A stretch of 64,000 nucleotides of DNA from positions 23,859 to 87,858 of the forward strand of contig CADAPG010000001.1 in assembly GCA_902789675.1 (NCBI GenBank), read 5' to 3'. Source of the stretch: an uncultured Eubacteriales bacterium. Lineage in GTDB: Bacteria; Bacillota; Clostridia; Christensenellales; CAG-138. The position numbers and the translations under genes are program-made. Of the stretch, positions 1 to 64,000 are shown one piece after another. The notes under the pieces are model-generated. The model was given only the letters and a program-made list of their open reading frames with translations, was not told where the DNA came from and made no database searches. How positions within the stretch are numbered: position 1 is the first letter of the stretch; each line of letters begins with the position of its first letter.

Positions 1-168
1 GATGGAAAACTGACGGCGGGAGACGCGGCAATGGTGCTTCGAACGGTCGTAGGATTGTCTTATATGAACGCACCGATGCGCGCGGCCGGCGATCTCGACG
101 GAGACGGAGAAGTTACAGCCGCAGATGCGGCGAAGATCCTGCGCCTCATCGTACATATTGACACTTGA
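1..168 (+). CDS. 3' end of a dockerin-containing protein (5' part lies outside the window)
   Basis: Frame 1 is open from the window edge to TGA 166-168. The translation DGKLTAGDAAMVLRTVVGL...DLDGDGEVTAADAAKILRLIV shows two dockerin type-I-like loop+helix segments. Confidence 0.6.
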   Translation, partial: DGKLTAGDAAMVLRTVVGLSYMNAPMRAAGDLDGDGEVTAADAAKILRLIVHIDT

Positions 169-182
169 TCGGAGGATCGGAT

Positions 183-3100
183 ATGCGGTCTATATTATGG
201 AAAAGAATACTTGCATTTCTGCTGGTCGTTTGCACAGCGGCGTCGCTTGCCGCCTGCGGCACGGTGGATCCCGAAAAATCAACAAAGGGGATCGTGATCA
301 GTGAAGTTGTATCCAGCAACGGGCAGAGCTACAGACACGATGTCTACGGCTCGCCGGACTGGATCGAACTGCACAATGAATCGGATCATCCCATCGATCT
401 GTTCGGTTGGGGAATCACCGATAATATTAAGAATGCGGAAAAGGCGCTGACGCTGCCGGAGATCGTCGTGCCTGCAGACGGATATCTTCTGCTGCTTGCA
501 ACCAAGCAGGAAAAGACCGATACGTTCACATGGGACGGCAAAACGCCGATCTGTCTCGGCTTTTCGTTGAAGGCGTCTGGGGAGGAGCTTGTTCTGATCA
601 ACGCAAACCTGCAGTCGGTCGACGAGGTTGCCGTTCCGCAGCTGAACAGGGATATCTCCTATGCGCGCCGCAGCAACGGCACGTTCGGATACTGTGAGGA
701 ACCGACGCCCGGCACAGCAAACACAACGAAGATTTCCGATACACAGCCTGCCGCAAAAGAACCTGAAACGCCCGAACCGATAACGGGTGTTGAGATCACG
801 GAGATCTCTTCGAGAAACACGATCCTTTCCTGCGACGGATGTTTAAAGTGCGACTGGGTCGAGCTTCACAACACGACGAATTCCGATATTACGCTTGACG
901 GGTTTACGCTCTGTGATGAACCGCGGGACTTTGACGATGCAAACCTGTACGGCGTACTGCCTGCGAACGGATATGTGACCGTTTTTTGCTGCGAGAAAGA
1001 CTGCACGACGAAAGACAAGCATCTGTGCGTGGACCTCGGTATCAGCCGATACGGAGATACGCTGTATCTGTTCGATCCGAACGGCTTTGAACTGGAAACG
1101 GTAAACGTCCCGGAGATGCCGTATAAGGATGTGACATATGCGCGCCGCGCCGACGGATCGTTCGGTTATTGCGATGCGCCGACGCCGGGACAGGCGAATA
1201 CGACGGAGATTACGAATGATCCGCCGTATCATCCGGAAGAAACGCCCGAACCGGAAAACAAGGATGACAAAAACAACGACGAACCGGTCGATCCGACGCT
1301 GCATGCCAAACGCCCGAAAGACGTCCGGATCAGCGAGGTCCTTGCGAAGAATGCGTACAGCATTACGGATCGGGAAGGGGAGCGCTGCGATTGGGTTGAA
1401 CTGTACAACACGACGGGGCAGACGATCCAGTTATCCGGATGGTATCTTTCCGATAATCCGAGAAATCTGCAGAAATGGGCGCTGCCCGATACCGCGTTGA
1501 TCGGCGCAAACGGATACCTGATTATATTCCTCTCCGGGAAAACGAACATCTCCGGCGAACTGCATGCAGGTTTCTCGATCGGAACCGGGGAAACGCTCTT
1601 CCTGTATAATGAAAACACGGGTGAACTTGATTGGGTCACGATCCCGGATCTGCCGGACAATGTGTCCGTTGGTCTGGACGAAAACAACGAACAGGTCTAC
1701 TATCGCTATCCGACGCCGGGCGAGCCGAACGGACATGCCGATAAGAATGCGGAGGCGATCGGTTTTTTTCAACCTGACGGCGTATACATCTCCGAGGTAT
1801 GCGCCATTCACGATCGGGGAAGCAACGAAAAGGACTGGATCGAGTTGCATAACGGCGCAGACAGCGAGATTTCACTCGACGGCTGGTATCTGAGCGATTC
1901 GCTGAAGGAACCGAAAAAACACCGCATTTCATCGCTGACGCTGGAACCAAACGGGTATGCCGTAATCGAAACTACAACCTCACAGGTGAACCGGAACGAG
2001 GGAGATGCATCCTTCGGCGTCAGTCCAAGCGGCGAAACGCTGTATCTCTCCGATGCAGACGGCGTGATCCGCGACGCGTTTCAGACCGGCGTGCAGAGAA
2101 AGGGAATGTCCAGCGGCAGGATTGAGGGGGACAATCACACGCGGCGCGTCTTCTTTACGAAAAAGACCAAGGGCGCGCCGAACAGCGATTCCCGCTATAC
2201 GGGTTATACGAGTCAGCCCATGTTCTCCGAAACCGCCTTATACCCGGGCGGCGCATTCAATCTGACGCTTTCCTGCATGGATCCGAATGCGGTCATCCGG
2301 TATACGACAAACGGAAGCGAGCCGACAGAGAAGAGCAAGCAGTATACCGAGCCGATCAAGATCTCCAATAATACGGTTATCCGCGCGGTCGCTTTTTCGG
2401 ACGGTCTTCTGAAGAGTGAGGTTGTGACCTTCCATTATCTGTTCGACCAGCCGCATCAGGTGCCGGTCGTCTGTATGGCGATTGCACCGGAGGATTTCAA
2501 AAAGGTCTATAACGTCAAAAAGCATAAGGATCTGGAGGGAACGGACCGCAAAGCGCAGTTCAGCTTTTATGAAGCGGACGGAAGGATCGGAACAACGTTT
2601 CCGGCGGACGTTCGGTGCAAAGGACAGGGCACGCTTGTATACAGCCAAAAATCTTTCTCCCTGCATCTGCGCGGACAGTACGGAATGAGACAACTGGAGT
2701 ATCCGCTGTTCCCGGATTATCCGTATACCACGTTCGGCGCGCTTGTTCTGCGCAACGGCGGACAGGAGAACGATCGCGCGCGTCTGGTCGATTCCTTTGC
2801 TTCGCGCATGAGCATCGGAATGAACGTGGAGGTTGCAAACTCCCGACCGACCGCGCTGTACATCAACGGCGAGTATTACGGACTGTATGAGCTTGGCGAG
2901 GATCTGAATGCAGATTTCCTGGAAACGCATTACGGCGCGGATCAGAATCTGGTCGATCTGGTACGGTATAACGGCGACGTTGCAACGCAGGGCTCCAGCA
3001 AGGATTGGAAAACGCTTCGGGAGTATGCAAAGAAAGCGAAGCTTACAGACGATTCGGATTACGCAGAATACCTTGAAAAAATCGATGAGGCGTATTTTAT

Positions 3101-3626
3101 CGACTATCTGATTGCGCGAACATATGTAGCCGATTCGGACATGATCAACCAGAAGTACTGGCGTGTACGGGGATCGATCAAATGGCGCCCGCTGCTGTTC
3201 GACCTTGATCTTGCGATGCGCAGCCCGAAGCGAAACGACGTCATGGATAAATACTTTTCCAAGAATCCGGTCGTATCCCCGCACGGGTATAAGTCCGTGT
3301 TCTACGTGTTCGCCGTTCTCAAAACCAACAAAGGCTTTTGCGAGAAGTTTGTCGATCGGTATGTGGAGATCCTCTATACGCAGTATGATACGGATCGCCT
3401 TTTGAAGCTGTTGGATGAGATGATAGCCGAGTATGAGACGGAAATGCCGCGGCAGATCAAGCGATGGGGGAACCCGAAATCCATGAGCAAATGGCAGGAC
3501 TACCTCAACGACGTCCGGACGTTTATCAAAGGCCGACGCGAAGTTATGATCGATAAGCTGAAAAAGACATTCAAGGTCTCCGACAGTGATATGAACGCGC
3601 TGATCGCGAAGTACAGAAATCCGTGA
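183..3626 (+). CDS. Secreted lipoprotein with four LTD (lamin-tail-domain)-like repeats, a chitobiase/hexosaminidase-C-like Ig module and a C-terminal CotH kinase-like domain
   Basis: GGAGGA at 171-176 precedes ATG 183; the ORF-track start 165 is an upstream TTG. Signal peptide with lipobox LAAC. The motif DW(I/V)EL(H/Y)N...(GW/GF)x(I/L)xD occurs 4 times. RYTTNGSEPT...IRAVAF matches the CHB_HEX_C-like pattern. The C-terminal ~380 aa resemble CotH family proteins. Confidence 0.8.
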   Translation: MRSILWKRILAFLLVVCTAASLAACGTVDPEKSTKGIVISEVVSSNGQSYRHDVYGSPDWIELHNESDHPIDLFGWGITDNIKNAEKALTLPEIVVPADGYLLLLATKQEKTDTFTWDGKTPICLGFSLKASGEELVLINANLQSVDEVAVPQLNRDISYARRSNGTFGYCEEPTPGTANTTKISDTQPAAKEPETPEPITGVEITEISSRNTILSCDGCLKCDWVELHNTTNSDITLDGFTLCDEPRDFDDANLYGVLPANGYVTVFCCEKDCTTKDKHLCVDLGISRYGDTLYLFDPNGFELETVNVPEMPYKDVTYARRADGSFGYCDAPTPGQANTTEITNDPPYHPEETPEPENKDDKNNDEPVDPTLHAKRPKDVRISEVLAKNAYSITDREGERCDWVELYNTTGQTIQLSGWYLSDNPRNLQKWALPDTALIGANGYLIIFLSGKTNISGELHAGFSIGTGETLFLYNENTGELDWVTIPDLPDNVSVGLDENNEQVYYRYPTPGEPNGHADKNAEAIGFFQPDGVYISEVCAIHDRGSNEKDWIELHNGADSEISLDGWYLSDSLKEPKKHRISSLTLEPNGYAVIETTTSQVNRNEGDASFGVSPSGETLYLSDADGVIRDAFQTGVQRKGMSSGRIEGDNHTRRVFFTKKTKGAPNSDSRYTGYTSQPMFSETALYPGGAFNLTLSCMDPNAVIRYTTNGSEPTEKSKQYTEPIKISNNTVIRAVAFSDGLLKSEVVTFHYLFDQPHQVPVVCMAIAPEDFKKVYNVKKHKDLEGTDRKAQFSFYEADGRIGTTFPADVRCKGQGTLVYSQKSFSLHLRGQYGMRQLEYPLFPDYPYTTFGALVLRNGGQENDRARLVDSFASRMSIGMNVEVANSRPTALYINGEYYGLYELGEDLNADFLETHYGADQNLVDLVRYNGDVATQGSSKDWKTLREYAKKAKLTDDSDYAEYLEKIDEAYFIDYLIARTYVADSDMINQKYWRVRGSIKWRPLLFDLDLAMRSPKRNDVMDKYFSKNPVVSPHGYKSVFYVFAVLKTNKGFCEKFVDRYVEILYTQYDTDRLLKLLDEMIAEYETEMPRQIKRWGNPKSMSKWQDYLNDVRTFIKGRREVMIDKLKKTFKVSDSDMNALIAKYRNP

Positions 3627-3663
3627 CCTTTGTGCAGCAGGGATTAAACAGAAAAGCATAGAC

Positions 3664-4590
3664 ATGAAGAAAGAGCCTTCCAACACGCCGGATCCCGCCA
3701 AAGTCGACAGCATCCTGATCAGCGACGGGATCACAAAGATATATAAGGAAACGACGGCAAACAATCATATTTCCATTGCAATTCCTCGCGGAAAGATCGT
3801 CGGATTCGTAGGAGAGAACGGAAGCGGCAAAACGACGTTTCTGCGAATCATAACCGGTCTGATTTATCCGAATTCCGGCACGTTCCGGTTCAATACGCCG
3901 GACGGAAAATGTCGGATCGGCGCCATTGTGGAATCGCCCGCATACCACCCGGGCATGTCCGCAAAGGACAATCTGCGTTTTCAGGCACGGCTGTGCGGTG
4001 CGGATGAGAAGGGGATCGACGAGATTTTGAAAATGGTCGGTCTTGCAGACATCGGAAAGAAAGCCGCGAAGCATTTCTCGCTGGGCATGCGTCAGCGCCT
4101 CGGGATCGCGATTGCGCTGCTTTCCGATCCGGAGCTGCTTGTTCTCGACGAACCGACAAACGGACTCGATCCGCAGGGAATCATCGAACTGCGCGAGTTT
4201 CTGAAATCACTTTGCGAAAAGCGTCGGATGACCTTGCTTATCTCCTCGCATATCCTCAGCGAACTGTCGCTTCTGGCGGAGCATTATCTGTTCATTCACA
4301 AGGGCGTCATCTTGAAATCGGTCTCTGCGGACGAACTGTTTGCGCATTCCGATAAACGTTTGATCTTCAAATGCAGCGGCGATCCATCCGCATTCCTGAA
4401 GGATGCGGTATCCAACGGCTGGGCGGACGAAACAGAGATCAGGGACGACTGCTGTATTCTCCACGGACCGAAATACTACCCCGCGATTCTGAAAGCGCTT
4501 TCCGATCTGGACGTGACGGCGCTCGAAACGAAGGAGGAAACGTTGGAGACGCGCTATTTGTCTCTGATGGAGAGGGGGGGACAGCAATGA
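3664..4590 (+). CDS. ABC transporter ATP-binding protein
   Basis: Walker A GENGSGKTT, signature LSLGMRQR, Walker B LLVLDEP. The stop overlaps the start of the downstream permease (ATGA). Confidence 0.9.
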   Translation: MKKEPSNTPDPAKVDSILISDGITKIYKETTANNHISIAIPRGKIVGFVGENGSGKTTFLRIITGLIYPNSGTFRFNTPDGKCRIGAIVESPAYHPGMSAKDNLRFQARLCGADEKGIDEILKMVGLADIGKKAAKHFSLGMRQRLGIAIALLSDPELLVLDEPTNGLDPQGIIELREFLKSLCEKRRMTLLISSHILSELSLLAEHYLFIHKGVILKSVSADELFAHSDKRLIFKCSGDPSAFLKDAVSNGWADETEIRDDCCILHGPKYYPAILKALSDLDVTALETKEETLETRYLSLMERGGQQ

Positions 4591-5405
4591 AAAGAGTTCT
4601 GTCTGCGGATTTCTTCGACCTGCGCAAATCCAGAACGGTTTATCTGTTGCCGCTGTTTGCCGTGCTGCTCGGCGTTCTGATGCCGATGATGTATTACGGT
4701 ATCTACGTGCTGTTCAAATACATCGGAAGCACTGACACGCTGAAGGATAATGCCTCGTTTCAATCGCTGACCGGCATGCTGGACATTTTGAATGCACGTA
4801 CGGTTTTCTACGGCTCGCTGCCGCTGTCGCAGGGGTTCGGACTGATGATGACGGCGATGGCCGGATTTCGCGCAGCGCGGCCGTTCGGAACGGGGACTTA
4901 TCGGAATAAGATCATTGCGGGAATCCCGCGTCCCGCAATCTATCTTTCACAGTCTCTGATCTGCCTGCTGCTTTCCATAGTCGGTGCGGTGCTGTATACG
5001 TTGTCCGCGGCGCTCACCAGCCGATGGACCTTCGGCGCACTGGATCTGTCCGGAAAGGAGATCCTGAGCATAGCGGTGTTTTCCTTCGGAATCTATCTTG
5101 TATATACGGCAATTCCGGTGTTCAGCGCGTTTCTTACCCGCAGCGTACCGCTGACGCTGGTCATCTCCATGGTGCTGCCGATCCTGATGCAGACAGTGAT
5201 CCAACTTGTCAGTCCCATGATGATCTCCGCACCGGACGCGATCCTGTATATCCTTGCGATGTTCCCGTCGTTCCAGGGTATTTATATGACAAGCTCGGAC
5301 CCCGCGACCGCGATTTTGCTCATAGCGCTTGCCGCGGATATCGTATGGGCTGCACTGCTGACGGTTATCGGCATTCTTCGATTCAAAAAAGCCGACGTGA
5401 AATAA
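4587..5405 (+). CDS. ABC-2 type transporter permease
   Basis: ATG 4587 overlaps the ATPase stop; the ORF-track 4371 start lies inside the ATPase gene. Multi-pass hydrophobic protein (MKRVLSADFFDLRKSRTVYLLPLFAVLLGVLM...). Confidence 0.75.
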   Translation: MKRVLSADFFDLRKSRTVYLLPLFAVLLGVLMPMMYYGIYVLFKYIGSTDTLKDNASFQSLTGMLDILNARTVFYGSLPLSQGFGLMMTAMAGFRAARPFGTGTYRNKIIAGIPRPAIYLSQSLICLLLSIVGAVLYTLSAALTSRWTFGALDLSGKEILSIAVFSFGIYLVYTAIPVFSAFLTRSVPLTLVISMVLPILMQTVIQLVSPMMISAPDAILYILAMFPSFQGIYMTSSDPATAILLIALAADIVWAALLTVIGILRFKKADVK

Positions 5406-5418
5406 CAAACGAGTATGG

Positions 5419-5455
5419 AAAAGCCCGATCCGGAACTATGCCGGGTCGGGCTTTT
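5419..5455. terminator. Bidirectional hairpin terminator between convergent genes
   Basis: AAAAGCCCGATCCGG...CCGGGTCGGGCTTTT inverted repeat flanked by A/T runs, between the ends of the 4587-5405 (+) and 5472-5687 (-) genes. Confidence 0.6.
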
Positions 5456-5471
5456 GCACGTATAAGGATGG

Positions 5472-5687
5472 TCAGGATTCCTCCGGATCGTATTCAAGGA
5501 GATCGCCGGGCTGGCAGTGCAGCGCTTCACAGATTGCGATCAAGGTCGAAAATCGGATCGCGCTGATGTGACCGTTCTTCAGCTTGGACAGGTTGACATT
5601 TGCAACGCCGACCTTGTCGGAAAGCTCCTTGAGACTCATTTTGCGGTCCGCCATGACGCGGTCAAGTCTTAGAATGATTTTGCCCAT
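5472..5687 (-). CDS. XRE-family HTH transcriptional regulator (YozG-like, 71 aa)
   Basis: MSLKELSDKVGVANVNLSKLKNG helix-turn-helix pattern. Lies 8 nt downstream of a membrane protein, the usual DUF2975 + YozG pairing. Confidence 0.85.
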   Translation of the reverse strand: MGKIILRLDRVMADRKMSLKELSDKVGVANVNLSKLKNGHISAIRFSTLIAICEALHCQPGDLLEYDPEES

Positions 5688-5695
5688 CGTTCACC

Positions 5696-6424
5696 TCAAA
5701 GTGTTTCGTCGGATTCTTTCTGCAGCTGTGCACCGTAACGGAAGATCACGGTCAGGAACAAAACGAGCAGTGCGATCAGAATCGGTGCAAAGCTGAACGA
5801 GACCTCCAGACCGGTATTCATATTTGCAGGATTCAGCGAAAAGGAGAGGTCGATGGAACGCCGGATCATCGCATTTCCGACGGCTTCCGCAATACTCGAC
5901 AGAACGGCACAGCCCATCAGCACCCAAGCGAATACGGTCATACGACGGATCACGTCATCCGCAAACGGCGTTTCACAGGAACGAAATGCATCGCAAAGCC
6001 GCTTCAGAAAGACGAACACAACAAGCAGCGCTGCGCAGTAGACGAACCCTGAAAACGCTGCGGTTGCAAGCCGTGTCAGCCGAAACTCAAACCGCTCCGA
6101 GGATGCATAAAGCGTCAGTCCGCTCTCCGTTTTTTCCACCGTGATATCATTATATTCCGTACCGTTGACGCCGAGCTTTGCATTCAGCTCTGTGGGATCA
6201 TCGGGGATTTTGTTTATCCATTTGCCGATCAGACTCTTGCCGACATGGATATCCATCTCGCCTTTAACGCCGATCGTGGCTGCATCTTTCGGCAGGGCAG
6301 CAAGCGTAATACCGCCGGAGAGGCATGCAAGACAGGCGACGGACATCAAAACGATCAGTATGATCGTAACGATCTGACCGACAAGACCGACACGGTTGAC
6401 TTTTCTTTTGATTGTGTTTTCCAT
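5696..6424 (-). CDS. Multi-pass membrane protein, DUF2975-like
   Basis: Several predicted TM helices and co-oriented directly upstream of the YozG-like HTH. The family assignment comes from this context only. Confidence 0.5.
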   Translation of the reverse strand: MENTIKRKVNRVGLVGQIVTIILIVLMSVACLACLSGGITLAALPKDAATIGVKGEMDIHVGKSLIGKWINKIPDDPTELNAKLGVNGTEYNDITVEKTESGLTLYASSERFEFRLTRLATAAFSGFVYCAALLVVFVFLKRLCDAFRSCETPFADDVIRRMTVFAWVLMGCAVLSSIAEAVGNAMIRRSIDLSFSLNPANMNTGLEVSFSFAPILIALLVLFLTVIFRYGAQLQKESDETL

Positions 6425-6492
6425 TTTAGATTCCTCCGATTCGTTAAATTATTTACGTTTCTCGTAAACTCTTGAACAGAGGATAACACAAC

Positions 6493-6517
6493 AATTTATG
6501 TTTGTCAAGCATAAATT
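6493..6517. promoter_or_regulatory. Palindrome AATTTATG-N9-CATAAATT around a minus-strand TTGACA -35 box; candidate operator/promoter of the 5472-6424 operon
   Basis: 8-bp perfect inverted repeat at 6493-6500 / 6510-6517. The reverse complement of 6503-6508 is TTGACA, with TATCCT 17 nt downstream on the minus strand. Confidence 0.3.
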
Positions 6518-6562
6518 AACGTAAAACGTAAAATCATTTATGAAACATGAAAAACGCTCCGG

Positions 6563-7225
6563 TCAAAAATCGAGACGCTTGAATGCGTTCCGACACCACA
6601 GAAACACGGAGGAGAACGCTTCGTCGAAATCGGAATCGTCAGTGATTGCGGCAAGGTCGAGCATGGCGCGGTCTTCATCCGAAACGACACAATACAGATC
6701 CCGCTTCGCAAGCACAAACGTGCCGGTTTCCAAATAATACATGTTCTGAATCAAAAAGAACAGGTCCTTTGAACGGGTGCGCAGCTTTTCGATACTTTTC
6801 GGTTGATCCGAATGAATATAGCGGTGGCACAGAGCATGGTACAGATTTCCGAGACTCAGCTTGCAGTAATTGATCTCATCTGTTTGTGTCGTTTCCGGAA
6901 GATAATCGGAAAGCGTTCCGAAAAGGTCCTTCGTCGTATGCTTGATCTGGCAGATTTCAAGCGGGTTCCAACGAAGCATTTCGTCGCGTCCGCAAATAAA
7001 ACCGCAGGACAGTTCGAAGTGCCCGATCCGTTTCAGAATGGACCGATATATGTCCATATCCGCAACGCTGAACCGATCCAAAAGAACCATGACGTCGATA
7101 TCGCTGCGCTCATGCGCCTCTCCGCGAAGCCGGCTTCCCTGCAGACCGACATACAGGAGCCGATCGGAAAACGCCTCCTTGCACGCAGCGATCAGTTCAT
7201 GCAGGTATTCGTTCAGATCGATCAT
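6563..7225 (-). CDS. Nucleotidyltransferase-fold protein (ANT/AadA-like architecture, substrate unknown)
   Basis: GSRLRGEAHERSDIDVMVLLD matches the G[SG]-x(9-13)-DxD pol-beta nucleotidyltransferase motif. Its start overlaps the GNAT stop by 4 nt. Confidence 0.65.
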   Translation of the reverse strand: MIDLNEYLHELIAACKEAFSDRLLYVGLQGSRLRGEAHERSDIDVMVLLDRFSVADMDIYRSILKRIGHFELSCGFICGRDEMLRWNPLEICQIKHTTKDLFGTLSDYLPETTQTDEINYCKLSLGNLYHALCHRYIHSDQPKSIEKLRTRSKDLFFLIQNMYYLETGTFVLAKRDLYCVVSDEDRAMLDLAAITDDSDFDEAFSSVFLWCRNAFKRLDF

Positions 7226-7674
7226 AATTGCCTCACGTCCATAGCAAGCTCAATTTCGTCTTCATCCTCAACTCCGGTTGTGGAAAACCCTTTGCGCTCA
7301 TAAAGCTTTCTTGCAGAGGTGTTGTTTTTATTGCAGGTCAAAGCGATCCGGTCCGAAACGCCGAATGGTTTTGTCCGGATATACGCAATGATGCGGTCTA
7401 AAGCTTCGCTGCCGTAGCCGCGTCCCTGTTCCGACGCGTCGATCATCATATGCCAGATATCATATTCGGGAACGTCATAATCATAAATCACCATGACATA
7501 CCCGACCATTTTTCCCGTCACATAGATACCGAACGGTTGGCACTGGTTTCTGTAAACGTACGCCTGCGCAAGGCTTCGTATCGGATGAGAAACGAATTGC
7601 TCCTGTCCCGGCGCAAGCCTGAGATGGAACGCGTCCATAAAGTTTTCTTCCGTGATCGGTCTTAACTCTGCCAT
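7222..7674 (-). CDS. GNAT family N-acetyltransferase (diamine/spermidine acetyltransferase-like)
   Basis: 150 aa; acetyl-CoA motif QGRGYGSEAL; ends with NTSARKLYERKGF, typical of GNAT motif B. Confidence 0.8.
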   Translation of the reverse strand: MAELRPITEENFMDAFHLRLAPGQEQFVSHPIRSLAQAYVYRNQCQPFGIYVTGKMVGYVMVIYDYDVPEYDIWHMMIDASEQGRGYGSEALDRIIAYIRTKPFGVSDRIALTCNKNNTSARKLYERKGFSTTGVEDEDEIELAMDVRQL

Positions 7675-7815
7675 TGATTTCTCCGTTGAATTGGATGATA
7701 AAGGGAATTATACCATATCCGACTGTATCGCGCAATAAAGATATACCGGTGACAAAAGAGAATGGTTGACATATCCACGCGGTTGCAAGCGTTCCGCGAA
7801 AGCGGTACACATCGT

Positions 7816-7850
7816 TAAAAAGCGCCTTTTGTCGGTAGACAAAAGGCGCT
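7816..7850 (-). terminator. Rho-independent terminator (minus strand), the original terminator of tRNA-Ser now separated from the gene by the prophage
   Basis: AGCGCCTTTTGTC-GGTA-GACAAAAGGCGCT hairpin followed by a T-run on the minus strand, immediately downstream of the orphan tRNA 3' fragment at 7857-7880. Confidence 0.7.
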
Positions 7851-7856
7851 GTTTCA

Positions 7857-7880
7857 TGGCGGAGACGGTGGGATTCGAAC
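7857..7880. repeat. attL core: 24-bp direct repeat TGGCGGAGACGGTGGGATTCGAAC (orphan 3' end of tRNA-Ser)
   Basis: Identical to 41678-41701. Identity ends on both sides (7856 A vs 41677 T; 7881 T vs 41702 C). Confidence 0.85.
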
Positions 7881-8019
7881 TTGCAGAGTACGCCCGATCA
7901 AAAAGCCAGACAAACAGGCGTTTTTCTTGAAATTTTCAGTAAAACAGGGCATTTCAGGGCGTTCATAGATTCGGAAAATGAAAGAATATTTTCACATTCC
8001 GAAAGGTATTTTTCGGCTT

Positions 8020-9132
8020 TTAACTTGCATTTTTGGACACGGTTTTGGACACGGTCGGCTTCTCGTCCTCATAGAACGCCTTCATGCGTTCGATATCCTC
8101 GTTTACATCCTGCGCGGCAAGATGCGTATAGATATCGTGCACGACTGCGGGCGTCGACCATCCGCCGACCTGCATAGTTGTTTTCTCTGTCCATTTCAGA
8201 TGGTAGGCAAGGGACGCAAACGAATGCCGCAGGCAATGCAAGGTGACGTCCGGCAGGCCGACTGCTGCGCAGATCCTTTTCAGATGCCGGTTGATCGTCT
8301 TTTCGCTGACATCGACGGGCAGGCGATCCAGAAGGTCACGCAGCCGCGGGATCATAACCGGAACGTCGCGGTGCGACAGATCTGTTTTATTCTGCTCCTT
8401 GCTGACAAGCCCGTTCTCTCCACGCACGACGGCGCCGCGCACGCGGATCATGGACCCGTCGCATTGTGTCAGCGCAAGGATCTCGGACATACGCAGCGAG
8501 TGCAGCGCGAGGAGGTACACAATTTCGCATTCGTCGCCTCGGATGGCGGGGAGCAGCTTCTGTATCTGCTCGTAATCAAGAAACGCGCGCTCGGATCTGG
8601 AGGACTTCGGAAGATTTACAACGGGCGGCGTCATCTTTGCGTATTGCATCGCGCCGGTGACGAGACGCCATGCGTTGATGACCGTCTTCGGTCGTACGCA
8701 TTCCGTTTCTTTGCTGATCATCACTTGCCACGGGATCTTGCTGACGGACTGATCCAGATACGCCTTGAAGCGCGTTTTGCGCATGGATTTATAGGACCGA
8801 ACCGTCGCAGGGGACAAAACGGCTTCGTTCTCATTGATAAACCGATCGATTATCTGTCCGAGCGTGTCCTTCGGGGCTTTGTTTGCCTGCTCGATCATGC
8901 CGGCTTTAATGGCACGGGCGCGGATATAGTAAGCCGCTTCGGTGTCTTCGGTGATCCATACGCGGTTGCCGTCGACCATGACACGCCCGCGATATTTCCC
9001 GGACTTCGTCAATGCGGGCGGCGCAACAGATACTTCGTCTTTCGGCTTCCGCTGGCGCCGTATGCGCTCCCCGCAGAAACGGCAAAAGACGGAGTCGTTT
9101 TCGATCTCTTTTTTACAATGCTTGCAAATCAT
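8020..9132 (-). CDS. int: Tyrosine-type phage integrase with N-terminal zinc-ribbon
   Basis: Catalytic pattern SLRMSEI (Arg), HCLRHSFA (HxxR), HDIYTHL (Tyr). N-terminus CKHC...CRFC. Adjacent to attL. Confidence 0.9.
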   Translation of the reverse strand: MICKHCKKEIENDSVFCRFCGERIRRQRKPKDEVSVAPPALTKSGKYRGRVMVDGNRVWITEDTEAAYYIRARAIKAGMIEQANKAPKDTLGQIIDRFINENEAVLSPATVRSYKSMRKTRFKAYLDQSVSKIPWQVMISKETECVRPKTVINAWRLVTGAMQYAKMTPPVVNLPKSSRSERAFLDYEQIQKLLPAIRGDECEIVYLLALHSLRMSEILALTQCDGSMIRVRGAVVRGENGLVSKEQNKTDLSHRDVPVMIPRLRDLLDRLPVDVSEKTINRHLKRICAAVGLPDVTLHCLRHSFASLAYHLKWTEKTTMQVGGWSTPAVVHDIYTHLAAQDVNEDIERMKAFYEDEKPTVSKTVSKNAS

Positions 9133-9141
9133 AGCAGGATC

Positions 9142-9780
9142 CTATTTAGAGAAGAAACTCGTAGCCAAAGTTAAGAGTGCTATTATAAAGAAGATCATCA
9201 CAGCTGTGCTGCGAGTGACACGCTTTGATTTCATTTCTAGTTCTTCTTTGATAATGGCTTGTACACTGGTTTCTGCTCCGGAGTAGTGACGATATTCGTC
9301 TTCGCATGCCATAATAAAATCTTTTATAGATTGGAATGTTTTACTTTTATATGTCTTTGTTATACGCAAACATACAATCCAAATGACAATGCAAGGAACG
9401 ATTGGAATGAGAATACGCCATGCTATTCCTATGATGTCCCATACACCTTTTTCTGATCCGATAAACTCTTTTATCGTGTAAAAAACGATATTGCCAAGCG
9501 CAATTAGAACCGTGAAAATATAGAAAAACCACGTAAAATCATCCGCATCATATATCTGCGCTATGAACAGATAGTCGTTCCACATCTGCCTTATACATAT
9601 CGGCTTGTCAGCATCCCACTCATTTCGAGGCAACATTCTGTAAATGATATCAATTATTCTGCCTTTGCTGCTTTCTATATATTCTACTTTTCTACGCTGT
9701 AGGTGGCATATCTCATAGTACATGCAAAATGAAATTGTCGATAATATCAGGACGAGAGTAGCGAAAGCATAAGGTATCAT
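9142..9780 (-). CDS. Hypothetical multi-pass membrane protein (212 aa), AT-rich moron between integrase and repressor
   Basis: Uninterrupted ORF in visibly AT-rich DNA with about 5 hydrophobic helices, including a C-terminal anchor (AVMIFFIIALLTLATSFF). No family recognised. Confidence 0.6.
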   Translation of the reverse strand: MIPYAFATLVLILSTISFCMYYEICHLQRRKVEYIESSKGRIIDIIYRMLPRNEWDADKPICIRQMWNDYLFIAQIYDADDFTWFFYIFTVLIALGNIVFYTIKEFIGSEKGVWDIIGIAWRILIPIVPCIVIWIVCLRITKTYKSKTFQSIKDFIMACEDEYRHYSGAETSVQAIIKEELEMKSKRVTRSTAVMIFFIIALLTLATSFFSK

Positions 9781-9879
9781 TGTATTTCAGCCCTTTCAAT
9801 TATTCGTTTTCAATAAAAGCTATACTGTTCTCCGATCTCATATCATGTCGTCTAATGATAGAAGCAGCATAAAAACACC

Positions 9880-10191
9880 TCAGATTTCCTCGTTCAATTC
9901 ATCTTGACGATCTGCTTTTGCCTTCAGTTCCTTGTATATCAGAACACACCATATGATGTAAAACGCTACCAACGCAAAGAAGATAAGCATAGTCCACCAT
10001 GGCATCGATATGACTTGAATGAAGCAATAAATAAAGATGCCTAAAGCCAAGATGAAAGGTACGATGGGAATAAACTGATTGCAGAAAGCGAATACCAAAC
10101 AAGCGATTATCTGCACCCAAAACGGAAATGGAGTAAATCCAACGATGATGACCGCCATAATGAGCGATAATATCCACATTTTATGTTTCAT
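9880..10191 (-). CDS. Hypothetical small membrane protein (103 aa), AT-rich moron
   Basis: Strong RBS (reverse complement GGAGGAGAAAGAC before the ATG). 3-4 TM helices and an acidic C-terminal tail (DRQDELNEEI). Lies immediately downstream of the repressor on the same strand. Confidence 0.6.
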   Translation of the reverse strand: MKHKMWILSLIMAVIIVGFTPFPFWVQIIACLVFAFCNQFIPIVPFILALGIFIYCFIQVISMPWWTMLIFFALVAFYIIWCVLIYKELKAKADRQDELNEEI

Positions 10192-10222
10192 GTCTTTCTC
10201 CTCCTATAAAATCGAATATCAA

Positions 10223-10555
10223 TCACAGGGCATTCTTGTCTTCTTTTTTGTCTTTGTTTTCTGCAATAAGGAACTGAATATTGCGAATAATATTTGCTTT
10301 TTCAGGATCAGATAGTTTTCTGTATAGAGAAAGCAAATACATCTCACTATCGTCAAAAGGTGAAAACTGACTATTAACAAGATAATCCACAGAAACATGG
10401 AGATGGGCGGCAATCTCACAGATTTTTGAAACAGAAGCAGAAGAATCTGAAAGCTTGCTGATGTATCCTTTGCCAAATCCGCAATCCTTTTCAAGTTGAT
10501 TTATTGATATGCCGCGTTCTTTACAAATGGACTTAATACGCTCTTTTACTGTCAT
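10223..10555 (-). CDS. CI-like XRE-family phage repressor
   Basis: HTH pattern ISINQLEKDCGFGKGYISKL. Divergent from a Cro-like gene across a 211-bp operator region. Confidence 0.85.
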   Translation of the reverse strand: MTVKERIKSICKERGISINQLEKDCGFGKGYISKLSDSSASVSKICEIAAHLHVSVDYLVNSQFSPFDDSEMYLLSLYRKLSDPEKANIIRNIQFLIAENKDKKEDKNAL

Positions 10556-10576
10556 ATAATTTCCACCTCATATAGA

Positions 10577-10748
10577 TTCTGAAAAAATCGCAAAAACTAT
10601 ATTGACAAACTGAATATATCGCGTATAATATAAGTGTGTTCTGAAAATATCGCGCTTTCAATTGACATAAAAATATAGTTTTGTCCGACAAGCAAATTAT
10701 AGTGCTAAATATGCAGCATGTCAATAAAAAAGCGTGATATTTTCAGAA
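10577..10748. promoter_or_regulatory. Phage genetic-switch region: four operator copies (consensus TTCTGAAAATATCGCG) plus two consensus sigma-70-type promoters facing each other
   Basis: O1 10577-10592, O2 10608-10623, O3 10639-10654 (direct, 31-bp spacing), O4 10733-10748 (inverted). Plus strand: TTGACA 10602-10607, 16 nt, TATAAT 10624-10629. Minus strand: TTGACA (reverse complement of 10719-10724), 17 nt, TATAAT (reverse complement of 10696-10701). Confidence 0.6.
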
Positions 10749-10766
10749 CGAACCGCAGGAGGAGAT

Positions 10767-10988
10767 ATGCAGATTTACGAAAAGATTAAATTAATTGCAA
10801 AAAACAAAAAGATCACGATTGATGCAATTGAAAAGGAAGCGAATCTTGGACGAGGTAGCTTATCGAAATGGAATACGGTCAGTCCCTCAGTTGGAAATCT
10901 TTTGAAAGTGGCAAAAATACTTGGCTGTAGTCTTGATGATTTGATCCAAGACGAAGAAGCAGATAATCAAAGCATAATACCAGCTTAA
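10767..10988 (+). CDS. Cro-like XRE-family HTH protein
   Basis: AGGAGGAG RBS then ATG 10767; the ORF-track start 10734 is upstream of the RBS. HTH pattern ITIDAIEKEANLGRGSLSKW. Confidence 0.8.
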   Translation: MQIYEKIKLIAKNKKITIDAIEKEANLGRGSLSKWNTVSPSVGNLLKVAKILGCSLDDLIQDEEADNQSIIPA

Positions 10989-11042
10989 TACACTGCCGGT
11001 GATCATCAATCTTTTATGTTTTATACAGAAAGGAGCAGGGAA

Positions 11043-11309
11043 ATGCCAAAGACCAGAGGAAAGTCCAGGAACAAGAGCTCGGCGGGGAGAATCGCCTACC
11101 TGGAATCGCGCAAGCCGTTCATCCCGGAGTACGGGAAGATCTACGAGCACATAAACGGCGGGCGGTACGAGTGCATTGATGCGTCGCCGAGCGAGAAGCG
11201 CGCCCGCTTCCGGAACGTCAAAACGATGCTGACGAAGACGGCGTTAGGCATCGGAATATACGAGGACGGGCGGATCGACTGGGAACACACGGTATACAAC
11301 ACGTTTTAA
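11043..11309 (+). CDS. Hypothetical early phage protein (88 aa, basic N-terminus)
   Basis: AAAGGAGCAGGGAA then ATG 11043. Coding-like ORF in the early operon. Confidence 0.55.
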   Translation: MPKTRGKSRNKSSAGRIAYLESRKPFIPEYGKIYEHINGGRYECIDASPSEKRARFRNVKTMLTKTALGIGIYEDGRIDWEHTVYNTF

Positions 11310-11326
11310 GGAATGAGGGCGGCTAT

Positions 11327-11605
11327 ATGGAATATGTCAACATTGCAGACGTCGTATGGCGTACAGACGCCATTACGCGCCAATACGTTCAGGAAAACTA
11401 TGCTATGCTCATGTACCCCGGCAGGATGTCAGCGCGCGAGCTTGCAACAGCAGCAACGTACTGCGCCGGTATTGATAACCCTTATACGAAAGAGCTTTGC
11501 CGGGCGGCCGGACTGCTTGAATCGTTAGAACGTGCCGCATCGGACGAAGAACGTGCTGCGGTGCTCCGGGAAACGGCCAGAAGATTCAGAATGACAATAA
11601 TCTGA
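11327..11605 (+). CDS. Hypothetical early phage protein (92 aa)
   Basis: ORF with an upstream GAGGG and the same orientation as the neighbouring early genes. Confidence 0.55.
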   Translation: MEYVNIADVVWRTDAITRQYVQENYAMLMYPGRMSARELATAATYCAGIDNPYTKELCRAAGLLESLERAASDEERAAVLRETARRFRMTII

Positions 11606-11775
11606 ACACGAACCCAACAGGCGCGGATCCGGCTACTGTCCGGGATGTGAGATAAGAGTGCCGCGCCGTGGTGATAAGGGGCGCAACTCGCCGCGCCCCG
11701 CTAATGCAGCCGAAGGCGGTCACAAGCCCGCGTGAAAAATGCAGAGTGGCGAATGCAATAAGGGAGACAACGTGC

Positions 11776-12069
11776 ATGTTTGACGAAAAGACGATGAATA
11801 CCGCACGGGAATACGAATCGACCATTATGAGCGATATTTTAACCGCAGAAGAAGCGTTAAAGAGGAGCTTATGGGTCGACGCAAAGGTTGTTGTGTGGAT
11901 GTCGTATGAACTGTATTGCGACATGCTCTTTAAGTGTCGAGCGATCGGCGGGGAAGTCGGCGGTGAACGCACATTCCACGAGTATCGGGTCATGATCTAT
12001 TCGGGCGGATGCAAGGAAAAGAGTTACGAGGTTCATATCTATACTGAGAAAAAGGTCTTTGAAATCTAA
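11776..12069 (+). CDS. Hypothetical early phage protein (97 aa)
   Basis: GGGAGACAACGTGC then ATG 11776. The ORF-track start 11668 has no RBS and a non-protein-like N-terminus. Confidence 0.5.
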   Translation: MFDEKTMNTAREYESTIMSDILTAEEALKRSLWVDAKVVVWMSYELYCDMLFKCRAIGGEVGGERTFHEYRVMIYSGGCKEKSYEVHIYTEKKVFEI

Positions 12070-12089
12070 AACAGGAGGTGATATTGCTT

Positions 12090-12344
12090 ATGAGCCCCAT
12101 AAGAGGCGTCTGCAGCAGATGCGGCCGGCCGATTAAATGGATCCGGACGAAGAACAAGAAGCAAATGCCGGTAGACTTCGAGCCGGTACCGTATTGGGCG
12201 AATAAGAACGGGAAAGGCGTGATCATCACAGTGAACGGCGGGACAATGCGCTGTGATCTGCAGGGGCAGCCGAACCGTGAAACGGGCTTCGGGTATATGA
12301 CGCATTTTGCGACGTGCCCGGGAGTAAAACAACAGGCGATCTGA
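12090..12344 (+). CDS. Hypothetical zinc-ribbon protein (84 aa)
   Basis: AGGAGGTG RBS then ATG 12090. CSRCGRP...C...H..TCP cysteine pattern. Confidence 0.55.
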   Translation: MSPIRGVCSRCGRPIKWIRTKNKKQMPVDFEPVPYWANKNGKGVIITVNGGTMRCDLQGQPNRETGFGYMTHFATCPGVKQQAI

Positions 12345-12362
12345 TCGTCGGGAGGAGAAGAG

Positions 12363-12614
12363 ATGAAACCGAAAGACCCGCCAATCGATTGGATGAAGGC
12401 CGTGATCCTGGAGCGCATGGAAACGTTCGACTTCAGCAGGGAGGATGTATGTACGCTCGCGAAGCTCAGCGTTCCGACGTTTCGGTCCATGATGCGGGAG
12501 CCGGCCGTGGAATGGGACCACGCGAAGCGGAAGGCGGTCATGAGGGCGCTGCACATCAGCGTTGCAGATCTTCCGCAGGACGTCCAGATCAGTATTGCAA
12601 AGGAGTTAGGGTAG
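12363..12614 (+). CDS. Hypothetical early phage protein (83 aa, possible HTH)
   Basis: GGGAGGAGAAGAG then ATG 12363. The segment DVCTLAKLSVPTFRSMM looks HTH-like. Confidence 0.5.
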   Translation: MKPKDPPIDWMKAVILERMETFDFSREDVCTLAKLSVPTFRSMMREPAVEWDHAKRKAVMRALHISVADLPQDVQISIAKELG

Positions 12615-12616
12615 GT

Positions 12617-12832
12617 ATGGAACAGATCACAAAGAGCGCAATCAACGAGCGAGCTGTAAATATCGCCGCAAGGATCATGCAGGCGGCAGGTCTCTGTCGC
12701 TTCGATAACCCTATGAAGTGCAGGAAGACGTGGCCGACGTCCCCGTGGGAATGTACCGAATGCATCAAGCGTTGGCTGCTCGGCAAGGCGAAGAAGGAGC
12801 TCGAACTGAAACAGGAGGCAAAGCGGCAATGA
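12617..12832 (+). CDS. Hypothetical early phage protein (71 aa)
   Basis: ATG 12617 lies 3 nt after the previous stop. The ORF-track 12314 start overlaps two upstream genes. Confidence 0.5.
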   Translation: MEQITKSAINERAVNIAARIMQAAGLCRFDNPMKCRKTWPTSPWECTECIKRWLLGKAKKELELKQEAKRQ

Positions 12833-12996
12833 GTTGCGCAGACAAGGCGCTTGCGGTAATTGAGCTTATAGGAGCGGGAATCATTTCAATTCTGATAATG
12901 GTGGCGCTCGGATCGATCATCATGATACCCGGGAGGCTGTCAGACATTGCGGACGAATTAAGAAAAGCGAATAAGGGGAAGGAGAAAAAGCAGTGA
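12829..12996 (+). CDS. Small membrane protein (55 aa)
   Basis: ATGA overlap with the upstream stop. One TM helix (VIELIGAGIISILIMVALGSIIMI) and a basic tail. Confidence 0.45.
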   Translation: MSCADKALAVIELIGAGIISILIMVALGSIIMIPGRLSDIADELRKANKGKEKKQ

Positions 12997-14717
12997 GAGA
13001 CCGCGGGGAAGACGTACAATCCCAGGAGATCTTCGTAGACAACTTCGCGGGCGGCGGTGGGGCAAGCACAGGGATTGAGCTTGCTATCGGAAGAAGCGTT
13101 GATATAGCGATTAACCACGATCCTGCAGCGATCGCTATGCACAAGGTCAATCATCCGAACACAAAGCACTATACCGAGGACGTCTGGGCGGTGGATCCGG
13201 TGGACGCCTGTGCCGGGCGGAGCGTGGCGCTTGCGTGGTTTTCGCCTGATTGCAAGCATTTCAGCCGTGCGAAAGGCGGCAAGCCGGTAGATAAGAATAT
13301 CCGAGGTCTTGCATGGGTTGCGATCCGATGGGCGTACCTCGTTAGACCGCGCGTGATTATGATGGAGAATGTTCCGGAAATCGTTACATGGGGGCCGCTT
13401 GATAAGCACAACAAACCGATCCCGGAACGCGCCGGAGAGACGTTCAACGCCTTTGTAGGAGCGCTGACGGTTGGAATATGGGACAAACACCCTGCAATCA
13501 AGGAAATGTGTGATGCGCTGCAAATAGACCGAGAATCGTCTATAGCAAAGGATATTATCGCAAAAGGTCTCGGTTATCAGGTGGAGTTTCACAAAATGCG
13601 CTCTTGCGATTACGGAGCACCGACGTCACGGGAACGGTTTTATATGATTGCGCGCTGTGACGGTGCGCCGATCCGGTGGCCGGAGCCTACGCATGCGCCG
13701 AAGGGCTCGTTTGAGGTTCTTTCCGGAGAAAAGCAGCCGTACCGCACGGCGGCGGAGTGCATCGACTGGTCTATTCCGTGTCAGAGCATTTTCGAGCGTG
13801 AAAAGCCGCTTGCGGAAAACACTCTGCGCCGGATTGCCCGCGGTATCAAAAAATTTGTGATCGACAATCCGAACCCGTTTATTGTGACGGTCAACCACAA
13901 AGGCGACGGCTTCCGAGGTCAAGACATCGCGGAACCGCTCGGAACTGTTACAGCAAAGAACGGATACGGCGTCGTGGTTCCGACGATCATGTGCAACAAT
14001 GCAAACAACGTCGGAAAGCCCGCAGATTCGCCGCTGCCGACCGTAACGACCGGAAATAGGAATTTCCTTGTAGCGCCCTCGTTGATTCAGTACCATTCTG
14101 AACAACAGGAAAACGAGGTCCGAGGGCAAGAACTGACAGAGCCGATCCAGACGCTTGACACGCAAAACAGATATGCGTTATCAGTCGCGGCAATCATGAA
14201 GAACTACGCGGGCGGCTACTCCGGTGCTGGCAGCTCGGTCGAAGATCCTTTGCATACGGTTACAGCGACCGACCACAACGCCCTTTTGACGGCGCATATC
14301 TTAACGTTACGCAACAACATGGACGGACAGGAGCTTGACGAGCCGCTGTCAACGGTCACGGCGGGCGGCTTGCACCACGCAGAGGTCGAAGCGTTCTTGA
14401 TAAAGTATTTTTCAACCGGATCACCGAAGCTGGTGGACGAACCGCTTGACACCATCACAACAAAAGACCGCTTTGCGGTCGTGACGATCCACGGCGAAGA
14501 ATACGTTATCACGGACATTCGTATGCGAATGCTGCAACCGAAGGAACTGTTCAAGGCGCAGGGGTTTCCGGATAATTACATCATCGACCACGACGCAGAC
14601 GGCAATCCGTACCCGAAGAAGGAACAAGTGGCGAAATGCGGCAATGCCGTCACGCCGCCGACCGCGGCGGCGCTCGTTCGGGCGAATCTGCCGGAGTATT
14701 GCAGGGAGGCAGTATGA
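12993..14717 (+). CDS. DNA (cytosine-5)-methyltransferase with greatly expanded, internally repeated target-recognition region
   Basis: AAGGAG RBS then GTG 12993. Motif I FAGGGGAS, IV SPDCKHFS, VI MENVPE, VIII TSRERF, IX QPKELFKAQGFP, X CGNAVTPP. About 285 aa lie between motifs VIII and IX and contain six (E/D/S)P(L/I)xT(V/L/I)(T/D) repeats. Confidence 0.9.
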   Translation: MRDRGEDVQSQEIFVDNFAGGGGASTGIELAIGRSVDIAINHDPAAIAMHKVNHPNTKHYTEDVWAVDPVDACAGRSVALAWFSPDCKHFSRAKGGKPVDKNIRGLAWVAIRWAYLVRPRVIMMENVPEIVTWGPLDKHNKPIPERAGETFNAFVGALTVGIWDKHPAIKEMCDALQIDRESSIAKDIIAKGLGYQVEFHKMRSCDYGAPTSRERFYMIARCDGAPIRWPEPTHAPKGSFEVLSGEKQPYRTAAECIDWSIPCQSIFEREKPLAENTLRRIARGIKKFVIDNPNPFIVTVNHKGDGFRGQDIAEPLGTVTAKNGYGVVVPTIMCNNANNVGKPADSPLPTVTTGNRNFLVAPSLIQYHSEQQENEVRGQELTEPIQTLDTQNRYALSVAAIMKNYAGGYSGAGSSVEDPLHTVTATDHNALLTAHILTLRNNMDGQELDEPLSTVTAGGLHHAEVEAFLIKYFSTGSPKLVDEPLDTITTKDRFAVVTIHGEEYVITDIRMRMLQPKELFKAQGFPDNYIIDHDADGNPYPKKEQVAKCGNAVTPPTAAALVRANLPEYCREAV

Positions 14718-15094
14718 AAGAAAAACCTTGGCCATATACGGACGGCGAGATCCGGACGATGTACAAAGATGCGGTTGATCCGCGTGGACAGATTAAGATC
14801 ATTGCGGAGCTGTGCTGCAAGAGCACGAAAGAGGTAGAAGCACGGCCTCTTGCTCTCGGATGCGATTTGTCAATCAGCTCGAAAAAACATCCGAACTATA
14901 TAAAGACGTCAAATAATGCCAATGCGTGGACGGAACAAGAGCTTGATATTTTGATCAGAGGAGCCGATCGAGGGGATACGGTCGAGAGTATTCAAAGGAG
15001 ACTGCCGACCAGATCAGTAAAAGCAATATACCGAGAGGCTAAGAAGTGCGGGTTTCCGATAAAGGCGCAGACAAGAAGGAGGGACACGAATTGA
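14714..15094 (+). CDS. Hypothetical protein with SANT/Myb-like helix-turn-helix segment (126 aa)
   Basis: GGAGGCAGT then ATG 14714, overlapping the MTase stop. AWTEQELDILIRGADRGDTVESIQRRL resembles a Myb/SANT repeat. Confidence 0.55.
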   Translation: MKEKPWPYTDGEIRTMYKDAVDPRGQIKIIAELCCKSTKEVEARPLALGCDLSISSKKHPNYIKTSNNANAWTEQELDILIRGADRGDTVESIQRRLPTRSVKAIYREAKKCGFPIKAQTRRRDTN

Positions 15095-15525
15095 CACCGA
15101 CATATTATTTGGATCCGGAATACGTCGAGCAGCAAGTCTTGCAGATCGAAGCGGAAAACAAGAAACTGCTTTTGATCGCTATCATTGTGATCGGCATCGC
15201 GGCGATCATATACATGGTCACAAAGTACATCCGATATAGAAACGCCCGTAAAAAAACAATCTCTGATCTTCGAAAGCGTATCAAGCGATTAGAGAAGGAG
15301 CGGGATCACCTGCAAACGAAGCGCTGCATCGACGCACAGGAAAAGTGCGACATCGAGAGCGACTGCGAGTGGAGGATTGCGGAAGCCGAGAAAAACGCTG
15401 CAGAACGCATCAGAGTAGAGCAGAAAAAAACGGCCGCCGCGGAGAGCAGAACGCAGCAATCGGAGGATCTGCGCAAGCAGATCGCACAGGCGGCGGATAA
15501 GATCATCGGGGAGGCGATCGCATGA
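15091..15525 (+). CDS. Membrane-anchored coiled-coil protein (144 aa)
   Basis: AAGGAGGG then TTG 15091, overlapping the upstream TGA. One TM helix (LLLIAIIVIGIAAIIYMV) followed by a charged helical region. Confidence 0.45.
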   Translation: MTPTYYLDPEYVEQQVLQIEAENKKLLLIAIIVIGIAAIIYMVTKYIRYRNARKKTISDLRKRIKRLEKERDHLQTKRCIDAQEKCDIESDCEWRIAEAEKNAAERIRVEQKKTAAAESRTQQSEDLRKQIAQAADKIIGEAIA

Positions 15526-16103
15526 AGCTAAAAAGCATCGGAAAGCTGTGTACGTACCGAAAAGAGGTAAACATTCTGCAGAAGATAAATGATACCGGTA
15601 CAATCAGGCGGTATATCGGTGACGGTCATGCGTTTTACGAGGTAGGCGAGCTTGGCGACGTTGTTGATCTGGATATCATGCAGACGATCTTCGACGTTAA
15701 GAAAGAGGATCGCGCAAGCTGGTCATATAGAAACATGACCGAAAGCGTCTATGCGCCTTTAGAGGACGAATGCGCCGGCGAACAGATCTTGAGGGCAATC
15801 GATCTGCGTATGAAATGGCACGGACTTGAACTGATGCCGCTTTCGTACGCGGACGGGATCTGCTTTATCGACACGGACTACCTTGCGCCGATGCGCGACG
15901 AGATCAAAGAGGGCGGCGTCGGATTTTATAAGCGGGCGGGAGAGTCGATCGTGACCGTCAAGAACGGCATGTGTAAGGCGATTGCGTGCATTATGCTTTC
16001 AAAAGTTCCGGAAGCTGCGGTAGACGCTCTATATGAGATCTATCGTGCGATATCGCTGTACCGTGTGGAACCGTCAGAGACGGATGGCTTATCAGACCAG
16101 TGA
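15522..16103 (+). CDS. Hypothetical early phage protein (193 aa)
   Basis: ATGA overlap with the upstream gene. Coding-like composition; no motif recognised. Confidence 0.55.
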   Translation: MKLKSIGKLCTYRKEVNILQKINDTGTIRRYIGDGHAFYEVGELGDVVDLDIMQTIFDVKKEDRASWSYRNMTESVYAPLEDECAGEQILRAIDLRMKWHGLELMPLSYADGICFIDTDYLAPMRDEIKEGGVGFYKRAGESIVTVKNGMCKAIACIMLSKVPEAAVDALYEIYRAISLYRVEPSETDGLSDQ

Positions 16104-16107
16104 TTCT

Positions 16108-16296
16108 ATGCGTGCGATCATTAAGTATCCTGGATCAAAGTGGAGAATCGCCAAGTGGATCATCGATCATTTTCCACCGCATCATAGCTATCTCGAACCA
16201 TTCTTTGGATCCGGGGCCGTGCTTTTCACGAAAAAAAGAAGCAACATTGAAACCATAAACGATTTGGACGAGAATGTAGAAAAGGAGGAAACAGGA
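16108..16296 (+). pseudogene. N-terminal ~60-aa remnant of a Dam-like (D12 class) N6-adenine DNA methyltransferase, reading in frame into the next gene
   Basis: MRAIIKYPGSKWRIAKWIIDHFPPHHSYLEPFFGSGAVLFTKKRSNIETINDLD matches the family N-terminus and the SAM motif (FxGxG). The DPPY catalytic motif and the remaining ~200 aa are absent from every frame downstream. Confidence 0.65.
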
Positions 16297-17160
16297 ATGT
16301 CTTATCGGGTAAAGCAGCGCATTTTCTCGGGCGTTGTATGCGAACAAGAGATATTTTCTGTTTCATCTTCTCGTCAAAAGAAAACGCCGAAAAGCTATTC
16401 TATGAAGATCCGCTTTGAAAGCGACGAAGCATATGAACGATACAAAGACGGCGTTCGCCGCAGAAACTTTATCCGGATCATAAATGCAAATTATGATCCG
16501 GAATCGCTGTATATAACGCTTACATTCGACAAGGAAAACGAAGTACATACATTTGAAGAAGCGAGGATGATCAGGGATCTGTACTATCGCCGCTTGAAAT
16601 ATATGTACCCGGATTCTGTACCGTGCTTTGTCATGGGCCGAGGGAAAACTACAAACAGAATACACCTGCACATGATCTCAAAAGGGATCCCGAAAGAGTA
16701 CATCATACAACAATGGACATACGGCAGCATTGTCGACGTTCAGACGCTGCGCGAGCACAATTACTATAACAACATAGATTGCGGTGCTGATTATACGGCA
16801 CTTGCGAATTACTTATATGACCATTGGACGCCAGAGCAGGGCGGACACCATTATAAAATTAGTAAAAATGCCAAAAAGCCGGAAAAGGAAAAGCCGACGC
16901 AGCCGACAAGAGAATACTCGATTGATCATCCGCCGAGACCGCCGAAAGGGTATGTGTACACCGAGGGATATCAAACGGAGTACGGCTATATGCGGTTCAA
17001 ATATGTAAAGATACCGGAACATGACAAGAAGCAGGGTTCGAGAGGAAACCTCTTAAATACACCTTGTATATATGAAAGGTTTTGTGACGATGACGGAGGT
17101 ACCGGAGCGAGGAGATCGATGAAAGATCCTCCGCCGCGCCGCAGATCATCATTACAGTAG
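16297..17160 (+). CDS. HUH-superfamily rolling-circle replication initiator (Rep)-like protein
   Basis: AAAGGAGGAA RBS then ATG 16297. Motif I LYITLTF, motif II RIHLHMI (HUH), W-x-x-G-x-I-V-D-V, motif III candidate Tyr in ALANYLYDH. Lower GC than the flanks. Confidence 0.65.
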   Translation: MSYRVKQRIFSGVVCEQEIFSVSSSRQKKTPKSYSMKIRFESDEAYERYKDGVRRRNFIRIINANYDPESLYITLTFDKENEVHTFEEARMIRDLYYRRLKYMYPDSVPCFVMGRGKTTNRIHLHMISKGIPKEYIIQQWTYGSIVDVQTLREHNYYNNIDCGADYTALANYLYDHWTPEQGGHHYKISKNAKKPEKEKPTQPTREYSIDHPPRPPKGYVYTEGYQTEYGYMRFKYVKIPEHDKKQGSRGNLLNTPCIYERFCDDDGGTGARRSMKDPPPRRRSSLQ

Positions 17161-17169
17161 CCGTAGAGC

Positions 17170-17321
17170 GGTGGACCCCTGTGAGCCGTGTCGGGCAAGT
17201 CACACGGAAACAGGACATGAACAAAGAAACATGACTTGTCCACACCGGTCACAGAGTCCACCAAGAAAATATGTGTCGGGCAGTGTCGGGCAACCCGCAG
17301 GGGTGTCCACACTGTCCACAC
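17170..17321. repeat. Iteron-like repeat array downstream of rep
   Basis: GTGTCGGGCA at 17188-17197, 17273-17282 and 17283-17292 (the last two in tandem). TGTCCACAC at 17237-17245, 17304-17312 and 17313-17321 (the last two in tandem). GGTGGAC 17170-17176 pairs with the inverted GTCCACC 17256-17262. Confidence 0.7.
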
Positions 17322-17351
17322 ACCGATGTAGACGATGAAAGGAGAACGACA

Positions 17352-17570
17352 ATGCTTGAAACAAACTGCCACGATTGCAACTACGCAACGAAGATCAATG
17401 CGGACACTTACCGGTGCAGACGCAAACGGTATGATATTGTACGGAAAACGTGCTTTGTGCAGAGAAAGGAATTGATGGAGAAAGATCGAGAAGCAGATGA
17501 AGTATACAGGAAACTGCATGAGATCAATGAACGAAAGGACGGTACTGACGGTGTACGATCTGATCTATAA
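17352..17570 (+). CDS. Small cysteine-rich (zinc-ribbon-like) protein (72 aa)
   Basis: GAAAGGAGAA RBS then ATG 17352; the ORF-track start 17271 lies inside the iteron array. Cysteine pattern CHDC...C...C. Confidence 0.55.
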   Translation: MLETNCHDCNYATKINADTYRCRRKRYDIVRKTCFVQRKELMEKDREADEVYRKLHEINERKDGTDGVRSDL

Positions 17571-18021
17571 ACACGAAGCGCTCCACGCTGTACTGCACAA
17601 CGAGGGGCAGGCCGCGATCGCGGCGATCGAGAACATCAAGCCGGTTAATCTGATGGATTAACCGGTTGATAAGCTGCTGCTATTTGCGCAAGCATGCAAG
17701 CAACAGGGAGTAAGACCGGAAGATCTGAGGAACGTCGTATCAGATATCACATGGGGCGCGAAGGTAGCATATGCCGCGTATGATAAAGCAATCAAAGAAA
17801 CGCTTTTTCACCAAACTGAAAATGGGGTTAGTGCTGTGTTTACGGTAGATCTTCCGCCGCCGATCAACACGGAAAGGATACCGTTCCAGTTTGACAGCGA
17901 ATTTGAAGTGAAAGTGCCGAAGATACGGACGTCGAGCATTGAGGACATTGATATGCTTGAAGAACTCCGCGAGATCGAAAAACGAGTCAACAGGAGCGAA
18001 AGCCATGACCGCACCGTGTAA
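17497..18021 (+). pseudogene. Single reading frame interrupted by one in-frame TAA (17659-17661): either two small genes or a disrupted/read-through gene
   Basis: Frame 1 is open at 17476-17658 (ATGs at 17497, 17518, 17527) and again at 17662-18021. The second segment looks protein-like for 58 codons with no ATG/GTG/TTG until GTG 17836. Confidence 0.35.
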
Positions 18022-18214
18022 GAACTGCAAGGAGAGAACGCCCGAGTGTCATGGGCTCTGCACGAAATACCAGGCGTACGCTGAAGAGAACGATAAACGG
18101 CGCAAGCAGCGGTATCTACGCAGAGAGGTTGACAACTATACGAACGGAAAAATCATCGAGAACGCGATCCGGCGCACGAAGCGCATGAAATCAAAAAGGA
18201 GACAGCGAAAATGA
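18005..18214 (+). CDS. Small cysteine-rich basic protein (69 aa)
   Basis: ATG 18005 (MTAPCKNCKERTPECHGLC...), overlapping the previous ORF end. Basic tail KRMKSKRRQRK. Confidence 0.5.
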   Translation: MTAPCKNCKERTPECHGLCTKYQAYAEENDKRRKQRYLRREVDNYTNGKIIENAIRRTKRMKSKRRQRK

Positions 18215-18492
18215 TACCGTTATCAATCAAGGATTTGCAAGAGTATGCCATGATGTCGATCGAAGAAAGGCGCAGCGATCGGGGAAGAGAGATCCGGGAA
18301 GAGCTGGAGAAGCGTATGCTATGGATGCCGGAGAGATGGAGGAAGCTGATCAGATACCGGTACATACTTAGGTATACGGCAGTAAAGACGTCGCGTAGTA
18401 TTGGCATATCAGTACGAACCGTAACCACATGGACAAAAGAACTATCCGAATGGCTTGCGGATAAGGACGCATATCTACGGAAGTTGCAATAA
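18211..18492 (+). CDS. Putative late-gene transcriptional activator (sigma-70 region-4 / RinA-ArpU-like HTH)
   Basis: AAAGGAGACAGCGAAA then ATG 18211. YTAVKTSRSIGISVRTVTTW HTH. Last gene before a terminator and the packaging genes. Confidence 0.5.
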   Translation: MIPLSIKDLQEYAMMSIEERRSDRGREIREELEKRMLWMPERWRKLIRYRYILRYTAVKTSRSIGISVRTVTTWTKELSEWLADKDAYLRKLQ

Positions 18493-18510
18493 CGGTTAAA
18501 ATCATAAGAG

Positions 18511-18534
18511 AGCGCAGAAAAACTGCGCTTTTTT
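18511..18534 (+). terminator. Rho-independent terminator at the end of the early/regulatory region
   Basis: AGCGCAG-AAAAA-CTGCGCT followed by TTTTT. The same 21-nt sequence recurs at 37756-37776. Confidence 0.75.
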
Positions 18535-18561
18535 GTTTGCCGGATATGTAACAATATATGC

Positions 18562-18912
18562 ATGGGAAAGGAAGCGACGCAAAAACACGGCGGATTCACG
18601 AGCGAGAATGCAAAGGAAATGCAGCTGAGGTCCGCGGAAAAGAAGAAGCAGAACAAGGCCGAGCGAATGGTCATGCGCGAAGTCGCGTTAAAACGTGTGA
18701 AGATGAAAGACCGGGCGGCTATCTGTGATGCTCTGATCGAGAAGGCAAAAAAAGGAGATGAAAAGGCAACGACGTTGCTTCTGCAGATCATCGGCGAGCT
18801 TCCGGACGCAAAGCAGAGTCTTGACGTCAACATGAACATTATATCGGATGCGGATCGAAAGCTGCTCGATAACGCAGCAAAACGATATGAAAACGCAAGA
18901 GATCCTTCGTAA
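18562..18912 (+). CDS. Putative terminase small subunit
   Basis: 116-aa basic/helical protein directly upstream of, and overlapping, the large terminase. There is no clear RBS at 18562; ATG 18619 is an alternative start. Confidence 0.45.
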   Translation: MGKEATQKHGGFTSENAKEMQLRSAEKKKQNKAERMVMREVALKRVKMKDRAAICDALIEKAKKGDEKATTLLLQIIGELPDAKQSLDVNMNIISDADRKLLDNAAKRYENARDPS

Positions 18913-20356
18913 AGCATGGGAAGATGAAGTCTCGTATTGCAAGGATCATCCGGAATACTTCGTAGATCACTACGGTCATATCGAAGACAAGGACACGCTG
19001 GAGTTCATCCCGTTTCGGATGTGGAAGGAGCAGCGGGAAGCGCTGAAATCCATTCATGCAAACCGGTTGAATTGCGTTATGAAAGCGCGTCAGATCGGTC
19101 TGACATGGCTCGTCCTGCACTATGCAGCGTACGTCATGTTGACGATGCAAGGTAGCACGGTCTTAGCGCTTTCACAGAGAGAGGACGATGCGAAGGTTCT
19201 GATAGTCAGAATTTGCACCATTTTTGAGCAAATGCCCGAGCTTGTGAGGCGGGATGAATGGTACGGCGCGCATCTGGAATCAACAACGGAAAGTGCGACG
19301 CTGACATTTCCAAACGGGCGGATAAGTGAGATCAAAGCGTTCCCTTCGTCACCTAATGCAGGAAGATCGATCACAGCGAACCTCGTCATACTCGACGAGT
19401 GGGCATTTCAGCAATGGGCGGAAGATATCTGGGCGGCGGCATTTCCGACGATCAACAGACCGACGGGCGGAAAGGTGATAGGGCTTTCTACCAACAAACG
19501 CGGATCGCTCTTTGAACAGATTTGGACCAAAGAGGGAAACGACTTCAATAAACTGTTCATCCCGTGGAGCGCGGATCCAAGAAGAGATAAGACGTGGTAC
19601 GAGAAAACAGAACGCGCTATCGGTAAAGAAAAGATGTGGTCCGAATACCCGGCGACGCCGGAAGAGGCATTGACGGTGCCGGGTGGGGCCATGTTCCCGG
19701 AGTTCAAGGACAGTACACACCTGACGGATTACATGCCGGACGGGTATGTATCGCGGTATATCTCGCTGGACTATGGCCTCGATGCGCTTGCGGCTCTATG
19801 GTACGCGGTAGATACGCGAGGAAGGGTAACGGTATACCGGGAACTGTATGTAAGCGGTCTGATCGTTTCGGCGGCAGCACAAGCCATTTTGAAAGCGAAC
19901 AATGGCGAGTATTATGACGCGATCTATGCGCCTCCGGATCTCTGGAACAGGAACCGAGATACGGGGCGCTGCTCCGCGGAGATATTCGCGGAAGCCGGAC
20001 TGCTGCTGACGCAGACAAGCAATGATAGAGAACAGGGATGGCTGGACGTCAAGGAATGGATTAAGCCAACCGAAGAAACGAACGAACAGACAGGAGAGAA
20101 GAAGATGGTCGCGCGCTTGCAGGTGCTACGCGGCGCGGCACCGGAGCTCATGCGGTGCATGAAAGCGATCCAGAAGGACAAAAAGAACCCGAACGACGCG
20201 GCAAAGGATCCGCACGAGCTGACGCATCTCCCGGACAGTTTACGGGCGTTCTGTGCGGGCAGACCGCAGGTGCCGATGATCCCGACTGTGCGGGATCCGT
20301 ACGATCCGAAAACGTACAACGATCAAATCAGCGATTTTATGGCATGGGGGACGTAA
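18887..20356 (+). CDS. terL: Terminase large subunit
   Basis: Start at ATG 18887 (MKTQEILRKAWEDE). Walker A-like KARQIGLTW, Walker B LVILDEW. 489 aa, positioned before the portal. Confidence 0.85.
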   Translation: MKTQEILRKAWEDEVSYCKDHPEYFVDHYGHIEDKDTLEFIPFRMWKEQREALKSIHANRLNCVMKARQIGLTWLVLHYAAYVMLTMQGSTVLALSQREDDAKVLIVRICTIFEQMPELVRRDEWYGAHLESTTESATLTFPNGRISEIKAFPSSPNAGRSITANLVILDEWAFQQWAEDIWAAAFPTINRPTGGKVIGLSTNKRGSLFEQIWTKEGNDFNKLFIPWSADPRRDKTWYEKTERAIGKEKMWSEYPATPEEALTVPGGAMFPEFKDSTHLTDYMPDGYVSRYISLDYGLDALAALWYAVDTRGRVTVYRELYVSGLIVSAAAQAILKANNGEYYDAIYAPPDLWNRNRDTGRCSAEIFAEAGLLLTQTSNDREQGWLDVKEWIKPTEETNEQTGEKKMVARLQVLRGAAPELMRCMKAIQKDKKNPNDAAKDPHELTHLPDSLRAFCAGRPQVPMIPTVRDPYDPKTYNDQISDFMAWGT

Positions 20357-20550
20357 TGGAAACAGTCATAGCAATTCTTTTAGGGATATGCCTTGTGCTG
20401 ACCGTGGAGAACACGATCATACTGCACGCGAAGAAAAAGGAGCATCCGAGGGAAAAGACGAGAGAAGAGGAGCAGCGGGAAGAAGAAGAAAAGGCCGATG
20501 CGGAAAACTGGAAGCGCGTCATGGGCTTTCACGGGAGAGATAAGGAATGA
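20356..20550 (+). CDS. Small membrane protein with Glu-rich tail (64 aa)
   Basis: GGGGGA then ATG 20356, overlapping the terL stop. One TM helix (VIAILLGICLVLTV). Confidence 0.45.
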   Translation: METVIAILLGICLVLTVENTIILHAKKKEHPREKTREEEQREEEEKADAENWKRVMGFHGRDKE

Positions 20551-22244
20551 TTGACCTGTCGAATGCAGACATGATTTGGAAGGCATACGAAGCCGGCCGG
20601 TCCTATAAAGACAAGATCGACCTCTACAAGACCGTAGAGGAAAACGAACGTTTTTATCTCGGCGACCAGTGGCATGGACTTGACGTGCCGAACATCATTC
20701 TGCCTGTCATCAATTATTCGAAGCGTTCGACGTCCATACTCGTCGCGAAGATCTCAGCGGATGACATAGCCGCAAAGATCACACCGTTTTTGACGGATGA
20801 AACGTCCGAAGATACCGCAAAGATGATCGGGCGAGAGCTGGACAAGATCGTTGAGATCCAGTGCATCAAGAAGCTGCTGAAGCGCGGGGTGCGCAATGCC
20901 GCGGTAGACGGTGACGGATGCATTTTTACCTTCTGGGACGCGGAGGCGCCGACCGGTCAGGACGCGAAAGGCATGGTGAAGGCCCAGCTCATCGAAAACA
21001 TCAATGTGTATTTCTCAAATCCGCATACATCGGACGTGCAGGGACAGCAATACATCATCGTTGCGCGGCGTCGGCCCGTAGAGGAAGTCCGAGAGAGAGC
21101 AAAGAAATACGGTGTCAAGAAAGACGACATCGAAGAGATCAAAGCGGACACAGACGAGAACCAGGGCGAAGAGTACGACGACAACACGCTTTGCACGTTA
21201 CTGACCGTACTGTTCAAGAAGAACGGATCGATCCACGCGGTCGAATGCACTGATAAGGTCATCGTCCGCAAAGAATGGAACACCGATCTGAAACGGTATC
21301 CGCTTGCATGGCTTCCGTGGGAGCAGAAACGCTCGAGCATGCACGGCGTCGCGGCATTGACGCACATGATCCCGAACCAGATCGCGATCAATAAGGTGTG
21401 GGCCGGTATCATCCGAACCATGGAGCGTTTCGGATGGCCTACGTTGGTTGTCAATCGAAACTTCATGCAGAAAGACCAAAAGACTGGGAAAACGATATGG
21501 ACAGGTCAGCCGGGCAGCATCATGCAGGTAGAAGGTCCGGTGCAGGACGTCAAGAATATCGCATCATACATCGAAGGCGCTCCGATCAATCCAAGCATCA
21601 CGGCGATCACGGGCGATCTCGCATCGCAGACGCGCGACACGATGGGAACAAACGACGCGACGAGCGGCAACGTACGTCCCGAAAACGCTGCAGCGATCAT
21701 AGCGCTTCAGACAGCCGATACGGTGCCTTTGGAACTGAATCGACAGAACTATACCGACTGGATCGAAGAGCTGTACAGGAACATCGTGGACATGATGGCG
21801 GCTAATTACGGTAAGCGCAAGATCGAATGGGAAGAAACGGATCCCGAGACAGGCAAGCCGACAAACGTCATGAAGAAATACGACTTCGACACGCTCGACT
21901 ATGAGAACCTGCGCATCGGCGTAGACATCGGCACGGCCTCGATGTGGAGCGAGATCACGCAGATGGAGACGATAAATAGCATCTTTACATCCGGCATCAT
22001 GGAAGATCTGCGTAAATTCAAGCTCTATCTCGAAACGATCCCGGAAAAGTACCTGCCGAACAAGGCGAAGCTGCTTGCGTACTGCGAAGAGCAGATGCAG
22101 GTATTTCAGCCGGAGCCGGAGCCGACGCCGACGCCGATCACGGGCAGCGCAGACATATTAAACGATCCATACGGCGAACAGCCGTTTGGAAATACACAAA
22201 TAGCCCCAGCCATAGGGCAGAAAGGATATCAGAATGCTTATTGA
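20547..22244 (+). CDS. Portal protein (SPP1 gp6-like)
   Basis: 565 aa. ERFYLGDQW motif near the N-terminus. Position between terminase and scaffold. Confidence 0.85.
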   Translation: MIDLSNADMIWKAYEAGRSYKDKIDLYKTVEENERFYLGDQWHGLDVPNIILPVINYSKRSTSILVAKISADDIAAKITPFLTDETSEDTAKMIGRELDKIVEIQCIKKLLKRGVRNAAVDGDGCIFTFWDAEAPTGQDAKGMVKAQLIENINVYFSNPHTSDVQGQQYIIVARRRPVEEVRERAKKYGVKKDDIEEIKADTDENQGEEYDDNTLCTLLTVLFKKNGSIHAVECTDKVIVRKEWNTDLKRYPLAWLPWEQKRSSMHGVAALTHMIPNQIAINKVWAGIIRTMERFGWPTLVVNRNFMQKDQKTGKTIWTGQPGSIMQVEGPVQDVKNIASYIEGAPINPSITAITGDLASQTRDTMGTNDATSGNVRPENAAAIIALQTADTVPLELNRQNYTDWIEELYRNIVDMMAANYGKRKIEWEETDPETGKPTNVMKKYDFDTLDYENLRIGVDIGTASMWSEITQMETINSIFTSGIMEDLRKFKLYLETIPEKYLPNKAKLLAYCEEQMQVFQPEPEPTPTPITGSADILNDPYGEQPFGNTQIAPAIGQKGYQNAY

Positions 22245-23019
22245 AAAAGCCAGTCAAGAGCAGGAAGACACGACGTTCGGAGAAGATTTCGACTGGGATG
22301 ATGAGCCCGACGAAGACGAAAATGACGAGCTCGACGAGGACGAAACAGACACCGAAGGTGAGGAAAACGACCACACCGAAGAACAGGAAGATGATGGCTT
22401 GACCGTGAAGTATAACGGTCAGGACAAGCATGTTGCAAAGGACGAGATCCCGGAGCTCGTACAAAAAGGATTGAATTACGATCATATTCATTCTGAGTTG
22501 GAGAGCATGAGAAGCGGCAATATGTACAGGTACATCAAGAAAGCCGCAGACAAGGCGGGAATGTCGCCGGAGCAGTTTGCAAAGGCCATGCAGGACAAGG
22601 AAGACGCGGATATCCTGAGCGCAGAAGAAGCCGCTATCCGAAAAGACCATCCGAACATGGACAACGCCATCATCCGGGAACTTGCCGAAGCGCGCGCAGC
22701 GAAGAAGCTGAACAACGCAAAGGCACAGGAAACGAGCGAACAGGAAAAGGCATGGGCCGAAGCGCTCAAGGAGTATCCGAATCTGACGCGGGACACCATC
22801 CCGAACGAGGTGCTGGAAGCCGTGGCGGGCGGCAAATCGCCGCTCCTCGCTCTGAAGGACAACGAGATTGCGCAGCTCAAAGCCGCGCAGGAAAAAGCCG
22901 CCATCGAAAAAAGAAATCAAAAGAATAAGGAGAAGTCAACGGGGTCTATGACCGGTTACGGGTCCGATGGCGACGAGATGGACGACTTCTTGAAAGGGTT
23001 CACCACAGGACAACGTTGA
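22234..23019 (+). CDS. Scaffolding protein
   Basis: Highly acidic N-terminus (DEPDEDENDELDEDETD) and a long helical/charged body. Lies between portal and capsid. Confidence 0.7.
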   Translation: MLIEKASQEQEDTTFGEDFDWDDEPDEDENDELDEDETDTEGEENDHTEEQEDDGLTVKYNGQDKHVAKDEIPELVQKGLNYDHIHSELESMRSGNMYRYIKKAADKAGMSPEQFAKAMQDKEDADILSAEEAAIRKDHPNMDNAIIRELAEARAAKKLNNAKAQETSEQEKAWAEALKEYPNLTRDTIPNEVLEAVAGGKSPLLALKDNEIAQLKAAQEKAAIEKRNQKNKEKSTGSMTGYGSDGDEMDDFLKGFTTGQR

Positions 23020-23035
23020 CGCGTGAATCAACAGC

Positions 23036-24097
23036 ATGGCAATAAACCTGATGAAAAAGTACGCGAAGCCGATCAGAAAGGCCTACGAGTACGAGAGCAT
23101 TCTCGCCGGTAAGACCAGCGAAGATTTCGACTGGGACGGCGTAAGAGCTATCATTTCCACGAGCATCAAGACTGAACCCCTGCAGAACTATAACCGGAAC
23201 ACAACCGGAAATAGGTTTGGCGAACAGAAAGAGGTTCAGGACGAGCAGCAGCTCATGGAGCTGCAGTGGGATCTCTCCGTACCTCTCACGGTTGACAAGG
23301 GCAATTACAAGGAAGGTATGGAAATGAAGACTGCAGGTGTGCTCGTGCATGACGAGATGAACGAGCAGATCAATCCGCAGGTCGAACAGTTGGCGATGGG
23401 CGAGTGGGCAAAACGTGCCGGTCAGTATCTCACCATCACCGACGACGATGACGGTAGCAAGATCCTCCTCGATCTGATGAAGGTCGAAGCAGCAATGGTC
23501 AACAAGCGTGTTCCGAAAAAGAACCGCTTTGCGGCAGTCGACGCAAATCTCATGCCGTACCTGCGTTCCGCATTGACGAACTGCAACGATATTACCGACA
23601 AGATGATCCTGCAGGGCATCGTCGGTCGTATCGGAACGCTGAACATCCTCGAAGTGCCGCACGGCGACATGCCGAAGAACTGCCATATTCTCGCATGGCA
23701 GAAAAAGTCCGTGTACCTTCCGAAGACGATCATGGATTGCGAACTGCACGACAAGCCGGAGAACTTCAGCGGTCTGCTGGTGAACTTCCGGCACCGTTTC
23801 GGCGCGTTCGTCGAAATGAAATACTGCTGGGGCGTCGTCGCGGTTCTCGCAGCGTCGCAGCAGGCAACGGCGGTCACGCCGTCGACCGCGCGTGTACTCG
23901 ATCTGGAAAGCGGAGATACCGTGTACTACACGCTTGACGGATCCGATCCGCGCTACAGCAAGACGGCGGTCAAGGTCACTTCCGACACCACGATCTCCAG
24001 CACCGACGCGCCTGTCGGTACGGTCATCAAAGCGGTCACCTGGAACACGTCCAAGACCTATCCGTCCGACGTCAAGTCTGCGGTGGTCGCAGCGTAA
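23036..24097 (+). CDS. Major capsid protein with C-terminal Ig-like (chitobiase/hexosaminidase-C-like) extension
   Basis: 353 aa after the scaffold and followed by a strong terminator. The C-terminus DTVYYTLDGSDPRYS...VIKAVTW resembles the module in the host CotH lipoprotein. Confidence 0.7.
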   Translation: MAINLMKKYAKPIRKAYEYESILAGKTSEDFDWDGVRAIISTSIKTEPLQNYNRNTTGNRFGEQKEVQDEQQLMELQWDLSVPLTVDKGNYKEGMEMKTAGVLVHDEMNEQINPQVEQLAMGEWAKRAGQYLTITDDDDGSKILLDLMKVEAAMVNKRVPKKNRFAAVDANLMPYLRSALTNCNDITDKMILQGIVGRIGTLNILEVPHGDMPKNCHILAWQKKSVYLPKTIMDCELHDKPENFSGLLVNFRHRFGAFVEMKYCWGVVAVLAASQQATAVTPSTARVLDLESGDTVYYTLDGSDPRYSKTAVKVTSDTTISSTDAPVGTVIKAVTWNTSKTYPSDVKSAVVAA

Positions 24098-24144
24098 ACA
24101 GATCGCATAACGCCGATTGCGGCGCACCGGTATGCGACGTATAC

Positions 24145-24179
24145 GGGGGAGTATAGAAGACAATACTCCCCCGATTTTT
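24145..24179 (+). terminator. Rho-independent terminator after the capsid gene
   Basis: GGGGGAGTAT-N8-ATACTCCCCC followed by GATTTTT. Confidence 0.75.
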
Positions 24180-24193
24180 GAAAGGAGCACTTT

Positions 24194-24829
24194 ATGAAGA
24201 AAGATTTGACCATTGAAACTGGCATGTGTTATATCCGCGTCGGCAAGCCCGTTGTCGATGGATTTATCAAAGCAAGCGGTTCATGCGTAGTCCTGTTTTC
24301 CGTCCCGTTCGATGGGGACGTCCTTGTGTCTCTGGATGTAAACGGGACGGCGGTTGCCCGAAGAGAACTGTTCAAAATGGTCGAAGGATCCATCGCGGTC
24401 GGGGACTATACTGTTGCATACGCAAACGACGCGGTCACGATCTCGACCACGGAGAATAACGACCTGGTCCATATCCGCATCGAACCGGTCGAGGTTGTTG
24501 TTTCCGATGCGTTACGGGCGGCTGTCAAGCGGGCGATCCATGAGCAGTTAGACGCGCCAAGCGACAACAGGTTCATTGTGACATTCTCTTACGACGAAAC
24601 GACAGAGACATGGATTACGGACAAGACGTTCGATGAGTGTGCGGAAGCATGGACCACAGGAAAGAATCTGTATGCTTGTGAAAGCGGCATTTTCGTACCT
24701 CTTACCTGTGTTACAACCGAGAGTGACGTCGTTACGTATATCGATTTTACGCTTGTAGATCCGGAAACGTCGGCTGTTACCTGCGGGTACGGTATCGACG
24801 CGAGCGGAGCGTACTATTACGGGACGTAA
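24194..24829 (+). CDS. Hypothetical virion-module protein (211 aa)
   Basis: GAAAGGAG RBS, position in the structural module. No motif recognised. Confidence 0.55.
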   Translation: MKKDLTIETGMCYIRVGKPVVDGFIKASGSCVVLFSVPFDGDVLVSLDVNGTAVARRELFKMVEGSIAVGDYTVAYANDAVTISTTENNDLVHIRIEPVEVVVSDALRAAVKRAIHEQLDAPSDNRFIVTFSYDETTETWITDKTFDECAEAWTTGKNLYACESGIFVPLTCVTTESDVVTYIDFTLVDPETSAVTCGYGIDASGAYYYGT

Positions 24830-24841
24830 AGGAAGATACAC

Positions 24842-25195
24842 ATGACCGTACACGACATCATCAGTACAGCGCTTGCCGGCGAATATGAAGATATCGAAGA
24901 AGATACCGACGCGGTGCGGCATCTCATCAGATGGATGAACACACTTCTTGCGGAGTGTTTCAGCGCTGAACAGAACAGCAGACAAGCAGACGGAAAAGAA
25001 TTGCTGACGGAGATTCCTATGGTAAAGGAACTGTCCGAAGAGATACCATACAATGAAATGATGCTTCGTTTCGTTCTTCCTTACGGGATCGCGTGGAAAT
25101 ATGCTGAGCAAGATCAAGACATGAACCGCGCGCTGCAGTACCGCTCCATGTATGAGGACGCAAAGCACAGAGCAGGGGGTGCAGTATGGCTGTAA
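24842..25195 (+). CDS. Putative head-tail adaptor/connector protein (117 aa)
   Basis: Size, acidic helical composition and position after the capsid. Assigned by context only. Confidence 0.4.
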   Translation: MTVHDIISTALAGEYEDIEEDTDAVRHLIRWMNTLLAECFSAEQNSRQADGKELLTEIPMVKELSEEIPYNEMMLRFVLPYGIAWKYAEQDQDMNRALQYRSMYEDAKHRAGGAVWL

Positions 25196-27663
25196 CCGAC
25201 GTTAAAACCTATCAAGCATTTCGGGGCGTGGATTACTCTGCGTCCCCTGCTGTCATTTCAGAGGTACACGCGCAAGACATGAAGAATATGTACGTCGGGA
25301 GTGACGGCGTAATGCAGAAGCGTCCTGGATGGCATATCTGCATGACGTTTCAAGTCTCCCCGACGAATCCGACGCGGCTGCCGATCTACGGAATCCACTA
25401 CATGAGATTCGCACAGGGCAGCGGTATGCTTTTCATCCACGCAGATGATCGCTTGTATCGCGTCCTCTGTTCGCCGGAGATCCGACACGTTGACGCTGCA
25501 TCGGGCGATGTGCCGTACTATAGGACAGCAGACGATAAGCCGACGGCGGCACTTGCAGCGTGGATTGCTCGATATGTCGGAGGTATAGATGACGGATGGG
25601 AAGAATGGCAGATCCGCAACATGGATGTTGACGGTGACGGTCAAGTGACGCAAGCAGACGCGGACATCGTGACGGGGCTTGTCACAGGAGCAATCGACCC
25701 GGACACGCTTGACAGAGGTATCACGCCGAATTCGTATAAGCTCGTTCTCGATTCAGAAGGGAACGCAGCTGTTCTGAACAAGGCAAAGAGCATTGCGTTT
25801 GAGCATGACGGCAAACTGTACATCATCGACGGGAAGAAGTATTTCGTCGTAAAGCAGACCGGCAATTACCTCACCGGCGTTGACTATGTGTGCGACGAGG
25901 TCGAGGGAAAGATCCCGACGGTCAACATCAACGCGCATTATGACTACGACGATCTTAACGCGCAAGGCACGAACACGCCCGGTTCTGAGAGCAATCCCGG
26001 CGTGTGGAACGAGGGAGATAAGTACGATTCGCCGAACATGATTCAGCCGAAGCAGATCTGCACGTTTATCGCGGATAAGAACCATACCGCGTATCAGCTT
26101 ACAGGAAAAAACTGTACGGTTCATAAGGTCGAGGTTCGGAGAGAAGTAGCGTACGTGCGGAATAATGACGGCTCCTATTCTCCGTATCCCGACGTGTGGA
26201 TTGATCCGGCACCGCGAGCATACATGCTCTACAGATGGGAAGAGATTCCCGATCACGACGGAGTGGAAAGCCACAGCGAGAATCCTGCACAGATGTTCTA
26301 CAAAGTGGTGAACGGTGAGGAAGGCGGATCATCGCCGTTTATTCCTCTTCCTTTTAAGAATGTGGGAAGCAACACGACGATTTACGTCTGCAAGAACGGA
26401 ACGCAGAATCCGACAACGGATCAGCCTATGATGACCACGTTCAATCTCAAAGAAGGCGAGGCAAACATCCGCGTCACGTACACCGTTAATGACGAAGAAG
26501 AATTCGACGATGATGATAAGGACAAGACCGTCCGCGGCGCGTCCACGATTGCTAAGTGTTCTATCGTAACAAAATTCGGTTATTACAACAGGAACAGATT
26601 CTTCCTGTCTGGGAATCCCGATCACAAGAACGAGGACTACATGAGCGAGATCGACGATCCGACGTACTTCCCGAAGAACGGATGGACAAAGATCGGGTCT
26701 GAGAACACCGCGATCATGGGGTATCTTCACTACGGGTCGGAGATGGCTATTGTAAAGGAAGACAACGGCATCGACGCGACGGTGTATATGCGGTCTGCGA
26801 TCCTCACCGAAGAGAATGATATCCTCTTCCCAGTTCAGCAGGGAGCGCAGGGCGTAGGCGCGATCTCCAAGCATTGTCTTAAGACATTGAAAGACGAACC
26901 GCTGTTCCTCGCGAAAGAAGGCGTGTACGCGATCCAAGGCACGAACGCATCGCAGGAGCGCACGATCCCGAACAGATCCTTCTACATTGACAAGCGGCTG
27001 CGGAGAGAGATCGATTCGCAATGCATTGCCGAAGTGTTCCGCGATTACTACATTCTTGTGAATCCGACAACGGGTCACGCATGGGTCTGCGATTCGCGGT
27101 ATCAGAGCTTGCCGCCAGGAACGAATGACAGAAACCGCATCTATGAGTGGTACGTGTGGGATAACATCCCTGCAACCTGTATGACGGCAACGGATGATTT
27201 CCTCTACTTCGGAACAAAGGACGGACGGCTGTGCGCGTTCAATTTCGATTGGGACAATCCCAAACGGTGGACGGACGGCGCGGAGTATGTCAACGGTTCG
27301 ACCAAGCTGCACAAGTGGCATCCGTACGATTACGGGTATCAGATCGAAGCGTACTATATCACGAAGCGCGATCATCTCAGCGCAATGGATTACAAGAAGA
27401 CCATGCTGAACGACGGCGGCGTGATCACGCTTCAGCCGCACGATCAAAGCTCTGCGAGTATTGTTGTATCGACGGACAAAGGATCATGGTTTGTGGATCA
27501 TATTCAAACGGATTCTGACGAGCCGTCCGTGGTGATCCCGATCAGGAAGCGATTCAAGAACTTCGATTCGATTGAAACGCGCATCGAGAACAAAGAGATC
27601 CGCGAAGGGCTGTCCATCCTTGGATTACAGTACAGATATTATCTGACTACGAATAGGAGATAA
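25186..27663 (+). CDS. Large virion protein (825 aa), candidate tail tube/nozzle-type protein, carrying a dockerin-like Ca-binding segment
   Basis: Overlaps the upstream stop. aa 101-170 contain TAALAAWIARYVGG...DVDGDGQVTQADADIVTGLVTG. The rest is beta-rich with no recognised motif. Confidence 0.6.
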   Translation: MAVTDVKTYQAFRGVDYSASPAVISEVHAQDMKNMYVGSDGVMQKRPGWHICMTFQVSPTNPTRLPIYGIHYMRFAQGSGMLFIHADDRLYRVLCSPEIRHVDAASGDVPYYRTADDKPTAALAAWIARYVGGIDDGWEEWQIRNMDVDGDGQVTQADADIVTGLVTGAIDPDTLDRGITPNSYKLVLDSEGNAAVLNKAKSIAFEHDGKLYIIDGKKYFVVKQTGNYLTGVDYVCDEVEGKIPTVNINAHYDYDDLNAQGTNTPGSESNPGVWNEGDKYDSPNMIQPKQICTFIADKNHTAYQLTGKNCTVHKVEVRREVAYVRNNDGSYSPYPDVWIDPAPRAYMLYRWEEIPDHDGVESHSENPAQMFYKVVNGEEGGSSPFIPLPFKNVGSNTTIYVCKNGTQNPTTDQPMMTTFNLKEGEANIRVTYTVNDEEEFDDDDKDKTVRGASTIAKCSIVTKFGYYNRNRFFLSGNPDHKNEDYMSEIDDPTYFPKNGWTKIGSENTAIMGYLHYGSEMAIVKEDNGIDATVYMRSAILTEENDILFPVQQGAQGVGAISKHCLKTLKDEPLFLAKEGVYAIQGTNASQERTIPNRSFYIDKRLRREIDSQCIAEVFRDYYILVNPTTGHAWVCDSRYQSLPPGTNDRNRIYEWYVWDNIPATCMTATDDFLYFGTKDGRLCAFNFDWDNPKRWTDGAEYVNGSTKLHKWHPYDYGYQIEAYYITKRDHLSAMDYKKTMLNDGGVITLQPHDQSSASIVVSTDKGSWFVDHIQTDSDEPSVVIPIRKRFKNFDSIETRIENKEIREGLSILGLQYRYYLTTNRR

Positions 27664-27664
27664 C

Positions 27665-30600
27665 ATGGCAACGATTGATGACATCCTTAAAAAGTATCAG
27701 AAGGCTCTGACGAAGAAACAGATCGAAGACCTGATTCAGAAGAGCGAGCAGTACAAGTTGCTCAACGCCGGTAACAGAGCGAACGCGCAGACGCAGCTTG
27801 CGAAGCAGTACCGTCAGACGCGTCGCGGGCTTCAGAACGTAGGCTTGGCAGGGCGCGAAGGGAAACTTATCAGCGGACGCGAAATCAGCGTAAAAGACGC
27901 GTACAGAAACGCATACGGCACGTACAATCAACAGCTTCAGCAGGGCGAGAACGCGATGATCGAACAGGCAGCAGCGAAGAAAGCGGCTGCCAATGCAAGA
28001 GCGCGTCAGCAGCAAGCGGAACAGCAGCAGAAGGCGATCGAATACGAACAGGAGCGGCTCAATCAGGAGCAGATTACAGATCCGCGTCTTGAGCGTGAAA
28101 AGCCTACGCGAGAAGATAAGGAATATTCAGCTCTTGTGAATTACAATCCGTTCAATCACAGCGCGGATGAGAACGTGAACTATTATTTGAAGATCGCAGA
28201 GCAGAACGGCATGAAGGGCGTTGAGGCGAACCGCTATGCTGTGTCGATGGCAGCAGAAGTGGCAAACAGAAAAGGTGCCGCTGCCGAAGCGATCCAGCCG
28301 CATGGTCTGAAACCGAATCAGGAGCAGATTCAGAAGAATCTCCCTTCCCTTCGTTTCGCACAAGACTATGGAGTTAATCTGATGAAGCTGAAGCAGGAAG
28401 ATCCTGCGATGGCACAGACCATCGAAGACGATGTCAAATACTGGTATGACTTCATCGATGAAAAGTCTGAGTTTTGGAGCAACGCGATCCGCAATAAGAC
28501 AAAGGATTATCATTCTGCGCTACAGATGCAAGCGAATGCGTATGCGGCACTTGCGAAACTGTCGCTTGCGGCGAAGGCTCCTGCCGAGCAGCGGCAATAC
28601 TATCTGATGTCCGACGCTGAATTCGACACGGCGTATGATGCTGCGGAGAGAGCGTATACGCGCGCCGAGCAGGAATATCAGATTGCAAAGAAGGACAGCT
28701 CCAGCACGATGGATGATGTCATTTCGGAACCGAAAGCTGCGCTTGAAAAGGCAATGCAAATGAAGAATCTGATGGATCAGATCAAGGCGAACAGGGCAAG
28801 CAATTCGACGGTAAATCTGCTTGCGTATCAGATGCAGATTCCCGAATCCGCAAAGACAAAGGACAAAGAGTACGCATCGACAAGAGAATATGTGGACGAG
28901 AATCAAGCCGCCGGGAAGATCACATTAAAAACAAAGGATTGGACGCTTAAAATCAATCCTTGGACAGAGAACCCGTCGCAAAACTGGGCTGCTGTTCGTG
29001 ACATCGGATGGTCTGCTGACGATTTCGCAAGGACACACGATGTCAAAGGCTCAAGGTATTCTGCGTTAATTAACGAGTGGTCACTTATTTGTGGGAGAAT
29101 CGCTTCGCTGTTTGGAGCAAATCAGTATTTTGCTACGGATAAAGATTTCGTTGGCGCGTCCTTGGATTACATTCAGGCATTGTTCGGCGCGAACCGAGCC
29201 GATACGGATGTCAATTACAAGTGGTTCCGTGACCAATGTCTGATGGCGTTTCGCGGAAACTACGACGATACCGGCTCCGATGCGCAGAAGGAACAGATGG
29301 ATGCCATGCTGACGCTTGCGAACCTCATGACGGACGAGGAGCGCGCGCGTTTCAACGCATTGCTTGATACGATGGGAGCAAGGGCAGCTGACGAGTATTT
29401 TGACCTTCTGTACAAAACCGTGCTTCCCGAAAGATTCACGTCGTATGTGTCGGATTACAATGCTGAATACATGGAAGATCTGCCCGGTATTGCAAAACCT
29501 GCGTTGAGCGTCACGAGTGTACTTCCGTCGCTTACGCAGGGCATTCCCGGTATTGCTCACGCGTACAGCACGAATCAGCAAGATCCTGCCGCGGCGCGTG
29601 TTTCTGCGATGCGATACAACCAAGCACAGAACATTCGGAATGCGCGTATGCAGAAATTCGGCAAATTCGGTCAGTTTGCATACGGCACGACGATGAGTAT
29701 GTGGGACTCATACTTTGTCGCAGCTATTACAGGCGGTTTGGGAAAAGCGTTTGCGGCAGCCGGTGTACCTACGGCAGTAAATATCGGCGGCAAGACCGTA
29801 AACATTGCAGAAAAGGCGGCGAGTGTTATTGGAGGTTCCCTACTTGGTGCGTCCGCGTATAACTCCACGTATCAGGAAGGTCTTGAGAGAGGCTTGACCC
29901 CCGAAAAGGCGCGGATGACGGCATTGGGTTCCGGCATCAACGAGATGCTGTTTGAATCGCTGTCGTTGGATATGCTCGTTGGTCATTTCCAAAAGGGCGG
30001 TATGCTCAAGGCATCGAAGAAGGCATTTGTGAACTGGATCGTCAACACCTTGGTGCAGGGTGGCGTTGAAGGTTCCGAAGAGGTCTTCACCGATATCGGC
30101 AATAATCTGTGGGACAAAATGGTCAACGGAATCTATTCCGAAGAGCTGACGAAGATCCGCGAGTATGTATCGCAGGGCATGACGCTTGAGGAAGCAAAGC
30201 GAAAAGTCAGCGGTGAATTCGCAGCGCAGTTGGGCATGAGCTTTGGCGGCGGCTTTGCATCCGGCGGCGTGATGGGCGGCGGTTCTACGTTCATGGGCAT
30301 GGTGCAGAATCGCGGAAACGAGAAGGTCGGCAAGTCGCTTGACAGCGGTCTGCGGTCGAAGATCGACGGCTTCCAATTCAAGGACAAACAGATGCAAGAG
30401 CTTCAAAAGCAGAGCAAAAAGACGAACCAAGACTACGGCGTTTTGCTTCAGGGATATCTTGCTGAAAAGTACGGACAGTTTGAAGGCAACGTGCAGCAAG
30501 CGGTCAAGGACGGCACGATCACGAATGAGGACGCGGCTCTGCTGGATAAGTGGCAGAAGGGCGAGGTCACCGCAGACGAGATGCAGACCGTCAACGAAAC

Positions 30601-33600
30601 GCTTGCGAAGCTGGACATCAAGCCGCTGCTGGAGATTGCACAAGCGCAGGAATCCATTCGGTTTAACCAGCAAGTAGGCGTGAAGAATGCCGAGAACCTG
30701 CGTGCGTGGGAGACGAAGCATAACGAAGCGCAGAAACAGCATGACGAGGAAGTCGCAAAGATCGAAGCGGACGATTCTTTGACCGATGCGCAGAAGGAGC
30801 AGAAGAAAGCCGAAGCGTATCAGAAGATGACCGAGGCGCAGAGCAGAGCCGGGGACGAACTGTCAGCAAAGGTCGGCAGGAAGATCGACATCAAGGTTGA
30901 GAAAGACGGCACGACGGTCAGGACGAAGAAGGGGTCCGGCAAGGTTACCTTTGATTTCAGTACCTACAATAACGGTAAGGCCGAGAATCACAACACGGTC
31001 GAAACGATGACCGAGCGCGAACGGGCAGCACTGCGGATCGCGCAGGTGGTCGCTGCGCTGAACGGTACGAACATCAAGGTCGAAGCGCAGTTTACGTCGC
31101 GAACGCTGAAGGACGGAACGGTCGAGGATCTCAAAGACAAGAACGGCTATTATGATGAGGACACGGACACGATCCACGTCAACCTGAACGGTACGAACAG
31201 CGTACTATGGACGATTTCGCACGAACTGACGCACCGTCTTGCGACGATGAACAAGAAGGGCTACGCAGAGCTGCATGACGCGATTAAGACCGAGCTGACG
31301 AAGGAGAACCTGACGTATTCCGAGGTGCAAACGCTGGAGCATTCGTATCAAATCGACAAGCTGCAGACGTATCTGAATAAGGGTATGAACCTTTGGGATG
31401 CGCTCGTTGCGTATGAAACGGACAGAGGGTATAAGGGCGCCGCGGCAGAGGAAGAAGTGATCGCCCGGTGCTGCGAACAATTCCTTGCAAAGACGACGTT
31501 CATAAACAGCTTTGCGAATAAGCACTTCCGCACCGCAAGGTCTGTTTCCGCATTCCTGACGCGCATGAACGCGGACATGCAGCAGCTTTTCTCGGACGTC
31601 AATATGCGCAGCACGCGGGCGGCGACCACGCGGAACGAGCTGGGATATTTTGAAACGTGGAATACCGACGTATCCCCGGAACAGGACATTCTGAATCAGG
31701 TCGACACGCTGGACGATATAGCCCGGAAGTGGGAGAACGCGGTCAAGATGGTCGATCAGAAGCGCAAGGCGAAGGAAAGCGCGAAAGCGGAGAGCGTGAA
31801 AGCGTCGACTATGGATAAGTCCTGGGTTTCCAGCTACCCGTCAACAAGGATCGATTATAAGGAAAAGTCGAGTTATTCACCGTACATGCAGCATGTCATT
31901 ACGGAATACATGGGCGCTGTTGATGATCGGCTTGTGCAGTTTGCAAAAAAAGTTGTAAATGGACAGTATGTAAAACCTGTTGAGTTAAAGAATGTATCAA
32001 ACGAACTTGGTGCAGATATTGAGAAACTTTTGGGATGGAATCCTGCTGGATATAAAACAATCATTGAATCAAGGATAGGAGAACACATAAGGAAAAGACA
32101 CGGTCTTGGCGGCTATGTTAGTGGTAGACAATCTGATATGTCTATGGCTGATTATAATGATTTTGCACGCATGCAGTTTATCATTGATAATTACGACACT
32201 ATTCAAGTTGGAAAAGCGACAACTGCATACAGAGAAATGCAACCGGGTTCTGATAACGTTCAGTTAAAAGCTGAAACGATTGTACTCGGTAAGCGCATTA
32301 ACAGTATGTACTATGTTGCAGAAGCTATTCCGAATACGTCTGATAAGACGGTAGCGATTATGTCTGCGTATATACGCGACGTTGATGTCACGAAAAAAGG
32401 AGCTGTGCCGGTCCGCGATACAAAATACGTCCCGCGGTCCACGTCCAAGACCGAAGCGGCTCTAACTCCTAAGCCTATTATACACGATAGGGAAGCAGAA
32501 TACAATAGCAAATTACGGAAAAACAGCACGCAGGACAAGGACTTCCACCTGACGCAGCGCGCCGGAGAGCAGCGCGTGTTTGAGATGCGCGGCACGACAG
32601 CGAACGTGTACGGCAGCAGCGTCGAACTGGAGGGCGGCACGCTTCTGAACCGTGTGCGAATGATGCAGAACCTTGCCGAGATGTACGGCTCCGTCACCGT
32701 GACCGCGACGAGCGAAAAGGAAGCGCAGGCGTTTGAGAAAGCCGGCGCGCAGCGCGAGGCCGACACGTTCGGAAATACCAAATACGGCACGTGGGCGTTT
32801 GAACACCAGGAGGACCAGTACCGGAAGGATACGGAGTACGACGCGAAGCAGAAGCGGAACTTTGCGAACGCGGTCATGAAAGAGGTCGGAACGTACCGGA
32901 ACTTCTCTAAGGACGATATGCGAATCATCCGCGCAAAGCTGGAAAAGGCGTTTGCTGTGCTGCACAACGCATGGCACGGCGACGGCGATCAGCTCGTCGC
33001 GTGGGAGTACGCGGACAGACTATTTGATCAGATCCTGAATCGCTACACCGAAATGACCGAAGCGGACGCCGAGATGCGCGAAGCGATCCTTGCCGAGATG
33101 CCGCGTAAGACCGATGCGAAGGGCCGCGTGTATCGTGAGATCGAGGTTACCGCTGCGCAGATGGCTGAGATCCGGACCGCGTATGAAAGCGTAGCAGAGT
33201 ATAACCGTGCGCTTTCCAAAGCGCTGGGTACGCGTGTGGTCGTCAAGGAAACGGAAAACGCGCAGACGCTGGAGGACGTCTTCGCAAGCAATCCATACCT
33301 TGACGCACAGACGAACGAGGGCGACATGCCGATGGTGCTGCTGGACCGCGCACAGGAAACGGTCGGCAAGCGCACAAACCCGTATAAGGCAGAGAGCGCA
33401 GAGCGGGCGGCACTGAAGGAAGCCATGTTTGAAAAGGCGTTGGGCATTGTCGGGATCGAGAAATCCACGACGCAGAAAGTCCGTGAAGCGGTCAGGGAGG
33501 CACGGGCGGAAGAACGCGCAAAGGCCAAGGAAGAAGCGGAAAAGAAAAAGCTGGCAGAACAGATGGAACGTGGAAGATTCCGCGCAAAGGTTCGTCGAGA

Positions 33601-36600
33601 AGAACACGCATGGTACGAAAATGTGCTGAACAAGATGAAAGAGGTCAAGTATTCCGAAGACGAGCAGGTGAAGAAAGACTTTTTGAAAATCGCAAAAACG
33701 AACTATCAGCGTCTTGTAAATATGCTTGCAAATCCTACAGAAGCAAGTCATATTCCTGTTCAGCTTGCGCGTCAGGTGTCGGAATTCTGCCTTGCGTTGA
33801 ACGATCTTATGGATGCCGATATGAGCAAGAAAGCGGATTCGCTTGCTGATGCAAAAATGAGCAAGCGTGGCGTAATCAACATGGACAAGCTGATCGACGC
33901 ATATAAACAGACCTTTGCTGACAAGGACACGATAGAACAGGCAACGCGAGAGAATCCCGGCTACGACCCGAGAGGTTCGTTCCTCGATATGTCGATGTAT
34001 GACGAAACGCTTGTACAGATGATGGAAGGGCTGAACGAACTGCTTAAAGGCAAGACCGTCAAGCAGATGGATAATTACGAACTGCGTGCATTGATGTACA
34101 CGGTGCGCGGCGTTCTTAATGCCGTTTATGACGCAAACAAGGCAACGGTCAAGGGAGAGAAGCGGTTTGTCTATAAAATCGCGGAAAAGATGGTTTCCGA
34201 ATTGCAGAAAGCAAACGTGTTCGGAAAGAAACAGAACGCGATTACTCGATTCTTGAATCAGTATACTATTGAATCTCTCGGCCTTCGCAGAATCGCAAAA
34301 ATCTATTCTAATTCCGACGAGAATTCTGAATTCGTGAAGCTGGTCGATGATCTGAACGAAGGCGCAATAGAGGTTGAGCGCATTGCTCTTGCGCTGCGAA
34401 AGATGTTTGATCCTGTCACGACGCGGTACGCGAAGGACATGAAAACGTGGTACGGCAAGAACGCGGAATGGATCGACATTGGCAACGGTGTGAAGATCAC
34501 AAAGGGTATGCGCGTATCGTTGGCAATGCACTTGCTGAACGAGCAGAATCTTCGTAATCTTACGGAACGCGGCGTAACGATTCCAAATCAAGCAGACTAC
34601 AAACGCGGCGATTATGAACAGGCATACACGAACGGAACGATCGTCAGGATGACAAAGGAACAAGCAAAAAAGATCGTGTCCGAGATGACAGAAGCGGAGA
34701 AGGCGTACTTTGAAGTAGCAAAGGAATTCTTCCATAAACGCGCAGGGTATTACATCAATCGGACGAGCTTAAAGATGCTTGGCTACGCAAAGGCAATTGT
34801 CGAGAATTACTTCCCGATTCAGGTTGACGATGCGTACAAGATGATTCAGTATGACGCAAAAACCTTTGGGAAGAATGCAGCAGTTGAACATCCGGGATTC
34901 CTTGAATCCCGTAAAGGGACGTCGAACGTTATGTACTTAAACGACATCACTGCGGTCGTAAATCGGCAGATTAACGGTGTTGCAAAGTATGCAGGTTTGG
35001 CAATTCCGATGCGAAATTGGAACGCGGTCATGAATCAATGGATGTGGCATGAAGACGCAAACAAGAATTGGGTTGCGGATAAGGGCAATGTCCATACAGA
35101 ACTGAAGAAGCAGATGGGTGTTGCGCAATTTGGAAAGTCCGAGCAGGGCAGACGCGCAATGGTATCGTTTGTAGATCAGTTTATAGAAGACCTTGCGGGT
35201 GCCTCTATCAACAATGCGAATGAGTATGTATCTGCTGCTACGTTAGGACAAAAGCTGACATCGAACTATGTCAAGGCGGTCCTTACTCTGAATGCGAGAG
35301 TTGCATTGTCACAGCTTGCATCCGTGCCTACGGCGGCAGCGGAGATTCCGTGGAAGTACATCGTGCAATCGTTCGGCGGCAATGTCGAGCAACACCTGAA
35401 CCGCAATGCAAGCAACGAGCTGATCGATATGTACACGCCGTTGTTCGCAATGCGTAGAGCTGGCACGCAGACCGAGGTATCCGAGGTCATGAAGCGCAAA
35501 GGTCTGTCCGAAAAAGCCGAGCAGAAACTTCCGTGGGCGTTGGGATGGATCACCGCAATGGATACTGCAGCAACGAGAAGGTTATGGTACGCTTGCGAAC
35601 GGTGGGTGAAGGGCGAAACCAATATCCCGGTCGGATCGGACGAATTCTACAAGGAAGTTGCGAAGCGGTATGAGCGAGTGATTCAGAACACGCAGCCGAA
35701 CTTTACGGTGCTTCAGCGTTCACCTGCGCTTCGGAGCAAGAACGCAGCGGCGCGGATCATCACGATGTTCGGTACGCAGAGAATGCAGAACGCAGGCGTG
35801 TTTATCGAATCCGCTGCCGAAGTCATTCAAGCAAAGGACAAGGCAACTCGCAAGGCAGCTCTGAAGAAATTCGGCAGAACGCTTTCGGGTCTTGTCACGG
35901 CGGCAATCGTCATCGGTCTTGAACGCGCAATCGTGTCCGCGATCCGTGGGCGCATGAAACCGCTTCAGGACAAGGATAAGGATGTCACAAGGGATAGTGT
36001 TGACAAGTATATCCGCGGAGAGATCGGAAAATCTCTTGCAGGTTCGTTCATGTATGTCGGTGAAATCTACGATTTCGTAAACGGAATTGTAAGCGGCTTC
36101 ACAGACAACGATACCTACGATCAGAGCTTTGCGCTCCCGGCATCTGAAGCGATTTCGGAGATAATTAAATTCTGTAAGGACGCTATTCCGTTCATGCTCA
36201 ATATCAACGCAGTAGACGAGAACGGCAAACCGAAGTACGATGATCACCAAAAGTGGCTGAAGACAAAGACCTTCATCAATGGTCTTATGACTGTTGCCTC
36301 GTATTCGACAGGACTACCGTTTGCAAATGCATCGAAGACGCTTCTGAATGGCATTCATCCGGGCTGGCATGACATCGTTGACGCTTTCAAGACGGGCGAA
36401 CTGATTCCGTGGCTGCATCAATCCGGCAGACTGGACAGCGCAAGCACGGCGGCGAACTACAAGGAATGGACGAACCTTGGCAAGAAGGGCAGCACGTACT
36501 TCTACTGGGAAAAGAAGTACAAAGAGATCAAAGGCGACAAGAATCAGCCGAACGTGGACACGCTTGCATCGAAACTGATGGCAGACCGGGATCTCACACC

Positions 36601-37750
36601 GGAAGAAAAGGCAACGCTGTACCGCATGCTTGCTGGCGATCTTGTGCAGGACGGTTCGGTCGTGTATCATCCGATCACGGTCAATCAGAAGCTGAAGGAC
36701 AAGGAGCGCGGTACGATCGCAATCGACTTCACGAACAGCGACCGATATGCAATGTCGCAGATGGGTGACGCGAAGTACAATGGCTTCCTGAAAGCTGTAG
36801 AGATGGGCGTACCGGAAGACATTGCGGCGACGGCGTATCGGAACTATGCGTCCGCAAAGAAGTATGAAACGCGGCGCGGAGTGGATGCAAAAGACAGTTT
36901 CCACGATTGGCTGTTCAAAATTGTCAGCGATCCTGCGCACAGGGCGATCCTGGATATGCAGGTGGTCGGAAAAACCGCAAGCGTGGACGGTGCAATCGGC
37001 TATAAGAAGAACGGAGAGGTATATGCCGACTACTCGTCGAAAGACACGTTTGACGCGTACCTGACGGGAGGTAAAAAGGCGGACAAAGCGGAAGCTATGG
37101 GAAACCTTGAAGGCACGCCGCAGCAGAAAGCAGAAGCGTTTGCGTCGAGGTATTCAAACTACACCGCAAAAGGCGCCATCGTCTACAACGACAAAGGCGA
37201 AATCCAAGCGGACTATACATCCGATGAAGCGTTGAAAGCGTCGCAGATGGGTACTGCGCATTATGCAAAGTACACGACCGCCGTCAAGAACGGCATGAGC
37301 AAGGAGAATGCGCTCAAAGCCGTTGAGATGCACAAGGAGATAACGTCCGACGATGACAAGGATAACGCTACGCAAGCGACCAAGTGGATCTTCAACACTT
37401 ACAAGAGCGCGAACGACCGTGCCATTGCAGGACAGATGTTTACAACGAAGGATGTCACCGTAAAGAACGGACGAACCTACGACGAGAACGGTTACATCTA
37501 TCGTGACTACACAAGCGTTGCATGGTACAAACTATCGAACAGGACACTTTCCAAGGACGGAAAAAACAAGCGATACGAAACAGCACAGACATTGACGAAA
37601 CAGGGGTACACCGCAGAGCAGGTAGTCGCAACGTATGTCGAGCTGGACAAGCTGTCCAAGAAGTCCGAGTGGCAGAAATATCTGAAAGGCCACGGATACA
37701 ACGAAGAGCAGATTCATCTGTTTCTTTGGTCGAGAGGATGGGCAAAGTAA
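27665..37750 (+). CDS. Giant multi-domain virion-module protein (3,361 aa): candidate polyvalent/ejected internal protein with hydrophobic Gly-rich segments, an HExxH zincin-like motif, an AT-rich nuclease-like cassette and C-terminal repeats
   Basis: AGGAGA RBS then ATG 27665. Uninterrupted 10,086-nt ORF. Gly/Ala-rich hydrophobic stretches at aa 668-880, ISHELTHRL at aa 1184-1192, EHIRKRHG at aa 1473-1480. Terminator directly after the stop. Confidence 0.8.
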   Translation: MATIDDILKKYQKALTKKQIEDLIQKSEQYKLLNAGNRANAQTQLAKQYRQTRRGLQNVGLAGREGKLISGREISVKDAYRNAYGTYNQQLQQGENAMIEQAAAKKAAANARARQQQAEQQQKAIEYEQERLNQEQITDPRLEREKPTREDKEYSALVNYNPFNHSADENVNYYLKIAEQNGMKGVEANRYAVSMAAEVANRKGAAAEAIQPHGLKPNQEQIQKNLPSLRFAQDYGVNLMKLKQEDPAMAQTIEDDVKYWYDFIDEKSEFWSNAIRNKTKDYHSALQMQANAYAALAKLSLAAKAPAEQRQYYLMSDAEFDTAYDAAERAYTRAEQEYQIAKKDSSSTMDDVISEPKAALEKAMQMKNLMDQIKANRASNSTVNLLAYQMQIPESAKTKDKEYASTREYVDENQAAGKITLKTKDWTLKINPWTENPSQNWAAVRDIGWSADDFARTHDVKGSRYSALINEWSLICGRIASLFGANQYFATDKDFVGASLDYIQALFGANRADTDVNYKWFRDQCLMAFRGNYDDTGSDAQKEQMDAMLTLANLMTDEERARFNALLDTMGARAADEYFDLLYKTVLPERFTSYVSDYNAEYMEDLPGIAKPALSVTSVLPSLTQGIPGIAHAYSTNQQDPAAARVSAMRYNQAQNIRNARMQKFGKFGQFAYGTTMSMWDSYFVAAITGGLGKAFAAAGVPTAVNIGGKTVNIAEKAASVIGGSLLGASAYNSTYQEGLERGLTPEKARMTALGSGINEMLFESLSLDMLVGHFQKGGMLKASKKAFVNWIVNTLVQGGVEGSEEVFTDIGNNLWDKMVNGIYSEELTKIREYVSQGMTLEEAKRKVSGEFAAQLGMSFGGGFASGGVMGGGSTFMGMVQNRGNEKVGKSLDSGLRSKIDGFQFKDKQMQELQKQSKKTNQDYGVLLQGYLAEKYGQFEGNVQQAVKDGTITNEDAALLDKWQKGEVTADEMQTVNETLAKLDIKPLLEIAQAQESIRFNQQVGVKNAENLRAWETKHNEAQKQHDEEVAKIEADDSLTDAQKEQKKAEAYQKMTEAQSRAGDELSAKVGRKIDIKVEKDGTTVRTKKGSGKVTFDFSTYNNGKAENHNTVETMTERERAALRIAQVVAALNGTNIKVEAQFTSRTLKDGTVEDLKDKNGYYDEDTDTIHVNLNGTNSVLWTISHELTHRLATMNKKGYAELHDAIKTELTKENLTYSEVQTLEHSYQIDKLQTYLNKGMNLWDALVAYETDRGYKGAAAEEEVIARCCEQFLAKTTFINSFANKHFRTARSVSAFLTRMNADMQQLFSDVNMRSTRAATTRNELGYFETWNTDVSPEQDILNQVDTLDDIARKWENAVKMVDQKRKAKESAKAESVKASTMDKSWVSSYPSTRIDYKEKSSYSPYMQHVITEYMGAVDDRLVQFAKKVVNGQYVKPVELKNVSNELGADIEKLLGWNPAGYKTIIESRIGEHIRKRHGLGGYVSGRQSDMSMADYNDFARMQFIIDNYDTIQVGKATTAYREMQPGSDNVQLKAETIVLGKRINSMYYVAEAIPNTSDKTVAIMSAYIRDVDVTKKGAVPVRDTKYVPRSTSKTEAALTPKPIIHDREAEYNSKLRKNSTQDKDFHLTQRAGEQRVFEMRGTTANVYGSSVELEGGTLLNRVRMMQNLAEMYGSVTVTATSEKEAQAFEKAGAQREADTFGNTKYGTWAFEHQEDQYRKDTEYDAKQKRNFANAVMKEVGTYRNFSKDDMRIIRAKLEKAFAVLHNAWHGDGDQLVAWEYADRLFDQILNRYTEMTEADAEMREAILAEMPRKTDAKGRVYREIEVTAAQMAEIRTAYESVAEYNRALSKALGTRVVVKETENAQTLEDVFASNPYLDAQTNEGDMPMVLLDRAQETVGKRTNPYKAESAERAALKEAMFEKALGIVGIEKSTTQKVREAVREARAEERAKAKEEAEKKKLAEQMERGRFRAKVRREEHAWYENVLNKMKEVKYSEDEQVKKDFLKIAKTNYQRLVNMLANPTEASHIPVQLARQVSEFCLALNDLMDADMSKKADSLADAKMSKRGVINMDKLIDAYKQTFADKDTIEQATRENPGYDPRGSFLDMSMYDETLVQMMEGLNELLKGKTVKQMDNYELRALMYTVRGVLNAVYDANKATVKGEKRFVYKIAEKMVSELQKANVFGKKQNAITRFLNQYTIESLGLRRIAKIYSNSDENSEFVKLVDDLNEGAIEVERIALALRKMFDPVTTRYAKDMKTWYGKNAEWIDIGNGVKITKGMRVSLAMHLLNEQNLRNLTERGVTIPNQADYKRGDYEQAYTNGTIVRMTKEQAKKIVSEMTEAEKAYFEVAKEFFHKRAGYYINRTSLKMLGYAKAIVENYFPIQVDDAYKMIQYDAKTFGKNAAVEHPGFLESRKGTSNVMYLNDITAVVNRQINGVAKYAGLAIPMRNWNAVMNQWMWHEDANKNWVADKGNVHTELKKQMGVAQFGKSEQGRRAMVSFVDQFIEDLAGASINNANEYVSAATLGQKLTSNYVKAVLTLNARVALSQLASVPTAAAEIPWKYIVQSFGGNVEQHLNRNASNELIDMYTPLFAMRRAGTQTEVSEVMKRKGLSEKAEQKLPWALGWITAMDTAATRRLWYACERWVKGETNIPVGSDEFYKEVAKRYERVIQNTQPNFTVLQRSPALRSKNAAARIITMFGTQRMQNAGVFIESAAEVIQAKDKATRKAALKKFGRTLSGLVTAAIVIGLERAIVSAIRGRMKPLQDKDKDVTRDSVDKYIRGEIGKSLAGSFMYVGEIYDFVNGIVSGFTDNDTYDQSFALPASEAISEIIKFCKDAIPFMLNINAVDENGKPKYDDHQKWLKTKTFINGLMTVASYSTGLPFANASKTLLNGIHPGWHDIVDAFKTGELIPWLHQSGRLDSASTAANYKEWTNLGKKGSTYFYWEKKYKEIKGDKNQPNVDTLASKLMADRDLTPEEKATLYRMLAGDLVQDGSVVYHPITVNQKLKDKERGTIAIDFTNSDRYAMSQMGDAKYNGFLKAVEMGVPEDIAATAYRNYASAKKYETRRGVDAKDSFHDWLFKIVSDPAHRAILDMQVVGKTASVDGAIGYKKNGEVYADYSSKDTFDAYLTGGKKADKAEAMGNLEGTPQQKAEAFASRYSNYTAKGAIVYNDKGEIQADYTSDEALKASQMGTAHYAKYTTAVKNGMSKENALKAVEMHKEITSDDDKDNATQATKWIFNTYKSANDRAIAGQMFTTKDVTVKNGRTYDENGYIYRDYTSVAWYKLSNRTLSKDGKNKRYETAQTLTKQGYTAEQVVATYVELDKLSKKSEWQKYLKGHGYNEEQIHLFLWSRGWAK

Positions 37751-37755
37751 CGAAC

Positions 37756-37778
37756 AGAGCGCAGAAAAACTGCGCTCT
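37756..37778 (+). terminator. Hairpin terminator after the giant gene
   Basis: AGAGCGCAG-AAAAA-CTGCGCTCT followed by TTCTTATT. Shares 21 nt with the terminator at 18509-18529. Confidence 0.6.
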
Positions 37779-37828
37779 TTCTTATTCTGCCTATTTTACA
37801 ATATAAACAGAGAGGACGGAGATCCGAC

Positions 37829-40369
37829 ATGGCACTTTACAAATACCATTATATAGAGCTTGACACGAAGCGCAGCCCGCGTATCAGCCTGCAGAACATC
37901 GTTGCCGGGGAGACCGGGAACGTGTTTTGGATTACATTTTCGAACAATAATGAGATCGTCGACATGTCCGAAAAATCGGACGGAGAATTTCTCTATCGCG
38001 TGTCGCTCCGGATCAGGTCCAATCTCGGCGTGCGCAGGCAGGATTCTGACGATCCGGACGGCGGCATTACGTTCATCGAAGCACAGACAGGCGATCACGG
38101 CAAGATTCATATTCTCTTGTCCGCGGATGCGTATACGTCCGGGAAAAACCGCTGCGTCCTCGAGATCTACTCAAAGCGCGTAGAGGAAGACGATACGCTT
38201 ATCTGCTCTGCGGAGTGGACGTTTTCCGCTGAGGAGAATCCGACAGGCGAAAACAAGGGACTTGTCTATCCGATGATGGCGTACTACGAGCAGCTTGCGA
38301 AGTCCTGGGCGACTGGCGGCACCGGCAAACGCGAAGGCGAGGACATCGACAATGCGATGTATTTCAAGACCCTTGCGGAACAGGCGGTGCGGGGCGGCAT
38401 CATCGATCCGACCTTTGCAACGTGGTTGAACGCGCATCTGTCCGATTTCTTGTCCGCGATCAGCGGTGACGCTGACAAATGGCTTGCCGAACACATCACG
38501 AATCTGAGCAATCCTCCGTTGGACACATCGCTGTCATTGTCGAATGCGGCTGCACCGGCGAATCTGCTTGGATTTCTCGTCAATTATCTTGGCGCGTCTG
38601 TATATCGTTCCGATAAAAAGACCGCAACGACAACATACAACGCGATCATCAAATCGAACGGGAACATTGAAGCGTCTACATCCTCAAGCGCGCATCTGTC
38701 AATTTACCCGGTCGATGCCAACAAACTGTACGTCCTTTACGGTCTTTCCGTGAGAGTGCCATCTACTGCGACCGCGCTTGCCGTATATTCGACATCGTTG
38801 TTCGATGGCGAAACGACGCTCACAGGGAATACGATTGTCGTTCCAAGTACGACCGCCGCAACGCTTACGAATTATAACGTGACCTTCCGACCGACCTCCG
38901 ACGGATACATTTACATTTATTCGTACGGCAATTACAACGCGCTTGAGTTGTACGATGGCGTTTATCGTTCGACAACACTTGACAACATCTCCGTATCGAT
39001 TAAGCCGTCCGAATCGTATGATGTTTCGTTTGATGACATCTTCAATAAGTACGAATCTGCGTTCATTGACGATTTCACAGCGCGCGAATCGTTTGTTGAT
39101 GCCGACCATCCGTACACCATCCTTGGAAGTGACGCTGATGCGCCGACAATCACAACGGGAACTGGCGCGACGAGAACGGGCGCGTCGGGCATGGCGACAC
39201 TTGCGTACAGCCGCACGTTTGACTCGTTCCCGTATATCTGCCTTATCGGGCGCGTTGCAAGCGCAGCGCAAATTGTCAAAGTGTTTGACGACTCAAACAG
39301 TCTTACTGCCGGTGCTATCTCTATCGGCGTGAACGGCGGCGTTATGTATAACGGAGATACATACGGAAACATCCACATAAATGCAGCTTATGTTGTGCTG
39401 GTCATAAATTCCGATTCTGTAACGGTCTACGATGATTCCGGGATCGAGGTACGGATTCCCGTGTCGTACACATCCGACAAGCCGATGAACATCGCGCTTG
39501 GCTTCGGCGCGAACGTAGACCGCTTATTCGGTTACGGCTCGTTCGTTGAGTTTGTCAAACGCCCGATGCAGACGCTTGATTTCAATCGGTGCGTTGCGCT
39601 GAACGAAGGCGCTGATAGTCTTTCTTCTGCCAAATCTGTTATTCGTTTTACGCATGGAATTTGGAGTAACAACTCAGCAGTTGCGACGGTGTACTATAAG
39701 CCGTCCGACAATCCGTATATGGAGTCTGTTCAAGGGCTGTCAAATAATCCGTGCATCAAATGCGTCTGCGATTACTCGGAGGATAACGGGTACAGGACGG
39801 AAATCGGCATCACGCCTGTAAAAGGATCGCTCAAGGGCAAGATTGGTGGTCTACAGAGATTCCGCACAAGCGCAGATTACTACATGGCATCAGCAGACAA
39901 CCCTGGAACGAATGATTTCTACACGTACATCTTCCAGTTGCACGATGCAAACTTTGCTGTGCAGGGATGGAGGGATGGTCCTCCGTTCACGCTTCGAGTG
40001 TACAACGGCAAGCTGTCTGCTCACGTATGCTACATCGACAACGGTGCTGTGCCACAGGGCGATAATGTGCATACTGTCAACAGTTACGATCTCTGTGATT
40101 GGGAGATGGATAAGTGGCATCACATTGAGGTCGAAGCGCGTATCGGATGGCGTAATGTCCTTGCACCGAGATTGATCGTCCGCGTTGACGGCATCGAGCG
40201 GCTGAACATCGAAACGCCGCTTGGCTACAACATCGTGTCGAGCGGTGGGTATGTCAATACACACTTTGGAAACTATGTTCCGCAATGGCACGATGCCGCG
40301 TACACCACAAAACACAGCGAGGTCATCGTTACGAACATTAGATGGGAGGGTACACAGAATGTCAACTAA
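37829..40369 (+). CDS. Tail fibre / receptor-binding protein (BppU-like N-terminus, fibre motif, C-terminal jelly-roll/polysaccharide-lyase-like domain)
   Basis: 846 aa. SWATGGTGKREGEDIDNAMYF is a motif common in Firmicutes phage fibres. The C-terminal YIFQLHD...WHHIEVEARIGW...VRVDG pattern resembles ConA-like lyase/glucanase folds. Confidence 0.7.
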   Translation: MALYKYHYIELDTKRSPRISLQNIVAGETGNVFWITFSNNNEIVDMSEKSDGEFLYRVSLRIRSNLGVRRQDSDDPDGGITFIEAQTGDHGKIHILLSADAYTSGKNRCVLEIYSKRVEEDDTLICSAEWTFSAEENPTGENKGLVYPMMAYYEQLAKSWATGGTGKREGEDIDNAMYFKTLAEQAVRGGIIDPTFATWLNAHLSDFLSAISGDADKWLAEHITNLSNPPLDTSLSLSNAAAPANLLGFLVNYLGASVYRSDKKTATTTYNAIIKSNGNIEASTSSSAHLSIYPVDANKLYVLYGLSVRVPSTATALAVYSTSLFDGETTLTGNTIVVPSTTAATLTNYNVTFRPTSDGYIYIYSYGNYNALELYDGVYRSTTLDNISVSIKPSESYDVSFDDIFNKYESAFIDDFTARESFVDADHPYTILGSDADAPTITTGTGATRTGASGMATLAYSRTFDSFPYICLIGRVASAAQIVKVFDDSNSLTAGAISIGVNGGVMYNGDTYGNIHINAAYVVLVINSDSVTVYDDSGIEVRIPVSYTSDKPMNIALGFGANVDRLFGYGSFVEFVKRPMQTLDFNRCVALNEGADSLSSAKSVIRFTHGIWSNNSAVATVYYKPSDNPYMESVQGLSNNPCIKCVCDYSEDNGYRTEIGITPVKGSLKGKIGGLQRFRTSADYYMASADNPGTNDFYTYIFQLHDANFAVQGWRDGPPFTLRVYNGKLSAHVCYIDNGAVPQGDNVHTVNSYDLCDWEMDKWHHIEVEARIGWRNVLAPRLIVRVDGIERLNIETPLGYNIVSSGGYVNTHFGNYVPQWHDAAYTTKHSEVIVTNIRWEGTQNVN

Positions 40370-41129
40370 AGTATATGTAGGCGAAGCGATCAAGGACGAA
40401 GACAACAAAGCCCGCGGCGGCGAGCCCGGCGATCAGACTGGGCGCGAGGTGTGCGTTCGCGAATGGAAGATGAACCCGCAGGGTTGGCGAGTTCTGCGCC
40501 CGAAGGACCCGGCGGTCGCTGAGAAGATCGCCTATGACATGCGAGCAGCATGCGCGAACCCGTTCATCGGGTACGATCAAACGGACCGCAGGACGTTGTA
40601 CGAAGTGTCCAAGCCGCTCGACTTCGATTGCGCGCGCGTCAAGACGCCATGCGAGTGCGACTGCTCCTCACTCGTTCAGGTGTGCGTACTGTACGCGGGT
40701 GTCAAGGTCGGCAGCTTCAATACAGCGAGCGAAGCGGCTGCGCTGCTCAAGACCGGCGCGTTCATCGAGCTCACCGGGGAGAAGTACACCGAGTCACCGG
40801 ACTTCCTCCGCACCGGAGACCTCCTCGTGACGAAGGTCAAGGGGCATAGCTGCGTGGTCCTGAACGACGGACCGAAGGCAGAACCGCTGCCGGATCCGGA
40901 GCCCGAACCTGAGCCCGAGCCATCGAACGCATACGTGCTTGTCAAGGGCGGGTCGGTCCGTGTCCGCGATAAGGACGGCGTGTATGGTCGCTGCATCGGC
41001 ATCGCCCACAGAGGCGAAGAGTACCCATACATCGAGACCGCCCCTTCCGGCTGGTACCGGATCGCGTGGCGCGGCACGCAGGCGTACATCACGAACAAAC
41101 CGCGCTATACGGAGGTACAGAATGGCTGA
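40359..41129 (+). CDS. Endolysin: NlpC/P60-like cysteine peptidase domain, (PE)n linker, C-terminal SH3b-like domain
   Basis: GGGAGGG RBS then ATG 40359. Candidate nucleophile in CECDCSSLV and His in KVKGHSCVVL. PDPEPEPEPEP linker. SH3-like YVLVKGGSVRVRD...GWYRIAW. Confidence 0.7.
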   Translation: MSTKVYVGEAIKDEDNKARGGEPGDQTGREVCVREWKMNPQGWRVLRPKDPAVAEKIAYDMRAACANPFIGYDQTDRRTLYEVSKPLDFDCARVKTPCECDCSSLVQVCVLYAGVKVGSFNTASEAAALLKTGAFIELTGEKYTESPDFLRTGDLLVTKVKGHSCVVLNDGPKAEPLPDPEPEPEPEPSNAYVLVKGGSVRVRDKDGVYGRCIGIAHRGEEYPYIETAPSGWYRIAWRGTQAYITNKPRYTEVQNG

Positions 41130-41331
41130 ACAAACAATCACGGAGATCCTGCAGGCATTGGCACGCATTGAGACAGACGTCAAGACGATTGCAAAGAATA
41201 GCGCGGATCACGAGGCAAGGCTTCGGGAGCTTGAACAGAAAAGCGGTAAGAGGATGGAAGCGATCCTGTCGGCAGCGATCGGCGCGGTCGTCGTCGGCGT
41301 GATCGGTTATGTGATCGGGAAACTATTTTAA
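41122..41331 (+). CDS. xhlA: XhlA-like lysis-associated membrane protein (69 aa)
   Basis: N-terminal coiled coil (LARIETDVKTI...HEARLRELEQK) plus a C-terminal TM helix (AAIGAVVVGVIGYVIG), located in the lysis cassette. Confidence 0.55.
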   Translation: MAEQTITEILQALARIETDVKTIAKNSADHEARLRELEQKSGKRMEAILSAAIGAVVVGVIGYVIGKLF

Positions 41332-41350
41332 AGAATAAGGAGGTGAATGT

Positions 41351-41575
41351 ATGGAAACGCTCGAAACTCAAAGCAGAAACAAGAGTGTTCTCTTTTGGAT
41401 CGGATTGGTGTCCGCTGTGTATGAGGCAGTGCTGAACAGTCTGACAGCAAGCTTGTCGGCTGCAAACCTCGGTTTTCCGCCCGTTGTTGGCGCCGTACTC
41501 GGTGCGATAGGCGTGGCGCTTGCGACGGTGCTGATCTATTGCAATGGGAACAACCCGTCGCTTAAAAGATACTAA
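41351..41575 (+). CDS. Holin (74 aa, two TM helices)
   Basis: GGAGGTGAATGT then ATG 41351. Two hydrophobic helices and a charged C-terminus. Last phage gene before attR. Confidence 0.65.
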   Translation: METLETQSRNKSVLFWIGLVSAVYEAVLNSLTASLSAANLGFPPVVGAVLGAIGVALATVLIYCNGNNPSLKRY

Positions 41576-41589
41576 ATCAATCAAGGGTA

Positions 41590-41617
41590 AATACCTCTGC
41601 TCGAACAGAGGTATTTT
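41590..41617 (+). terminator. Rho-independent terminator of the phage late operon
   Basis: AATACCTCTG-CTCGAA-CAGAGGTATT followed by TTTG. Confidence 0.7.
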
Positions 41618-41647
41618 GTTATATTTGGATATAAATTTGGACATAAT

Positions 41648-41677
41648 AAAAAATATGCCGATATTATCGGCATATTT
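41648..41677 (-). terminator. Phage-borne hairpin terminator placed directly downstream of tRNA-Ser in the lysogen
   Basis: ATATGCCGATA-T-TATCGGCATAT palindrome (41653-41675), followed on the minus strand by TTTTTTATT. It abuts the tRNA CCA end at 41678. Confidence 0.6.
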
Positions 41678-41701
41678 TGGCGGAGACGGTGGGATTCGAA
41701 C
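41678..41701. repeat. attR core (24 bp), forming the 3' end of the intact tRNA-Ser
   Basis: Identical to 7857-7880. Confidence 0.85.
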
Positions 41702-41771
41702 CCACGGACCGGCTCATCACCAGTCAAACGATTTCGAGTCGTTCTCGTTATGACCACTTCGATACGTCTCC
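41678..41771 (-). tRNA. tRNA-Ser (anticodon CGA), long variable arm, encoded CCA
   Basis: Manual fold of the reverse complement: acceptor GGAGACG/CGTCTCC, anticodon stem AACGA/TCGTT with loop CTCGAAA, variable-arm stem GACTGG/CCGGTC, T-arm GTGGG-TTCGAAT-CCCAC, then G-CCA. Confidence 0.9.
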
Positions 41772-41812
41772 ATGCCCGATTAGTATAACGCATCAAATCA
41801 AAAAAAGCAATA

Positions 41813-42253
41813 TTATTTTCTCAGTGCAAGAAAAAAAGTCTTTAACAGTTCGGCACACTCCGTTTCACAGATACCGCCGATCGTTTCAATGCTGTGATCA
41901 AACCAATGATCTCCGAGATCGATCCGCGATCCGCAGCATCCGCATTGCGGATCGTATGCGCCGAATACAAGGCGGGGAAGGCGCAAGTGGATCATTGCAC
42001 CCGCGCACATTGCGCAAGGTTCAAGCGTGACATAAAGCGTACAGCCGTCAAGAGAACCGAGCTTTTGGCAGGCGTCTTCCATTGCAAGCAGTTCCGCATG
42101 CCGCAGCGGCGACACTTCCGCTTCGCAGCGATTATGGGCTTGAGAAACGATATGATCATCTTTTACGATCACAGCGCCGACAGGGATTTCGTTTTCGTCA
42201 AAGGCGCGCCGTGCTTCAACCAATGCTGCTTCCATCCACTTTCGGTCAATCAC
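41813..42253 (-). CDS. tadA: tRNA-specific adenosine deaminase
   Basis: Zinc motifs HAELLAM and PCAMCAGA; 146 aa. Confidence 0.9.
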   Translation of the reverse strand: MIDRKWMEAALVEARRAFDENEIPVGAVIVKDDHIVSQAHNRCEAEVSPLRHAELLAMEDACQKLGSLDGCTLYVTLEPCAMCAGAMIHLRLPRLVFGAYDPQCGCCGSRIDLGDHWFDHSIETIGGICETECAELLKTFFLALRK

Positions 42254-43016
42254 GGTTCAAAACCTCCTCGGTGTCGAACTCCGGATACAGGACGCGAATC
42301 AGGCACAGACCGTGAGCAGGAGCTGTTGCGCCTGCATCCGAACGGTTTCCGCTTTCGATCGCCTTCTGCATGTCGGAAACAGGCCGTTTTCCGTTTCCGA
42401 TCTCGAGCATTGTTCCGACTAAGATGCGGACCATATTGTACAGGAACCCGTTTCCTTCAACAAAATAAGTCAGATACTTACCGTCCTTGATCCATTCGGA
42501 ACGATAGACCGTGCGCACCGTATTCTCCAATTTGCTGCCGGAGCATTTGAAGGCGTTGAAATCGTGCGTACCCAAAACACATGCGGCTGCGGTTTGCATC
42601 GCTTCGATATCCGGCTTATAGTGCAGATGCAGCGCAGTTGATCTGGAGAACACGTCGGCATGCGCGCCGAGCTGAACGGTATAGGAATACGTTTTTCTTT
42701 TTGCCGAAAAGCGCGCATGAAATGTCGGATCGCATTCTTCGGAGAACAAAACGCGGATATCGGACGGGAGATGCATATTCATGGCGACGGCGAATTTATC
42801 TGCCGCCATTCGGGCGTTCGTATCAAAGTGCGCAACCTGCGCTTTTGCGTGAACGCCGCTGTCGGTCCTTCCGGATCCTTCCACACGAATCTGTTCACCG
42901 ATCAGTTCAAAGAGCGCTTTCTCGAGAAGTTCCTGCACGGAAACACCGTTCGGCTGTACCTGCCAGCCGACGTAATCGGTACCGTCATAGGAGATGATCA
43001 ATCGAATCCGTCTCAT
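42246..43016 (-). CDS. truA: tRNA pseudouridine(38-40) synthase
   Basis: GRTDSGVHA catalytic-Asp motif. 256 aa, downstream of ecfT as in many Firmicutes. Confidence 0.9.
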   Translation of the reverse strand: MRRIRLIISYDGTDYVGWQVQPNGVSVQELLEKALFELIGEQIRVEGSGRTDSGVHAKAQVAHFDTNARMAADKFAVAMNMHLPSDIRVLFSEECDPTFHARFSAKRKTYSYTVQLGAHADVFSRSTALHLHYKPDIEAMQTAAACVLGTHDFNAFKCSGSKLENTVRTVYRSEWIKDGKYLTYFVEGNGFLYNMVRILVGTMLEIGNGKRPVSDMQKAIESGNRSDAGATAPAHGLCLIRVLYPEFDTEEVLNRD

Positions 43017-43816
43017 TTCAGTACAATCAGAAGGACGATCAGGGAAGCCATAAACAAAAGCGTGATCAGTATTGCAAACAGATCTTCTTTTCTGAACTTC
43101 AGCTGCTTCATGCGTGTTCTGCCTTCGCCGCCGTGATAGCAGCGGGATTCCATTGCAATCGCAAGCTCATCTGCCTTTCGGAATGACGAAACAAACAGCG
43201 GGATCAGGATCGGAATCATGCTTTTCACGCGCTTAAATATGTTGCCGCTTTCAAAATCAGCGCCGCGCGACATCTGCGCGTTGCGGATCTTATCGGATTC
43301 ATCCATCAGCGTGGGAACAAAGCGAAGCGCGATCGTCATCATCATGGCAAGCTCGTGGGCGGGGAAGCGAAAGATCTTGAGCGGAGCAAGCAGCTTTTCG
43401 ATTCCGTCCGTCAGCGCGATCGGGGAGGTTGTAAGCGTCAGCATCGAAGCGCCGGCGACAAGAAGAATGATGCGAATCGAGATAAAGCAGGACTGCAGCA
43501 CCGCCTCGCCGGTCAGCTTCCAAAAACCGAGGTCCAGCCATACGTTCTCTCCGCTTGTGAAAAACAGATTCAGTATGAACATGAAGATCAGAAGGATCCG
43601 GATCGGCTTCAGGGAATTGACGATATAACGCAGGGAAATTCCCGAAAGGATTAATTCAAGAACCAGATACGCAAACGGAATTGCCATGAAATAAATCCTT
43701 TTTACAAGAAAGGTCATGGCGATATAGAGGATCATCATAGCGATCTTCGTACGCGGATCCAGTTTATGAATGACGGAATTTCCGGCGACAAATTGTCCGA
43801 GCGTAATGTCACGCAT
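43013..43816 (-). CDS. ecfT: ECF transporter transmembrane (T) component
   Basis: Multi-pass membrane protein following two ECF-type ATPases. 267 aa. Confidence 0.85.
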   Translation of the reverse strand: MRDITLGQFVAGNSVIHKLDPRTKIAMMILYIAMTFLVKRIYFMAIPFAYLVLELILSGISLRYIVNSLKPIRILLIFMFILNLFFTSGENVWLDLGFWKLTGEAVLQSCFISIRIILLVAGASMLTLTTSPIALTDGIEKLLAPLKIFRFPAHELAMMMTIALRFVPTLMDESDKIRNAQMSRGADFESGNIFKRVKSMIPILIPLFVSSFRKADELAIAMESRCYHGGEGRTRMKQLKFRKEDLFAILITLLFMASLIVLLIVLK

Positions 43817-44660
43817 TGCGCTTCACCTCCCGGATCCAGTCCATGAACGCTTGTTCCGTGCATATCGTTCTCGGAATATCGATTCCTCGCCGATTCATTT
43901 CAATGCAGAGCTTTGTGATGCTCGGGACGGATAAACCGATTTGCTGCAGTTCATCCGCATGTGAGAACACCTCCTGCGGCGTATCAAGCAAGAACGCGGA
44001 GCCCTGTTCGAGGACAAGAACCTTTGTCGCATGGTTAGCAATATCATCCATCGAATGCGAGATCATAATGATCGTGCAGCCGGATTCCGAACGAAGCTTT
44101 TCCAGAAGCGTTAAAATCTCGCGCCTGCCGATCGGATCGAGACCTGCCATCGGCTCGTCCAGAACAAGGTATTTCGGACGCATCGCCAAAACGCCTGCGA
44201 TCGCCGCTCTTCTGCGCTCGCCGCCGGACAGATCAAAGGGCGAACGGGATGAGAAGCGTTCCGGATCGAGACCGACAAGCTGCATCGCTTCCGTCACACG
44301 TGTTTTAACTTCCTCCGGTTCGAGCTTCATGTTGCGGGGACCGAAAGCAACGTCATCAAAAACGGTTTCTGCAAACAGCTGATATTCCGGATACTGGAAA
44401 ACCATGCCGACCAGTTCACGGACCTTCTTGCGTTCGGATTTCTGCGACACATCGTGCCCGTCGACCGTCACAGCACCCTTTTCTCCGAAAAGAAGACCGT
44501 TCAGATGCTTCGCAAACGTCGATTTTCCGCAGCCGGTATGTCCGATGATGCCGAGGAAAGAACCTTCTTCGATAGTGAAAGTTAGGTCCTTCAGCGTCGG
44601 TTCAAGGCGCTTTCCGCCCTGTGTATAGGCAAATGTCAGATGGCTTACAATAATGGACAT
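43809..44660 (-). CDS. ecfA2: ECF transporter ATPase component 2
   Basis: Walker A GHTGCGKST, signature LSGGERRR, Walker B YLVLDEP. Confidence 0.9.
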   Translation of the reverse strand: MSIIVSHLTFAYTQGGKRLEPTLKDLTFTIEEGSFLGIIGHTGCGKSTFAKHLNGLLFGEKGAVTVDGHDVSQKSERKKVRELVGMVFQYPEYQLFAETVFDDVAFGPRNMKLEPEEVKTRVTEAMQLVGLDPERFSSRSPFDLSGGERRRAAIAGVLAMRPKYLVLDEPMAGLDPIGRREILTLLEKLRSESGCTIIMISHSMDDIANHATKVLVLEQGSAFLLDTPQEVFSHADELQQIGLSVPSITKLCIEMNRRGIDIPRTICTEQAFMDWIREVKRNA

Positions 44661-45475
44661 AATTCCTCCGAAAGCTGTTCCGCGTTCAAAGCACGATCCG
44701 AAAGCGGGTATCCCATTGCCTTCAGGGAATCCCGAACGGCTACCGCTTCCGGCGGCACCAGATTGCTTTGAAGAAGAATATCGGTATGTTGAAATACTTC
44801 GGAAGGCGTGCCGGTCAGAACGATTTTACCGCCTTTCATGACGACGATGCGATCACAGTCCACCGTTTCGTCCATATACTGCGTAACCATCAGAACGGTC
44901 ATTCCCTGATCGTGGAGCTGTTTGACCGTCGACAGGAGCTCCGCACGTCCGCTCGGATCGAGCATTGCGCTCGCTTCGTCAAGGACAAGGACCTGCGGTT
45001 TCAGTGCAAGAATACCCGCGATTGCGATCCGCTGCTTCTGACCGCCGGACAGATGATGTACGGCAAATTCGGCGTAATCCGTCATGCCGACGGCGTGCAG
45101 CGCTTCATCGACACGCTGACGAATCTCGGACGGCGTTACGCCGAGGTTTTCCGGACCGAAAGCAACGTCCTCCTCGACAATGGTTGTAACAAGCTGATTG
45201 TCCGGATTCTGAAAAGCCATACCGACGATCTGACGAATCTTCAGCAGATTGTCCTCGACTTTGGTGTCCATTCCGTTAACCGTGACGGAACCCTTCGAAG
45301 GCAGCAGAAGTCCGTTGATATGCTTTGCAAGCGTACTCTTTCCGCTGCCGTTGTGACCGACGATCGCAATGAACTCGCCGTCCTGTATCTCAAGCGACAC
45401 ATCGGCAAGCGCGGGAGAAAGCGCATTTTCGTATTGATACGTGATATTATCGAATCTGATCATGGAACGCTCCAT
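44645..45475 (-). CDS. ecfA1: ECF transporter ATPase component 1
   Basis: Walker A GHNGSGKST, signature LSGGQKQR, Walker B VLVLDEA. Confidence 0.9.
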   Translation of the reverse strand: MERSMIRFDNITYQYENALSPALADVSLEIQDGEFIAIVGHNGSGKSTLAKHINGLLLPSKGSVTVNGMDTKVEDNLLKIRQIVGMAFQNPDNQLVTTIVEEDVAFGPENLGVTPSEIRQRVDEALHAVGMTDYAEFAVHHLSGGQKQRIAIAGILALKPQVLVLDEASAMLDPSGRAELLSTVKQLHDQGMTVLMVTQYMDETVDCDRIVVMKGGKIVLTGTPSEVFQHTDILLQSNLVPPEAVAVRDSLKAMGYPLSDRALNAEQLSEELCPLL

Positions 45476-45555
45476 TCAAAATTTCAAACAATAGTATACA
45501 TTAGGTCTATCTATTTTTCAAGCGATTTGTTATAATCAAAGCGGAGGTGATTTGC

Positions 45556-46908
45556 ATGCTGACGCGTTTAAAATCTGTCGATACGATCGTATCGTGCGAT
45601 GCGTTTGATCGTGTTTACCGTCACACGGATCTTTGGTTTGAAAACGGTGCAATCGCGCACATCGGCGATTGGGACAGAACAGCCGATCGTGAGTATGACG
45701 GTACGGGAACGATCGTGTACCCGGGTCTTATCAACGTACATCATCACCTGTATCAGTATTTTACGCGCAATCTCAGCAAAGTCCAGAACTATGAGCTGTT
45801 CGATTGGCTCAAGGCGCTTTACGGCGTATGGAAGAACCTGAACGAGAAAACAGTATTGTTGAGCTCTGCTGCAGGCATGGCGGAGCTGATGCGATACGGC
45901 TGCACGACCTGCTTTGATCATCACTATGTTTTTCCGGCAGACAGCGGCGATCTTCTCGGCGCACAGTTTGAAGCGGCGAAGGCTCTCGGTATCCGCATGC
46001 ACGCTTCCCGCGGGAGCATGGATCTGTCTGAGAAGGACGGGGGACTTCCGCCGGATTCCGTGGTACAGACGGTCGATGCGATCCTCAAGGACAGCGAACG
46101 TGCAATTCAGGCATATCACGATCCGAGCCGTTTTTCCATGCGACAGGTCGTGATCGCACCGTGTTCACCGTTTTCCGCATCCGGTCCGCTGTACCGTGAA
46201 AGCGCGATCCTTGCCAGACAGCACGGCGTTCGGCTGCATACGCATCTCTGTGAAACGAAAGATGAAGAGGCGTATACGCTTTCGGCATTCGGAATACGTC
46301 CGTTCGATTATCTTGCATCGCTCGGTTGGACGGGAGAAGACGTGTTTTACGCGCACGGCATTCATTTTAACGACAGTGAGCTGGATCGCATCGCCGAGAC
46401 CGGAACGAAAATCGCGCATTGTCCTGTATCGAACATGAAATTAAGCAGCGGCGTGATGCGGCTTCCGGATATGCTGGACAGAAAGATTACGGTCGGTTTG
46501 GCGGTTGACGGCTCGGCAAGCAACGACGGGTCCAATCTGATGGATGAGATGCGCGCGGCATACCTTGTGCATCGCCTCACCTGGGGAAATCGGGCGCCGG
46601 GCGGATATGAGATTCTGAAACTTGCTACCGTCGGAAGCGCAAAAGTTCTCGGCAGGGACGATCTCGGTTCGATTGAAGTGGGAAAAGCCGCCGATTTATT
46701 TGCGATCGACCGAAATACCAGCGATCTTCTCTGCGCGATCGACGATCCGAAAAACCTGTTCGGCAACGTCGGGTATCACCGTCCGTGTGAATATGTGTTT
46801 GTAAACGGCGAGCTGACGGTATACAAGGGAAAGATCATGCGGATCGACGAGGAAACGCTTCAATGCCTTTCGCAAACGGAATTAAAACGGTTCCTATCGA
46901 CGCTGTAA
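45556..46908 (+). CDS. Amidohydrolase-superfamily deaminase/chlorohydrolase (8-oxoguanine deaminase / SsnA-like)
   Basis: GGAGGTG RBS then ATG 45556. Metal motif INVHHHLYQ, later HTHLCE and HGIH. About 450 aa. Confidence 0.7.
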   Translation: MLTRLKSVDTIVSCDAFDRVYRHTDLWFENGAIAHIGDWDRTADREYDGTGTIVYPGLINVHHHLYQYFTRNLSKVQNYELFDWLKALYGVWKNLNEKTVLLSSAAGMAELMRYGCTTCFDHHYVFPADSGDLLGAQFEAAKALGIRMHASRGSMDLSEKDGGLPPDSVVQTVDAILKDSERAIQAYHDPSRFSMRQVVIAPCSPFSASGPLYRESAILARQHGVRLHTHLCETKDEEAYTLSAFGIRPFDYLASLGWTGEDVFYAHGIHFNDSELDRIAETGTKIAHCPVSNMKLSSGVMRLPDMLDRKITVGLAVDGSASNDGSNLMDEMRAAYLVHRLTWGNRAPGGYEILKLATVGSAKVLGRDDLGSIEVGKAADLFAIDRNTSDLLCAIDDPKNLFGNVGYHRPCEYVFVNGELTVYKGKIMRIDEETLQCLSQTELKRFLSTL

Positions 46909-46910
46909 TG

Positions 46911-46943
46911 AAAAAATGTGTGCTTTGACGGCACACATTTTTT
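46911..46943. terminator. Bidirectional terminator between convergent genes
   Basis: AAAAAATGTGTGC-TTTGACG-GCACACATTTTTT perfect 13-bp inverted repeat. Confidence 0.75.
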
Positions 46944-46946
46944 ACA

Positions 46947-47681
46947 TCAAAGAAACTCAATCTCCCCACGATCCACAGCATTTTCCGTTCCGTCGTCAAA
47001 TTGCACGATCAGACGAAACGAGCGGTCGATTCCGCTCGCAATGCCGTATCGGACCCCGTCCGGTTCGGAAACGAGAACGCGCCGTCCGCTGCCGATCAGC
47101 CTGTCCCGATAGGACTCATAAAACGCGATCGAGGGCAGCTGGTCATAATACCGTTTGAAGCGCGCAAGCAATCGTTTCAGGAATTGCTTTCTCAATTCTT
47201 CATCCGGGTCTCCCGAAAATACGGCGGTTGCCGTTTCGGAGAGCTTATCGGGAAATCCGTTCTCCGGATAAAACAGATTCACACCGATCCCGACAACGGC
47301 ATAATCAAAGCTGCCGTCCTGGTTCAGATGACTCTCGGTCAGGATACCTGCGGCTTTTTTGCCGTGTATATAGATATCGTTGACCCATTTGATCCCGCAT
47401 TCGACCTGATAATCCTCGATCGTCTCGGCAAGCGCAACAGCAGACATACACGTTAATGCGTACGGCGGCAGCAGACAGGAGGGACGAAGGAGGATCGAAA
47501 CATACAGCCCCGTACCCTTCGGCGAGAAGAAGACACGGTTCAGCCTTCCTCGCCCGTTGGTCTGAGATGCGGCAGCAAGCACATATCCTTCCGGAACGCC
47601 TTCCTTCGCGAGCGCCTTGACCGTCGTATTGGTCGATTTGACGGAATCGACCGTATGCAGCTTATAGGGAAGCGACGGCAT
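46947..47681 (-). CDS. birA: Biotin--[acetyl-CoA-carboxylase] ligase (no N-terminal HTH)
   Basis: GRGRLNRVFFSPKGTGLYVSILL motif; 244 aa. Confidence 0.85.
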   Translation of the reverse strand: MPSLPYKLHTVDSVKSTNTTVKALAKEGVPEGYVLAAASQTNGRGRLNRVFFSPKGTGLYVSILLRPSCLLPPYALTCMSAVALAETIEDYQVECGIKWVNDIYIHGKKAAGILTESHLNQDGSFDYAVVGIGVNLFYPENGFPDKLSETATAVFSGDPDEELRKQFLKRLLARFKRYYDQLPSIAFYESYRDRLIGSGRRVLVSEPDGVRYGIASGIDRSFRLIVQFDDGTENAVDRGEIEFL

Positions 47682-48751
47682 CAGTCAACCGTCTCCTTCG
47701 CCACGTAAGCGCTTGTGCTTGCGGAAAGAAGCGCGCCGTAATCGAGACCGAACGAAACGGTATCGCCGACCTTGTAATGCTTCGCCTTCGTAAGATCGAG
47801 CAGCAGATGGTCAGAGCTTGCGCCGATGATTTCCACATCCGGATCGATCGGCGTCAACCCGTCGACACGCACATCCTGTCTGCCGATCGCAGCGATCGCG
47901 CGGCGCATGATCCCCTTATCCACATATTCGACCGTTTCGCCGAACGCATTGCGGCTGAGCGTTCCGATGGGGTAGGAGGGCTTCTTCTTGCATTCCACGA
48001 TCGTCGCGTCGAGCTGAAATACATCCTGATAACATCCTTCGATCGCCGTATACATGCCCGGGATCACGCCGCACATGACGGATTCACCGAGGCGCAGATG
48101 ATTGATCCCGGTCGGAAGCGTTCCGTCAAGCAGCAGCTGCAGCGAAGTGCTGTTTCCGCCGGAGATGATCGGAATCGGAAGATCAAGCTCCGCCCGCAGC
48201 CATTCCGTGATCGATACGAGCGTTCCGAGATTATCCCGATCCGGCAAAACGGAACCGTAACAGGTAAGGTTCGTGCCGGTTCCGTACAGTTCAAGATGCG
48301 GACAGGCTTTCACCGTTTGCGCGGCGTCAAGGATCTCGTCACGGTTGCGGAAGAAGATCCCCTCACGTAGATCGCCTAGATCGATCATCAGGATCACGCG
48401 ATGCGTTTTACCGAGTTTTGCAGCGGCTTCTTCCAGCGCAAGGATCGTCTCTTTTTCGCTCTCAAGGCTGATGTCGGAAGCGCGGACGATATCTTCGGCG
48501 GCTTCCGGCATGCCGATCCGAAGCATCAGCTTCGGAAGATCGGAGACCGATTTTTCAAGATTCTCGATTCTGGAATCCGCAAGCATATCCGCGCCGCTCC
48601 GATTGATGCAGTCGATCGCGGACGGATGCGCGCAAACGACCTTTGAAACAAGCGCGATCTGAACGCCCTGCGCGTGCGCGGCATTGACAAGCGTCTGCAT
48701 GTTGTGCAGAAGCTTTTGTTTGTGAATGATCAGTTTCGGATTTCGTTCCAT
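47681..48751 (-). CDS. orr: Alanine-racemase-fold PLP enzyme; ornithine racemase by context
   Basis: 356 aa with an alanine-racemase-like N-terminal barrel (VSKVVCAH). Last gene of the ornithine degradation cluster. Confidence 0.65.
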   Translation of the reverse strand: MERNPKLIIHKQKLLHNMQTLVNAAHAQGVQIALVSKVVCAHPSAIDCINRSGADMLADSRIENLEKSVSDLPKLMLRIGMPEAAEDIVRASDISLESEKETILALEEAAAKLGKTHRVILMIDLGDLREGIFFRNRDEILDAAQTVKACPHLELYGTGTNLTCYGSVLPDRDNLGTLVSITEWLRAELDLPIPIISGGNSTSLQLLLDGTLPTGINHLRLGESVMCGVIPGMYTAIEGCYQDVFQLDATIVECKKKPSYPIGTLSRNAFGETVEYVDKGIMRRAIAAIGRQDVRVDGLTPIDPDVEIIGASSDHLLLDLTKAKHYKVGDTVSFGLDYGALLSASTSAYVAKETVD

Positions 48752-50106
48752 CGGATACTCTCCTTCAGAAGACGCAGCGCGGATTCGGGATCATCCTTTG
48801 AAAGAACGCCGACCGACGCCATGATATAATCGTTGTCAAACAGCAATCGAACGGTACCGGGCGACGGCAGAAGCTGCATACGGCTTTTGTTGCAGTCTGC
48901 GATCGTCCGCAGGATCGATTCGTGATGCGGAAGACGGGTGAGCGCACCGCCGGTTCCGATAAGCCACTTGATCGCGGTCAGATCCTTGCCTTCCGCAATC
49001 GTGCGCCGTCCCTGCGGGGTATACAGATGCCGAAGCTTACCGGCATGCCGATCCAAAGCGACGAGCCCGGCTTCGAGGCAGAGCCGTTCGGTGAGTCTGA
49101 ACTGTGTTTCGGTTTCCGGAATCGGCAGATACGCCTGCATCACAGTGGCGGTATCGATCCCGAGTTCCTTGTTCAGGGTATCGGTTCCGATCCGATCAAC
49201 CAGGTTGTGCGCGTTGATATAGAGACCGAGATCGCCTTCCACGGTTCGCTTTGCTTTCGGTTCGGGGGAGGTCATCATGGATACGATCTCCGGCGAACCG
49301 TCCGTAACGGAGTGAACGTCCGTCGTTGCGCCGCCGATATCGATCGCGGCAAGATCACCGATCTCATCATACAGAAGCTGCGCGGAAAGCATGACGCTGC
49401 CGGGCGTCGGCAGGATCGCACCGTTGACCATATCGCGGATATGCTCCATACCGGGCGCCTTCACGATATGCTCTTCAAACATCGCGTGGATGACCTTGCG
49501 GACCGATTCAACGTTCAGTTCGTCAAGACGCGGATAGACGTTATCGGCAATGGAAAGAGGGATACCGTGTTCCGCCGCAATGCGGGAAACGATCGTCCGG
49601 TTCTGTACGTTGCCGCAATAGATGATCGGCGTTTTCTGACCGTGCTCTGCGATCGCGCGCATATTGTACACGGCGGTTTCTCGCTCGCCGTAATCGGTTC
49701 CGCCTGCGAGCAGGATCAGATTCGGACGCGCGGCATCCAGATCATCAAGATCGAATTCGTTCATCTTTCCCGCAGTCGTCTGTACAATGATCGCGCCTGC
49801 GCCCAGAGCGGCAGCTTCCGCCGCACGCACCGTCATATCGCGGACAAGCCCGTGGACCGTCATACGAAGACCGCCCGCAGCGGATCCGGAAGCCAGCATC
49901 CGATCGTACGAAAGAGTCTTTTCACCGGTATGCAAAAGAAGATCGTCAACGGCGTTCTGAAGCCCGATCCGCACATCGCCGTCCAATACTGTTGTGGGGG
50001 CTTTGCCCTGCGCAACGAAACGAGGCGATGTCGAACCAAGACCGTCGAACGCGTTGACGATCGTCGTGGTAGATCCGATTTCGGCTACGAGTACATTAAC
50101 GTGCAT
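48730..50106 (-). CDS. GlmL/MutL-like protein (putative aminomutase reactivase/chaperone)
   Basis: 458 aa. Actin-like ATPase pattern VAEIGSTTT...IDIGGATTD. Lies between oraE and orr. Confidence 0.65.
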   Translation of the reverse strand: MHVNVLVAEIGSTTTIVNAFDGLGSTSPRFVAQGKAPTTVLDGDVRIGLQNAVDDLLLHTGEKTLSYDRMLASGSAAGGLRMTVHGLVRDMTVRAAEAAALGAGAIIVQTTAGKMNEFDLDDLDAARPNLILLAGGTDYGERETAVYNMRAIAEHGQKTPIIYCGNVQNRTIVSRIAAEHGIPLSIADNVYPRLDELNVESVRKVIHAMFEEHIVKAPGMEHIRDMVNGAILPTPGSVMLSAQLLYDEIGDLAAIDIGGATTDVHSVTDGSPEIVSMMTSPEPKAKRTVEGDLGLYINAHNLVDRIGTDTLNKELGIDTATVMQAYLPIPETETQFRLTERLCLEAGLVALDRHAGKLRHLYTPQGRRTIAEGKDLTAIKWLIGTGGALTRLPHHESILRTIADCNKSRMQLLPSPGTVRLLFDNDYIMASVGVLSKDDPESALRLLKESIRWNEIRN

Positions 50107-52324
50107 TCTGTTCTCTTCTTGCGCGTTCCTTTACGAGGAATGTCGCAACATGGTTTCCGTGCGATCCGCGTCCGAATCCGACGTCTGCGCCCGCCGCGCG
50201 CGCGCCTTCGTCGGTGACCTGCGTGCCGCCTGCAACGAACATCAGCTTGTCGCGTACGCCCATTTCACGCGCGATACGGTCGACCTTAGCGATATTCTTG
50301 TAATGGATATCGTCGTGCGAGATGATGCAGGAAGCGAGCATGGCGTCTGCATTCGTTTCGATTGCTGCCTGCACAAGTTTTTCAGGCGGTACAGACGTTC
50401 CGAGATAGATGCATTCGATACCGTACTTTTCAATACCGCCGTGCTTGATATTCAGGATCTCACGAAGACCGACCGAATGCTCGTCGTCGCCGATCGTGCC
50501 GGCAACGATGCGCATCGGCTTCTTGTCGATCGCATCCCAGAGTTCTTCGTCGCTGAGCACATCCGGAACGGTCGGAAGCTGCAGATCGTCCATATTGATG
50601 GAGAAGGCGACCTTGCCCTTCATTTCGATGCGCGTACCCTCTGCGCGGTGCATGATCTCGCGGTTGATGACTTCGCATTCACAGAGATTCATGCGCTTGC
50701 CGATCTCCAGCGCAGCCGCTTCCGCGTGACGGACGTCGGTGGGGAAGAACATGGTCAGCATGACCGTGCCGTCGGCGAGCCATTCCATTTCCGGCTTGAT
50801 GAGCTTTGCGTTCGGACCTGCAAAGTCCTTGACTTCGTCCATGCGGAGATACACGTTGTCGGTCTCGTCGAGCTCGTCGATATACTGGATCTTATCCGGG
50901 CATTCAAACGTGCAGCCGCCGATCAGCTTGGACGGATCATCGACCGCGTCCGGATCGTACTGCGCAACGTTGTTGTAGCCGTAATGCGCGGTAACCGGAG
51001 CACAGTAGTCCGCTGCGCGCTTGATGACCGTACCGACGCCGATGCCGCCGTCGATCTTACGGGAGATACCGTCGCCGTTGCGCTCGGGGAACATGCCGCT
51101 GTCCACAAAGAAGCCTTCTTCGACGGAGTTGAAGTACCCGCCCAGTTCGATCATGTTTTCGAGGAACAGGATCGCGCGTTCTTTGAGTTCGCGCGCTTTC
51201 TCGCGGAGATAGCCGTCCTTTTTAAGCTCAACCATTTCCATGAGCCCGTCCATACCGATCAGCGCCTGCTTTGCGGTGTCGCATGCCTCGATGTTGTAGA
51301 TGTGCCATGGCACGTTGCGACCTTCGTCCGGCGTGATCGTGCTCTGGATATCCGCGCTCGTCAGCTTCGAAATGACCATGTTCAGAACATGGGTAACCGT
51401 CGCTTCACGCGTAGACGCTTCGATGTACTTCGTGTTCATCTGCGCACGCATGCGGTACTCATGGAACAGATCACGAAGTGCAACGGCATAGGGCAGGTCC
51501 ATATGGATGCACGGACCGGGCGTTGCCGTCGGCGGAACGGTGGAGAGGCAGATGTTCTTTTTCTTCATGCCGACTTTGGCGGAAATCAGCGCGTTGATGC
51601 CGTGCTGCACCATCAGTTCCGGCATGACCTTCCACGCGTCGCGCGCGGTTGCGTTCGCATTGTGCGCGCCGTCGATCTGCGCCATGTCCGCCCAAGCCAT
51701 GATCTTCTTGGATTCACACGCGTCGACGAACGAACGGACCATATTGATGTTGCGGTAAATGACGTTGTACTGCGGATCCTGGTGCGCGCCGTTGACGCCT
51801 TCTTCGGCAAACATAACGGCGATATCCGGACCGGCAACGCCGGAAACGTAGCTGTGGTAATTGATCGGACGACCGACTTCGTCTTCGATCATATCAAGCG
51901 CTTTGCGCTGTGCGCGAACCTGCTTGCGCGTGACTGGGACACCGCCGATGCCCTGCGGCGTACCTTCGATCAATCCGTCGAAGTGGCTCTGCCCCGCAGT
52001 ACGGATGACCATGATATGGTCCGCACCGTGATGCGCCGCCATGCGCATGCGGCGGATGTCGTCTTCGAAACGACCGGAAGCGATCTCCGTCGTGATGACA
52101 GGGAGCGGCTGCGGGTCGATATCGCCGAAATAGTGGGCGGGGGGAAGTCCCACGCTGTCCTTCAGAGGCTTGCTTGCGTCTTCGTACGTGAACGGTCCCA
52201 TCTGCAGTCCGGGAACCGGCTCGCGCCAGGTCCAGCCGCGGCGGCGGGGATGGTAATGCTCGAGGTCCTTGAGAATCTCCGCAACGTCGATCTTGGTATC
52301 TTTATCCAGTCTGTAGTCGCTCAT
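50096..52324 (-). CDS. oraE: D-ornithine 4,5-aminomutase, large (E) subunit, cobalamin- and PLP-dependent
   Basis: 742 aa. C-terminal DxHxxG cobalamin motif (DDEHSVG). Preceded by the small S subunit with a 4-nt overlap. Confidence 0.8.
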   Translation of the reverse strand: MSDYRLDKDTKIDVAEILKDLEHYHPRRRGWTWREPVPGLQMGPFTYEDASKPLKDSVGLPPAHYFGDIDPQPLPVITTEIASGRFEDDIRRMRMAAHHGADHIMVIRTAGQSHFDGLIEGTPQGIGGVPVTRKQVRAQRKALDMIEDEVGRPINYHSYVSGVAGPDIAVMFAEEGVNGAHQDPQYNVIYRNINMVRSFVDACESKKIMAWADMAQIDGAHNANATARDAWKVMPELMVQHGINALISAKVGMKKKNICLSTVPPTATPGPCIHMDLPYAVALRDLFHEYRMRAQMNTKYIEASTREATVTHVLNMVISKLTSADIQSTITPDEGRNVPWHIYNIEACDTAKQALIGMDGLMEMVELKKDGYLREKARELKERAILFLENMIELGGYFNSVEEGFFVDSGMFPERNGDGISRKIDGGIGVGTVIKRAADYCAPVTAHYGYNNVAQYDPDAVDDPSKLIGGCTFECPDKIQYIDELDETDNVYLRMDEVKDFAGPNAKLIKPEMEWLADGTVMLTMFFPTDVRHAEAAALEIGKRMNLCECEVINREIMHRAEGTRIEMKGKVAFSINMDDLQLPTVPDVLSDEELWDAIDKKPMRIVAGTIGDDEHSVGLREILNIKHGGIEKYGIECIYLGTSVPPEKLVQAAIETNADAMLASCIISHDDIHYKNIAKVDRIAREMGVRDKLMFVAGGTQVTDEGARAAGADVGFGRGSHGNHVATFLVKERARREQNAR

Positions 52325-52686
52325 GCGTTTTCACCTCCGAACAATGCTTCCGCTTCGTCCCAGCAAGCCTTCTCGATCAGCTTGAGCCCTGCGGCACGAA
52401 CGTCCGTTCCGTCCTTTTTGGAGAGGCGATAGACGACATTGCCTGCGCCGTGTTCCATCAGATTGTGTTCCATGCAACCCTCAACCAGCGCTTTGGCTTC
52501 GAGAGAGGAGAAGCCCATGCGAAGCAGTACGCTGCGTTCGATCGCGGGCGTCGTGTTCTCATATCCGAGCTTCAGCAGAGGATCGATCAGTTCTTCGATC
52601 AGCGACCAAAACCGTGTTTCGAGTTCGGCATCGGAGAGATCCTTGAGATGCTCTCTTCTTGTTTCAAAGTCGTCGTTGCGTTTCAT
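52321..52686 (-). CDS. oraS: D-ornithine 4,5-aminomutase, small (S) subunit
   Basis: 121 aa, translationally coupled to oraE. Assigned from cluster context. Confidence 0.75.
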   Translation of the reverse strand: MKRNDDFETRREHLKDLSDAELETRFWSLIEELIDPLLKLGYENTTPAIERSVLLRMGFSSLEAKALVEGCMEHNLMEHGAGNVVYRLSKKDGTDVRAAGLKLIEKACWDEAEALFGGENA

Positions 52687-54077
52687 GCAAGATGCTCCTT
52701 TACAAATTCTCTGTCTGTCTTGGTCTCTTCCGCAAGGAAGTCGATATCGGCGTCGGTCGGCTGTTTGCCGGTCATTTTAAGCGCGTTGCGGATCAGCGAA
52801 GCGCGGAGATGCGTCATATCGGCGGGGCGTGCCTTGATCATCGAAGGATGGGAGGGGAGGATAATGCTCTTGCCCGGGACTTCCTCTTCGGGATTGCCGA
52901 AGTGGATGTCGATGCCGTTGCTCCTTGCAAAGCTCAGCTGCGCGTTGACGTGCTTGCCCGCGCCGGTGTATTCGGTTTCCTGTACAACGATGATCTTGTC
53001 CTTCGGCATCGTCTGGGAAAGCGCGAACGCCGCTGCAAGCGACGTATTGCCGGCAGGTCCTTTTTCCATGCCTTCAAGCGCTGCGAGCATTTCCGTTGTG
53101 TAGAACACTTCACCCTGATTGACGGTCACGTAGCGATCCATATAACGCAGCGGTCTTGCGGCGCTTCTCGGAACGTCGCTGCGGTCCGGCCAGGTCGAGA
53201 ACGGCATGCCGAATCCGGTGTGTCCGGTCGTGAACGACTTAAGATTGAACTGGTGATCGCTCGCCATATGCAGACCCGAAAGGTTGACGCTCGCCGCGAC
53301 GACTTCCGCCTTGCAGCCGGCTTTTTTAAGACCGCGGGCGGTACCGGTCAGGTTTCCGCCGCCGGCGTTCGTGCAAACGACCATGTCGGGATCTCTCCCG
53401 AGCATCAGACGGCACTGCTGCGTAATTTCATAGCCGAGCGTTTCGACGCCCGCGATGCCGAACGGCGTATAGAGAGAGGCGTTGAAATAGTCGGTCTCTT
53501 CAAGCATGCGAAGGAACATATAGAACAGTTCCGGACCGACCGTCAGCTGAACGACTTCGGCGCCGAGTGCTTCGCACTTTCTTGCCTTTTCAATGATCTC
53601 CGGCTGACCGATGCCTTTGGAATCGAAGCATTCCTGCACAACAATGCACTTCAGTCCCGCTTTTGCGGCGCAGGCGGCAACCGCTGCACCGTAGTTGCCG
53701 GACGTTGCGGAGATGACGCCTTTATAGCCCATCTTTCTTGCCTGATAGATGCTTGTCGCCGCGCGGCGAACCTTGAAGCTGCCGGAAAGATTGGACGCTT
53801 CATCTTTGACAAAGATGCGGGCGCCCATCCCTTCGGGAGCGCATGCGCGGGCGAGTGCGGTCAGATTCTTGAGCTCATAGATCGGCGTGTTTCCGATCTG
53901 GAATTCTTCGGTCTGGATCTTGCGGACGGCGTCGAGCGTATAGCCAGTCGCAGCCATCATGGCTTCGTAATCGAACGCGATGGAACCGCTTTCGAACTTA
54001 TCGTAGTCCATTCCGACGGCACGCTTCATGATCTCGTTTTTGCGTGCCATAACGGCAGAATAACTGTTGTCAAGCAT
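52683..54077 (-). CDS. ortB: 2-amino-4-ketopentanoate thiolase beta subunit (PLP, Trp-synthase-beta fold)
   Basis: 464 aa. PLP-lysine motif SGSFKVRRA. Follows the small alpha subunit. Confidence 0.75.
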   Translation of the reverse strand: MLDNSYSAVMARKNEIMKRAVGMDYDKFESGSIAFDYEAMMAATGYTLDAVRKIQTEEFQIGNTPIYELKNLTALARACAPEGMGARIFVKDEASNLSGSFKVRRAATSIYQARKMGYKGVISATSGNYGAAVAACAAKAGLKCIVVQECFDSKGIGQPEIIEKARKCEALGAEVVQLTVGPELFYMFLRMLEETDYFNASLYTPFGIAGVETLGYEITQQCRLMLGRDPDMVVCTNAGGGNLTGTARGLKKAGCKAEVVAASVNLSGLHMASDHQFNLKSFTTGHTGFGMPFSTWPDRSDVPRSAARPLRYMDRYVTVNQGEVFYTTEMLAALEGMEKGPAGNTSLAAAFALSQTMPKDKIIVVQETEYTGAGKHVNAQLSFARSNGIDIHFGNPEEEVPGKSIILPSHPSMIKARPADMTHLRASLIRNALKMTGKQPTDADIDFLAEETKTDREFVKEHLA

Positions 54078-54378
54078 TGTTTCTACCTCCGAACAGAATG
54101 GTCTTTACGGTTTCTTCGATCTGGTCGAGCTCCGGCACGTAATCGCCGAAATTATGCTTGAAGGAAGGATTTACTGCGCAAAGCGTTCCTTCCACCGTGC
54201 GTCCGGTCTTGGTCGTGATCGTCACGAGATCGCCGATCTCGGCTTCATCGTTCATAAGATGTCCTTTGACCCACATTTCGAGCGGAACATGCCGCGTATC
54301 CTCGGGGATATTCGTGGCGCGTTCTTCGGGCTTCAGAACGTTGATATGGACCTGTACCCAATCGTTTTTCTTTGCCAT
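54070..54378 (-). CDS. ortA: 2-amino-4-ketopentanoate thiolase alpha subunit
   Basis: 102 aa, between ord and ortB with overlapping ends. Confidence 0.7.
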   Translation of the reverse strand: MAKKNDWVQVHINVLKPEERATNIPEDTRHVPLEMWVKGHLMNDEAEIGDLVTITTKTGRTVEGTLCAVNPSFKHNFGDYVPELDQIEETVKTILFGGRNNA

Positions 54379-54388
54379 GATAAGCTCC

Positions 54389-55432
54389 TTATTTGTTCAG
54401 ATAGTTGCGCATATCGCCCATGATCGCGTGCGGAACGGGAAGGTCGATCATTGTCTTGAGACCCGGCGTTGCATTGAGCACATGGGGGATCATATTGACA
54501 CACATTGCGATCGTGCCGATGCCACCGTTGACCTCGGGCTTGATCTGCATGTTGACGTTCGGCGTGCCGGTGAGCGTAATGTAGTCGCCGGTGAAGGTGC
54601 CTTCCATCTCAGGTTCAATCTGCTGCGGATGGATCATATCGATCATGACCTTGTCGCCGATATAGCCCTGACCGGTCATGTTGACGCCCGCGACGTCGCC
54701 CGCCTTTGCAAAGCCGTACGGGGATTTGCGGTCGACGGTCGTGACGATCGGCTTCATCTGCTGTTCAAAGCGGTCGATCTCAAAGCCGAGCGCTTCGCCG
54801 ATCATGCCGACGGACTCCGCAAAGCCGACGTGACCCGCAAGTGTACCGTTCTTGCAGCCCTCTTCAAACTGTTCGACGGTCAGGCCGACGCCCTGTTCTT
54901 CCATAACGGCGGGACCGAAGGGGGAGAGGGAGTTGACGCGCTTGCACAGAACGTGCTCGACGTCCGTCATACAGCCGGAAAGGCAGATTGCAAGAAGGTC
55001 CATCATCAGACCGGGGTTGATGCCCGTACCGAGGACTGATACACCTGCGCCTTTTGCCAGTGCGTCCATCTTGTCGGCAAGCTCGGGATTCTGCGCGCGC
55101 GGATAGCTCATTTCTTCCGCGGTGGAGATGACGTTCACGCCCTTTTCGATCAGGTGGCAGATCTTCGGATATGCTTTCTTGGTGAACGAATCGGTTGCAA
55201 GAATGCACAGATCGGGTTTCGGCGTCAAAGCTGCATCGATATCACCGATGACCTTGACGTCACTGCGATCGCCGCGTTCAACGCCGAGCAGATCATAAAT
55301 GCTCTTGCCGACGCGATCCGGATGGATATCGCAAACGCCGGTAATCTCAACGCCTTTTTTCGTCAGCAGAACCTTTGCAATACCGCTGCCCATTGCACCG
55401 AATCCCCAAAGGGCTACTTGAATCTGTTTCAT
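54389..55432 (-). CDS. ord: 2,4-diaminopentanoate dehydrogenase
   Basis: GGAGGA RBS then ATG at 55432; the ORF-track start 55669 reads through the upstream intergenic region. Rossmann motif WGFGAMGSG. First gene of the cluster. Confidence 0.75.
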   Translation of the reverse strand: MKQIQVALWGFGAMGSGIAKVLLTKKGVEITGVCDIHPDRVGKSIYDLLGVERGDRSDVKVIGDIDAALTPKPDLCILATDSFTKKAYPKICHLIEKGVNVISTAEEMSYPRAQNPELADKMDALAKGAGVSVLGTGINPGLMMDLLAICLSGCMTDVEHVLCKRVNSLSPFGPAVMEEQGVGLTVEQFEEGCKNGTLAGHVGFAESVGMIGEALGFEIDRFEQQMKPIVTTVDRKSPYGFAKAGDVAGVNMTGQGYIGDKVMIDMIHPQQIEPEMEGTFTGDYITLTGTPNVNMQIKPEVNGGIGTIAMCVNMIPHVLNATPGLKTMIDLPVPHAIMGDMRNYLNK

Positions 55433-55502
55433 ACTGTTCCTCCTTCGATTTTGAATCAATGAACATAAAAAGATTATACAACGATTCCCGTTTTCCTGCA
55501 AG

Positions 55503-55525
55503 AAAAAAGCGCCTTGAACGGCGCT
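55503..55525 (-). terminator. Rho-independent terminator (minus strand) after the desulfurase-like gene
   Basis: AGCGCC-GTTCAA-GGCGCT followed by TTTTTT when read on the minus strand. Confidence 0.7.
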
Positions 55526-55544
55526 TAAGCAACTATATATTTTA

Positions 55545-56675
55545 TTATGACAGCGCATGAATGGCTTCGGCTGCGATATCAATTTCGCGAACAGTCGTTG
55601 CGGGAGAAAAACTGAATCGGACAGTGCCCTTCGGAAACGTCCCGAACGATCGATGTGCATCCGGTGCACAGTGCAATCCGCAACGCGTCAGAATGCCGTA
55701 TTTCTCTTCAAGAAGGAAAGATATCTCGGCGTTGTCCTTGCGCAGAAAATCGATCGAAACAACACCGACGCGCCGTTCGGGATCCGAAGATCCGAGGATG
55801 CGAATATGCGGGTTATCACGGATTGAATACAGAAATTGTTGCGTCAAACAGATCTCGTGTTCACGTACCGATCGAAAATCGGCGTGTGCCAGAGCCGCTT
55901 TCAAGCCTATGATCCCCGGCAGGTTGAGCGTTCCGGCTTCCAATCGGTCCGGATAGAACTGCGGGATCTCATAACTGTCGGAAACGGAACCCGTTCCGCC
56001 TGAGATCAGCGGATCGAGACGATCCGCAAATGCGGGCGTCAGGCATAAAACGCCGAGTCCCTGCGCCGCGCGAAGCCCTTTGTGCGCGGGCATACAGAGC
56101 GCATCAAGACCGAGCTTTTGCATCGAAAACGGAAAATGCCCGGCTGTCTGCGCAGCATCAATGCACAGCGGTACGCATGCTGTTTTCAGAATTGCAGACA
56201 GGTCTTCAATCGGCTGGATCATGCCGCTGACGTTGGAGGCAAAGGTGTGTACGCAGAGACGAAAGAAGGGGAGATCATCCGGAAGCTTTGCAAGATCGGA
56301 AACACCGTCTGCCGTTGCGGGGATGCGCACGATCTCTGCGCCGATCTGGACAAGCGGACGGATCACGGAATTATGCTCATACGAGGAAACAAGAACACGG
56401 TCTCCCCGCCGGACAAATCCTTTGATAACCGTATTCAGCGATGCGGTCATCCCGCCCGTAAAGATCACTTGCTTTGCGTCAGGACAGTCAAACAGATCTC
56501 GGATCCTCTCGCGCGTTTCGATTACGGCAAGTCCGGCTTCCTGCGCTCTTACGTAACTCCCGCGTCCGACATTCGAGCATTCTTCATCCAAAAAGCGTTT
56601 CATGGCGTCCGAAACGCCGTCTGCTTTCGGAAAGCTTGTTGCTGCATTATCCAAATATATCGTTTTTGTAAACAT
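55545..56675 (-). CDS. Class-V aminotransferase, cysteine desulfurase / selenocysteine lyase-like
   Basis: GAGGA RBS then ATG at 56675 (MFTKTIYLDNAATS). PLP-lysine context PAHKGL. Divergent from the yedE-yedF genes. Confidence 0.8.
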   Translation of the reverse strand: MFTKTIYLDNAATSFPKADGVSDAMKRFLDEECSNVGRGSYVRAQEAGLAVIETRERIRDLFDCPDAKQVIFTGGMTASLNTVIKGFVRRGDRVLVSSYEHNSVIRPLVQIGAEIVRIPATADGVSDLAKLPDDLPFFRLCVHTFASNVSGMIQPIEDLSAILKTACVPLCIDAAQTAGHFPFSMQKLGLDALCMPAHKGLRAAQGLGVLCLTPAFADRLDPLISGGTGSVSDSYEIPQFYPDRLEAGTLNLPGIIGLKAALAHADFRSVREHEICLTQQFLYSIRDNPHIRILGSSDPERRVGVVSIDFLRKDNAEISFLLEEKYGILTRCGLHCAPDAHRSFGTFPKGTVRFSFSPATTVREIDIAAEAIHALS

Positions 56676-56769
56676 CGTTATCCTCACTTGCAAATAACGG
56701 TCCTTTATGTTATTATACCATCAGATCGTTATTCATGCAAGGGAATAACGTAAAAGGAGGACAGAGGAT

Positions 56770-57891
56770 ATGGAAAAAACAAAACCGTCCGCGTTCAAAC
56801 GATTTATGAGCGGATACGGCATCGTGATCATCACGGGGCTTCTGATCGGGGCCGCTGCTGTTGCGCTGTCAAAACTCGGCAATCCCGCAAACATGGGATT
56901 CTGCATCGCATGTTTTTTGCGCGACATTGCAGGCGCGTCCAAGTTGCACACGGCTGGTGTTGTACAGTATTTCCGTCCCGAGATCGTCGGATTGGTTCTC
57001 GGTGCGTTTGTTTGGTCCCTGATCAAGCGGGAATGGAAACCGACCGGCGGTTCTTCCCCGATCACGCGCTTCTTTATCGGCGCATTCGTTATGATCGGTG
57101 CGCTTGTGTTTTTAGGCTGTCCGCTTCGTATGGTCATCCGTATCGGAGGCGGCGATCTGAATGCGCTTGTCGGTCTTTTGGGCTTCATTGTCGGTATTCT
57201 GGTCGGCGTCATTCCGCTTCGTATGGGGTTTTCTCTGAATCGCGCCTATAAGCAGAGCGCCGTCGAGGGACTGATCTTCCCGATCATTCTTTCTGCATTG
57301 TTTGCACTTTCGTTGACGACGAAGCTCTTTGCTTCAAGCGAAACCGGTCCGGGCAGCAAACACGCATACTGGCTAATCGCGCTCGTAATCGCGCTCGTCG
57401 TCGGCGCGCTCTGTCAGCAGTCCCGTCTTTGCATGGCAGGCGGTATCCGCGACGTCGTGCTGTTTAAGGACTTCCGTCTGATCTCCGGCTTTGCCGCAAT
57501 CATCGTGGCTGTCCTTGTTGGCAACCTGATCTTCAACGGCGGCGTCAAGTTCGGTATGCAGAGCCAACCGATCGCACATTCCGACGGATGGATGAACTTC
57601 CTCGGAATGACCGTTGTGGGATTCGGTTCCGCTCTTCTCGGCGGCTGCCCGCTGCGTCAGCTCATTCTGACCGGCGAAGGCAATACCGATTCCGGAATCA
57701 CCGTTCTCGGATATATTGCTGGCGCAGCTTTTGCGCACAATTTCGGTCTTGCCGGAAAAGCGGACGGTGTGAACGAAGCCGGTGAATTTGTTCGCGGGGG
57801 CGCTTCGCAGAACGCGCTGTACGTCCTGATCGCCGCGCTCGTGATCTTCGTTCTGATCGCGATCTTCAACACTAAGAGACAGAAAGCATAA
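56770..57891 (+). CDS. yedE: YedE/YeeE-family membrane protein (putative selenium/sulfur compound transporter)
   Basis: AAAGGAGGA RBS. 373 aa multi-pass membrane protein with conserved Cys-containing re-entrant-like segments (GFCIACF, SRLCMAGG, GGCPLRQ). Followed by a TusA-like gene. Confidence 0.75.
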   Translation: MEKTKPSAFKRFMSGYGIVIITGLLIGAAAVALSKLGNPANMGFCIACFLRDIAGASKLHTAGVVQYFRPEIVGLVLGAFVWSLIKREWKPTGGSSPITRFFIGAFVMIGALVFLGCPLRMVIRIGGGDLNALVGLLGFIVGILVGVIPLRMGFSLNRAYKQSAVEGLIFPIILSALFALSLTTKLFASSETGPGSKHAYWLIALVIALVVGALCQQSRLCMAGGIRDVVLFKDFRLISGFAAIIVAVLVGNLIFNGGVKFGMQSQPIAHSDGWMNFLGMTVVGFGSALLGGCPLRQLILTGEGNTDSGITVLGYIAGAAFAHNFGLAGKADGVNEAGEFVRGGASQNALYVLIAALVIFVLIAIFNTKRQKA

Positions 57892-57901
57892 GGAGACTAT
57901 T

Positions 57902-58105
57902 ATGATCGACGCAAGAGGATTGAGCTGTCCGATGCCCGTGCTGATGGTACAGCGCGAAGTCAAGAAGAATCAGCCGAAAACGATAGAGGTGCTCGTGGAC
58001 AACATGACCGCCGTCGGCAATATCACGCGGTTCGCAGCGTCTCAGCATTATGAAGTCCGTTACGAAGAAAAAGCGGGCGACTATCGTATGACACTTTGGA
58101 AATGA
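57902..58105 (+). CDS. yedF: TusA/SirA-like sulfurtransferase (YedF-like)
   Basis: 67 aa; CPxP motif in GLSCPMPVLM. Confidence 0.8.
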   Translation: MIDARGLSCPMPVLMVQREVKKNQPKTIEVLVDNMTAVGNITRFAASQHYEVRYEEKAGDYRMTLWK

Positions 58106-58338
58106 ATTACGTCGCAACGTTCTATACGCATGCGGCGGCATTGATGACGAATCGCACGCTGACAAAAGCCGGGATCGCCTCGCGTCTCGGGCCGGTTCCG
58201 CGCGTACTGTCATCGAGCTGCGGCACTTGCGTGATGTATGAAGCCGACGATCCGCGTTTTCAGGATCTGGATCGGGATATGGAAGCGGTTTATGAGAAAA
58301 CCGATCAGGGATACAAAGAACTGTTGAGAAATGAATAA
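58102..58338 (+). CDS. DUF3343-like small protein
   Basis: ATG 58102 overlaps the yedF stop; the ORF-track TTG 58096 is possible. The usual third member of yedE-yedF clusters; SCGTCV motif. Confidence 0.55.
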   Translation: MNYVATFYTHAAALMTNRTLTKAGIASRLGPVPRVLSSSCGTCVMYEADDPRFQDLDRDMEAVYEKTDQGYKELLRNE

Positions 58339-58458
58339 GCACAAAGGAGCGGACAAAACCGCTCCTTTCGCATTTTTCATTTGCTGCATCATACGATATT
58401 GCAAGATTGCAAAATCCATGATAATATATCATAAAACAAGAAATCAAGAAGAGGCACT

Positions 58459-59259
58459 ATGAACACATTCAAACGTATCGGCGTATTTGACAGCGGTCTC
58501 GGCGGGCTCACCGTTCTGGACGCGATCTGCTCCGCCAATAAGGGCTTATCCATCGTGTATTTCGGCGACACGGCTCGTGTGCCGTACGGTTCCCGCACGC
58601 CCGAAACGATCATTCGTTATGCGGAACAGGACGTTCGCTTTCTGCTCTCCAAGGGCGTGGAAGCGATCGTCGTCGCGTGCGGCACGGTCAGCGCGATTGC
58701 GCTTTCCGAACTGCGCAAGACATTCAGCGTTCCCATTATCGGCGTGATCGAACCGGCGTGCGACGCCGCGGCAAAGATCACCGAGAGCAAGCATATCTGC
58801 GTGATCGGCACGGAAGCGACGGTGCACAGTCAGGCGTATTCCGACTATATCAATCAGCAGTATCCCGATCTCAATGTCTCAGGCATCGGCTGTCCGCTGT
58901 TTGTTCCTTTGATTGAAAACGGATTCCGGGAAGACGATCCGATCACACAGATGACGGTGGAACGGTACCTGTCGCCGATCCGCAACACGGATATCGACAC
59001 GCTGATCCTCGGCTGTACGCATTATCCGTTCCTGTCGAATGTGATCCGGAAGACGCTGCCGGGCGTGAAGCTCATCGATATCGGCGTAACACTGTCCGAA
59101 GTCGTTGCCGAAACGATCTCGCTGCCGAACAATATTTCCGACAACTTTGTCGAATACTGCTTCAGCGACCGCGAAACGGGATTCAAACGGTTTGATACGG
59201 AGCATCTTAAGAATCTGCCGAACGGGCCGATCAAGTCTGTCAACATCGAATCTTTTTGA
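58459..59259 (+). CDS. murI: Glutamate racemase
   Basis: DSGLGGLTV and GCTHYPF catalytic-Cys motifs; 266 aa. Confidence 0.9.
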   Translation: MNTFKRIGVFDSGLGGLTVLDAICSANKGLSIVYFGDTARVPYGSRTPETIIRYAEQDVRFLLSKGVEAIVVACGTVSAIALSELRKTFSVPIIGVIEPACDAAAKITESKHICVIGTEATVHSQAYSDYINQQYPDLNVSGIGCPLFVPLIENGFREDDPITQMTVERYLSPIRNTDIDTLILGCTHYPFLSNVIRKTLPGVKLIDIGVTLSEVVAETISLPNNISDNFVEYCFSDRETGFKRFDTEHLKNLPNGPIKSVNIESF

Positions 59260-59314
59260 CATAGAAACAAAATGCCCTCATATGCTTTAGCAACAAGCAT
59301 ATGGGGGTATTTCC

Positions 59315-59593
59315 TTGAATTGGTATGAAGAACGTATCTGCGAGGAAGCAGCATACATTGTGGAGCACAAAGCGACCGTTCGTGAAGCCGCCAAAGCGCT
59401 TTGTATCGGAAAAAGTACGATCCATAAGGATGTAACCGATCGGCTGAAAACGGTCAATCCGGGGCTGTACAGAAGCGTAAGAGAGGTGCTGAACATCAAT
59501 AAAGCCGAACGGCATCTGCGCGGCGGGAAAGCAACGCACGACAAGTATGCAAGCCGGCGTCAATGCGAAGGTGAAGTCACGGCAGACAGATAG
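59315..59593 (+). CDS. spoIIID: Sporulation transcriptional regulator SpoIIID
   Basis: TTG start. GKSTIHKDVT HTH and a conserved RHLRGG segment; 92 aa. Confidence 0.8.
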   Translation: MNWYEERICEEAAYIVEHKATVREAAKALCIGKSTIHKDVTDRLKTVNPGLYRSVREVLNINKAERHLRGGKATHDKYASRRQCEGEVTADR

Positions 59594-60216
59594 ACCTTGT
59601 CTGCACCGGCTCGTTTCAGAACCTTTGCGCACTCATATACTGTTGCGCCCGTGGTAAAGACGTCGTCGATCAGTACGATGCGAAGACCCTTTACATGCGG
59701 ATCCGCAGAGAAGCTTCCGCGCATGTTCCTGCGGCGAACTGCCGGGTCTTTCAATGCTTTCTGATCGGGTGTAAAACGGATTTTGTATAATAGTTTTGTC
59801 GAATACGGGATACCCACGGCGTTCGAGAGATAGGATGCAAGCAGCTCGGTATGGTTGAACCGCCGCAGCCATTTCTTGAACGGATGCATGGGGACGGGGA
59901 CCAGAATATCGGCATTCCATTCTTTCGGTACGGAAAGAAACTGCGTAAAGAACCCGGCGTACTCCGTTTGTCCGTGCTTTTTGAAACGCATCACAGCGGA
60001 AGAAATCTCATCGCTGTACTGCAATCCGATTGTGACGCCGTCCAACGGCTGCAGGTATGTCGGATTCGGAAGGTATTTCAGCTTTGCGCGGCACGTATCA
60101 CACAAGCCGTCTTCGCCGATCATGTCTTCTTCATCGCAAAGGTAGCACTGATACGGACCGGGCATCAGCGCATCCGCGAGAAAATGAAACTGTTCCTTAC
60201 GACCCGATGACAGCAT
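59560..60216 (-). CDS. comFC: ComF family protein (phosphoribosyltransferase-like, ComFC)
   Basis: N-terminal CxxC...CxxC and the PRTase motif VLIDDVFTTGAT. Overlaps the recD2 end. Confidence 0.8.
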   Translation of the reverse strand: MLSSGRKEQFHFLADALMPGPYQCYLCDEEDMIGEDGLCDTCRAKLKYLPNPTYLQPLDGVTIGLQYSDEISSAVMRFKKHGQTEYAGFFTQFLSVPKEWNADILVPVPMHPFKKWLRRFNHTELLASYLSNAVGIPYSTKLLYKIRFTPDQKALKDPAVRRRNMRGSFSADPHVKGLRIVLIDDVFTTGATVYECAKVLKRAGADKVYLSAVTSPSH

Positions 60217-62398
60217 ACTCCGAAAGCCTTTCTTTCAATCCTGTATTCCGATCCGACCGTTGCGCATTTTTTACCATACGAGCGACGGTCTCGCTCCTTC
60301 CGATCCCGTAAACAAGATGCTTGGCGCGCGTTACCGCAGTATACAATAGATTCCTGCTGAGGAGCGGCATCGGACCTCCCGCAAGCGGAAGAAGCACCGT
60401 GCGGAATTCCGAACCCTGACTCTTATGGATCGTAATGCAGTAGGCGAGATCAATCTCTTCAAACTGCGCAAATGCATATTCCGCAATTCGTCCGTCGTCA
60501 AACGCTACAACCGCATATTTTTCGCGCGTATCGATTCGCAGGATCGTGCCGAGATCGCCGTTGAATACGCCGACGCCCTCATCGTAACCGCCCGCAGATC
60601 GCATTTTTCGCCATTCGACCTTATAGTTGTTGCGAATTTGCATGATCTTGTCACCCTCGCGAAAAACAGTATTTCCAGAGGTGTGCTCCGCTTTGAGCGG
60701 GGAAGCGGGATTGCAGACATCCTGCAGCAGGCGATTCAATTCGATCACACCGAGCGGTCCGGTTTTCATCGGCACAAGCACCTGTACATCCATCAAAGGA
60801 TCGTTTGTCCCGAGAGACGACGACTCCTTCCGGATCAGTTCGACAAGACGCGAACGGATGCGATCGACGCTGGCGATCTCTTCAAACAGAAAATCGGAAT
60901 CATGATCAATAAGGAGCGGCATTCTGCCGTTGTTGATCAGATGCGCATTGCGAATAATATTGGACCGCTGCGCCTGACGGAAGATCTCCGTCAATCGGAA
61001 GTACGGGAGCACCTCGGAAGACAGCGCATCGGAGAACACATTTCCGCATCCGACCGGCGGAAGCTGGTCGCGGTCGCCGACCAGCACGAGACGGGTCCCT
61101 TTTGTGATAGCCTGCAGCAACGCATACATCAGAGGAGCGTCCACCATGGACATCTCATCAACGATGATCATATCTGCGATCAACGGGTTATCGCGGTTTC
61201 GCTGAAATCCTTCACCCGGGATATACTCCAGAAGACGATGGATCGTTCTCGCTTCATAGCCCGTCGCTTCCGTCATACGCTTGGATGCGCGTCCGGTCGG
61301 CGCGGCAAGTTCAACGGAATATCCGTTTTCCTGCATGGCGTCAAGAATACATCGTATGATCGTGGTTTTACCGGTTCCCGGACCGCCTGTGATGATGCAG
61401 ATTCCGTTGGACAGCGCAAGCTGAACAGCTTTTTGCTGTTCCGAAGACAGCTCCATGCCGACGCGTTTCTGCCATCTTGCAAGATCCCATGCTTCCGTTT
61501 GCTGCGGTCTGTTTAGCAGAAGCAGCTTTTTGGCGATATAGTCTTCGATTTTAAGGAGATAGGGGAGATAGATCGCGTCGACCCCGTTGATTTCACACCG
61601 CAGAAGATCGGATCCGGCTTCCATCCATTCGACGGTCTCTTCGATACGTTCCGGATCGGCGCCGAGCAGTTTGGAAGCGCGTTCGATCAAAGACGAATAG
61701 GACAAGAACATATCGCCGTGTTCATCTCTTGCCTGCTGCAGACAATAACGAATGCCCGCCATAAGCCTTGCAAGAGAATCCGATTCAAAACCGGCAACGT
61801 GCGTGGCAATCCTGTCGGCTGTCAAAAACCCGATTCCTTCGATATCGTCGATCAGCTGATAAGGGTTTTCCTGTACCTTTGCGAGGCAAAGCTCGCCGTA
61901 GGTCTGCATCATCTTATATGCCTGACCGACTGTAACGCCATACGGCTCCAGACTCAAAAGCACGTCGCGCAAAAGTCTTTTTTCGCGGAAGGAATCCGAG
62001 ATCATCTTTGCTTTCTTTGTGCCGATGCCCGGAACTTCCGTCAAACGTTCCGGCTCGTGCTCCAGAATTTCCAGCGTGTCCATGCCGAAGGTGTTTACGA
62101 TCGCTCTTGCCATCACCGGTCCGACGCCGCGAACGACGCCGCTCTCGAGATACTTGATGATCGCCGTATTGCTGGACGGCGCTCTGCGTTCATAGGATTC
62201 GACCTTGAATTGCGTGCCGAATCGCGGATGATACGATTCTTCTCCGGAGAGCGAGACCGAATCTCCGACATTGACAAGCGGCAGCGAACCCACACAGGTA
62301 ATCGTCTGTTTTTCGTCGTCGCAAAGCAGCGACAGCACGGTATACCCGTTTGTCGCATTGCGGAAGATGATGGATTGTACGGTTCCGTTCAGCTTCAT
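60197..62398 (-). CDS. recD2: ATP-dependent RecD-like DNA helicase (SF1B, RecD2)
   Basis: 733 aa. Walker A GGPGTGKTT, Walker B MIIVDEMSM. C-terminal YCITIHKSQGSEF. Confidence 0.9.
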   Translation of the reverse strand: MKLNGTVQSIIFRNATNGYTVLSLLCDDEKQTITCVGSLPLVNVGDSVSLSGEESYHPRFGTQFKVESYERRAPSSNTAIIKYLESGVVRGVGPVMARAIVNTFGMDTLEILEHEPERLTEVPGIGTKKAKMISDSFREKRLLRDVLLSLEPYGVTVGQAYKMMQTYGELCLAKVQENPYQLIDDIEGIGFLTADRIATHVAGFESDSLARLMAGIRYCLQQARDEHGDMFLSYSSLIERASKLLGADPERIEETVEWMEAGSDLLRCEINGVDAIYLPYLLKIEDYIAKKLLLLNRPQQTEAWDLARWQKRVGMELSSEQQKAVQLALSNGICIITGGPGTGKTTIIRCILDAMQENGYSVELAAPTGRASKRMTEATGYEARTIHRLLEYIPGEGFQRNRDNPLIADMIIVDEMSMVDAPLMYALLQAITKGTRLVLVGDRDQLPPVGCGNVFSDALSSEVLPYFRLTEIFRQAQRSNIIRNAHLINNGRMPLLIDHDSDFLFEEIASVDRIRSRLVELIRKESSSLGTNDPLMDVQVLVPMKTGPLGVIELNRLLQDVCNPASPLKAEHTSGNTVFREGDKIMQIRNNYKVEWRKMRSAGGYDEGVGVFNGDLGTILRIDTREKYAVVAFDDGRIAEYAFAQFEEIDLAYCITIHKSQGSEFRTVLLPLAGGPMPLLSRNLLYTAVTRAKHLVYGIGRSETVARMVKNAQRSDRNTGLKERLSEYAVIGS

Positions 62399-62401
62399 TG
62401 C

Positions 62402-62426
62402 AAAAAGCCTCCGCTTGAACGGAGGC
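62402..62426 (-). terminator. Rho-independent terminator (minus strand) after glyQS
   Basis: GCCTCCG-TTCAAG-CGGAGGC followed by TTTTTG when read on the minus strand. Confidence 0.7.
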
Positions 62427-62434
62427 AGGTTTCA

Positions 62435-63829
62435 TCAGAATTCAAGTCGTTGTTCGATATAGGCGCGAAGCTCCGTGATCGGAAGGCGAACCTGTTCCAT
62501 GGTATCGCGATCGCGAACGGTGACGCAATGATCGCTTTCGGAATCGAAATCGTAGGTGATGCAAAGCGGCGTGCCGATCTCGTCTTCACGGCGATACCGC
62601 TTGCCGATCGAACCGGTTTCGTCGAAATCGACGGAGAAATGCTTCAGCAGATCGAGATAGACTTCATTTGCCTGCGCGGAAAGCTTCTTGGAAAGCGGCA
62701 GAACGGCTGCTTTGAACGGCGCGAGCGCAGGATGCAGATGCAGGACGGTACGAACGTCATTGTCGAGCTGCTGCTCTTCATATGCGTTGCAGAGTACGGC
62801 AAGCACCGTACGTTCTACGCCGAGAGAAGGCTCGATGACATACGGAATATAGCGCTCGTTCCGCTCGGCATTGTAATAAGTCAGATCCTTACCGGAGGCG
62901 TTCTGATGCTGCGTCAGATCGTAATCCGTGCGATCCGCAACGCCCCAGAGCTCGCCCCAGCCGAATGGGAATTTGAATTCAAAGTCCGTCGTTGCCTTGG
63001 AATAGAAGACAAGCTCATCCGGATCGTGATCGCGAAGCCGCAGATTTTCATCCTTGATGCCGATCGAAAGCAGGAACTTATGGCAGTAGCTGCGCCAATA
63101 GTCGAACCATTCGAGATCGGTTCCGGGCTCGCAGAAGAATTCCAGCTCCATCTGTTCGAATTCACGCACGCGGAAAATGAAGTTGCCCGGCGTGATCTCG
63201 TTGCGGAAGCTCTTGCCAATCTGACCGATGCCGAACGGGAGCTTCTTCCGCGTCGTGCGCTGCACGTTTGCAAAGTTTACAAAGATGCCCTGTGCCGTTT
63301 CCGGACGCAGGTAGACCGTATTCTTTGCGTCTTCCGTCACGCCCTGGAATGTTTTGAACATCAGGTTAAATTGACGGATGTCCGTAAAGTTATGTTTGCC
63401 GCAGGTGGGGCAGGGGATCTGATGCTCCTCAATGAAGGATTTCATCTCTGCCTGCGTAAACGCATCGATCGGCTTTTCAAGCGTAAATCCGTTTTCCTGA
63501 GACCAGTCCTCGATCAGCTTGTCCGCGCGGAAACGCTCCTTGCATTCGCGACAGTCCATCAAAGGATCGGAGAATCCGCCGAGATGACCGGACGCCTTCC
63601 ATGTTTCGGAATTCATCAGGATCGCAGCGTCAAGTCCGACGTTGTAGGGGCTCTCCTGCACGAATTTCTTCCACCAAGCCTTTTTGACGTTGTTTTTCAG
63701 TTCGACGCCGAGAGGACCGTAATCCCAGGTATTGCTGAGACCGCCGTAAATCTCGGAACCCGCAAAAATGAATCCGCGGTTTTTGCAGAGGACAACGATT
63801 TTATCCATCGAATAGGTGTTCTGTTCCAT
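62435..63829 (-). CDS. glyQS: Glycine--tRNA ligase (single-chain class II, GlyQS type)
   Basis: 464 aa. N-terminal [15 protein letters not shown] and class-II motif-like [21 protein letters not shown]. Confidence 0.9.
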
Positions 63830-63991
63830 AAAAGCTCTCCTTATTTAATCCCTGTTATTATCGTGCGAATGATCGCTTTTGTCAAGCATTTCGAAAAAGA
63901 TCGCAGGGAAAGGAACCATTTTTGAGGATGCTTCATACAATACTGTAACGACGGAAAACCGTCGAATCAACACGAACGGAGGAACAACACA

Positions 63992-64000
63992 ATGTTCAAC
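63992..64000 (+). CDS. First three codons of an unidentified gene running out of the window
   Basis: ACGGAGGAA RBS 8 nt upstream of ATG 63992. Too short to assess. Confidence 0.25.

What the first reader, a model, noticed from the sequence alone, without database searches (positions are those of the whole stretch)
9142..10191. Two AT-rich orphan membrane proteins between integrase and repressor: candidate superinfection-exclusion / prophage defence pair
Seen: two ORFs (212 aa with ~5 TM helices; 103 aa with 3-4 TM helices and an acidic tail) lie on the repressor strand directly downstream of the CI-like gene and upstream of int, so they are probably expressed in the lysogen. Their DNA is visibly AT-richer than the integrase and the rest of the phage. 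Established: the int-repressor interval is the classic location of Sie-type membrane proteins and other prophage-encoded defence morons. I recognise no family for either protein.
Basis: partly seen in the sequence, partly recalled or inferred. Interest (0 to 1): 0.55.

Follow-up and report, generated by a model that had tools for sequence, protein, structure and literature searches.

The report
Two separable orphan prophage membrane genes
Two small membrane-protein genes sit between a prophage's repressor and integrase and are probably made in every lysogen, but they belong to separate swappable cassettes, not one two-gene system, and their suspected job of keeping other phages out is untested.

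Summary
Minus-strand ORFs of 212 aa (A212, 9142-9780) and 103 aa (B103, 9880-10191) lie between a CI-like repressor and a tyrosine integrase. The prophage (7857-41701) is integrated in tRNA-Ser. Both genes are AT-rich (37-39% GC; integrase 56%), but so are the repressor and cro genes. Each protein has four predicted membrane helices. Both are real genes (dN/dS 0.06-0.20).

Both are true orphans, with under ten 90%-identity clusters each among 5.8 billion proteins. No Pfam, PHROG, PADLOC, NCBIfam, PDB or Foldseek match was found, and none to RexA/B, Sie2009 or SieA.

The "pair" reading fails as an obligate system. B103 travels with the immunity cassette and follows unrelated repressors in two phage lineages. 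A212 occupies a separate cargo slot next to int. At least five cargo sets fill this interval, all including membrane or secreted proteins. A 17-codon relic of an ImmA-like gene in the B-A spacer marks a recombination junction.

Two att-flanked prophage scars retain only B, or only A'+B'. This suggests a benefit to the host that needs no other phage gene.

Lysogen-expressed superinfection exclusion, each protein acting alone, is the best inference. It is unproven.

The parts
7857..7880 (.). attL: 24-bp copy of the 3' end of tRNA-Ser. This is the left prophage boundary.
   Evidence: Exact 24-bp repeat TGGCGGAGACGGTGGGATTCGAAC at 7857 and 41678. Homology to related prophages starts exactly at 7857.
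8020..9132 (-). Tyrosine integrase, 370 aa, with an N-terminal zinc ribbon. This is the conserved 'int module' (lineage I).
   Evidence: PF00589 32 bits, phrog_1 E 1e-38, zinc-ribbon hits at residues 3-25. It is 93-97% identical in L001, L003 and L012.
9142..9780 (-). A212: orphan 4-TM membrane protein with two K/R-rich helical loops (21-82 and 138-191) predicted to be cytoplasmic. It occupies the int-proximal cargo slot (9133-9852).
   Evidence: ORF; hydropathy; AlphaFold2 all-helical, pLDDT 64.5. Seven family members in all. dN/dS 0.15-0.20. L012 and L032 carry other genes in this slot.
9800..9853 (-). Relic of the last 17 codons plus stop (RRHDMRSENSIAFIENE*) of a 73-aa ImmA/IrrE-like HEXXH gene, inside the B-A spacer. 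It is a recombination scar.
   Evidence: Alignment with L001 and L003. The 73-aa protein scores 21.7 bits against Peptidase_M78. Both homology breakpoints fall at 9853.
9880..10191 (-). B103: orphan 4-helix polytopic membrane protein, predicted N-in/C-in. It has conserved TPFP(F/W)W and MPWW turns on the predicted outer face. It is part of the immunity cassette (9853-~11029).
   Evidence: ORF and strong SD; AlphaFold2 gives 4 helices, pLDDT 68.4; family alignment; dN/dS 0.06-0.14. It always lies directly downstream of a CI-type repressor in intact phages.
10223..10555 (-). CI-like HTH repressor, 110 aa.
   Evidence: HTH_3 and HTH_26; phrog_8 E 3e-14; RstR-like E 2e-8.
10576..10749 (.). Switch region. 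It holds face-to-face perfect-consensus promoters: P(-) at 10724-10696 for cI-B-A-int and P(+) at 10602-10629 for cro. It also holds three operator-like 14-mers GAT(A/T)TTTTCAGAA(C/T) at 10576, 10638 and 10736.
   Evidence: Promoter scan; pattern search gave 3 matches against 0.5 expected.
10767..10988 (+). Cro-like HTH, 73 aa from the ATG that has an AGGAGG site. The mechanical ORF starts at GTG 10734.
   Evidence: HTH_26 and HTH_3. Called as 73 aa in identical contigs.
41678..41771 (-). tRNA-Ser(cga). Its 3' 24 nt (41678-41701) form attR.
   Evidence: ARAGORN; repeat.

Best explanation
A212 and B103 are two independent accessory ('moron'-type) genes for polytopic cytoplasmic-membrane proteins. 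They are probably co-transcribed with the repressor in the lysogen.

They belong to different recombination modules:
- B103 is the promoter-distal gene of the immunity cassette (cro / operators / cI / B).
- A212 is one of several alternative cargoes in a slot directly upstream of int.

Neither family has conserved catalytic-type residues, so they most likely act by binding, not by catalysis.

My committed mechanism is that each protein, on its own, sits in the lysogen's membrane and blocks a membrane step of infection by other phages. That step would be genome entry or conduit formation, i.e. superinfection exclusion in the manner of P22 SieA, T4 Imm or Tuc2009 Sie2009.
- B103 would present its two conserved Pro/Trp turns on the outer face.
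- A212 would add a second, different specificity.

Shown: the gene anatomy, the modularity, purifying selection, orphan status and retention in prophage scars. Inferred: expression in the lysogen, the topology, and the exclusion function itself.
For: 1. Position and signals. Both genes are on the same strand as cI and downstream of it, behind a 12/12 consensus promoter. B has a strong SD. The cI-B gap is 31 nt, the B-A gap 99 nt and the A-int gap 9 nt. No terminator or stable fold lies between them.
2. B follows repressors that share no BLASTP similarity (110-aa type versus 130/135-aa type), in two phage lineages with different integrases and att sites. The constant feature is therefore placement in the lysogenic operon, not one repressor.
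3. Modularity. The window matches L012 over int and over B-cI-cro (95-96%) but not over 9133-9852. It matches L001 and L003 over int plus A but not over 9854-11029.
4. At least five cargo sets fill the interval. All include membrane or secreted proteins:
   - B+A
   - B+B2+YHYH
   - B + a 1-TM protein with an acidic tail + YHYH
   - ImmA-like + A
   - ImmA-like + a 131-aa 4-TM protein + HTH
5. A alleles are far more diverged than the adjacent int. For L001 versus L003, A has dS 1.07 and dN 0.19, and int has dS 0.12 and dN 0.014. This is allele swapping of the kind seen at arms-race loci.
6. L012 carries a tandem B paralogue with 37% identity.
7. Retention in scars.
   - In L007-L011 (5 contigs), 75-nt serS-3' repeats flank only B, plus the last 32 codons of cI and the first 21 codons of int.
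   - In L017-19, 25-bp tRNA-Leu repeats flank a 1.5-kb AT-rich island holding only A' and B', with its own promoter.
   - The genes are intact, with dN/dS about 0.07-0.12, so they appear useful without any other phage gene.
8. The phage has its own lysis cassette elsewhere: an ELLD endolysin plus small holin-like ORFs at 40221-41575.
9. Precedent from the literature:
   - Sie genes between int and repressor (PMC7693887; Ltp, PMC3952083).
   - SieA, a 3-4-TM inner-membrane protein that acts alone and has types under 30% identical (PMC10461980).
Against: - There is no sequence or fold similarity to any characterised Sie, Abi or defence protein. PADLOC and PHROGs give nothing, and hhalign probability is <=1% against RexB, RexA, Sie2009 and SieA.
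- The structure models are low-confidence (pLDDT 64-68), so the Foldseek negatives carry little weight.
- Position alone does not predict function. All genes between int and repressor of lactococcal phage Dub35A gave no resistance when expressed (PMC7693887).
- There are no expression data.
- The families are very rare and are absent from GTDB representative genomes, IMG/VR and INPHARED. The co-occurrence and retention arguments therefore rest on about 10 architectures.
- Scar retention could reflect recent deletion and not selection.
Confidence: 0.45

Rival explanations
1. A212 and B103 form an obligate two-component defence system. For example, A's cytoplasmic helical domain could sense infection and gate B as a membrane-depolarising channel, in a Rex-like abortive infection.
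For: Two very rare families are adjacent in two unrelated contexts and in both orders: B-A in the window and A'-B' in the tRNA-Leu scar L017. B resembles RexB in being a small 4-TM protein just downstream of cI. RexAB-like pairs co-expressed with the repressor are known (PMC6426606).
Against: A occurs without B in L001-5 and L026. B occurs without A in L006, L012-14, L020-22, L032 and in the single-gene scar L007-11. The window junction carries an ImmA-gene relic, so the adjacency is recent. A is membrane-bound and has no DUF4747/RexA similarity, and B has no RexB similarity.
Confidence: 0.1
2. One or both proteins are single-gene abortive-infection effectors. They would be membrane proteins that collapse membrane potential or permeabilise the cell once a superinfecting phage is sensed, and would not block entry.
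For: The positional and retention evidence is the same as for exclusion. Prophage membrane-anchored Abi proteins exist (PdpSau, PMC10127798). A212 has about 115 residues facing the cytoplasm that could act as a sensor.
Against: There is no similarity to any PADLOC or Abi model. B has almost no soluble part that could sense anything. Nothing in the sequence distinguishes Abi from entry block.
Confidence: 0.15
3. The genes serve a function unrelated to phage defence. This could be lysogenic conversion of host envelope physiology, such as modulating a transporter, a sensor kinase or the cell wall. It could also be a role in the phage's own lysogeny or induction control, with B replacing the ImmA-like gene downstream of the repressor.
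For: B occupies exactly the position that the ImmA-like HEXXH gene holds in sister phages. The other cargoes of the slot are not known defence proteins: YHYH metal-binding-motif proteins and proteins with an acidic Yae1_N-like tail. Genes between int and rep often give no resistance (PMC7693887).
Against: B survives alone in a scar without repressor, integrase or any other phage gene, so a role in prophage regulation is unlikely. No conserved His, Glu, Asp or Ser suggests a protease or enzyme. Allele hyper-divergence next to a conserved int fits antagonistic coevolution better than housekeeping modulation.
Confidence: 0.25

Closest known systems
P22 SieA (inner-membrane superinfection exclusion protein)
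   Same: It is a small polytopic (3-4 TM) cytoplasmic-membrane protein expressed from the prophage. It acts alone and exists as highly diverged types under 30% identical (PMC10461980). A212 and B103 share this architecture, and the A family shares the allele divergence.
   Different: No detectable homology (hhalign probability 0.6-1%). sieA lies in the immI region of a Gram-negative podovirus, not between cI and int. Function is shown for SieA and only inferred here.
Lactococcal Sie2009 and streptococcal Ltp (Sie genes of the lysogeny module)
   Same: The genomic address is the same: between integrase and repressor, transcribed with the lysogeny module in Gram-positive temperate phages (PMC7693887, PMC3952083). 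They are membrane-associated.
   Different: Sie2009 has a single N-terminal hydrophobic segment and Ltp is a lipoprotein. A212 and B103 are 4-TM proteins without a lipobox. There is no homology to Tuc2009 orf2.
Lambda RexB, and CarolAnn gp43 with its RexA-like partner
   Same: These are 4-TM proteins encoded immediately downstream of the repressor and co-transcribed with it (PMC6426606). B103 matches in position and helix number.
   Different: There is no RexB or PF15968 similarity. There is no soluble RexA/DUF4747 partner: A212 is a membrane protein with no RexA similarity. B occurs alone in most contexts.
ImmR/ImmA-type immunity modules (repressor plus HEXXH metalloprotease)
   Same: Sister prophages L001, L003 and L031 carry a 73-aa HEXXH (Peptidase_M78-like) gene in exactly the place B103 occupies. 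A 17-codon relic of it survives in the window.
   Different: B103 is an integral membrane protein with no HEXXH motif or other catalytic motif. It replaces ImmA positionally and is not a homologue.

Membership tests
Lambda RexAB-type exclusion | RexB-family 4-TM protein (Pfam PF15968) | tested here: not met
   No RexB hit for B103 or A212 in Pfam at E<=1. hhalign of the B family against lambda RexB gives probability 0.4%.
Lambda RexAB-type exclusion | Soluble RexA/DUF4747 partner encoded alongside | tested here: not met
   A212 is a 4-TM protein. hhalign against lambda RexA gives probability 0.3%. There is no DUF4747 hit.
Lambda RexAB-type exclusion | Co-transcription with the repressor in the lysogen | tested here: inconclusive
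   The genes share the repressor's strand, lie behind a consensus promoter upstream of cI, and have no terminator or stable structure between them. No transcript data are available.
Lactococcal Sie2009-type Sie | Gene located between integrase and repressor in the lysogeny module | tested here: met
   Gene order is cI-B103-A212-int on one strand.
Lactococcal Sie2009-type Sie | [quoted passage not shown] | tested here: not met
   Both proteins are membrane proteins, but polytopic ones. hhalign against Tuc2009 orf2 gives probability 0.3-0.7%. No PHROG annotated as Sie matched.
Lactococcal Sie2009-type Sie | Blocks DNA injection of heterologous phages without affecting adsorption | not testable with these tools
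   This needs expression in a host, followed by adsorption and DNA-entry assays.
P22 SieA | Sequence homology, including the conserved cytoplasmic FnRYPnEAnnFNK motif | tested here: not met
   hhalign probability is 0.6% for the A family and 1.0% for the B family. The motif is absent from alignments A4 and A5.
T4 Imm (Pfam PF14373 Imm_superinfect) | Match to the family model | tested here: not met
   No hit at E<=1 in Pfam for any family member.
Ltp-type Sie lipoproteins | Signal peptide with a lipobox cysteine | tested here: not met
   Read directly from the sequences. B103 has no Cys in its first 30 residues. A212's first Cys (C19) is preceded by S-F, which is not a lipobox (the -1 position must be G, A or S).
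ImmA/IrrE metalloprotease (Peptidase_M78) | HEXXH zinc-binding motif | tested here: not met
   The motif is absent from A212 and B103. The only related sequence in the window is a non-coding 17-codon relic of such a gene at 9853-9800.
Known anti-phage defence systems (PADLOC-DB v2) | Match to any model | tested here: not met
   The best hit is E 0.087 (CARF_2M, 10.6 bits) for A212. B103 has no hit.

The most novel reading that the evidence does not exclude
The B103 family could be a previously unrecognised minimal (~97 aa, 4-TM) stand-alone exclusion or defence determinant. Hosts would have repeatedly kept it after prophage decay, as single-gene or two-gene att-flanked scars. The repressor-integrase slot of these phages would then be a dedicated hot spot for shuffling a repertoire of membrane-surface effectors: the A family, B paralogues, proteins with acidic Yae1-like tails, and YHYH proteins. 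A and B would have distinct specificities and could act additively.
Probability: 0.25. Interest if true: 0.55.

Novelty: new member of a known kind. Interest (0 to 1): 0.35.

Why it matters
If either protein blocks phage entry, it would add new, tiny and sequence-unrelated families to the short list of characterised Sie proteins. They would come from uncultured anaerobic Firmicutes-type prophages, where almost nothing is known about prophage-mediated exclusion.

The att-flanked scars that keep only these genes offer a clean natural example of host domestication of a prophage moron.

The three-module mosaic (int | cargo slot | immunity cassette), with breakpoints precise to the base, is a useful map for finding further cargo.

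If they have no phage phenotype, this is an ordinary pair of orphan morons.

Tried and rejected
- **Family assignment.** Pfam, PHROGs, PADLOC and NCBIfam scans of both proteins and of all family members found no consistent family. Weak hits (LapA_dom, DUF819, 8xMP, TMEM62_C, Mid2) are single-member TM-composition noise.
- **Solved structures.** PDB sequence-profile searches found nothing at E<=1.
- **Fold searches.** AlphaFold2 plus Foldseek against BFVD (both models) and PDB (the A model) gave no hit below E 0.4. The models are low-confidence, so this says little. Repeated low-score ExbB hits for A were rejected as unsupported.
- **Wider collections.** Neither family was found in GTDB representative genomes, IMG/VR or INPHARED. 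JGI metagenomes, scanned for the B family only, returned just the already-known L012 contig.
- **Internal duplication of B103** (two 2-TM hairpins sharing a P-W-W turn). Support from hhalign is weak (probability 18%), so it is not claimed.
- **The L031 131-aa 4-TM protein as a third B paralogue.** Not supported (probability 0.5%).
- **The L032 147-aa protein as an A relative.** hhalign gives 96% over 32 columns but at 9% identity (TM plus acidic tail). I treat this as compositional.
- **Holin or antiholin role.** Rejected, because an endolysin and small holin-like ORFs sit together at the other end of the prophage.
- **Toxin-antitoxin reading of A+B.** Rejected, because B persists alone.
- **Mahony et al. 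2008 (PMC2570291).** The paper could not be read because it is not held.

Full report
**1. What is there**

The window holds a 33.8-kb prophage.
- A 24-bp sequence at 7857-7880 repeats at 41678-41701, the 3' end of tRNA-Ser(cga).
- Between these repeats lie a replication initiator, large terminase, portal, major head protein and other virion proteins, an endolysin-like gene and small holin-like ORFs.

The left end carries the lysogeny module, all on the minus strand:
- CI-like HTH repressor, 10555..10223, 110 aa
- B103, 10191..9880
- A212, 9780..9142
- Tyrosine integrase with an N-terminal zinc ribbon, 9132..8020

A cro-like HTH gene diverges at 10767..10988.

Two perfect-consensus sigma-70 promoters face each other in the switch region: P(-) at 10724-10696 and P(+) at 10602-10629. 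Three operator-like 14-mers lie around them.

No terminator-like site or stable RNA fold separates cI, B103 and A212. B103 has an AGGAGG ribosome-binding site.

**2. Check of the observation**

The coordinates, strand, order and lengths are correct.

GC content:

| Segment | GC |
|---|---|
| A212 | 37% |
| B103 | 39% |
| int | 56% |
| rest of phage | 52% |
| cI | 36% |
| cro | 37% |

- The AT-rich tract is therefore 9142-~10990 and is not specific to the two ORFs.
- GC3 is also depressed, so the low GC is not just hydrophobic-residue codon bias.
- A212 has four hydrophobic helices, not five. Two K/R-rich helical loops (21-82 and 138-191) are cytoplasmic by the positive-inside rule.
- B103 has four helices with basic N- and C-termini, so it is predicted N-in/C-in.
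- B103's mildly acidic tail is not conserved.
- Both are real genes: dN/dS is 0.06-0.14 for B and 0.15-0.20 for A where dS is unsaturated.

**3. Orphan status**

- The word-indexed search of 5.8 billion proteins found 4 relatives of A and 2 of B.
- A profile search for B, seeded with a paralogue found by eye in L012, raised the B family to 7 clusters of 85-114 aa.
- An exhaustive HMMER profile search of 1.84 billion representatives added only three distant A relatives: P0012, P0013 and P0014.
- Nothing was found in GTDB representative genomes, IMG/VR or INPHARED. The single JGI metagenome scan, run for the B family only, returned just the already-known L012 contig.
- No Pfam, PHROG, PADLOC, NCBIfam or PDB match is consistent across members.
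- Foldseek on low-confidence AlphaFold2 models found nothing.
- Profile comparisons with lambda RexB and RexA, Tuc2009 Sie2009 and P22 SieA are negative, with probability <=1%.
- Neither family has invariant His, Asp, Glu or Ser arrangements suggestive of catalysis.
- B's invariant residues cluster in two Pro/Trp turns, TPFP(F/W)W and MPWW, predicted on the outer face.

**4. The 'pair' test: synteny in relatives**

Two phage lineages carry these genes.

Lineage I has the same 370-aa integrase. The window's copy is integrated in tRNA-Ser.

| Loci | Gene order |
|---|---|
| window, L015, L016 | cI110-B-A-int |
| L012-14 | same cI110-B, then a 114-aa B paralogue (37% identity), a YHYH-domain protein, then int |
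| L032 | cI110, B (100% identical to the window's), a 147-aa 1-TM protein with an acidic G/Y-rich Yae1_N-like tail, YHYH, int |
| L001-L005 | a different repressor (130 aa), a 73-aa HEXXH ImmA/IrrE-like protein, an A homologue, int |
| L031 | cI128, ImmA-like, an unrelated 131-aa 4-TM protein, a second HTH, a split int |

Lineage II has a 327/345-aa integrase. The serS-3' repeats around its decayed copy (section 6) point to attachment at serS.

| Loci | Gene order |
|---|---|
| L006, L020, L021/22 | cI130/135-B-int |
| L026 | an A homologue directly upstream of int |

A tblastn sweep of every locus confirmed that there are no hidden copies.

A and B are therefore each found without the other in most architectures.

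**5. Mosaic map**

- Against L012, the window is homologous over 7852-9132 (95%) and 9853-12000 (96%).
- Against L001 and L003, it is homologous over 7857-9853 and again from ~11030.
- This defines three modules:
  - int
  - a cargo slot, 9133-9852
  - an immunity cassette, 9853-~11029
- The 99-nt B-A spacer contains the last 17 codons and stop of the ImmA-like gene at 9853-9800, reading RRHDMRSENSIAFIENE*. The present B-A adjacency therefore arose by recombination inside that gene.
- A alleles are far older than their neighbourhood. For L001 versus L003, int has dS 0.12 and dN 0.014, and A has dS 1.07 and dN 0.19.

**6. Retention in prophage scars**

In L017-L019:
- tRNA-Leu(taa) and a 25-bp direct repeat of its 3' end bracket a 1.5-kb island.
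- The island is 30-37% GC in a host background of 55-58% GC.
- It contains only A' (P0012) followed by B' (P0011).
- It has a TTGAAT-17-TATAAT promoter and a 22-nt repeat near each end.

In L007-L011 (five contigs):
- Two 75-nt copies of the serS 3' end lie 551 bp apart.
- They bracket only an intact B gene, flanked by the last 32 codons of a lineage-II repressor and the first 21 codons of its integrase.

These are decayed prophages in which deletions spared exactly these genes. That argues for a benefit to the host that needs no other phage function.

It also supplies the only real support for an A-B link: two rare families adjacent twice, in opposite orders.

**7. Interpretation**

The best-supported reading is that A212 and B103 are separate, lysogen-expressed membrane morons. 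They sit in a slot that shuffles membrane and surface proteins.

By position, architecture, allele divergence, paralogue expansion and scar retention, superinfection exclusion by each protein alone is the most likely function. The model is an entry block of the SieA, Imm or Sie2009 type (PMC10461980, PMC7693887, PMC3952083, PMC6426606).

This remains inference.
- There is no homology to any known exclusion or defence protein.
- Genes in this interval can be phenotypically silent (Dub35A, PMC7693887).

The rivals are single-gene abortive infection, a Rex-like A+B pair, and non-defence conversion or regulatory roles. They are scored in the report sections.

**8. Verdict**

This is a correct observation of two genuinely orphan, genuinely coding membrane genes in the classic Sie position.

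The two-gene-system idea is largely refuted by synteny. The defence idea is plausible and now sharply testable with B alone, A alone, and the scar alleles.

I rate it as a new member of a known kind, of moderate interest.

Noticed in passing
window 10576-10749: The lysogeny switch has two perfect-consensus sigma-70 promoters arranged face to face (convergent). Predicted transcripts overlap by about 54 nt. The cro promoter lies inside the cI 5' leader, and three operator-like 14-mers GAT(A/T)TTTTCAGAA(C/T) surround them. The layout recalls the coliphage 186/P2 switch (from memory) and differs from back-to-back lambda-type promoters.
   Followed up: partly
window 27665-37750 (+): A single 3361-aa ORF takes up about 30% of the 33.8-kb prophage. 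It matches only PHROGs of unknown function (phrog_22978, profile length 3513) and has a sub-threshold PBECR3 nuclease-like hit at residues 1443-1571. No tail-tube or tape-measure family was recognised among the ORFs scanned.
   Followed up: partly
L007-L011 (e.g. L008 608-1233): A minimal prophage scar: two 75-nt copies of the serS 3' end, 551 bp apart, enclose only a B-family gene plus stubs of cI (32 codons) and int (21 codons). It is seen in five contigs. A YHYH-domain gene lies immediately upstream of the left serS fragment.
   Followed up: yes
L017 5896-7499: A 1.5-kb AT-rich island at tRNA-Leu(taa) is flanked by 25-bp direct repeats. It holds only an A-family and a B-family gene. A 22-nt repeat TTTGTGAGACTNTTGTGAGACC lies near each end and may be leftover integrase arm sites.
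   Followed up: partly
L012 8322-9168; L032 671-1604: Alternative cargo in the same slot includes a tandem B paralogue (114 aa, 37% identity), a YHYH-domain protein (NF033223) with N- and C-terminal hydrophobic segments, and a 147-aa single-TM protein with an acidic G/Y-rich Yae1_N-like repeat tail. The same kind of tail follows TM4 in A-family members P0003, P0012 and P0013, but is missing from the window's A212.
   Followed up: partly
window 8020-9132 (-): The tyrosine integrase carries an N-terminal CxxC...CxxC zinc-ribbon (residues 3-25), which is an unusual N-terminal domain for a phage integrase. In L031 the homologous gene is split into 58-aa and 292-aa ORFs, which looks like a decaying copy.
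   Followed up: no
window 12993-14717 (+): A 574-aa C5 cytosine DNA methyltransferase (PF00145 in the homologous loci) sits in the early region and is conserved across all lineage-I relatives. It may be an anti-restriction function.
   Followed up: no
window 41126-41575 (+): Two small ORFs with C-terminal or double hydrophobic segments lie directly after the ELLD endolysin-like gene (40221-41129). They are probably the phage's holins. The mechanical 154-aa ORF on the opposite strand (41180-41644) is probably not a gene.
   Followed up: partly

Follow-up and report, generated by a model that had tools for sequence, protein, structure and literature searches.

Organization of the early region

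The window (the whole stretch of 64,000 nucleotides that was analysed) carries a prophage of ~33.8 kb that uses a tRNA-Ser gene as its integration site in a gut Clostridia bacterium, with clean 24-bp att repeats in this gene. As listed in Table 1, the end of the early region holds a gene encoding a 193-aa protein (p193), the first 57 codons of a dam gene, an HUH rolling-circle initiator-like gene (rep), a conserved element within the 3' tail of rep and two hairpins beyond it; a terminase gene follows ~1.5 kb downstream of the rep/origin region. A previous reading of the letters by themselves (the sequence-only reading) had described one 375-aa open reading frame running without a stop codon from a methylase part into a Rep part, with a strong ribosome-binding site and ATG 16297 starting a different protein at the change. 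The open frame and the absence of a stop between the Dam stump and rep were both confirmed, and AAAGGAGGAA was found 6 nt before this ATG. Promoter and terminator scans of the window and of the corresponding spacer of the related prophage L013 gave chance-level results, and NCBIfam held no model matching Rep or p193. Several small early ORFs of the prophage carry no annotation and could hide replication functions.

Table 1. Features of the dam-rep locus, with positions counted from the first letter of the window.
Feature	Position	Strand	Description
p193, left flank of the methylase slot	15522..16103	+	193 aa; phrog_24518; unknown function
Mechanical 375-aa ORF	16033..17160	+	stump frame read through into rep; its codons 1-25 overlap with the p193 end
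Stump of Dam (D12-class N6-adenine methylase), codons 1-57	16108..16277	+	PF02086 match; 94.7% aa identity to residues 1-57 of Dam of L013 (intact, 268 aa)
Deletion junction	16271..16280	.	blastn block ends against L096, L013, L001, L002 and L004, with base-level comparison
Rep Shine-Dalgarno AAAGGAGGAA	16281..16290	+	6 nt before ATG 16297
rep, HUH rolling-circle initiator-like, long form, low-confidence C-terminal tail	16297..17160	+	287 aa; phrog_3584, AlphaFold2, Foldseek
Rep motif I LYITLTF	16507..16527	+	Y72, T74 and T76 invariant
Rep motif II (HUH) RIHLHMI	16657..16677	+	R121, H123 and H125 invariant
Rep motif III YTALANYLYDH	16792..16824	+	Y172 and H176 invariant; Y166 at least 90% conserved; on a predicted helix
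Conserved cis element ACCTTGTATATATGAAAGGTTTTGTGACGAT (family consensus GCCTTGTAAATGTGTAAnGTTTnnnnACGAA), candidate nick site	17061..17091	+	inside the 3' tail of rep
Imperfect hairpin 1, conserved	17170..17262	+	~27 pairs, variable loop, inverted GTGTCGGGCA / TGTCCACAC repeats; compensatory changes at 5 pairs
Hairpin 2, conserved, candidate Rep binding region	17272..17322	+	same repeat type as hairpin 1

The methylase stump

The region 16108-16290, which had been read as the N-terminus of a D12-class methyltransferase, matched positions 1-53 of the 253 in Pfam PF02086 (MethyltransfD12) above the cut-off, with 45 bits and an E-value of 1.3e-11, and also positions 1-56 of TIGR00571 (dam) and phrog_56. 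As in other D12-class phage orphan N6-adenine methyltransferases (PF02086, TIGR00571), the profile match starts at position 1 and the AdoMet-binding motif I (FxGxG) is kept, here as EPFFGSGAV. Unlike them, the stump has no catalytic DPPY (motif IV) and no DNA-recognition region, both of which were deleted: the likeness to full-length Dam proteins stops at residue 57 (base 16278), and 57 of 268 codons (~21%) are left, against the ~250-280 aa of a full-length D12 domain. The earlier statement that neither DPPY nor a Dam C-terminus appears downstream held for the whole 64 kb, in which tblastn with the intact Dam of L013 matched residues 1-57 only, whereas ADPPY is present in the intact Dam of the relatives L096 and L013. 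What is left is the AdoMet-binding loop alone, and DNA methylation by the stump is impossible; judged by its sequence, the stump is a pseudogene remnant of Dam and not a functional member of the family. A word-index search with the stump returned only short proteins (up to 111 aa), which we treated as retrieval bias and from which no frequency was drawn.

The Rep protein

The rep gene is intact: its coding sequence is complete, and it retains a ribosome-binding site and start codon of its own as well as the cis elements downstream. All Rep homologues have their start where ATG 16297 lies and share a conserved beta-hairpin at the N-terminus, and the Shine-Dalgarno sequence is kept in relatives in which the sequence upstream is entirely different. 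The protein matched phrog_3584 ('replication initiation protein') with an E-value of 3.9e-37, residues 2-250 aligning with profile positions 3-260 of 265. The Pfam family PF23343 (REP_ORF2-G2P) was matched weakly, at 22 bits and under the cut-off of 27.8, and 15 of 21 relatives matched at E <= 0.01. All four of the rolling-circle motifs picked out by the sequence-only reading are present, and within them no change is seen across 21 homologues at T74, T76, H123, H125, W140, G143 and Y172. The HUH signature is H123-L-H125, with both histidines invariant (21 sequences); motif I is of the uuTuT type, carrying the invariant T74 and T76, and the motif III tyrosine Y172, the candidate catalytic residue, lies on a predicted helix (167-174).

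The fold gave a concordant assignment. A confident AlphaFold2 model of Rep (pLDDT 79, pTM 0.78) was compared by Foldseek with BFVD, in which the matches were siphovirus 'ORF2/G2P' and 'gene A' Reps and Microviridae initiators (E 3e-15 to 1e-4, TM up to 0.71), and with the PDB, in which the matches were weak (E >= 0.027) and 37 of the 50 listed were HUH Rep nuclease domains. The assignment to Rep proposed from the letters was thus upheld by both profile (phrog_3584) and fold. A sequence search of the PDB with the Rep profile yielded nothing significant, an IMG/VR scan with the single Rep protein confirmed no relative, and our literature searches found no study, experimental or other, of the PHROG 3584-type Rep family. 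Three GenBank 'Bacteriophage sp.' records of 4.6-5.2 kb that contain a Rep homologue were considered as small autonomous replicons and set aside, being unverified scaffolds from which no inference is made.

As had been noted, Rep is the only recognizable replication protein of the prophage, and no other initiator was detected in it. Some relatives with the same Rep family (L011) also carry DnaB, so Rep is not necessarily the sole initiator across the family.

A candidate origin at the 3' end of rep

Synonymous-site conservation spikes at rep codons 251-270. The core of the conserved element (~30 nt) is unique within the window, and in 67 of 89 loci the element lies near the rep stop codon, on the rep strand only. 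In the long-form Rep subfamily (282-289 aa) the reading frame runs through the element, and the C-terminal tail of these proteins comes from reading through it; in short-form Reps the element is located after the stop codon and is non-coding. Downstream, compensatory changes were seen in 11 of 50 pairs of the hairpins, which are subfamily-specific, and the hairpin region had a DNA fold z-score of −4.6. No Rfam family was found in 15900-17700. A 177-aa ORF on the minus strand (16986-17519), which is a gene call in one assembly, was rejected, as indels in relatives break its frame and the region shows hairpin covariation. From these sequence features, the element at 17061-17091 and the hairpins downstream of it are likely to be the replication origin.

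Loss of 926 bp relative to related prophages

The sequence-only reading had proposed comparing related prophages for an intact Dam at this locus, and such a gene was found in L096 and L013. Positions 1882-3048 of L096 align with 15104-16270 of the window at 96.9% identity and positions 3982-5027 with 16278-17323 at 96.4% identity. Between the two blocks L096 carries 926 bp that are missing from the window, and this interval contains a tRNA-Met and a Dam gene whose 268-aa product is intact and has ADPPY. The same arrangement (p193, intact 268-aa Dam, tRNA-Met, spacer, rep) is present in L013, and this order is the undamaged state. In the nearest rep modules (L001, L002, L013 and L096), a tRNA and spacer lie directly upstream of the same ribosome-binding site. 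The Dam C-terminus, the tRNA-Met and the spacer were not found anywhere in the window. As L096 is collinear with the window on either side of the scar at 96-97% identity, and the window is shorter by exactly 926 bp, rep is the resident gene and what was lost is the accessory Dam/tRNA segment.

The gene order around the scar recurs in the relatives. Homologues of p193 occupy the same position in L002, L004, L013 and L096, and rep follows directly after the p193/methylase slot in the same four; in every relative inspected, rep stands at the end of the early region, before the terminase genes. Between p193 and rep, the slot is occupied by methylases of D12 or N6_N4 type that are non-homologous, interchangeable and subject to repeated decay; on individual inspection, independent decay of Dam was seen in L009, L011, P0351 and P0360.

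At base level, homology on the Dam side stops at 16270-16278 and homology to the rep module begins at 16278-16283, with no appreciable microhomology, and 19 nt now separate Dam codon 57 from the rep start codon. The stump allele differs from the Dam of L096 at 13% of nucleotides, mostly synonymously, although the adjoining flanks are >99% identical, so the true parent Dam allele is not among these relatives. Through an exact-protein look-up we located the identical junction in assemblies of two different samples that were made with different assemblers. Given this identity in two independent metagenome assemblies, and a prophage bounded by 24-bp att repeats, the junction is not an assembly artefact. 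The exact junction 26-mer gave no match in scans of JGI metagenome contigs and IMG/VR. When the excised circular form of the phage was sought in contig records, only lysogen-type flanks were returned; a scaffold of 33,907 bp (L094) fits a circular form and equally a prophage contig that runs from att to att.

A fall of GC at the junction, which had also been reported, is the one sequence-level statement of that reading that did not hold. GC drops instead where the stump begins, ~170 nt before the junction (p193 0.507, stump 0.435, rep 0.449), and since Dam and rep share the same lower GC, it does not mark the junction.

The fused product in protein collections

The exact 375-aa product has no record in the protein collection, while the 350-aa product that starts at ATG 16108 was called in two assemblies, one public assembly labelling it a 'MethyltransfD12' protein. 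A word-index search gave 3415 matches at E <= 0.001, of which the best 120 were all stand-alone Reps of 235-306 aa, and none of the best 150 matches of an exhaustive search of 1.84 billion representatives covered both the Dam and the Rep part. Three proteins (P0333, P0351 and P0360) that seemed to align beyond residue 57 of the fused query proved on inspection to be frameshifted or rearranged Dams and not Dam-Rep fusions. A conserved natural fusion, which the sequence-only reading had named as the observation that would speak against a replacement scar, was therefore not seen, no homologue among these matches covering both parts; on these sequence comparisons, Dam-Rep is not a conserved natural architecture. 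Literature searches found no study of such a Dam-Rep scar.

Discussion

A recombination event has taken place at this locus, and the reading that we consider quite probable is that a loss of 926 bp, by deletion or an equivalent illegitimate crossover, left a Dam stump in frame with an intact resident rolling-circle rep and its likely origin. The ancestral end of the early operon in this phage lineage runs from p193 through a dispensable methylase cassette (Dam here), tRNA-Met and a spacer to rep and the origin region. One illegitimate recombination event with little or no microhomology took out the tRNA-Met gene, the spacer and Dam from codon 58 to codon 268, and left codon 57 joined to rep, by chance in frame and without a stop. 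A two-parent crossover between co-infecting relatives and a simple intragenomic deletion are equally likely routes to this state. In either case the scar is ordinary phage gene decay. The sequence-only reading had concluded that a rep-containing segment replaced most of a Dam gene; its recombination scar that destroyed Dam stands, but its incoming segment of lower GC does not, rep being resident and 926 bp having been lost relative to L096.

After this event the normal 287-aa Rep is probably still translated. The 4 nt between the p193 stop and the Dam start codon (ATG 16108) are a distance favourable to translational coupling, through which the Dam start codon may still be active and yield some N-terminally extended 350-aa Rep as a by-product. 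Going by what is known of the family, HUH Rep would nick one strand at a specific site, for which we propose the CCTTGTA(T/A)ATA element at 17061-17091; under the origin model, cleavage would be expected within CCTTGTATATATG. The hairpin/iteron region at 17170-17322 would serve as the Rep binding site, Rep would become covalently attached through Tyr172 and recruit host helicase and polymerase, and rolling-circle (sigma) replication would deliver concatemers for the terminase.

The converse history, in which a foreign rep-containing module of lower GC was inserted and took the place of the 3' part of a Dam gene that was already there, is unlikely. The left boundary of the rep module at 16278-16283 is indeed a recurrent mosaic boundary, to the left of which L001, L002 and L004 differ, and the divergence of the stump from L096 implies at least one inter-phage exchange nearby. 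An insertion is, however, at odds with the constant place of rep at the end of the early region of every relative inspected (after the p193/methylase slot in L096, L013, L002 and L004), with the occurrence of Dam and rep together in L096 and L013, separated by tRNA and spacer, and with the match of both scar flanks to one relative at 96-97%. The GC of the stump, moreover, equals that of rep, the drop lying at the Dam start. The proposal that the Dam(1-57)-Rep chimera is itself a selected functional product, for instance a Rep isoform with altered regulation or localization, takes up the open frame, the coupling-type spacing of the Dam ATG 4 nt past the p193 stop, the 350-aa calls by gene finders in two assemblies and the presence of the allele in at least two samples. 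We regard it as highly improbable, as a random junction is in frame and free of stops by chance about one time in three (~30%), a stump that amounts to half a Rossmann fold is unlikely to fold alone, Rep homologues all begin at the position of ATG 16297 with the conserved N-terminal beta-hairpin, and neither the best 120 of 3415 word-index matches nor the best 150 matches from 1.84 billion representatives included a two-part homologue.

The role of rep can also be read differently, with the HUH protein and the downstream element serving genome-end formation or packaging (a site-specific nickase working with terminase) or late-gene control, and not replication. Whatever the type of terminase or portal, the gene and element are always placed where the early and late regions meet, 1.2-1.5 kb ahead of the terminase genes, DnaB is also present in some phages with this Rep, and two GenBank phage records start <100 nt upstream of a rep homologue. 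Against this, the relatives of Rep by sequence and fold are all replication initiators, no other initiator is detectable in the prophage, the record starts may be arbitrary, and one to four small genes lie between the element and the terminase small subunit; a role that excludes replication is very improbable. Also very improbable is the broader idea that the HUH protein and the element (GCCTTGTAAATGTGTAAnGTTT...ACGAA) form a module for site-specific nicking that sets the ends of the genome or primes packaging, instead of or beside replication initiation, in thousands of siphoviruses of Oscillospiraceae and other Clostridia. If true, the HNH-terminase partnership would have an HUH counterpart in this module, with long-form proteins that translate through their own target site.

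The scar itself carries little weight, being a textbook example of accessory gene loss from a mosaic phage genome, together with a warning for annotation, since an apparent fusion protein in an ORF track need not be a real architecture. Of wider use is a testable candidate origin for a very large Rep family from prophages of gut Clostridia. It is composed of a 30-nt core and a hairpin/iteron region and, if confirmed, would provide a minimal rep-ori cassette on which to build vectors for gut Firmicutes that are hard to manipulate.

Among known systems, the window Rep stands closest to the PHROG 3584 / PF23343 Reps of siphovirus prophages, with which it shares the full-length profile match, motif I, HUH and Tyr motif, and its predicted fold matches BFVD models bearing those names; it differs in scoring under the PF23343 gathering threshold and in belonging to a long-form subfamily. 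The gpA proteins of P2 and phiX174 (Phage_GPA, PF05840) are HUH initiators with the origin inside their own gene. The window Rep is likewise an HUH protein and the only initiator detected, the rep ORF and the candidate nick element overlap at the 3' end of the ORF, a rolling-circle output would suit concatemer packaging, and its Foldseek matches include 'Replication gene A protein' and Microviridae initiators. However, it did not match PF05840 at E <= 1, is much smaller than gpA (~510-760 aa) and lacks the paired spacing of the gpA YxxxY motif, Y166 and Y172 being six positions apart. With the Rep_1 plasmids pC194 and pUB110 it shares the arrangement of a small HUH Rep beside an origin in Firmicutes, but the replicon is a 34-kb tailed prophage and no small plasmid, the motif differs and PF01446 (Rep_1) was not matched. 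Rolling-circle origins are organized into a bind site and a nick site (PMC5714925), and the nick motif of Rep_1 plasmids is CTTGATA (PMC10378824), to which the core of the window family, CTTGTA(A/T)A, is similar but not identical.

Reading frame shared by a Dam stump and the rep gene

The 375-aa mechanical open reading frame at 16033-17160 is a composite of two parts. The first, the start of a D12-class adenine methylase, matched positions 1-53 of 253 in Pfam PF02086 (E 1.3e-11), positions 1-56 of TIGR00571 dam, and phrog_56; it keeps the AdoMet-binding motif EPFFGSGAV, and the Dam similarity ends after ...NDLDENV. The second, a 287-aa Rep, matched phrog_3584 ("replication initiation protein") along its full length (E 3.9e-37), so that the profiles bear out the sequence-only reading of a Dam N-terminus followed by a Rep gene with its own ribosome-binding site. 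That reading had also seen no DPPY motif or Dam C-terminus downstream, and a tblastn search of the entire 64 kb with an intact relative's Dam recovered residues 1-57 only. Because the catalytic motif is missing, the stump falls outside the functional Dam enzymes. A fall in GC had been placed at the stump/rep junction, but it sits at the start of the stump (0.507 in the upstream 193-aa gene, 0.435 in the stump and 0.449 in rep).

Stretches of 8.9 kb and 7.1 kb in two assemblies, from different samples and different assemblers, matched the window at 100% identity, also across the junction, and the same prophage was found at the same site in a third sample. Gene calls differed between the two assemblies: a 350-aa "MethyltransfD12" protein was predicted in one, a protein of 287 aa in the other. 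The scar is genuine, and the phage seems intact. Its tail region holds a single 3361-aa open reading frame (27665-37750) that takes up roughly 30% of the prophage genome; an open reading frame of this size is unusual in a siphovirus-type prophage of some 34 kb.

The fused protein was searched exhaustively with phmmer against 1.84 billion cluster representatives. Rep matches aligned from query residues 64-69 onward, beginning at residues 2-14 of the matched proteins; Dam matches were confined to query residues 1-57 or 1-58, and no homologue spanning Dam and Rep was present among the best 150. A word-index search with the 350-aa fused query returned 3415 matches, the best 120 of which were all 235-306 aa and covered at most 82% of the query, the Rep part alone. 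The protein matches P0333, P0351 and P0360, considered as longer fused proteins, were rejected as frameshifted or rearranged Dams. The Dam-Rep fusion is no natural architecture, and its description as a scar stands.

Features of the window and of relative loci and contigs (L numbers) carrying Rep or Dam homologues
Feature	Position	Strand	Remarks
24-bp direct repeat TGGCGGAGACGGTGGGATTCGAAC	7857-7880 and 41678-41701		bounds the ~33.8-kb prophage
Integrase	8020-9132	minus	N-terminal zinc ribbon
Repressor	10223-10555	minus	
Cro-like gene	10734-10988		
C5 cytosine methylase	12993-14717		574 aa; phrog_116
193-aa gene	15522-16103	plus	
Dam stump	16108-16277		57 codons; ATG 16108, 4 nt past the stop of the 193-aa gene
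rep ribosome-binding site	16281-16290		AAAGGAGGAA; ATG 16297 six bases further on
rep	16297-17160	plus	
Conserved element, ~30 nt	17061-17091	rep strand	3' end of rep; core CCTTGTATATATG at 17062-17074
Two hairpins	17170-17262 and 17272-17322		inverted GTGTCGGGCA / TGTCCACAC repeats
Terminase large subunit	18848-20356		
Endolysin	40221-41129		
tRNA-Ser(CGA)	41678-41771	minus	3' end is the right-hand repeat copy
tRNA (Met-CAT or Ser-GCT) and ~115-nt spacer upstream of rep	L001 169-361; L002 3907-4112; L013 3808-4000; L096 3792-4000		
N6_N4 methylase	L004 4356-4988		intact
N6_N4 methylase	L005 4327-4985		frameshift-split
Split Dam / REP_ORF2-G2P-like protein	L011 5001-5912 and 9133-9864		

Loss of DNA between Dam and rep

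Relatives were gathered by exact-protein look-ups and a scan of GTDB genomes, and an intact Dam at this locus was found in two of them. L096, a 35.8-kb metagenome scaffold, carries the C5 methylase, two small genes, the 193-aa gene, an intact 268-aa Dam (with ADPPY), tRNA-Met, a spacer and rep; L013, from a Clostridia metagenome-assembled genome, has the same gene order, and in the first 57 residues its Dam shares 94.7% identity with the stump. L096 1882-3048 aligned without gaps to window 15104-16270 at 96.9% identity and L096 3982-5027 to window 16278-17323 at 96.4%, and the window lacks the 926 bp between the two blocks. In the rep modules of L001 (94% DNA identity), L002 and L013, the same ribosome-binding site is directly preceded by a tRNA gene, for Met or Ser, and a spacer of ~115 nt; this spacer is conserved among the three, largely different in L096 and deleted in the window. 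The undamaged order in relatives, together with the collinear flanks of L096, therefore means that rep is the resident gene. The sequence-only reading had a rep segment arriving and replacing most of Dam; that direction finds no support here, and the remainder of the inference is supported. The lost DNA held the remainder of Dam (codons 58-268), the tRNA-Met gene and the spacer.

Dam codon 57 now lies 19 nt upstream of the rep ATG. A base-level comparison found no appreciable microhomology at the joint, and an in-frame, stop-free outcome is expected from about one in three random junctions. Between the stump and the L096 Dam (window 16108-16277, L096 2886-3056) the divergence is 13% (22 of 170 nt, with 17 synonymous changes), whereas identity exceeds 99% in the adjoining 500 nt of the 193-aa gene and in the initial 600 nt of rep; the window's Dam is therefore a different allele from that of L096, and was once functional. 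Together with further divergent patches against L096 (window 15404-15603, 16878-16977 and 17078-17177), this indicates patchy gene conversion or mosaicism. The event itself may equally have been an intragenomic deletion or an illegitimate crossover between two co-infecting relatives.

With this loss the phage should no longer make adenine methylase or tRNA-Met. Since the conserved upstream spacer is gone, rep is probably now transcribed only within the early operon; its translation signals, coding sequence and candidate origin are untouched by the deletion. If the Dam start is still active, it would give some 350-aa extended Rep, for which nothing suggests selection. The finding is an ordinary gene-decay scar, correctly observed. 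The C5 methylase, whose N- and C-terminal catalytic parts are separated by a long insert and which is also retained in L094, L095 and L096, is kept, and thus the phage still has one methylase despite the loss of Dam.

Decay of methylases upstream of rep

Of the 77 Rep loci whose upstream sequence was long enough, only those of the close subfamily, whose Reps are of the long form (282-289 aa), had a methylase directly upstream of rep. It is a D12 Dam in L013 and the window (stump only), an N6_N4 type unrelated to D12 Dam in L002, L003 and L004, and, in L005, a copy of that N6_N4 gene which a frameshift has split; L096, with a D12 Dam, was added after this count. The slot upstream of rep is a methylase cassette site, and the split in L005, which comes from a different sample than the intact L004 gene, is a second, independent methylase decay there. 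Dam decay was also found in unrelated phage contigs, as a 106-aa stump (L009), a split gene of 96 + 169 aa (L011), a 57-residue stump continuing into other sequence (P0351) and a mini-Dam with an internal deletion (P0360). Accessory genes of this kind are lost routinely.

The Rep protein

The rolling-circle motifs noticed in the sequence-only reading withstood the profile search, and in 21 homologues (50-98% identity) T74 and T76 (motif I), H123 and H125 (HUH) and Y172 were among the invariant residues, with Y166 at least 90% conserved. The match of Rep to Pfam PF23343 (REP_ORF2-G2P) was weak (22 bits, cut-off 27.8), and 15 of 21 relatives matched that model at E <= 0.01; Rep belongs to PHROG 3584 and, in a looser sense, to PF23343. 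The AlphaFold2 model (pLDDT 79, pTM 0.78) was confident outside residues 25-36 and the C-terminal tail (259-287). Foldseek against viral models retrieved siphovirus proteins named "Replication-associated protein ORF2/G2P" and "Replication gene A protein", together with Microviridae initiators (E 3e-15 to 1e-4). Matches to the PDB were weak (E >= 0.027), and 37 of the 50 listed were HUH Rep nuclease domains, including those of AAV, parvovirus NS1, circovirus, geminivirus, Vientovirus and SIRV1 ORF119. Rep resembles P2 gpA and phiX174 gpA in its predicted mode but is not a member of their group (no profile match, different tyrosine spacing), and the same holds for the pC194-type Reps (no profile match, different core motif). 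No second replication protein was recognisable in the prophage early region, in agreement with the view of Rep as the sole replication-type protein visible. The unrelated contig L011 encodes DnaB, ParA and ParB beside its split Dam, with a REP_ORF2-G2P-like protein ending the early region; the Rep family thus coexists with other replication modules in some phages.

A candidate origin at the 3' end of rep

Of the findings, only the candidate origin has some wider use. Across nine long-form rep genes, identical synonymous codons peaked at rep codons 251-270 (0.83-0.89 vs 0.57 overall), and the conserved element, a candidate origin nick site, lies at this end of the gene. Its core has no second exact copy in the window and a single one-mismatch copy at 33712. 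Of 89 Rep loci, 67 carry the longer element (consensus GCCTTGTAAATGTGTAAnGTTTnnnnACGAA), in 52 distinct versions, on the rep strand between -150 and +400 nt relative to the rep stop; inside that interval fell 68 of 94 plus-strand occurrences of the 8-mer core, against 4 of 33 on the minus strand. Beside short-form Reps (about 250 aa) the element is non-coding, commonly no more than about 25 nt past the stop (17-24 nt in loci listed individually), whereas in long-form Reps the reading frame runs through it and it is coding, which accounts for their synonymous constraint and disordered tail.

The two hairpins are built from a 9-10-bp repeat unit in six copies and both orientations, with a DNA fold z-score of -4.6 for the region. 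They are restricted to the long-form subfamily and L075 and are kept in eight distinct relatives, 11 of 50 pairs being preserved through two-sided changes; conservation of G-T pairs is limited to the plus strand, and the region had no Rfam match. A 177-aa antisense open reading frame (16986-17519, minus) called in one public assembly overlies the rep 3' end and the hairpin region, and was rejected as spurious on the relatives' indels and the hairpin covariation.

By analogy, core and hairpins would correspond to the nick site and bind site that make up rolling-circle origins (PMC5714925). Rep would bind the downstream hairpin repeats, nick the DNA at or near the conserved core and attach through Tyr172, and rolling-circle replication would then start with host helicase and polymerase. 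The core resembles CTTGATA, the nick motif of Rep_1 plasmids (PMC10378824), but is not identical to it.

Follow-up and report, generated by a model that had tools for sequence, protein, structure and literature searches.

Accessory adhesion domains are known on phage virion proteins, among them Ig-like domains, BACON, and carbohydrate-binding modules (CBMs), and binding modules are common to phage receptor-binding proteins and the cell-wall-binding domains of endolysins. Dockerins are calcium-dependent plugs by which the enzymes of a cellulosome attach to its scaffold proteins. Type-I dockerins are found at the ends of secreted cellulosomal and amylosomal enzymes (C. thermocellum CelS/Xyn10B, R. 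bromii Amy12/Amy16; R. flavefaciens also has them). Dockerins need calcium to fold, and the cytoplasm, in which virions are put together, has little of it; moreover, we know of no cohesin partner for many non-cellulosomal dockerins. In the full-text literature searched, we met with no phage tail protein or lysin described as carrying a dockerin. What was mentioned in passing was a Vibrio phage gene (by BLAST similarity), an E. coli phage with a CBM fold, and a putative ANME virus contig that bears dockerin genes.

Here we describe a dockerin-like module in a prophage. It shares with type-I dockerins the F-hand repeat, i.e., a D-x-D/N-x-D-G-x-V/I-x-x-x-D loop with its amphipathic helix. Unlike the dockerins of those enzymes, it is internal to a predicted tail protein that would be assembled in the cytoplasm, it has no signal peptide, and the first calcium loop is degenerate in this copy.

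The prophage and its putative nozzle protein

The window (the whole 64-kb stretch of DNA that was analysed) carries a 33.8-kb prophage (7857-41701) integrated at a tRNA-Ser gene, with 24-bp att repeats (Table 1). In another sample the site is empty: homology with the empty-site contig ends at 7858 and restarts at 41675. The gene order is terminase, portal, scaffold, capsid, two small proteins, nozzle, giant protein, tailspike, and lysin, and the giant protein keeps its position and its size (3345-3906 aa) in L007, L008, and L017-19. The phage is a temperate podovirus in the genome of a spore-forming member of the rumen Clostridia.

Table 1. Location of the features discussed in the text (nucleotide positions of the window)
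Feature	Position	Strand	Basis or remark
Host 678-aa protein, C-terminal dockerin	1..168	+	Dockerin_1; full protein L009:4469-6505
attL core, 24-bp direct repeat	7857..7880		TGGCGGAGACGGTGGGATTCGAAC, second copy 41678-41701
Prophage integrase	8020..9132	-	Weak Phage_integrase match; called gene L009 14357-15469
Terminase large subunit	18848-20356	+	Block 18848..24097: PHROG 2, 156, 422
Portal	20547-22244	+	Same block (PHROG 2, 156, 422); P22_portal in syntenic L008
Scaffold-position protein	22234-23019	+	Same block
Major head protein	23036-24097	+	Same block (PHROG 2, 156, 422)
Predicted tail nozzle protein, 825 aa ("tail tubular protein B"; T7 gp12 / P22 gp10 class)	25186..27663	+	AF2/Foldseek, BFVD, PHROG
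Inserted dockerin-like module (aa 96-180, ~80 aa)	25471..25725	+	In the propeller, between four-strand beta units 1 and 2
Degenerate first repeat	25504..25578	+	G107-D108-V109, PYYR insertion, T114ADDKPT120, helix AALAAWIARYV, Leu123 at the Asp-12 position
Intact second repeat	25618..25689	+	N145-M-D147-V-D149-G-D151-G152-Q-V154-T-Q-A-D158, then helix ADIVTGLVTG
Giant virion-module protein, 3361 aa	27665..37750	+	After the nozzle gene; PHROG 22978, weak PBECR3 match
Modular tailspike / receptor-binding protein, 846 aa	37829..40369	+	N-terminal BppU-like beta-sandwich
Endolysin-like protein (ELLD domain, PE-repeat linker, SH3-like C-terminus)	40359..41129	+	ELLD E 4e-50
tRNA-Ser(CGA); 3' end (41678-41701) = attR core	41678..41771	-	ARAGORN, repeat

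The preliminary description, made from this DNA alone, had placed the module in a virion protein. The AF2 model of this 825-aa protein (pLDDT 81, pTM 0.81) was compared with the PDB by Foldseek and matched more than 20 independent podovirus nozzle structures (E 4e-18 to 1e-12, probability 1.00), with those of cyanophage A4, E1004, HRP29, Kp9, SU10, and T7 gp12 at the top (E 4e-18 to 3e-13). The BFVD matches were "stabilization protein," "tail tubular protein B," and "P22 Gp10," the protein falls in PHROG 3287, virion structural protein (E 7e-22), and a propeller-blade motif in it matches designer propellers. The virion location thus stands, and the Foldseek and BFVD matches identify the carrier, almost certainly, as the podovirus tail nozzle.

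The position of the gene fits a podovirus module, with a portal of P22/T7 type and without tape-measure or tail-tube genes. In T7, the gene of the nozzle gp12 likewise follows the capsid and adaptor genes (PMC6702177). The protein has the same fold as T7 gp12 and P22 gp10, a beta-propeller-centred protomer (Foldseek E 1e-16 to 3e-13, TM ~0.43), but just 8-10% sequence identity with them. The closest nozzle homologues from isolated phages are the Page_15 "virion structural protein" and its like in Pagevirus (Bacillus megaterium podophages), which are 26-30% identical over aa 455-765; the Pagevirus protein has 594 aa, no dockerin insert, and a different surrounding gene order.

Relationship of the module to dockerins

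The translation of 25486-25695 is identical to the peptide (aa 101-170 of the 825-aa ORF) on which the preliminary description was built. Its reading of the two halves was accurate: the second is a canonical loop, D147-x-D-x-D-G-x-V-x-x-x-D158, followed by a helix, and the first keeps the helix next to a degenerate loop. Loop 1 of this phage is interrupted by an insertion of 4 residues and no longer has Asp-12. The second loop is intact, and three helices are predicted (121-131, 140-146, and 156-167 in the AF2 model, with a block pLDDT of 87-92 across them). The pattern D.[DN].DG.[IVL]...D has two matches only in the six-frame translation of the 64 kb (91-126 and 25624-25659), where the expectation is ~0.01 per shuffled window. 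The parallel with the host sequence at 1-168, also drawn earlier, is borne out by 40% identity between the phage and host modules over 53 aa.

Taken alone, this copy does not pass Pfam Dockerin_1 (PF00404), whose curated gathering cut-off is 22.9 bits: the whole phage protein scored 16.6 bits (E 0.009) and a 90-aa segment 20.8 bits (E 4e-4). Both matches span profile positions 16-53 alone, i.e., the second repeat, and the PDB sequence matches to solved dockerins map to the same repeat. On the segment, EF-hand_1 scored 13.2 bits (cut-off 25.4) and EF-hand_5 9.9 bits (cut-off 25.9).

Across the family, Dockerin_1 matched 24/38 members (E<0.01), with a best E of 3.4e-15 against 0.003 for EF-hand_1. 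A canonical two-repeat dockerin is present at exactly the same site in 11/37 close homologues (best E 3e-15), and a precomputed PF00404 match exists in all 11 type-a homologues and in P0003. These canonical dockerins fall in the same alignment columns as the window module, and the alignment gives GDVNGDGxITAADAALILRYL as the canonical form of the type-a first repeat. Against an HMM of the 11 canonical same-site dockerins, the window segment scored 33.0 bits, while the maximum over 1000 shuffles was 10.1. The dockerins of these sister phages are like type-I dockerins in having both repeats and the usual spacing, and among PDB sequence matches the best are to solved dockerins.

As for single residues, D147, G152, and D158 occur in all dockerin-bearing members (33/33), as does D/N149 (33/33), and D151 in 32/33; in the first repeat, G107, D108, and V109 are each kept in 32/33, and Asp is found at position 123 in 16/33. 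A profile of window-type modules matches solved dockerins, namely those of C. thermocellum GH9 and CelS, R. bromii Amy12/16, and R. flavefaciens (E 2e-7 to 1e-2); against this window-type-only profile, EF-hand proteins score nearly level with dockerins.

Because homologues have canonical dockerins at the same site and the segment reaches 33 bits against their profile, we take the module, on its sequence, to be a diverged, partly degenerate dockerin, with loop 1 degenerate and loop 2 intact. It is very probably a homologue of true dockerins, sharing common descent with the type-I dockerin. The generic EF-hand reading was rejected, since the EF-hand models fall far short of the scores required and canonical dockerins with two repeats are present in relatives.

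Insertion site, tailspike, and the search for a cohesin

To judge from the alignments, the insertion site looks like an exposed place of display whose content can be exchanged. P0037 and the distant ~600-aa homologues P0040/P0042 have no such module, and in P0026/29/30/35 another ~90-aa module takes the place of the dockerin at the same site. CBM_5_12 modules are inserted elsewhere in the nozzle in 9/38 members, and a Pfam search of ten long nozzle representatives gave no further recognisable inserts. Nozzle clusters number roughly 4,900 in all; the family comprises 1786 clusters at E<=1e-30, and the dockerin insert is a lineage-specific gain, occurring in 7 of the best 150 cluster representatives. 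Since close relatives have no module (P0037) or a replacement, the tail can be assembled without it, and perhaps infection does not need it either. This phage nozzle family has exchangeable adhesion-type inserts (dockerin, CBM_5_12, and an unknown module), whereas solved nozzles are not reported with such inserts.

The tailspike N-terminus, a ~135-aa beta-sandwich, matches the N-domain of TP901-1 BppU (4v96, 3uh8; E 3e-8 to 6e-6, AF2 and Foldseek). Among the tailspike relatives this N-terminus is kept and the C-terminus is swapped, with GDSL, GDPD, metallophosphatase, pectate-lyase, polysaccharide-lyase, or deacetylase domains. Phages whose dockerins are canonical and phages whose dockerins are degenerate share an N-terminus that is 49% identical (alignment A4). 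Since the phage also has this conventional enzymatic tailspike, the dockerin would be an accessory adhesin and not the sole receptor-binding device. A depolymerase-type tailspike could also explain adsorption unaided, which counts against cohesin adhesion.

That the host itself encodes a dockerin, as had been proposed, is confirmed. Positions 1-168 encode DGKLTAGDAAMVLRTVVGL...DLDGDGEVTAADAAKILRLIVHIDT*, the C-terminus of a 678-aa protein that lies 7.7 kb from attL and exceeds the Dockerin_1 cut-off of 22.9 bits both on the window fragment (29.2 bits) and at full length (30.8 bits). The protein is retained in the prophage-free contig L010 and is therefore host DNA. The host flanks read as housekeeping, transporter, and CotH/LTD genes plus this one dockerin protein, and no cohesin was found in ~45 kb of them (the window flanks and an extra ~15 kb). 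On the phage side, no Cohesin Pfam match was found in the nozzle, the 211-aa and 117-aa proteins, the giant protein, the tailspike, or the lysin, no cohesin annotation among 39 tailspike homologues, and no cohesin among the top 50 structural matches of the tailspike N-terminus (Foldseek). A phage-encoded cohesin partner was rejected, there being no Pfam match in the proteins tested and the tailspike N-terminus being BppU and not cohesin.

The preliminary description had further suggested that the phage docks onto host cohesins. The dockerin homology, the virion location, and the host dockerin speak for this, but the cohesin itself was found neither in the phage nor in the ~45 kb of host flank, so that docking onto a host cohesin is plausible but unproven. 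Its other suggestion, that host enzymes decorate the virion, is unlikely in that form: what enzymes bear is the dockerin and not the cohesin, and a dockerin-bearing virion would itself fill a cohesin in the way of an enzyme subunit.

Dockerins also occur in phage lysins. The sister phage SRR6261385_4250 has an NlpC/P60-Dockerin-SH3 endolysin (L012:11557-12480), whose dockerin is 61% identical, ungapped, to that of the phage's own nozzle and nearer to it than to any other nozzle dockerin, and a gut phage contig carries a CHAP-SH3-Dockerin lysin; both connect the dockerin with the cell envelope. The nozzle and endolysin of SRR6261385_4250 are in this respect like the systems in which receptor-binding proteins and endolysins share modules. 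Unlike those, the window phage has no dockerin in its own endolysin, the C-terminus of which is similar to the SH3-like end found in that of L012. The lysins of three other relatives are of the plain NlpC/P60 kind. A Ruminococcus phage protein combines a C-terminal dockerin with a weak CBM26 match.

Possible roles of the module and comparison with known systems

The best explanation overall, to which we give a little less than an even chance, is that the nozzle dockerin of this temperate podovirus binds a cohesin on the host surface. If the nozzle is hexameric like T7 gp12, six dockerin copies would ring the tail tip. Upon release into the calcium-rich gut fluid, these dockerins would bind cohesin on the host surface, carried by an anchoring scaffoldin or by a cellulosome/amylosome-like complex, and the virion would take a cohesin place as an enzyme subunit would. 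With a single intact repeat, one binding mode would be likely, and the module could serve as a natural experiment in single-mode dockerin binding. Such reversible, multivalent adhesion may keep the tail close to the envelope for as long as the enzymatic tailspike acts on wall polymers. We hold the cohesin-mediated adhesion of the phage to its host tentatively. Against it weigh the negative search for a cohesin in the phage and in ~45 kb of host flank, the score of this copy under the Pfam cut-off with one canonical calcium loop, the near-equal scores of EF-hand proteins on the window-type profile, the relatives that lack or replace the module, and the general points on calcium and on partnerless dockerins made at the outset. 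More speculatively, a temperate podovirus lineage of rumen and gut Clostridia may have captured the host's cohesin-dockerin system, with a ring of nozzle dockerins plugging vacant scaffoldin cohesins and some lysins using the same plug.

It is rather unlikely that the module is a calcium-binding structural insert without external ligand, which stabilises or gates the nozzle, or a remnant dockerin that no longer binds cohesin. Although the first loop is degenerate here (Leu at Asp-12, 4-aa insertion) and wholly lost in P0111 and P0103, the copy lies under the Pfam cut-off, no partner was found among the phage proteins tested, and EF-hand proteins come nearly level on the window-type profile, conservation of loop 2 and the helices is strict in 33 members that diverge to ~50% identity and sister phages keep fully canonical dockerins. 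Moreover, dockerins recur in phage lysins beside wall-binding SH3 domains, and a core mechanical role does not fit well with a site that elsewhere is empty or filled by unrelated modules.

We consider it improbable that the module sticks virions to free cellulosome/amylosome complexes, or to scaffoldin-coated plant or starch particles, keeping phages where their hosts feed in a manner comparable to Ig-domain mucus adherence. This idea still requires a cohesin, of which no source was found, and overlaps mechanistically with the best explanation, although it would agree with the CBM_5_12 modules co-inserted in nozzle homologues, with the rumen source of the sample (STEW19 scaffold), and with the Ruminococcus phage protein described above. 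Very doubtful is a dockerin that binds a phage-encoded partner for virion assembly, joining to the nozzle, for example, the tailspike or some other protein of the tail, as the T7 fibre docks between adaptor and nozzle (PMC6702177): the conserved beta-sandwich at the tailspike N-terminus would offer a candidate, but it matches BppU with no cohesin in the top 50, it is conserved across phages with canonical and degenerate dockerins alike, the virion proteins tested gave no Cohesin match, and one dockerin sits in an endolysin, which is not a part of virion assembly.

If the binding of host-surface cohesin by the nozzle dockerin is true, cellulosome- and amylosome-type scaffolds would be phage docking sites and scaffoldins receptors or co-receptors. 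Phages would then adsorb by a protein-protein contact, a route of which the literature searched has no description. Phage pressure would then be tied to the expression of the fibre- and starch-degrading machinery in rumen and gut, and this would account for the diversification of dockerin and cohesin specificities. It would also be a natural case of cohesin-dockerin display on a virus particle, useful for engineering.

The module resembles the Ig-like, BACON, and CBM displays in being apparently a binding module of host origin that was added to a structural protein, is not needed for assembly, and varies among close relatives, and weak multivalent adherence, as proposed for those displays, is likewise proposed here. 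Unlike them, it would be a protein-protein plug for cohesins and not a glycan binder, and it is displayed on the putative nozzle, not on the capsid or the tail tube.

Dockerin signature of the nozzle insert

The preliminary description had placed a dockerin-like calcium-binding module at residues 101-170 (25486-25695) of the 825-aa phage structural protein, here identified as the tail nozzle, and its peptide is identical to our translation. The host gene C-terminus at window positions 1-168 reads ...DLDGDGEVTAADAAKILRLIVHIDT, followed by the stop. In a six-frame scan of the 64 kb, the loop D.[DN].DG.[IVL]...D occurred in two places only, the phage segment and this host C-terminus (~0.01 occurrences are expected by chance per shuffled window).

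On Pfam Dockerin_1 (cut-off 22.9 bits), the phage copy alone remained below threshold, with 16.6 bits for the whole protein and 20.8 bits for a 90-aa excerpt, and the match was restricted to profile positions 16-53; EF-hand models scored far lower. The host dockerin passed the cut-off, with 29.2 bits for the fragment and 30.8 bits for the full 678-aa protein. Although the single copy falls short, its dockerin identity is settled by evidence from the nozzle family. Against an HMM of the canonical modules of its relatives, the window segment scored 33.0 bits, while 1000 shuffles reached at most 10.1 bits. The window module is therefore truly of dockerin descent, though diverged, and retains a single canonical calcium site.

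Variation and position of the insert in the nozzle family

A search of 5.8 billion proteins gave 56 nozzle homologues. In an alignment of 38 nozzles, Dockerin_1 was matched by 24 members (best E 3.4e-15) and CBM_5_12 by nine. The dockerin site of the alignment occurs in three states. The first is a canonical two-repeat dockerin, found in 11 members (e.g., homologue P0011, GDMNGDGDITAADAVMILQAL...SDVDGDGKVTEEDAKTILRMVVG). The second is the window type, with 22 sequences (the window and 21 homologues) and the consensus GDVP[YF][YF][RK]..D.PTAA..I.RYV...WQ[IV][RK]NMD[IV][DN]GDGxVT..DA, in which the first loop is interrupted; in the window, Asp-12 is replaced by Leu123. The third is either an unrelated module of ~90 aa (P0026, P0029, P0030, and P0035) or no insert (P0037 and distant homologues of ~600 aa). 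Three residues, D147, G152, and D158, are shared by all 33 sequences with a dockerin; position 149 holds either D or N in every one of them, and 32 have D151. CBM_5_12 modules sit in other nozzle loops (e.g., P0010, P0012, P0013, P0006, P0019, and P0020).

When a profile of the window type only was compared with solved structures, dockerins ranked first (Clostridium thermocellum GH9 and CelS, then R. bromii Amy12/16 and R. flavefaciens), with EF-hand proteins close behind and most matches covering the second repeat only. The more distant representatives P0111 and P0103 have lost the first loop entirely and keep helix 1 and loop 2. The nozzle family comprises 4945 clusters (50% identity, E<=1e-3), or 1786 at E<=1e-30; a dockerin-like insert was found in 7 of the 150 best representatives, always at residues ~117-172, and ten other long representatives had no insert recognisable by Pfam. 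The acquisition of a nozzle dockerin is specific to a lineage rather than a trait shared by the whole tail-protein family.

An AlphaFold2 model of the nozzle (57 input sequences; pLDDT 81, pTM 0.81) places helices of the insert at 121-131, 140-146, and 156-167, with a block pLDDT of 87-92 across them. Foldseek against the PDB retrieved podovirus tail nozzles (cyanophage A4, E1004, HRP29, Kp9, SU10, T7 gp12, PhiM1, and others; E 4e-18 to 1e-12), and the BFVD matches were annotated as "tail tubular protein B", "P22 Gp10", and "stabilization protein". The nearest isolated phages are Bacillus megaterium Pagevirus podophages, via Page_15. The secondary structure sets the insert after the first four-strand unit (strands 49-95) and before the following one (203-238). 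In T7 gp12, the N-terminal strands go to the platform and the chain continues into a seven-bladed propeller with a radial arrangement (PMC6702177); strand positions and this layout together put the insert between blades of the propeller, with an inferred orientation on the predicted hexamer.

The prophage and its receptor-binding and lytic proteins

A contig from another sample (L010) matches window positions 1-7858 and 41675-47840 without the intervening 33.8 kb. This empty site, the att repeats, and the integrase establish a bona fide prophage. At the junction of the prophage-free contig (14196-14758) lies a 563-bp segment with a 137-aa ORF, absent from the window and possibly a remnant of another element. 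The gene order, kept in relatives, is terminase, portal, scaffold-position protein, major head protein, 211 aa, 117 aa, nozzle, giant protein, tailspike, and ELLD-type lysin.

Features of the window and of related contigs
Feature	Location	Strand	Remarks
Host protein, 1147 aa	165-3626	+	next after dockerin gene; four lamin-tail, Fn3-associated/CHB_HEX_C, CotH kinase domains
att direct repeat, 24 bp	7857-7880 and 41678-41701		identical to 3' end of tRNA-Ser(CGA)
Integrase	8020-9132
C5-cytosine DNA methyltransferase	12993-14717	+	prophage gene
D12-class N6-adenine DNA methyltransferase	16033-17160	+	prophage gene; also weak REP_ORF2-G2P match
Nozzle ORF, 825 aa	25186-27663	+
Giant protein, 3361 aa	27665-37750	+	directly after nozzle gene; PHROG 22978
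Tailspike, 846 aa	37829-40369	+	modular; homologues P0061-P0096
Lysin ORF	40221-41129	+	mechanical TTG start overlaps tailspike gene
Host dockerin protein, 678 aa	L009 (host contig) 4469-6505		weak Peptidase_MA_2 match; dockerin
362-aa protein, Ruminococcus phage NatCom_28274	L013:538-1626		bona fide C-terminal dockerin; weak CBM26 match
BspA-type LRR + Dockerin protein	L014:1730-3079 (MT836339)		bona fide C-terminal dockerin
CHAP + SH3_3 + Dockerin lysin	L015:8906-10180 (MT835815)		bona fide C-terminal dockerin

The giant protein (3345-3906 aa in relatives, one version with PBECR5) has a PBECR3 nuclease-like stretch at aa 1443-1571 that stays below threshold (28 bits, cut-off 30 bits); it is possibly an internal or ejection protein that arose by fusion. 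Tailspike relatives keep the N-terminus and swap the C-terminus (GDSL esterase, GDPD, metallophosphatase, pectate-lyase/beta-helix, polysaccharide lyase, or deacetylase), which points to wall-glycopolymer receptors. The N-terminal anchor, a beta-sandwich, matches TP901-1 BppU and not cohesin.

The window lysin, whose true start is likely ATG 40359, consists of an ELLD domain, a PEPEPEPEP linker, and an SH3-like C-terminus; it and the lysins of three other relatives are dockerin-free. In the sister phage SRR6261385_4250, the nozzle (P0012) carries a canonical dockerin and CBM_5_12, and the endolysin (L012:11557-12480) combines NlpC/P60, Dockerin_1 (49 bits), and an SH3-like domain. The two dockerins share 61% identity without gaps, and any other nozzle dockerin is less close to that of the lysin. 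A similar dockerin was found in only 7 of 50,697 deposited phage records, among them the three (L013, L014, and L015) listed in the table.

Possible role of the nozzle dockerin

In the reading with the best support, the nozzle would display a dockerin of host origin as a putative accessory adhesion module. Its target, as first proposed, would most likely be a cohesin, carried either by the host surface or by complexes that bear scaffoldin, and adhesion would add to the enzymatic tailspike. This reading is favoured by the location at the tail tip, by a site exchangeable with other binding-type modules, by a remaining calcium loop that is strictly conserved, and by the sister phage's lysin, in which a dockerin close to that of its nozzle is used again next to a wall-binding SH3 domain.

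It is weakened by the decay of the first repeat and by close relatives that do without the module; a calcium-binding structural insert with no ligand may also describe it. A further weakening is that no Cohesin hit was obtained in any virion protein tested, where the dockerin may alternatively make an assembly contact, nor in ~30 kb of window flanks and ~15 kb of further host DNA. These ~45 kb encode one dockerin protein, a CotH/LTD protein, transporters, and housekeeping genes, with SpoIIID and an ornithine-fermentation operon in the flanks. The dockerin may also adhere to free scaffoldin-coated particles; the source samples include a scaffold from a rumen metagenome (STEW19).

A full-text literature search gave incidental mentions only, and no account of a phage tail protein or lysin that carries a dockerin. 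The grafting of host-derived adhesion modules onto virion proteins is known, and we count the nozzle dockerin as a variant of this kind with a putative function.
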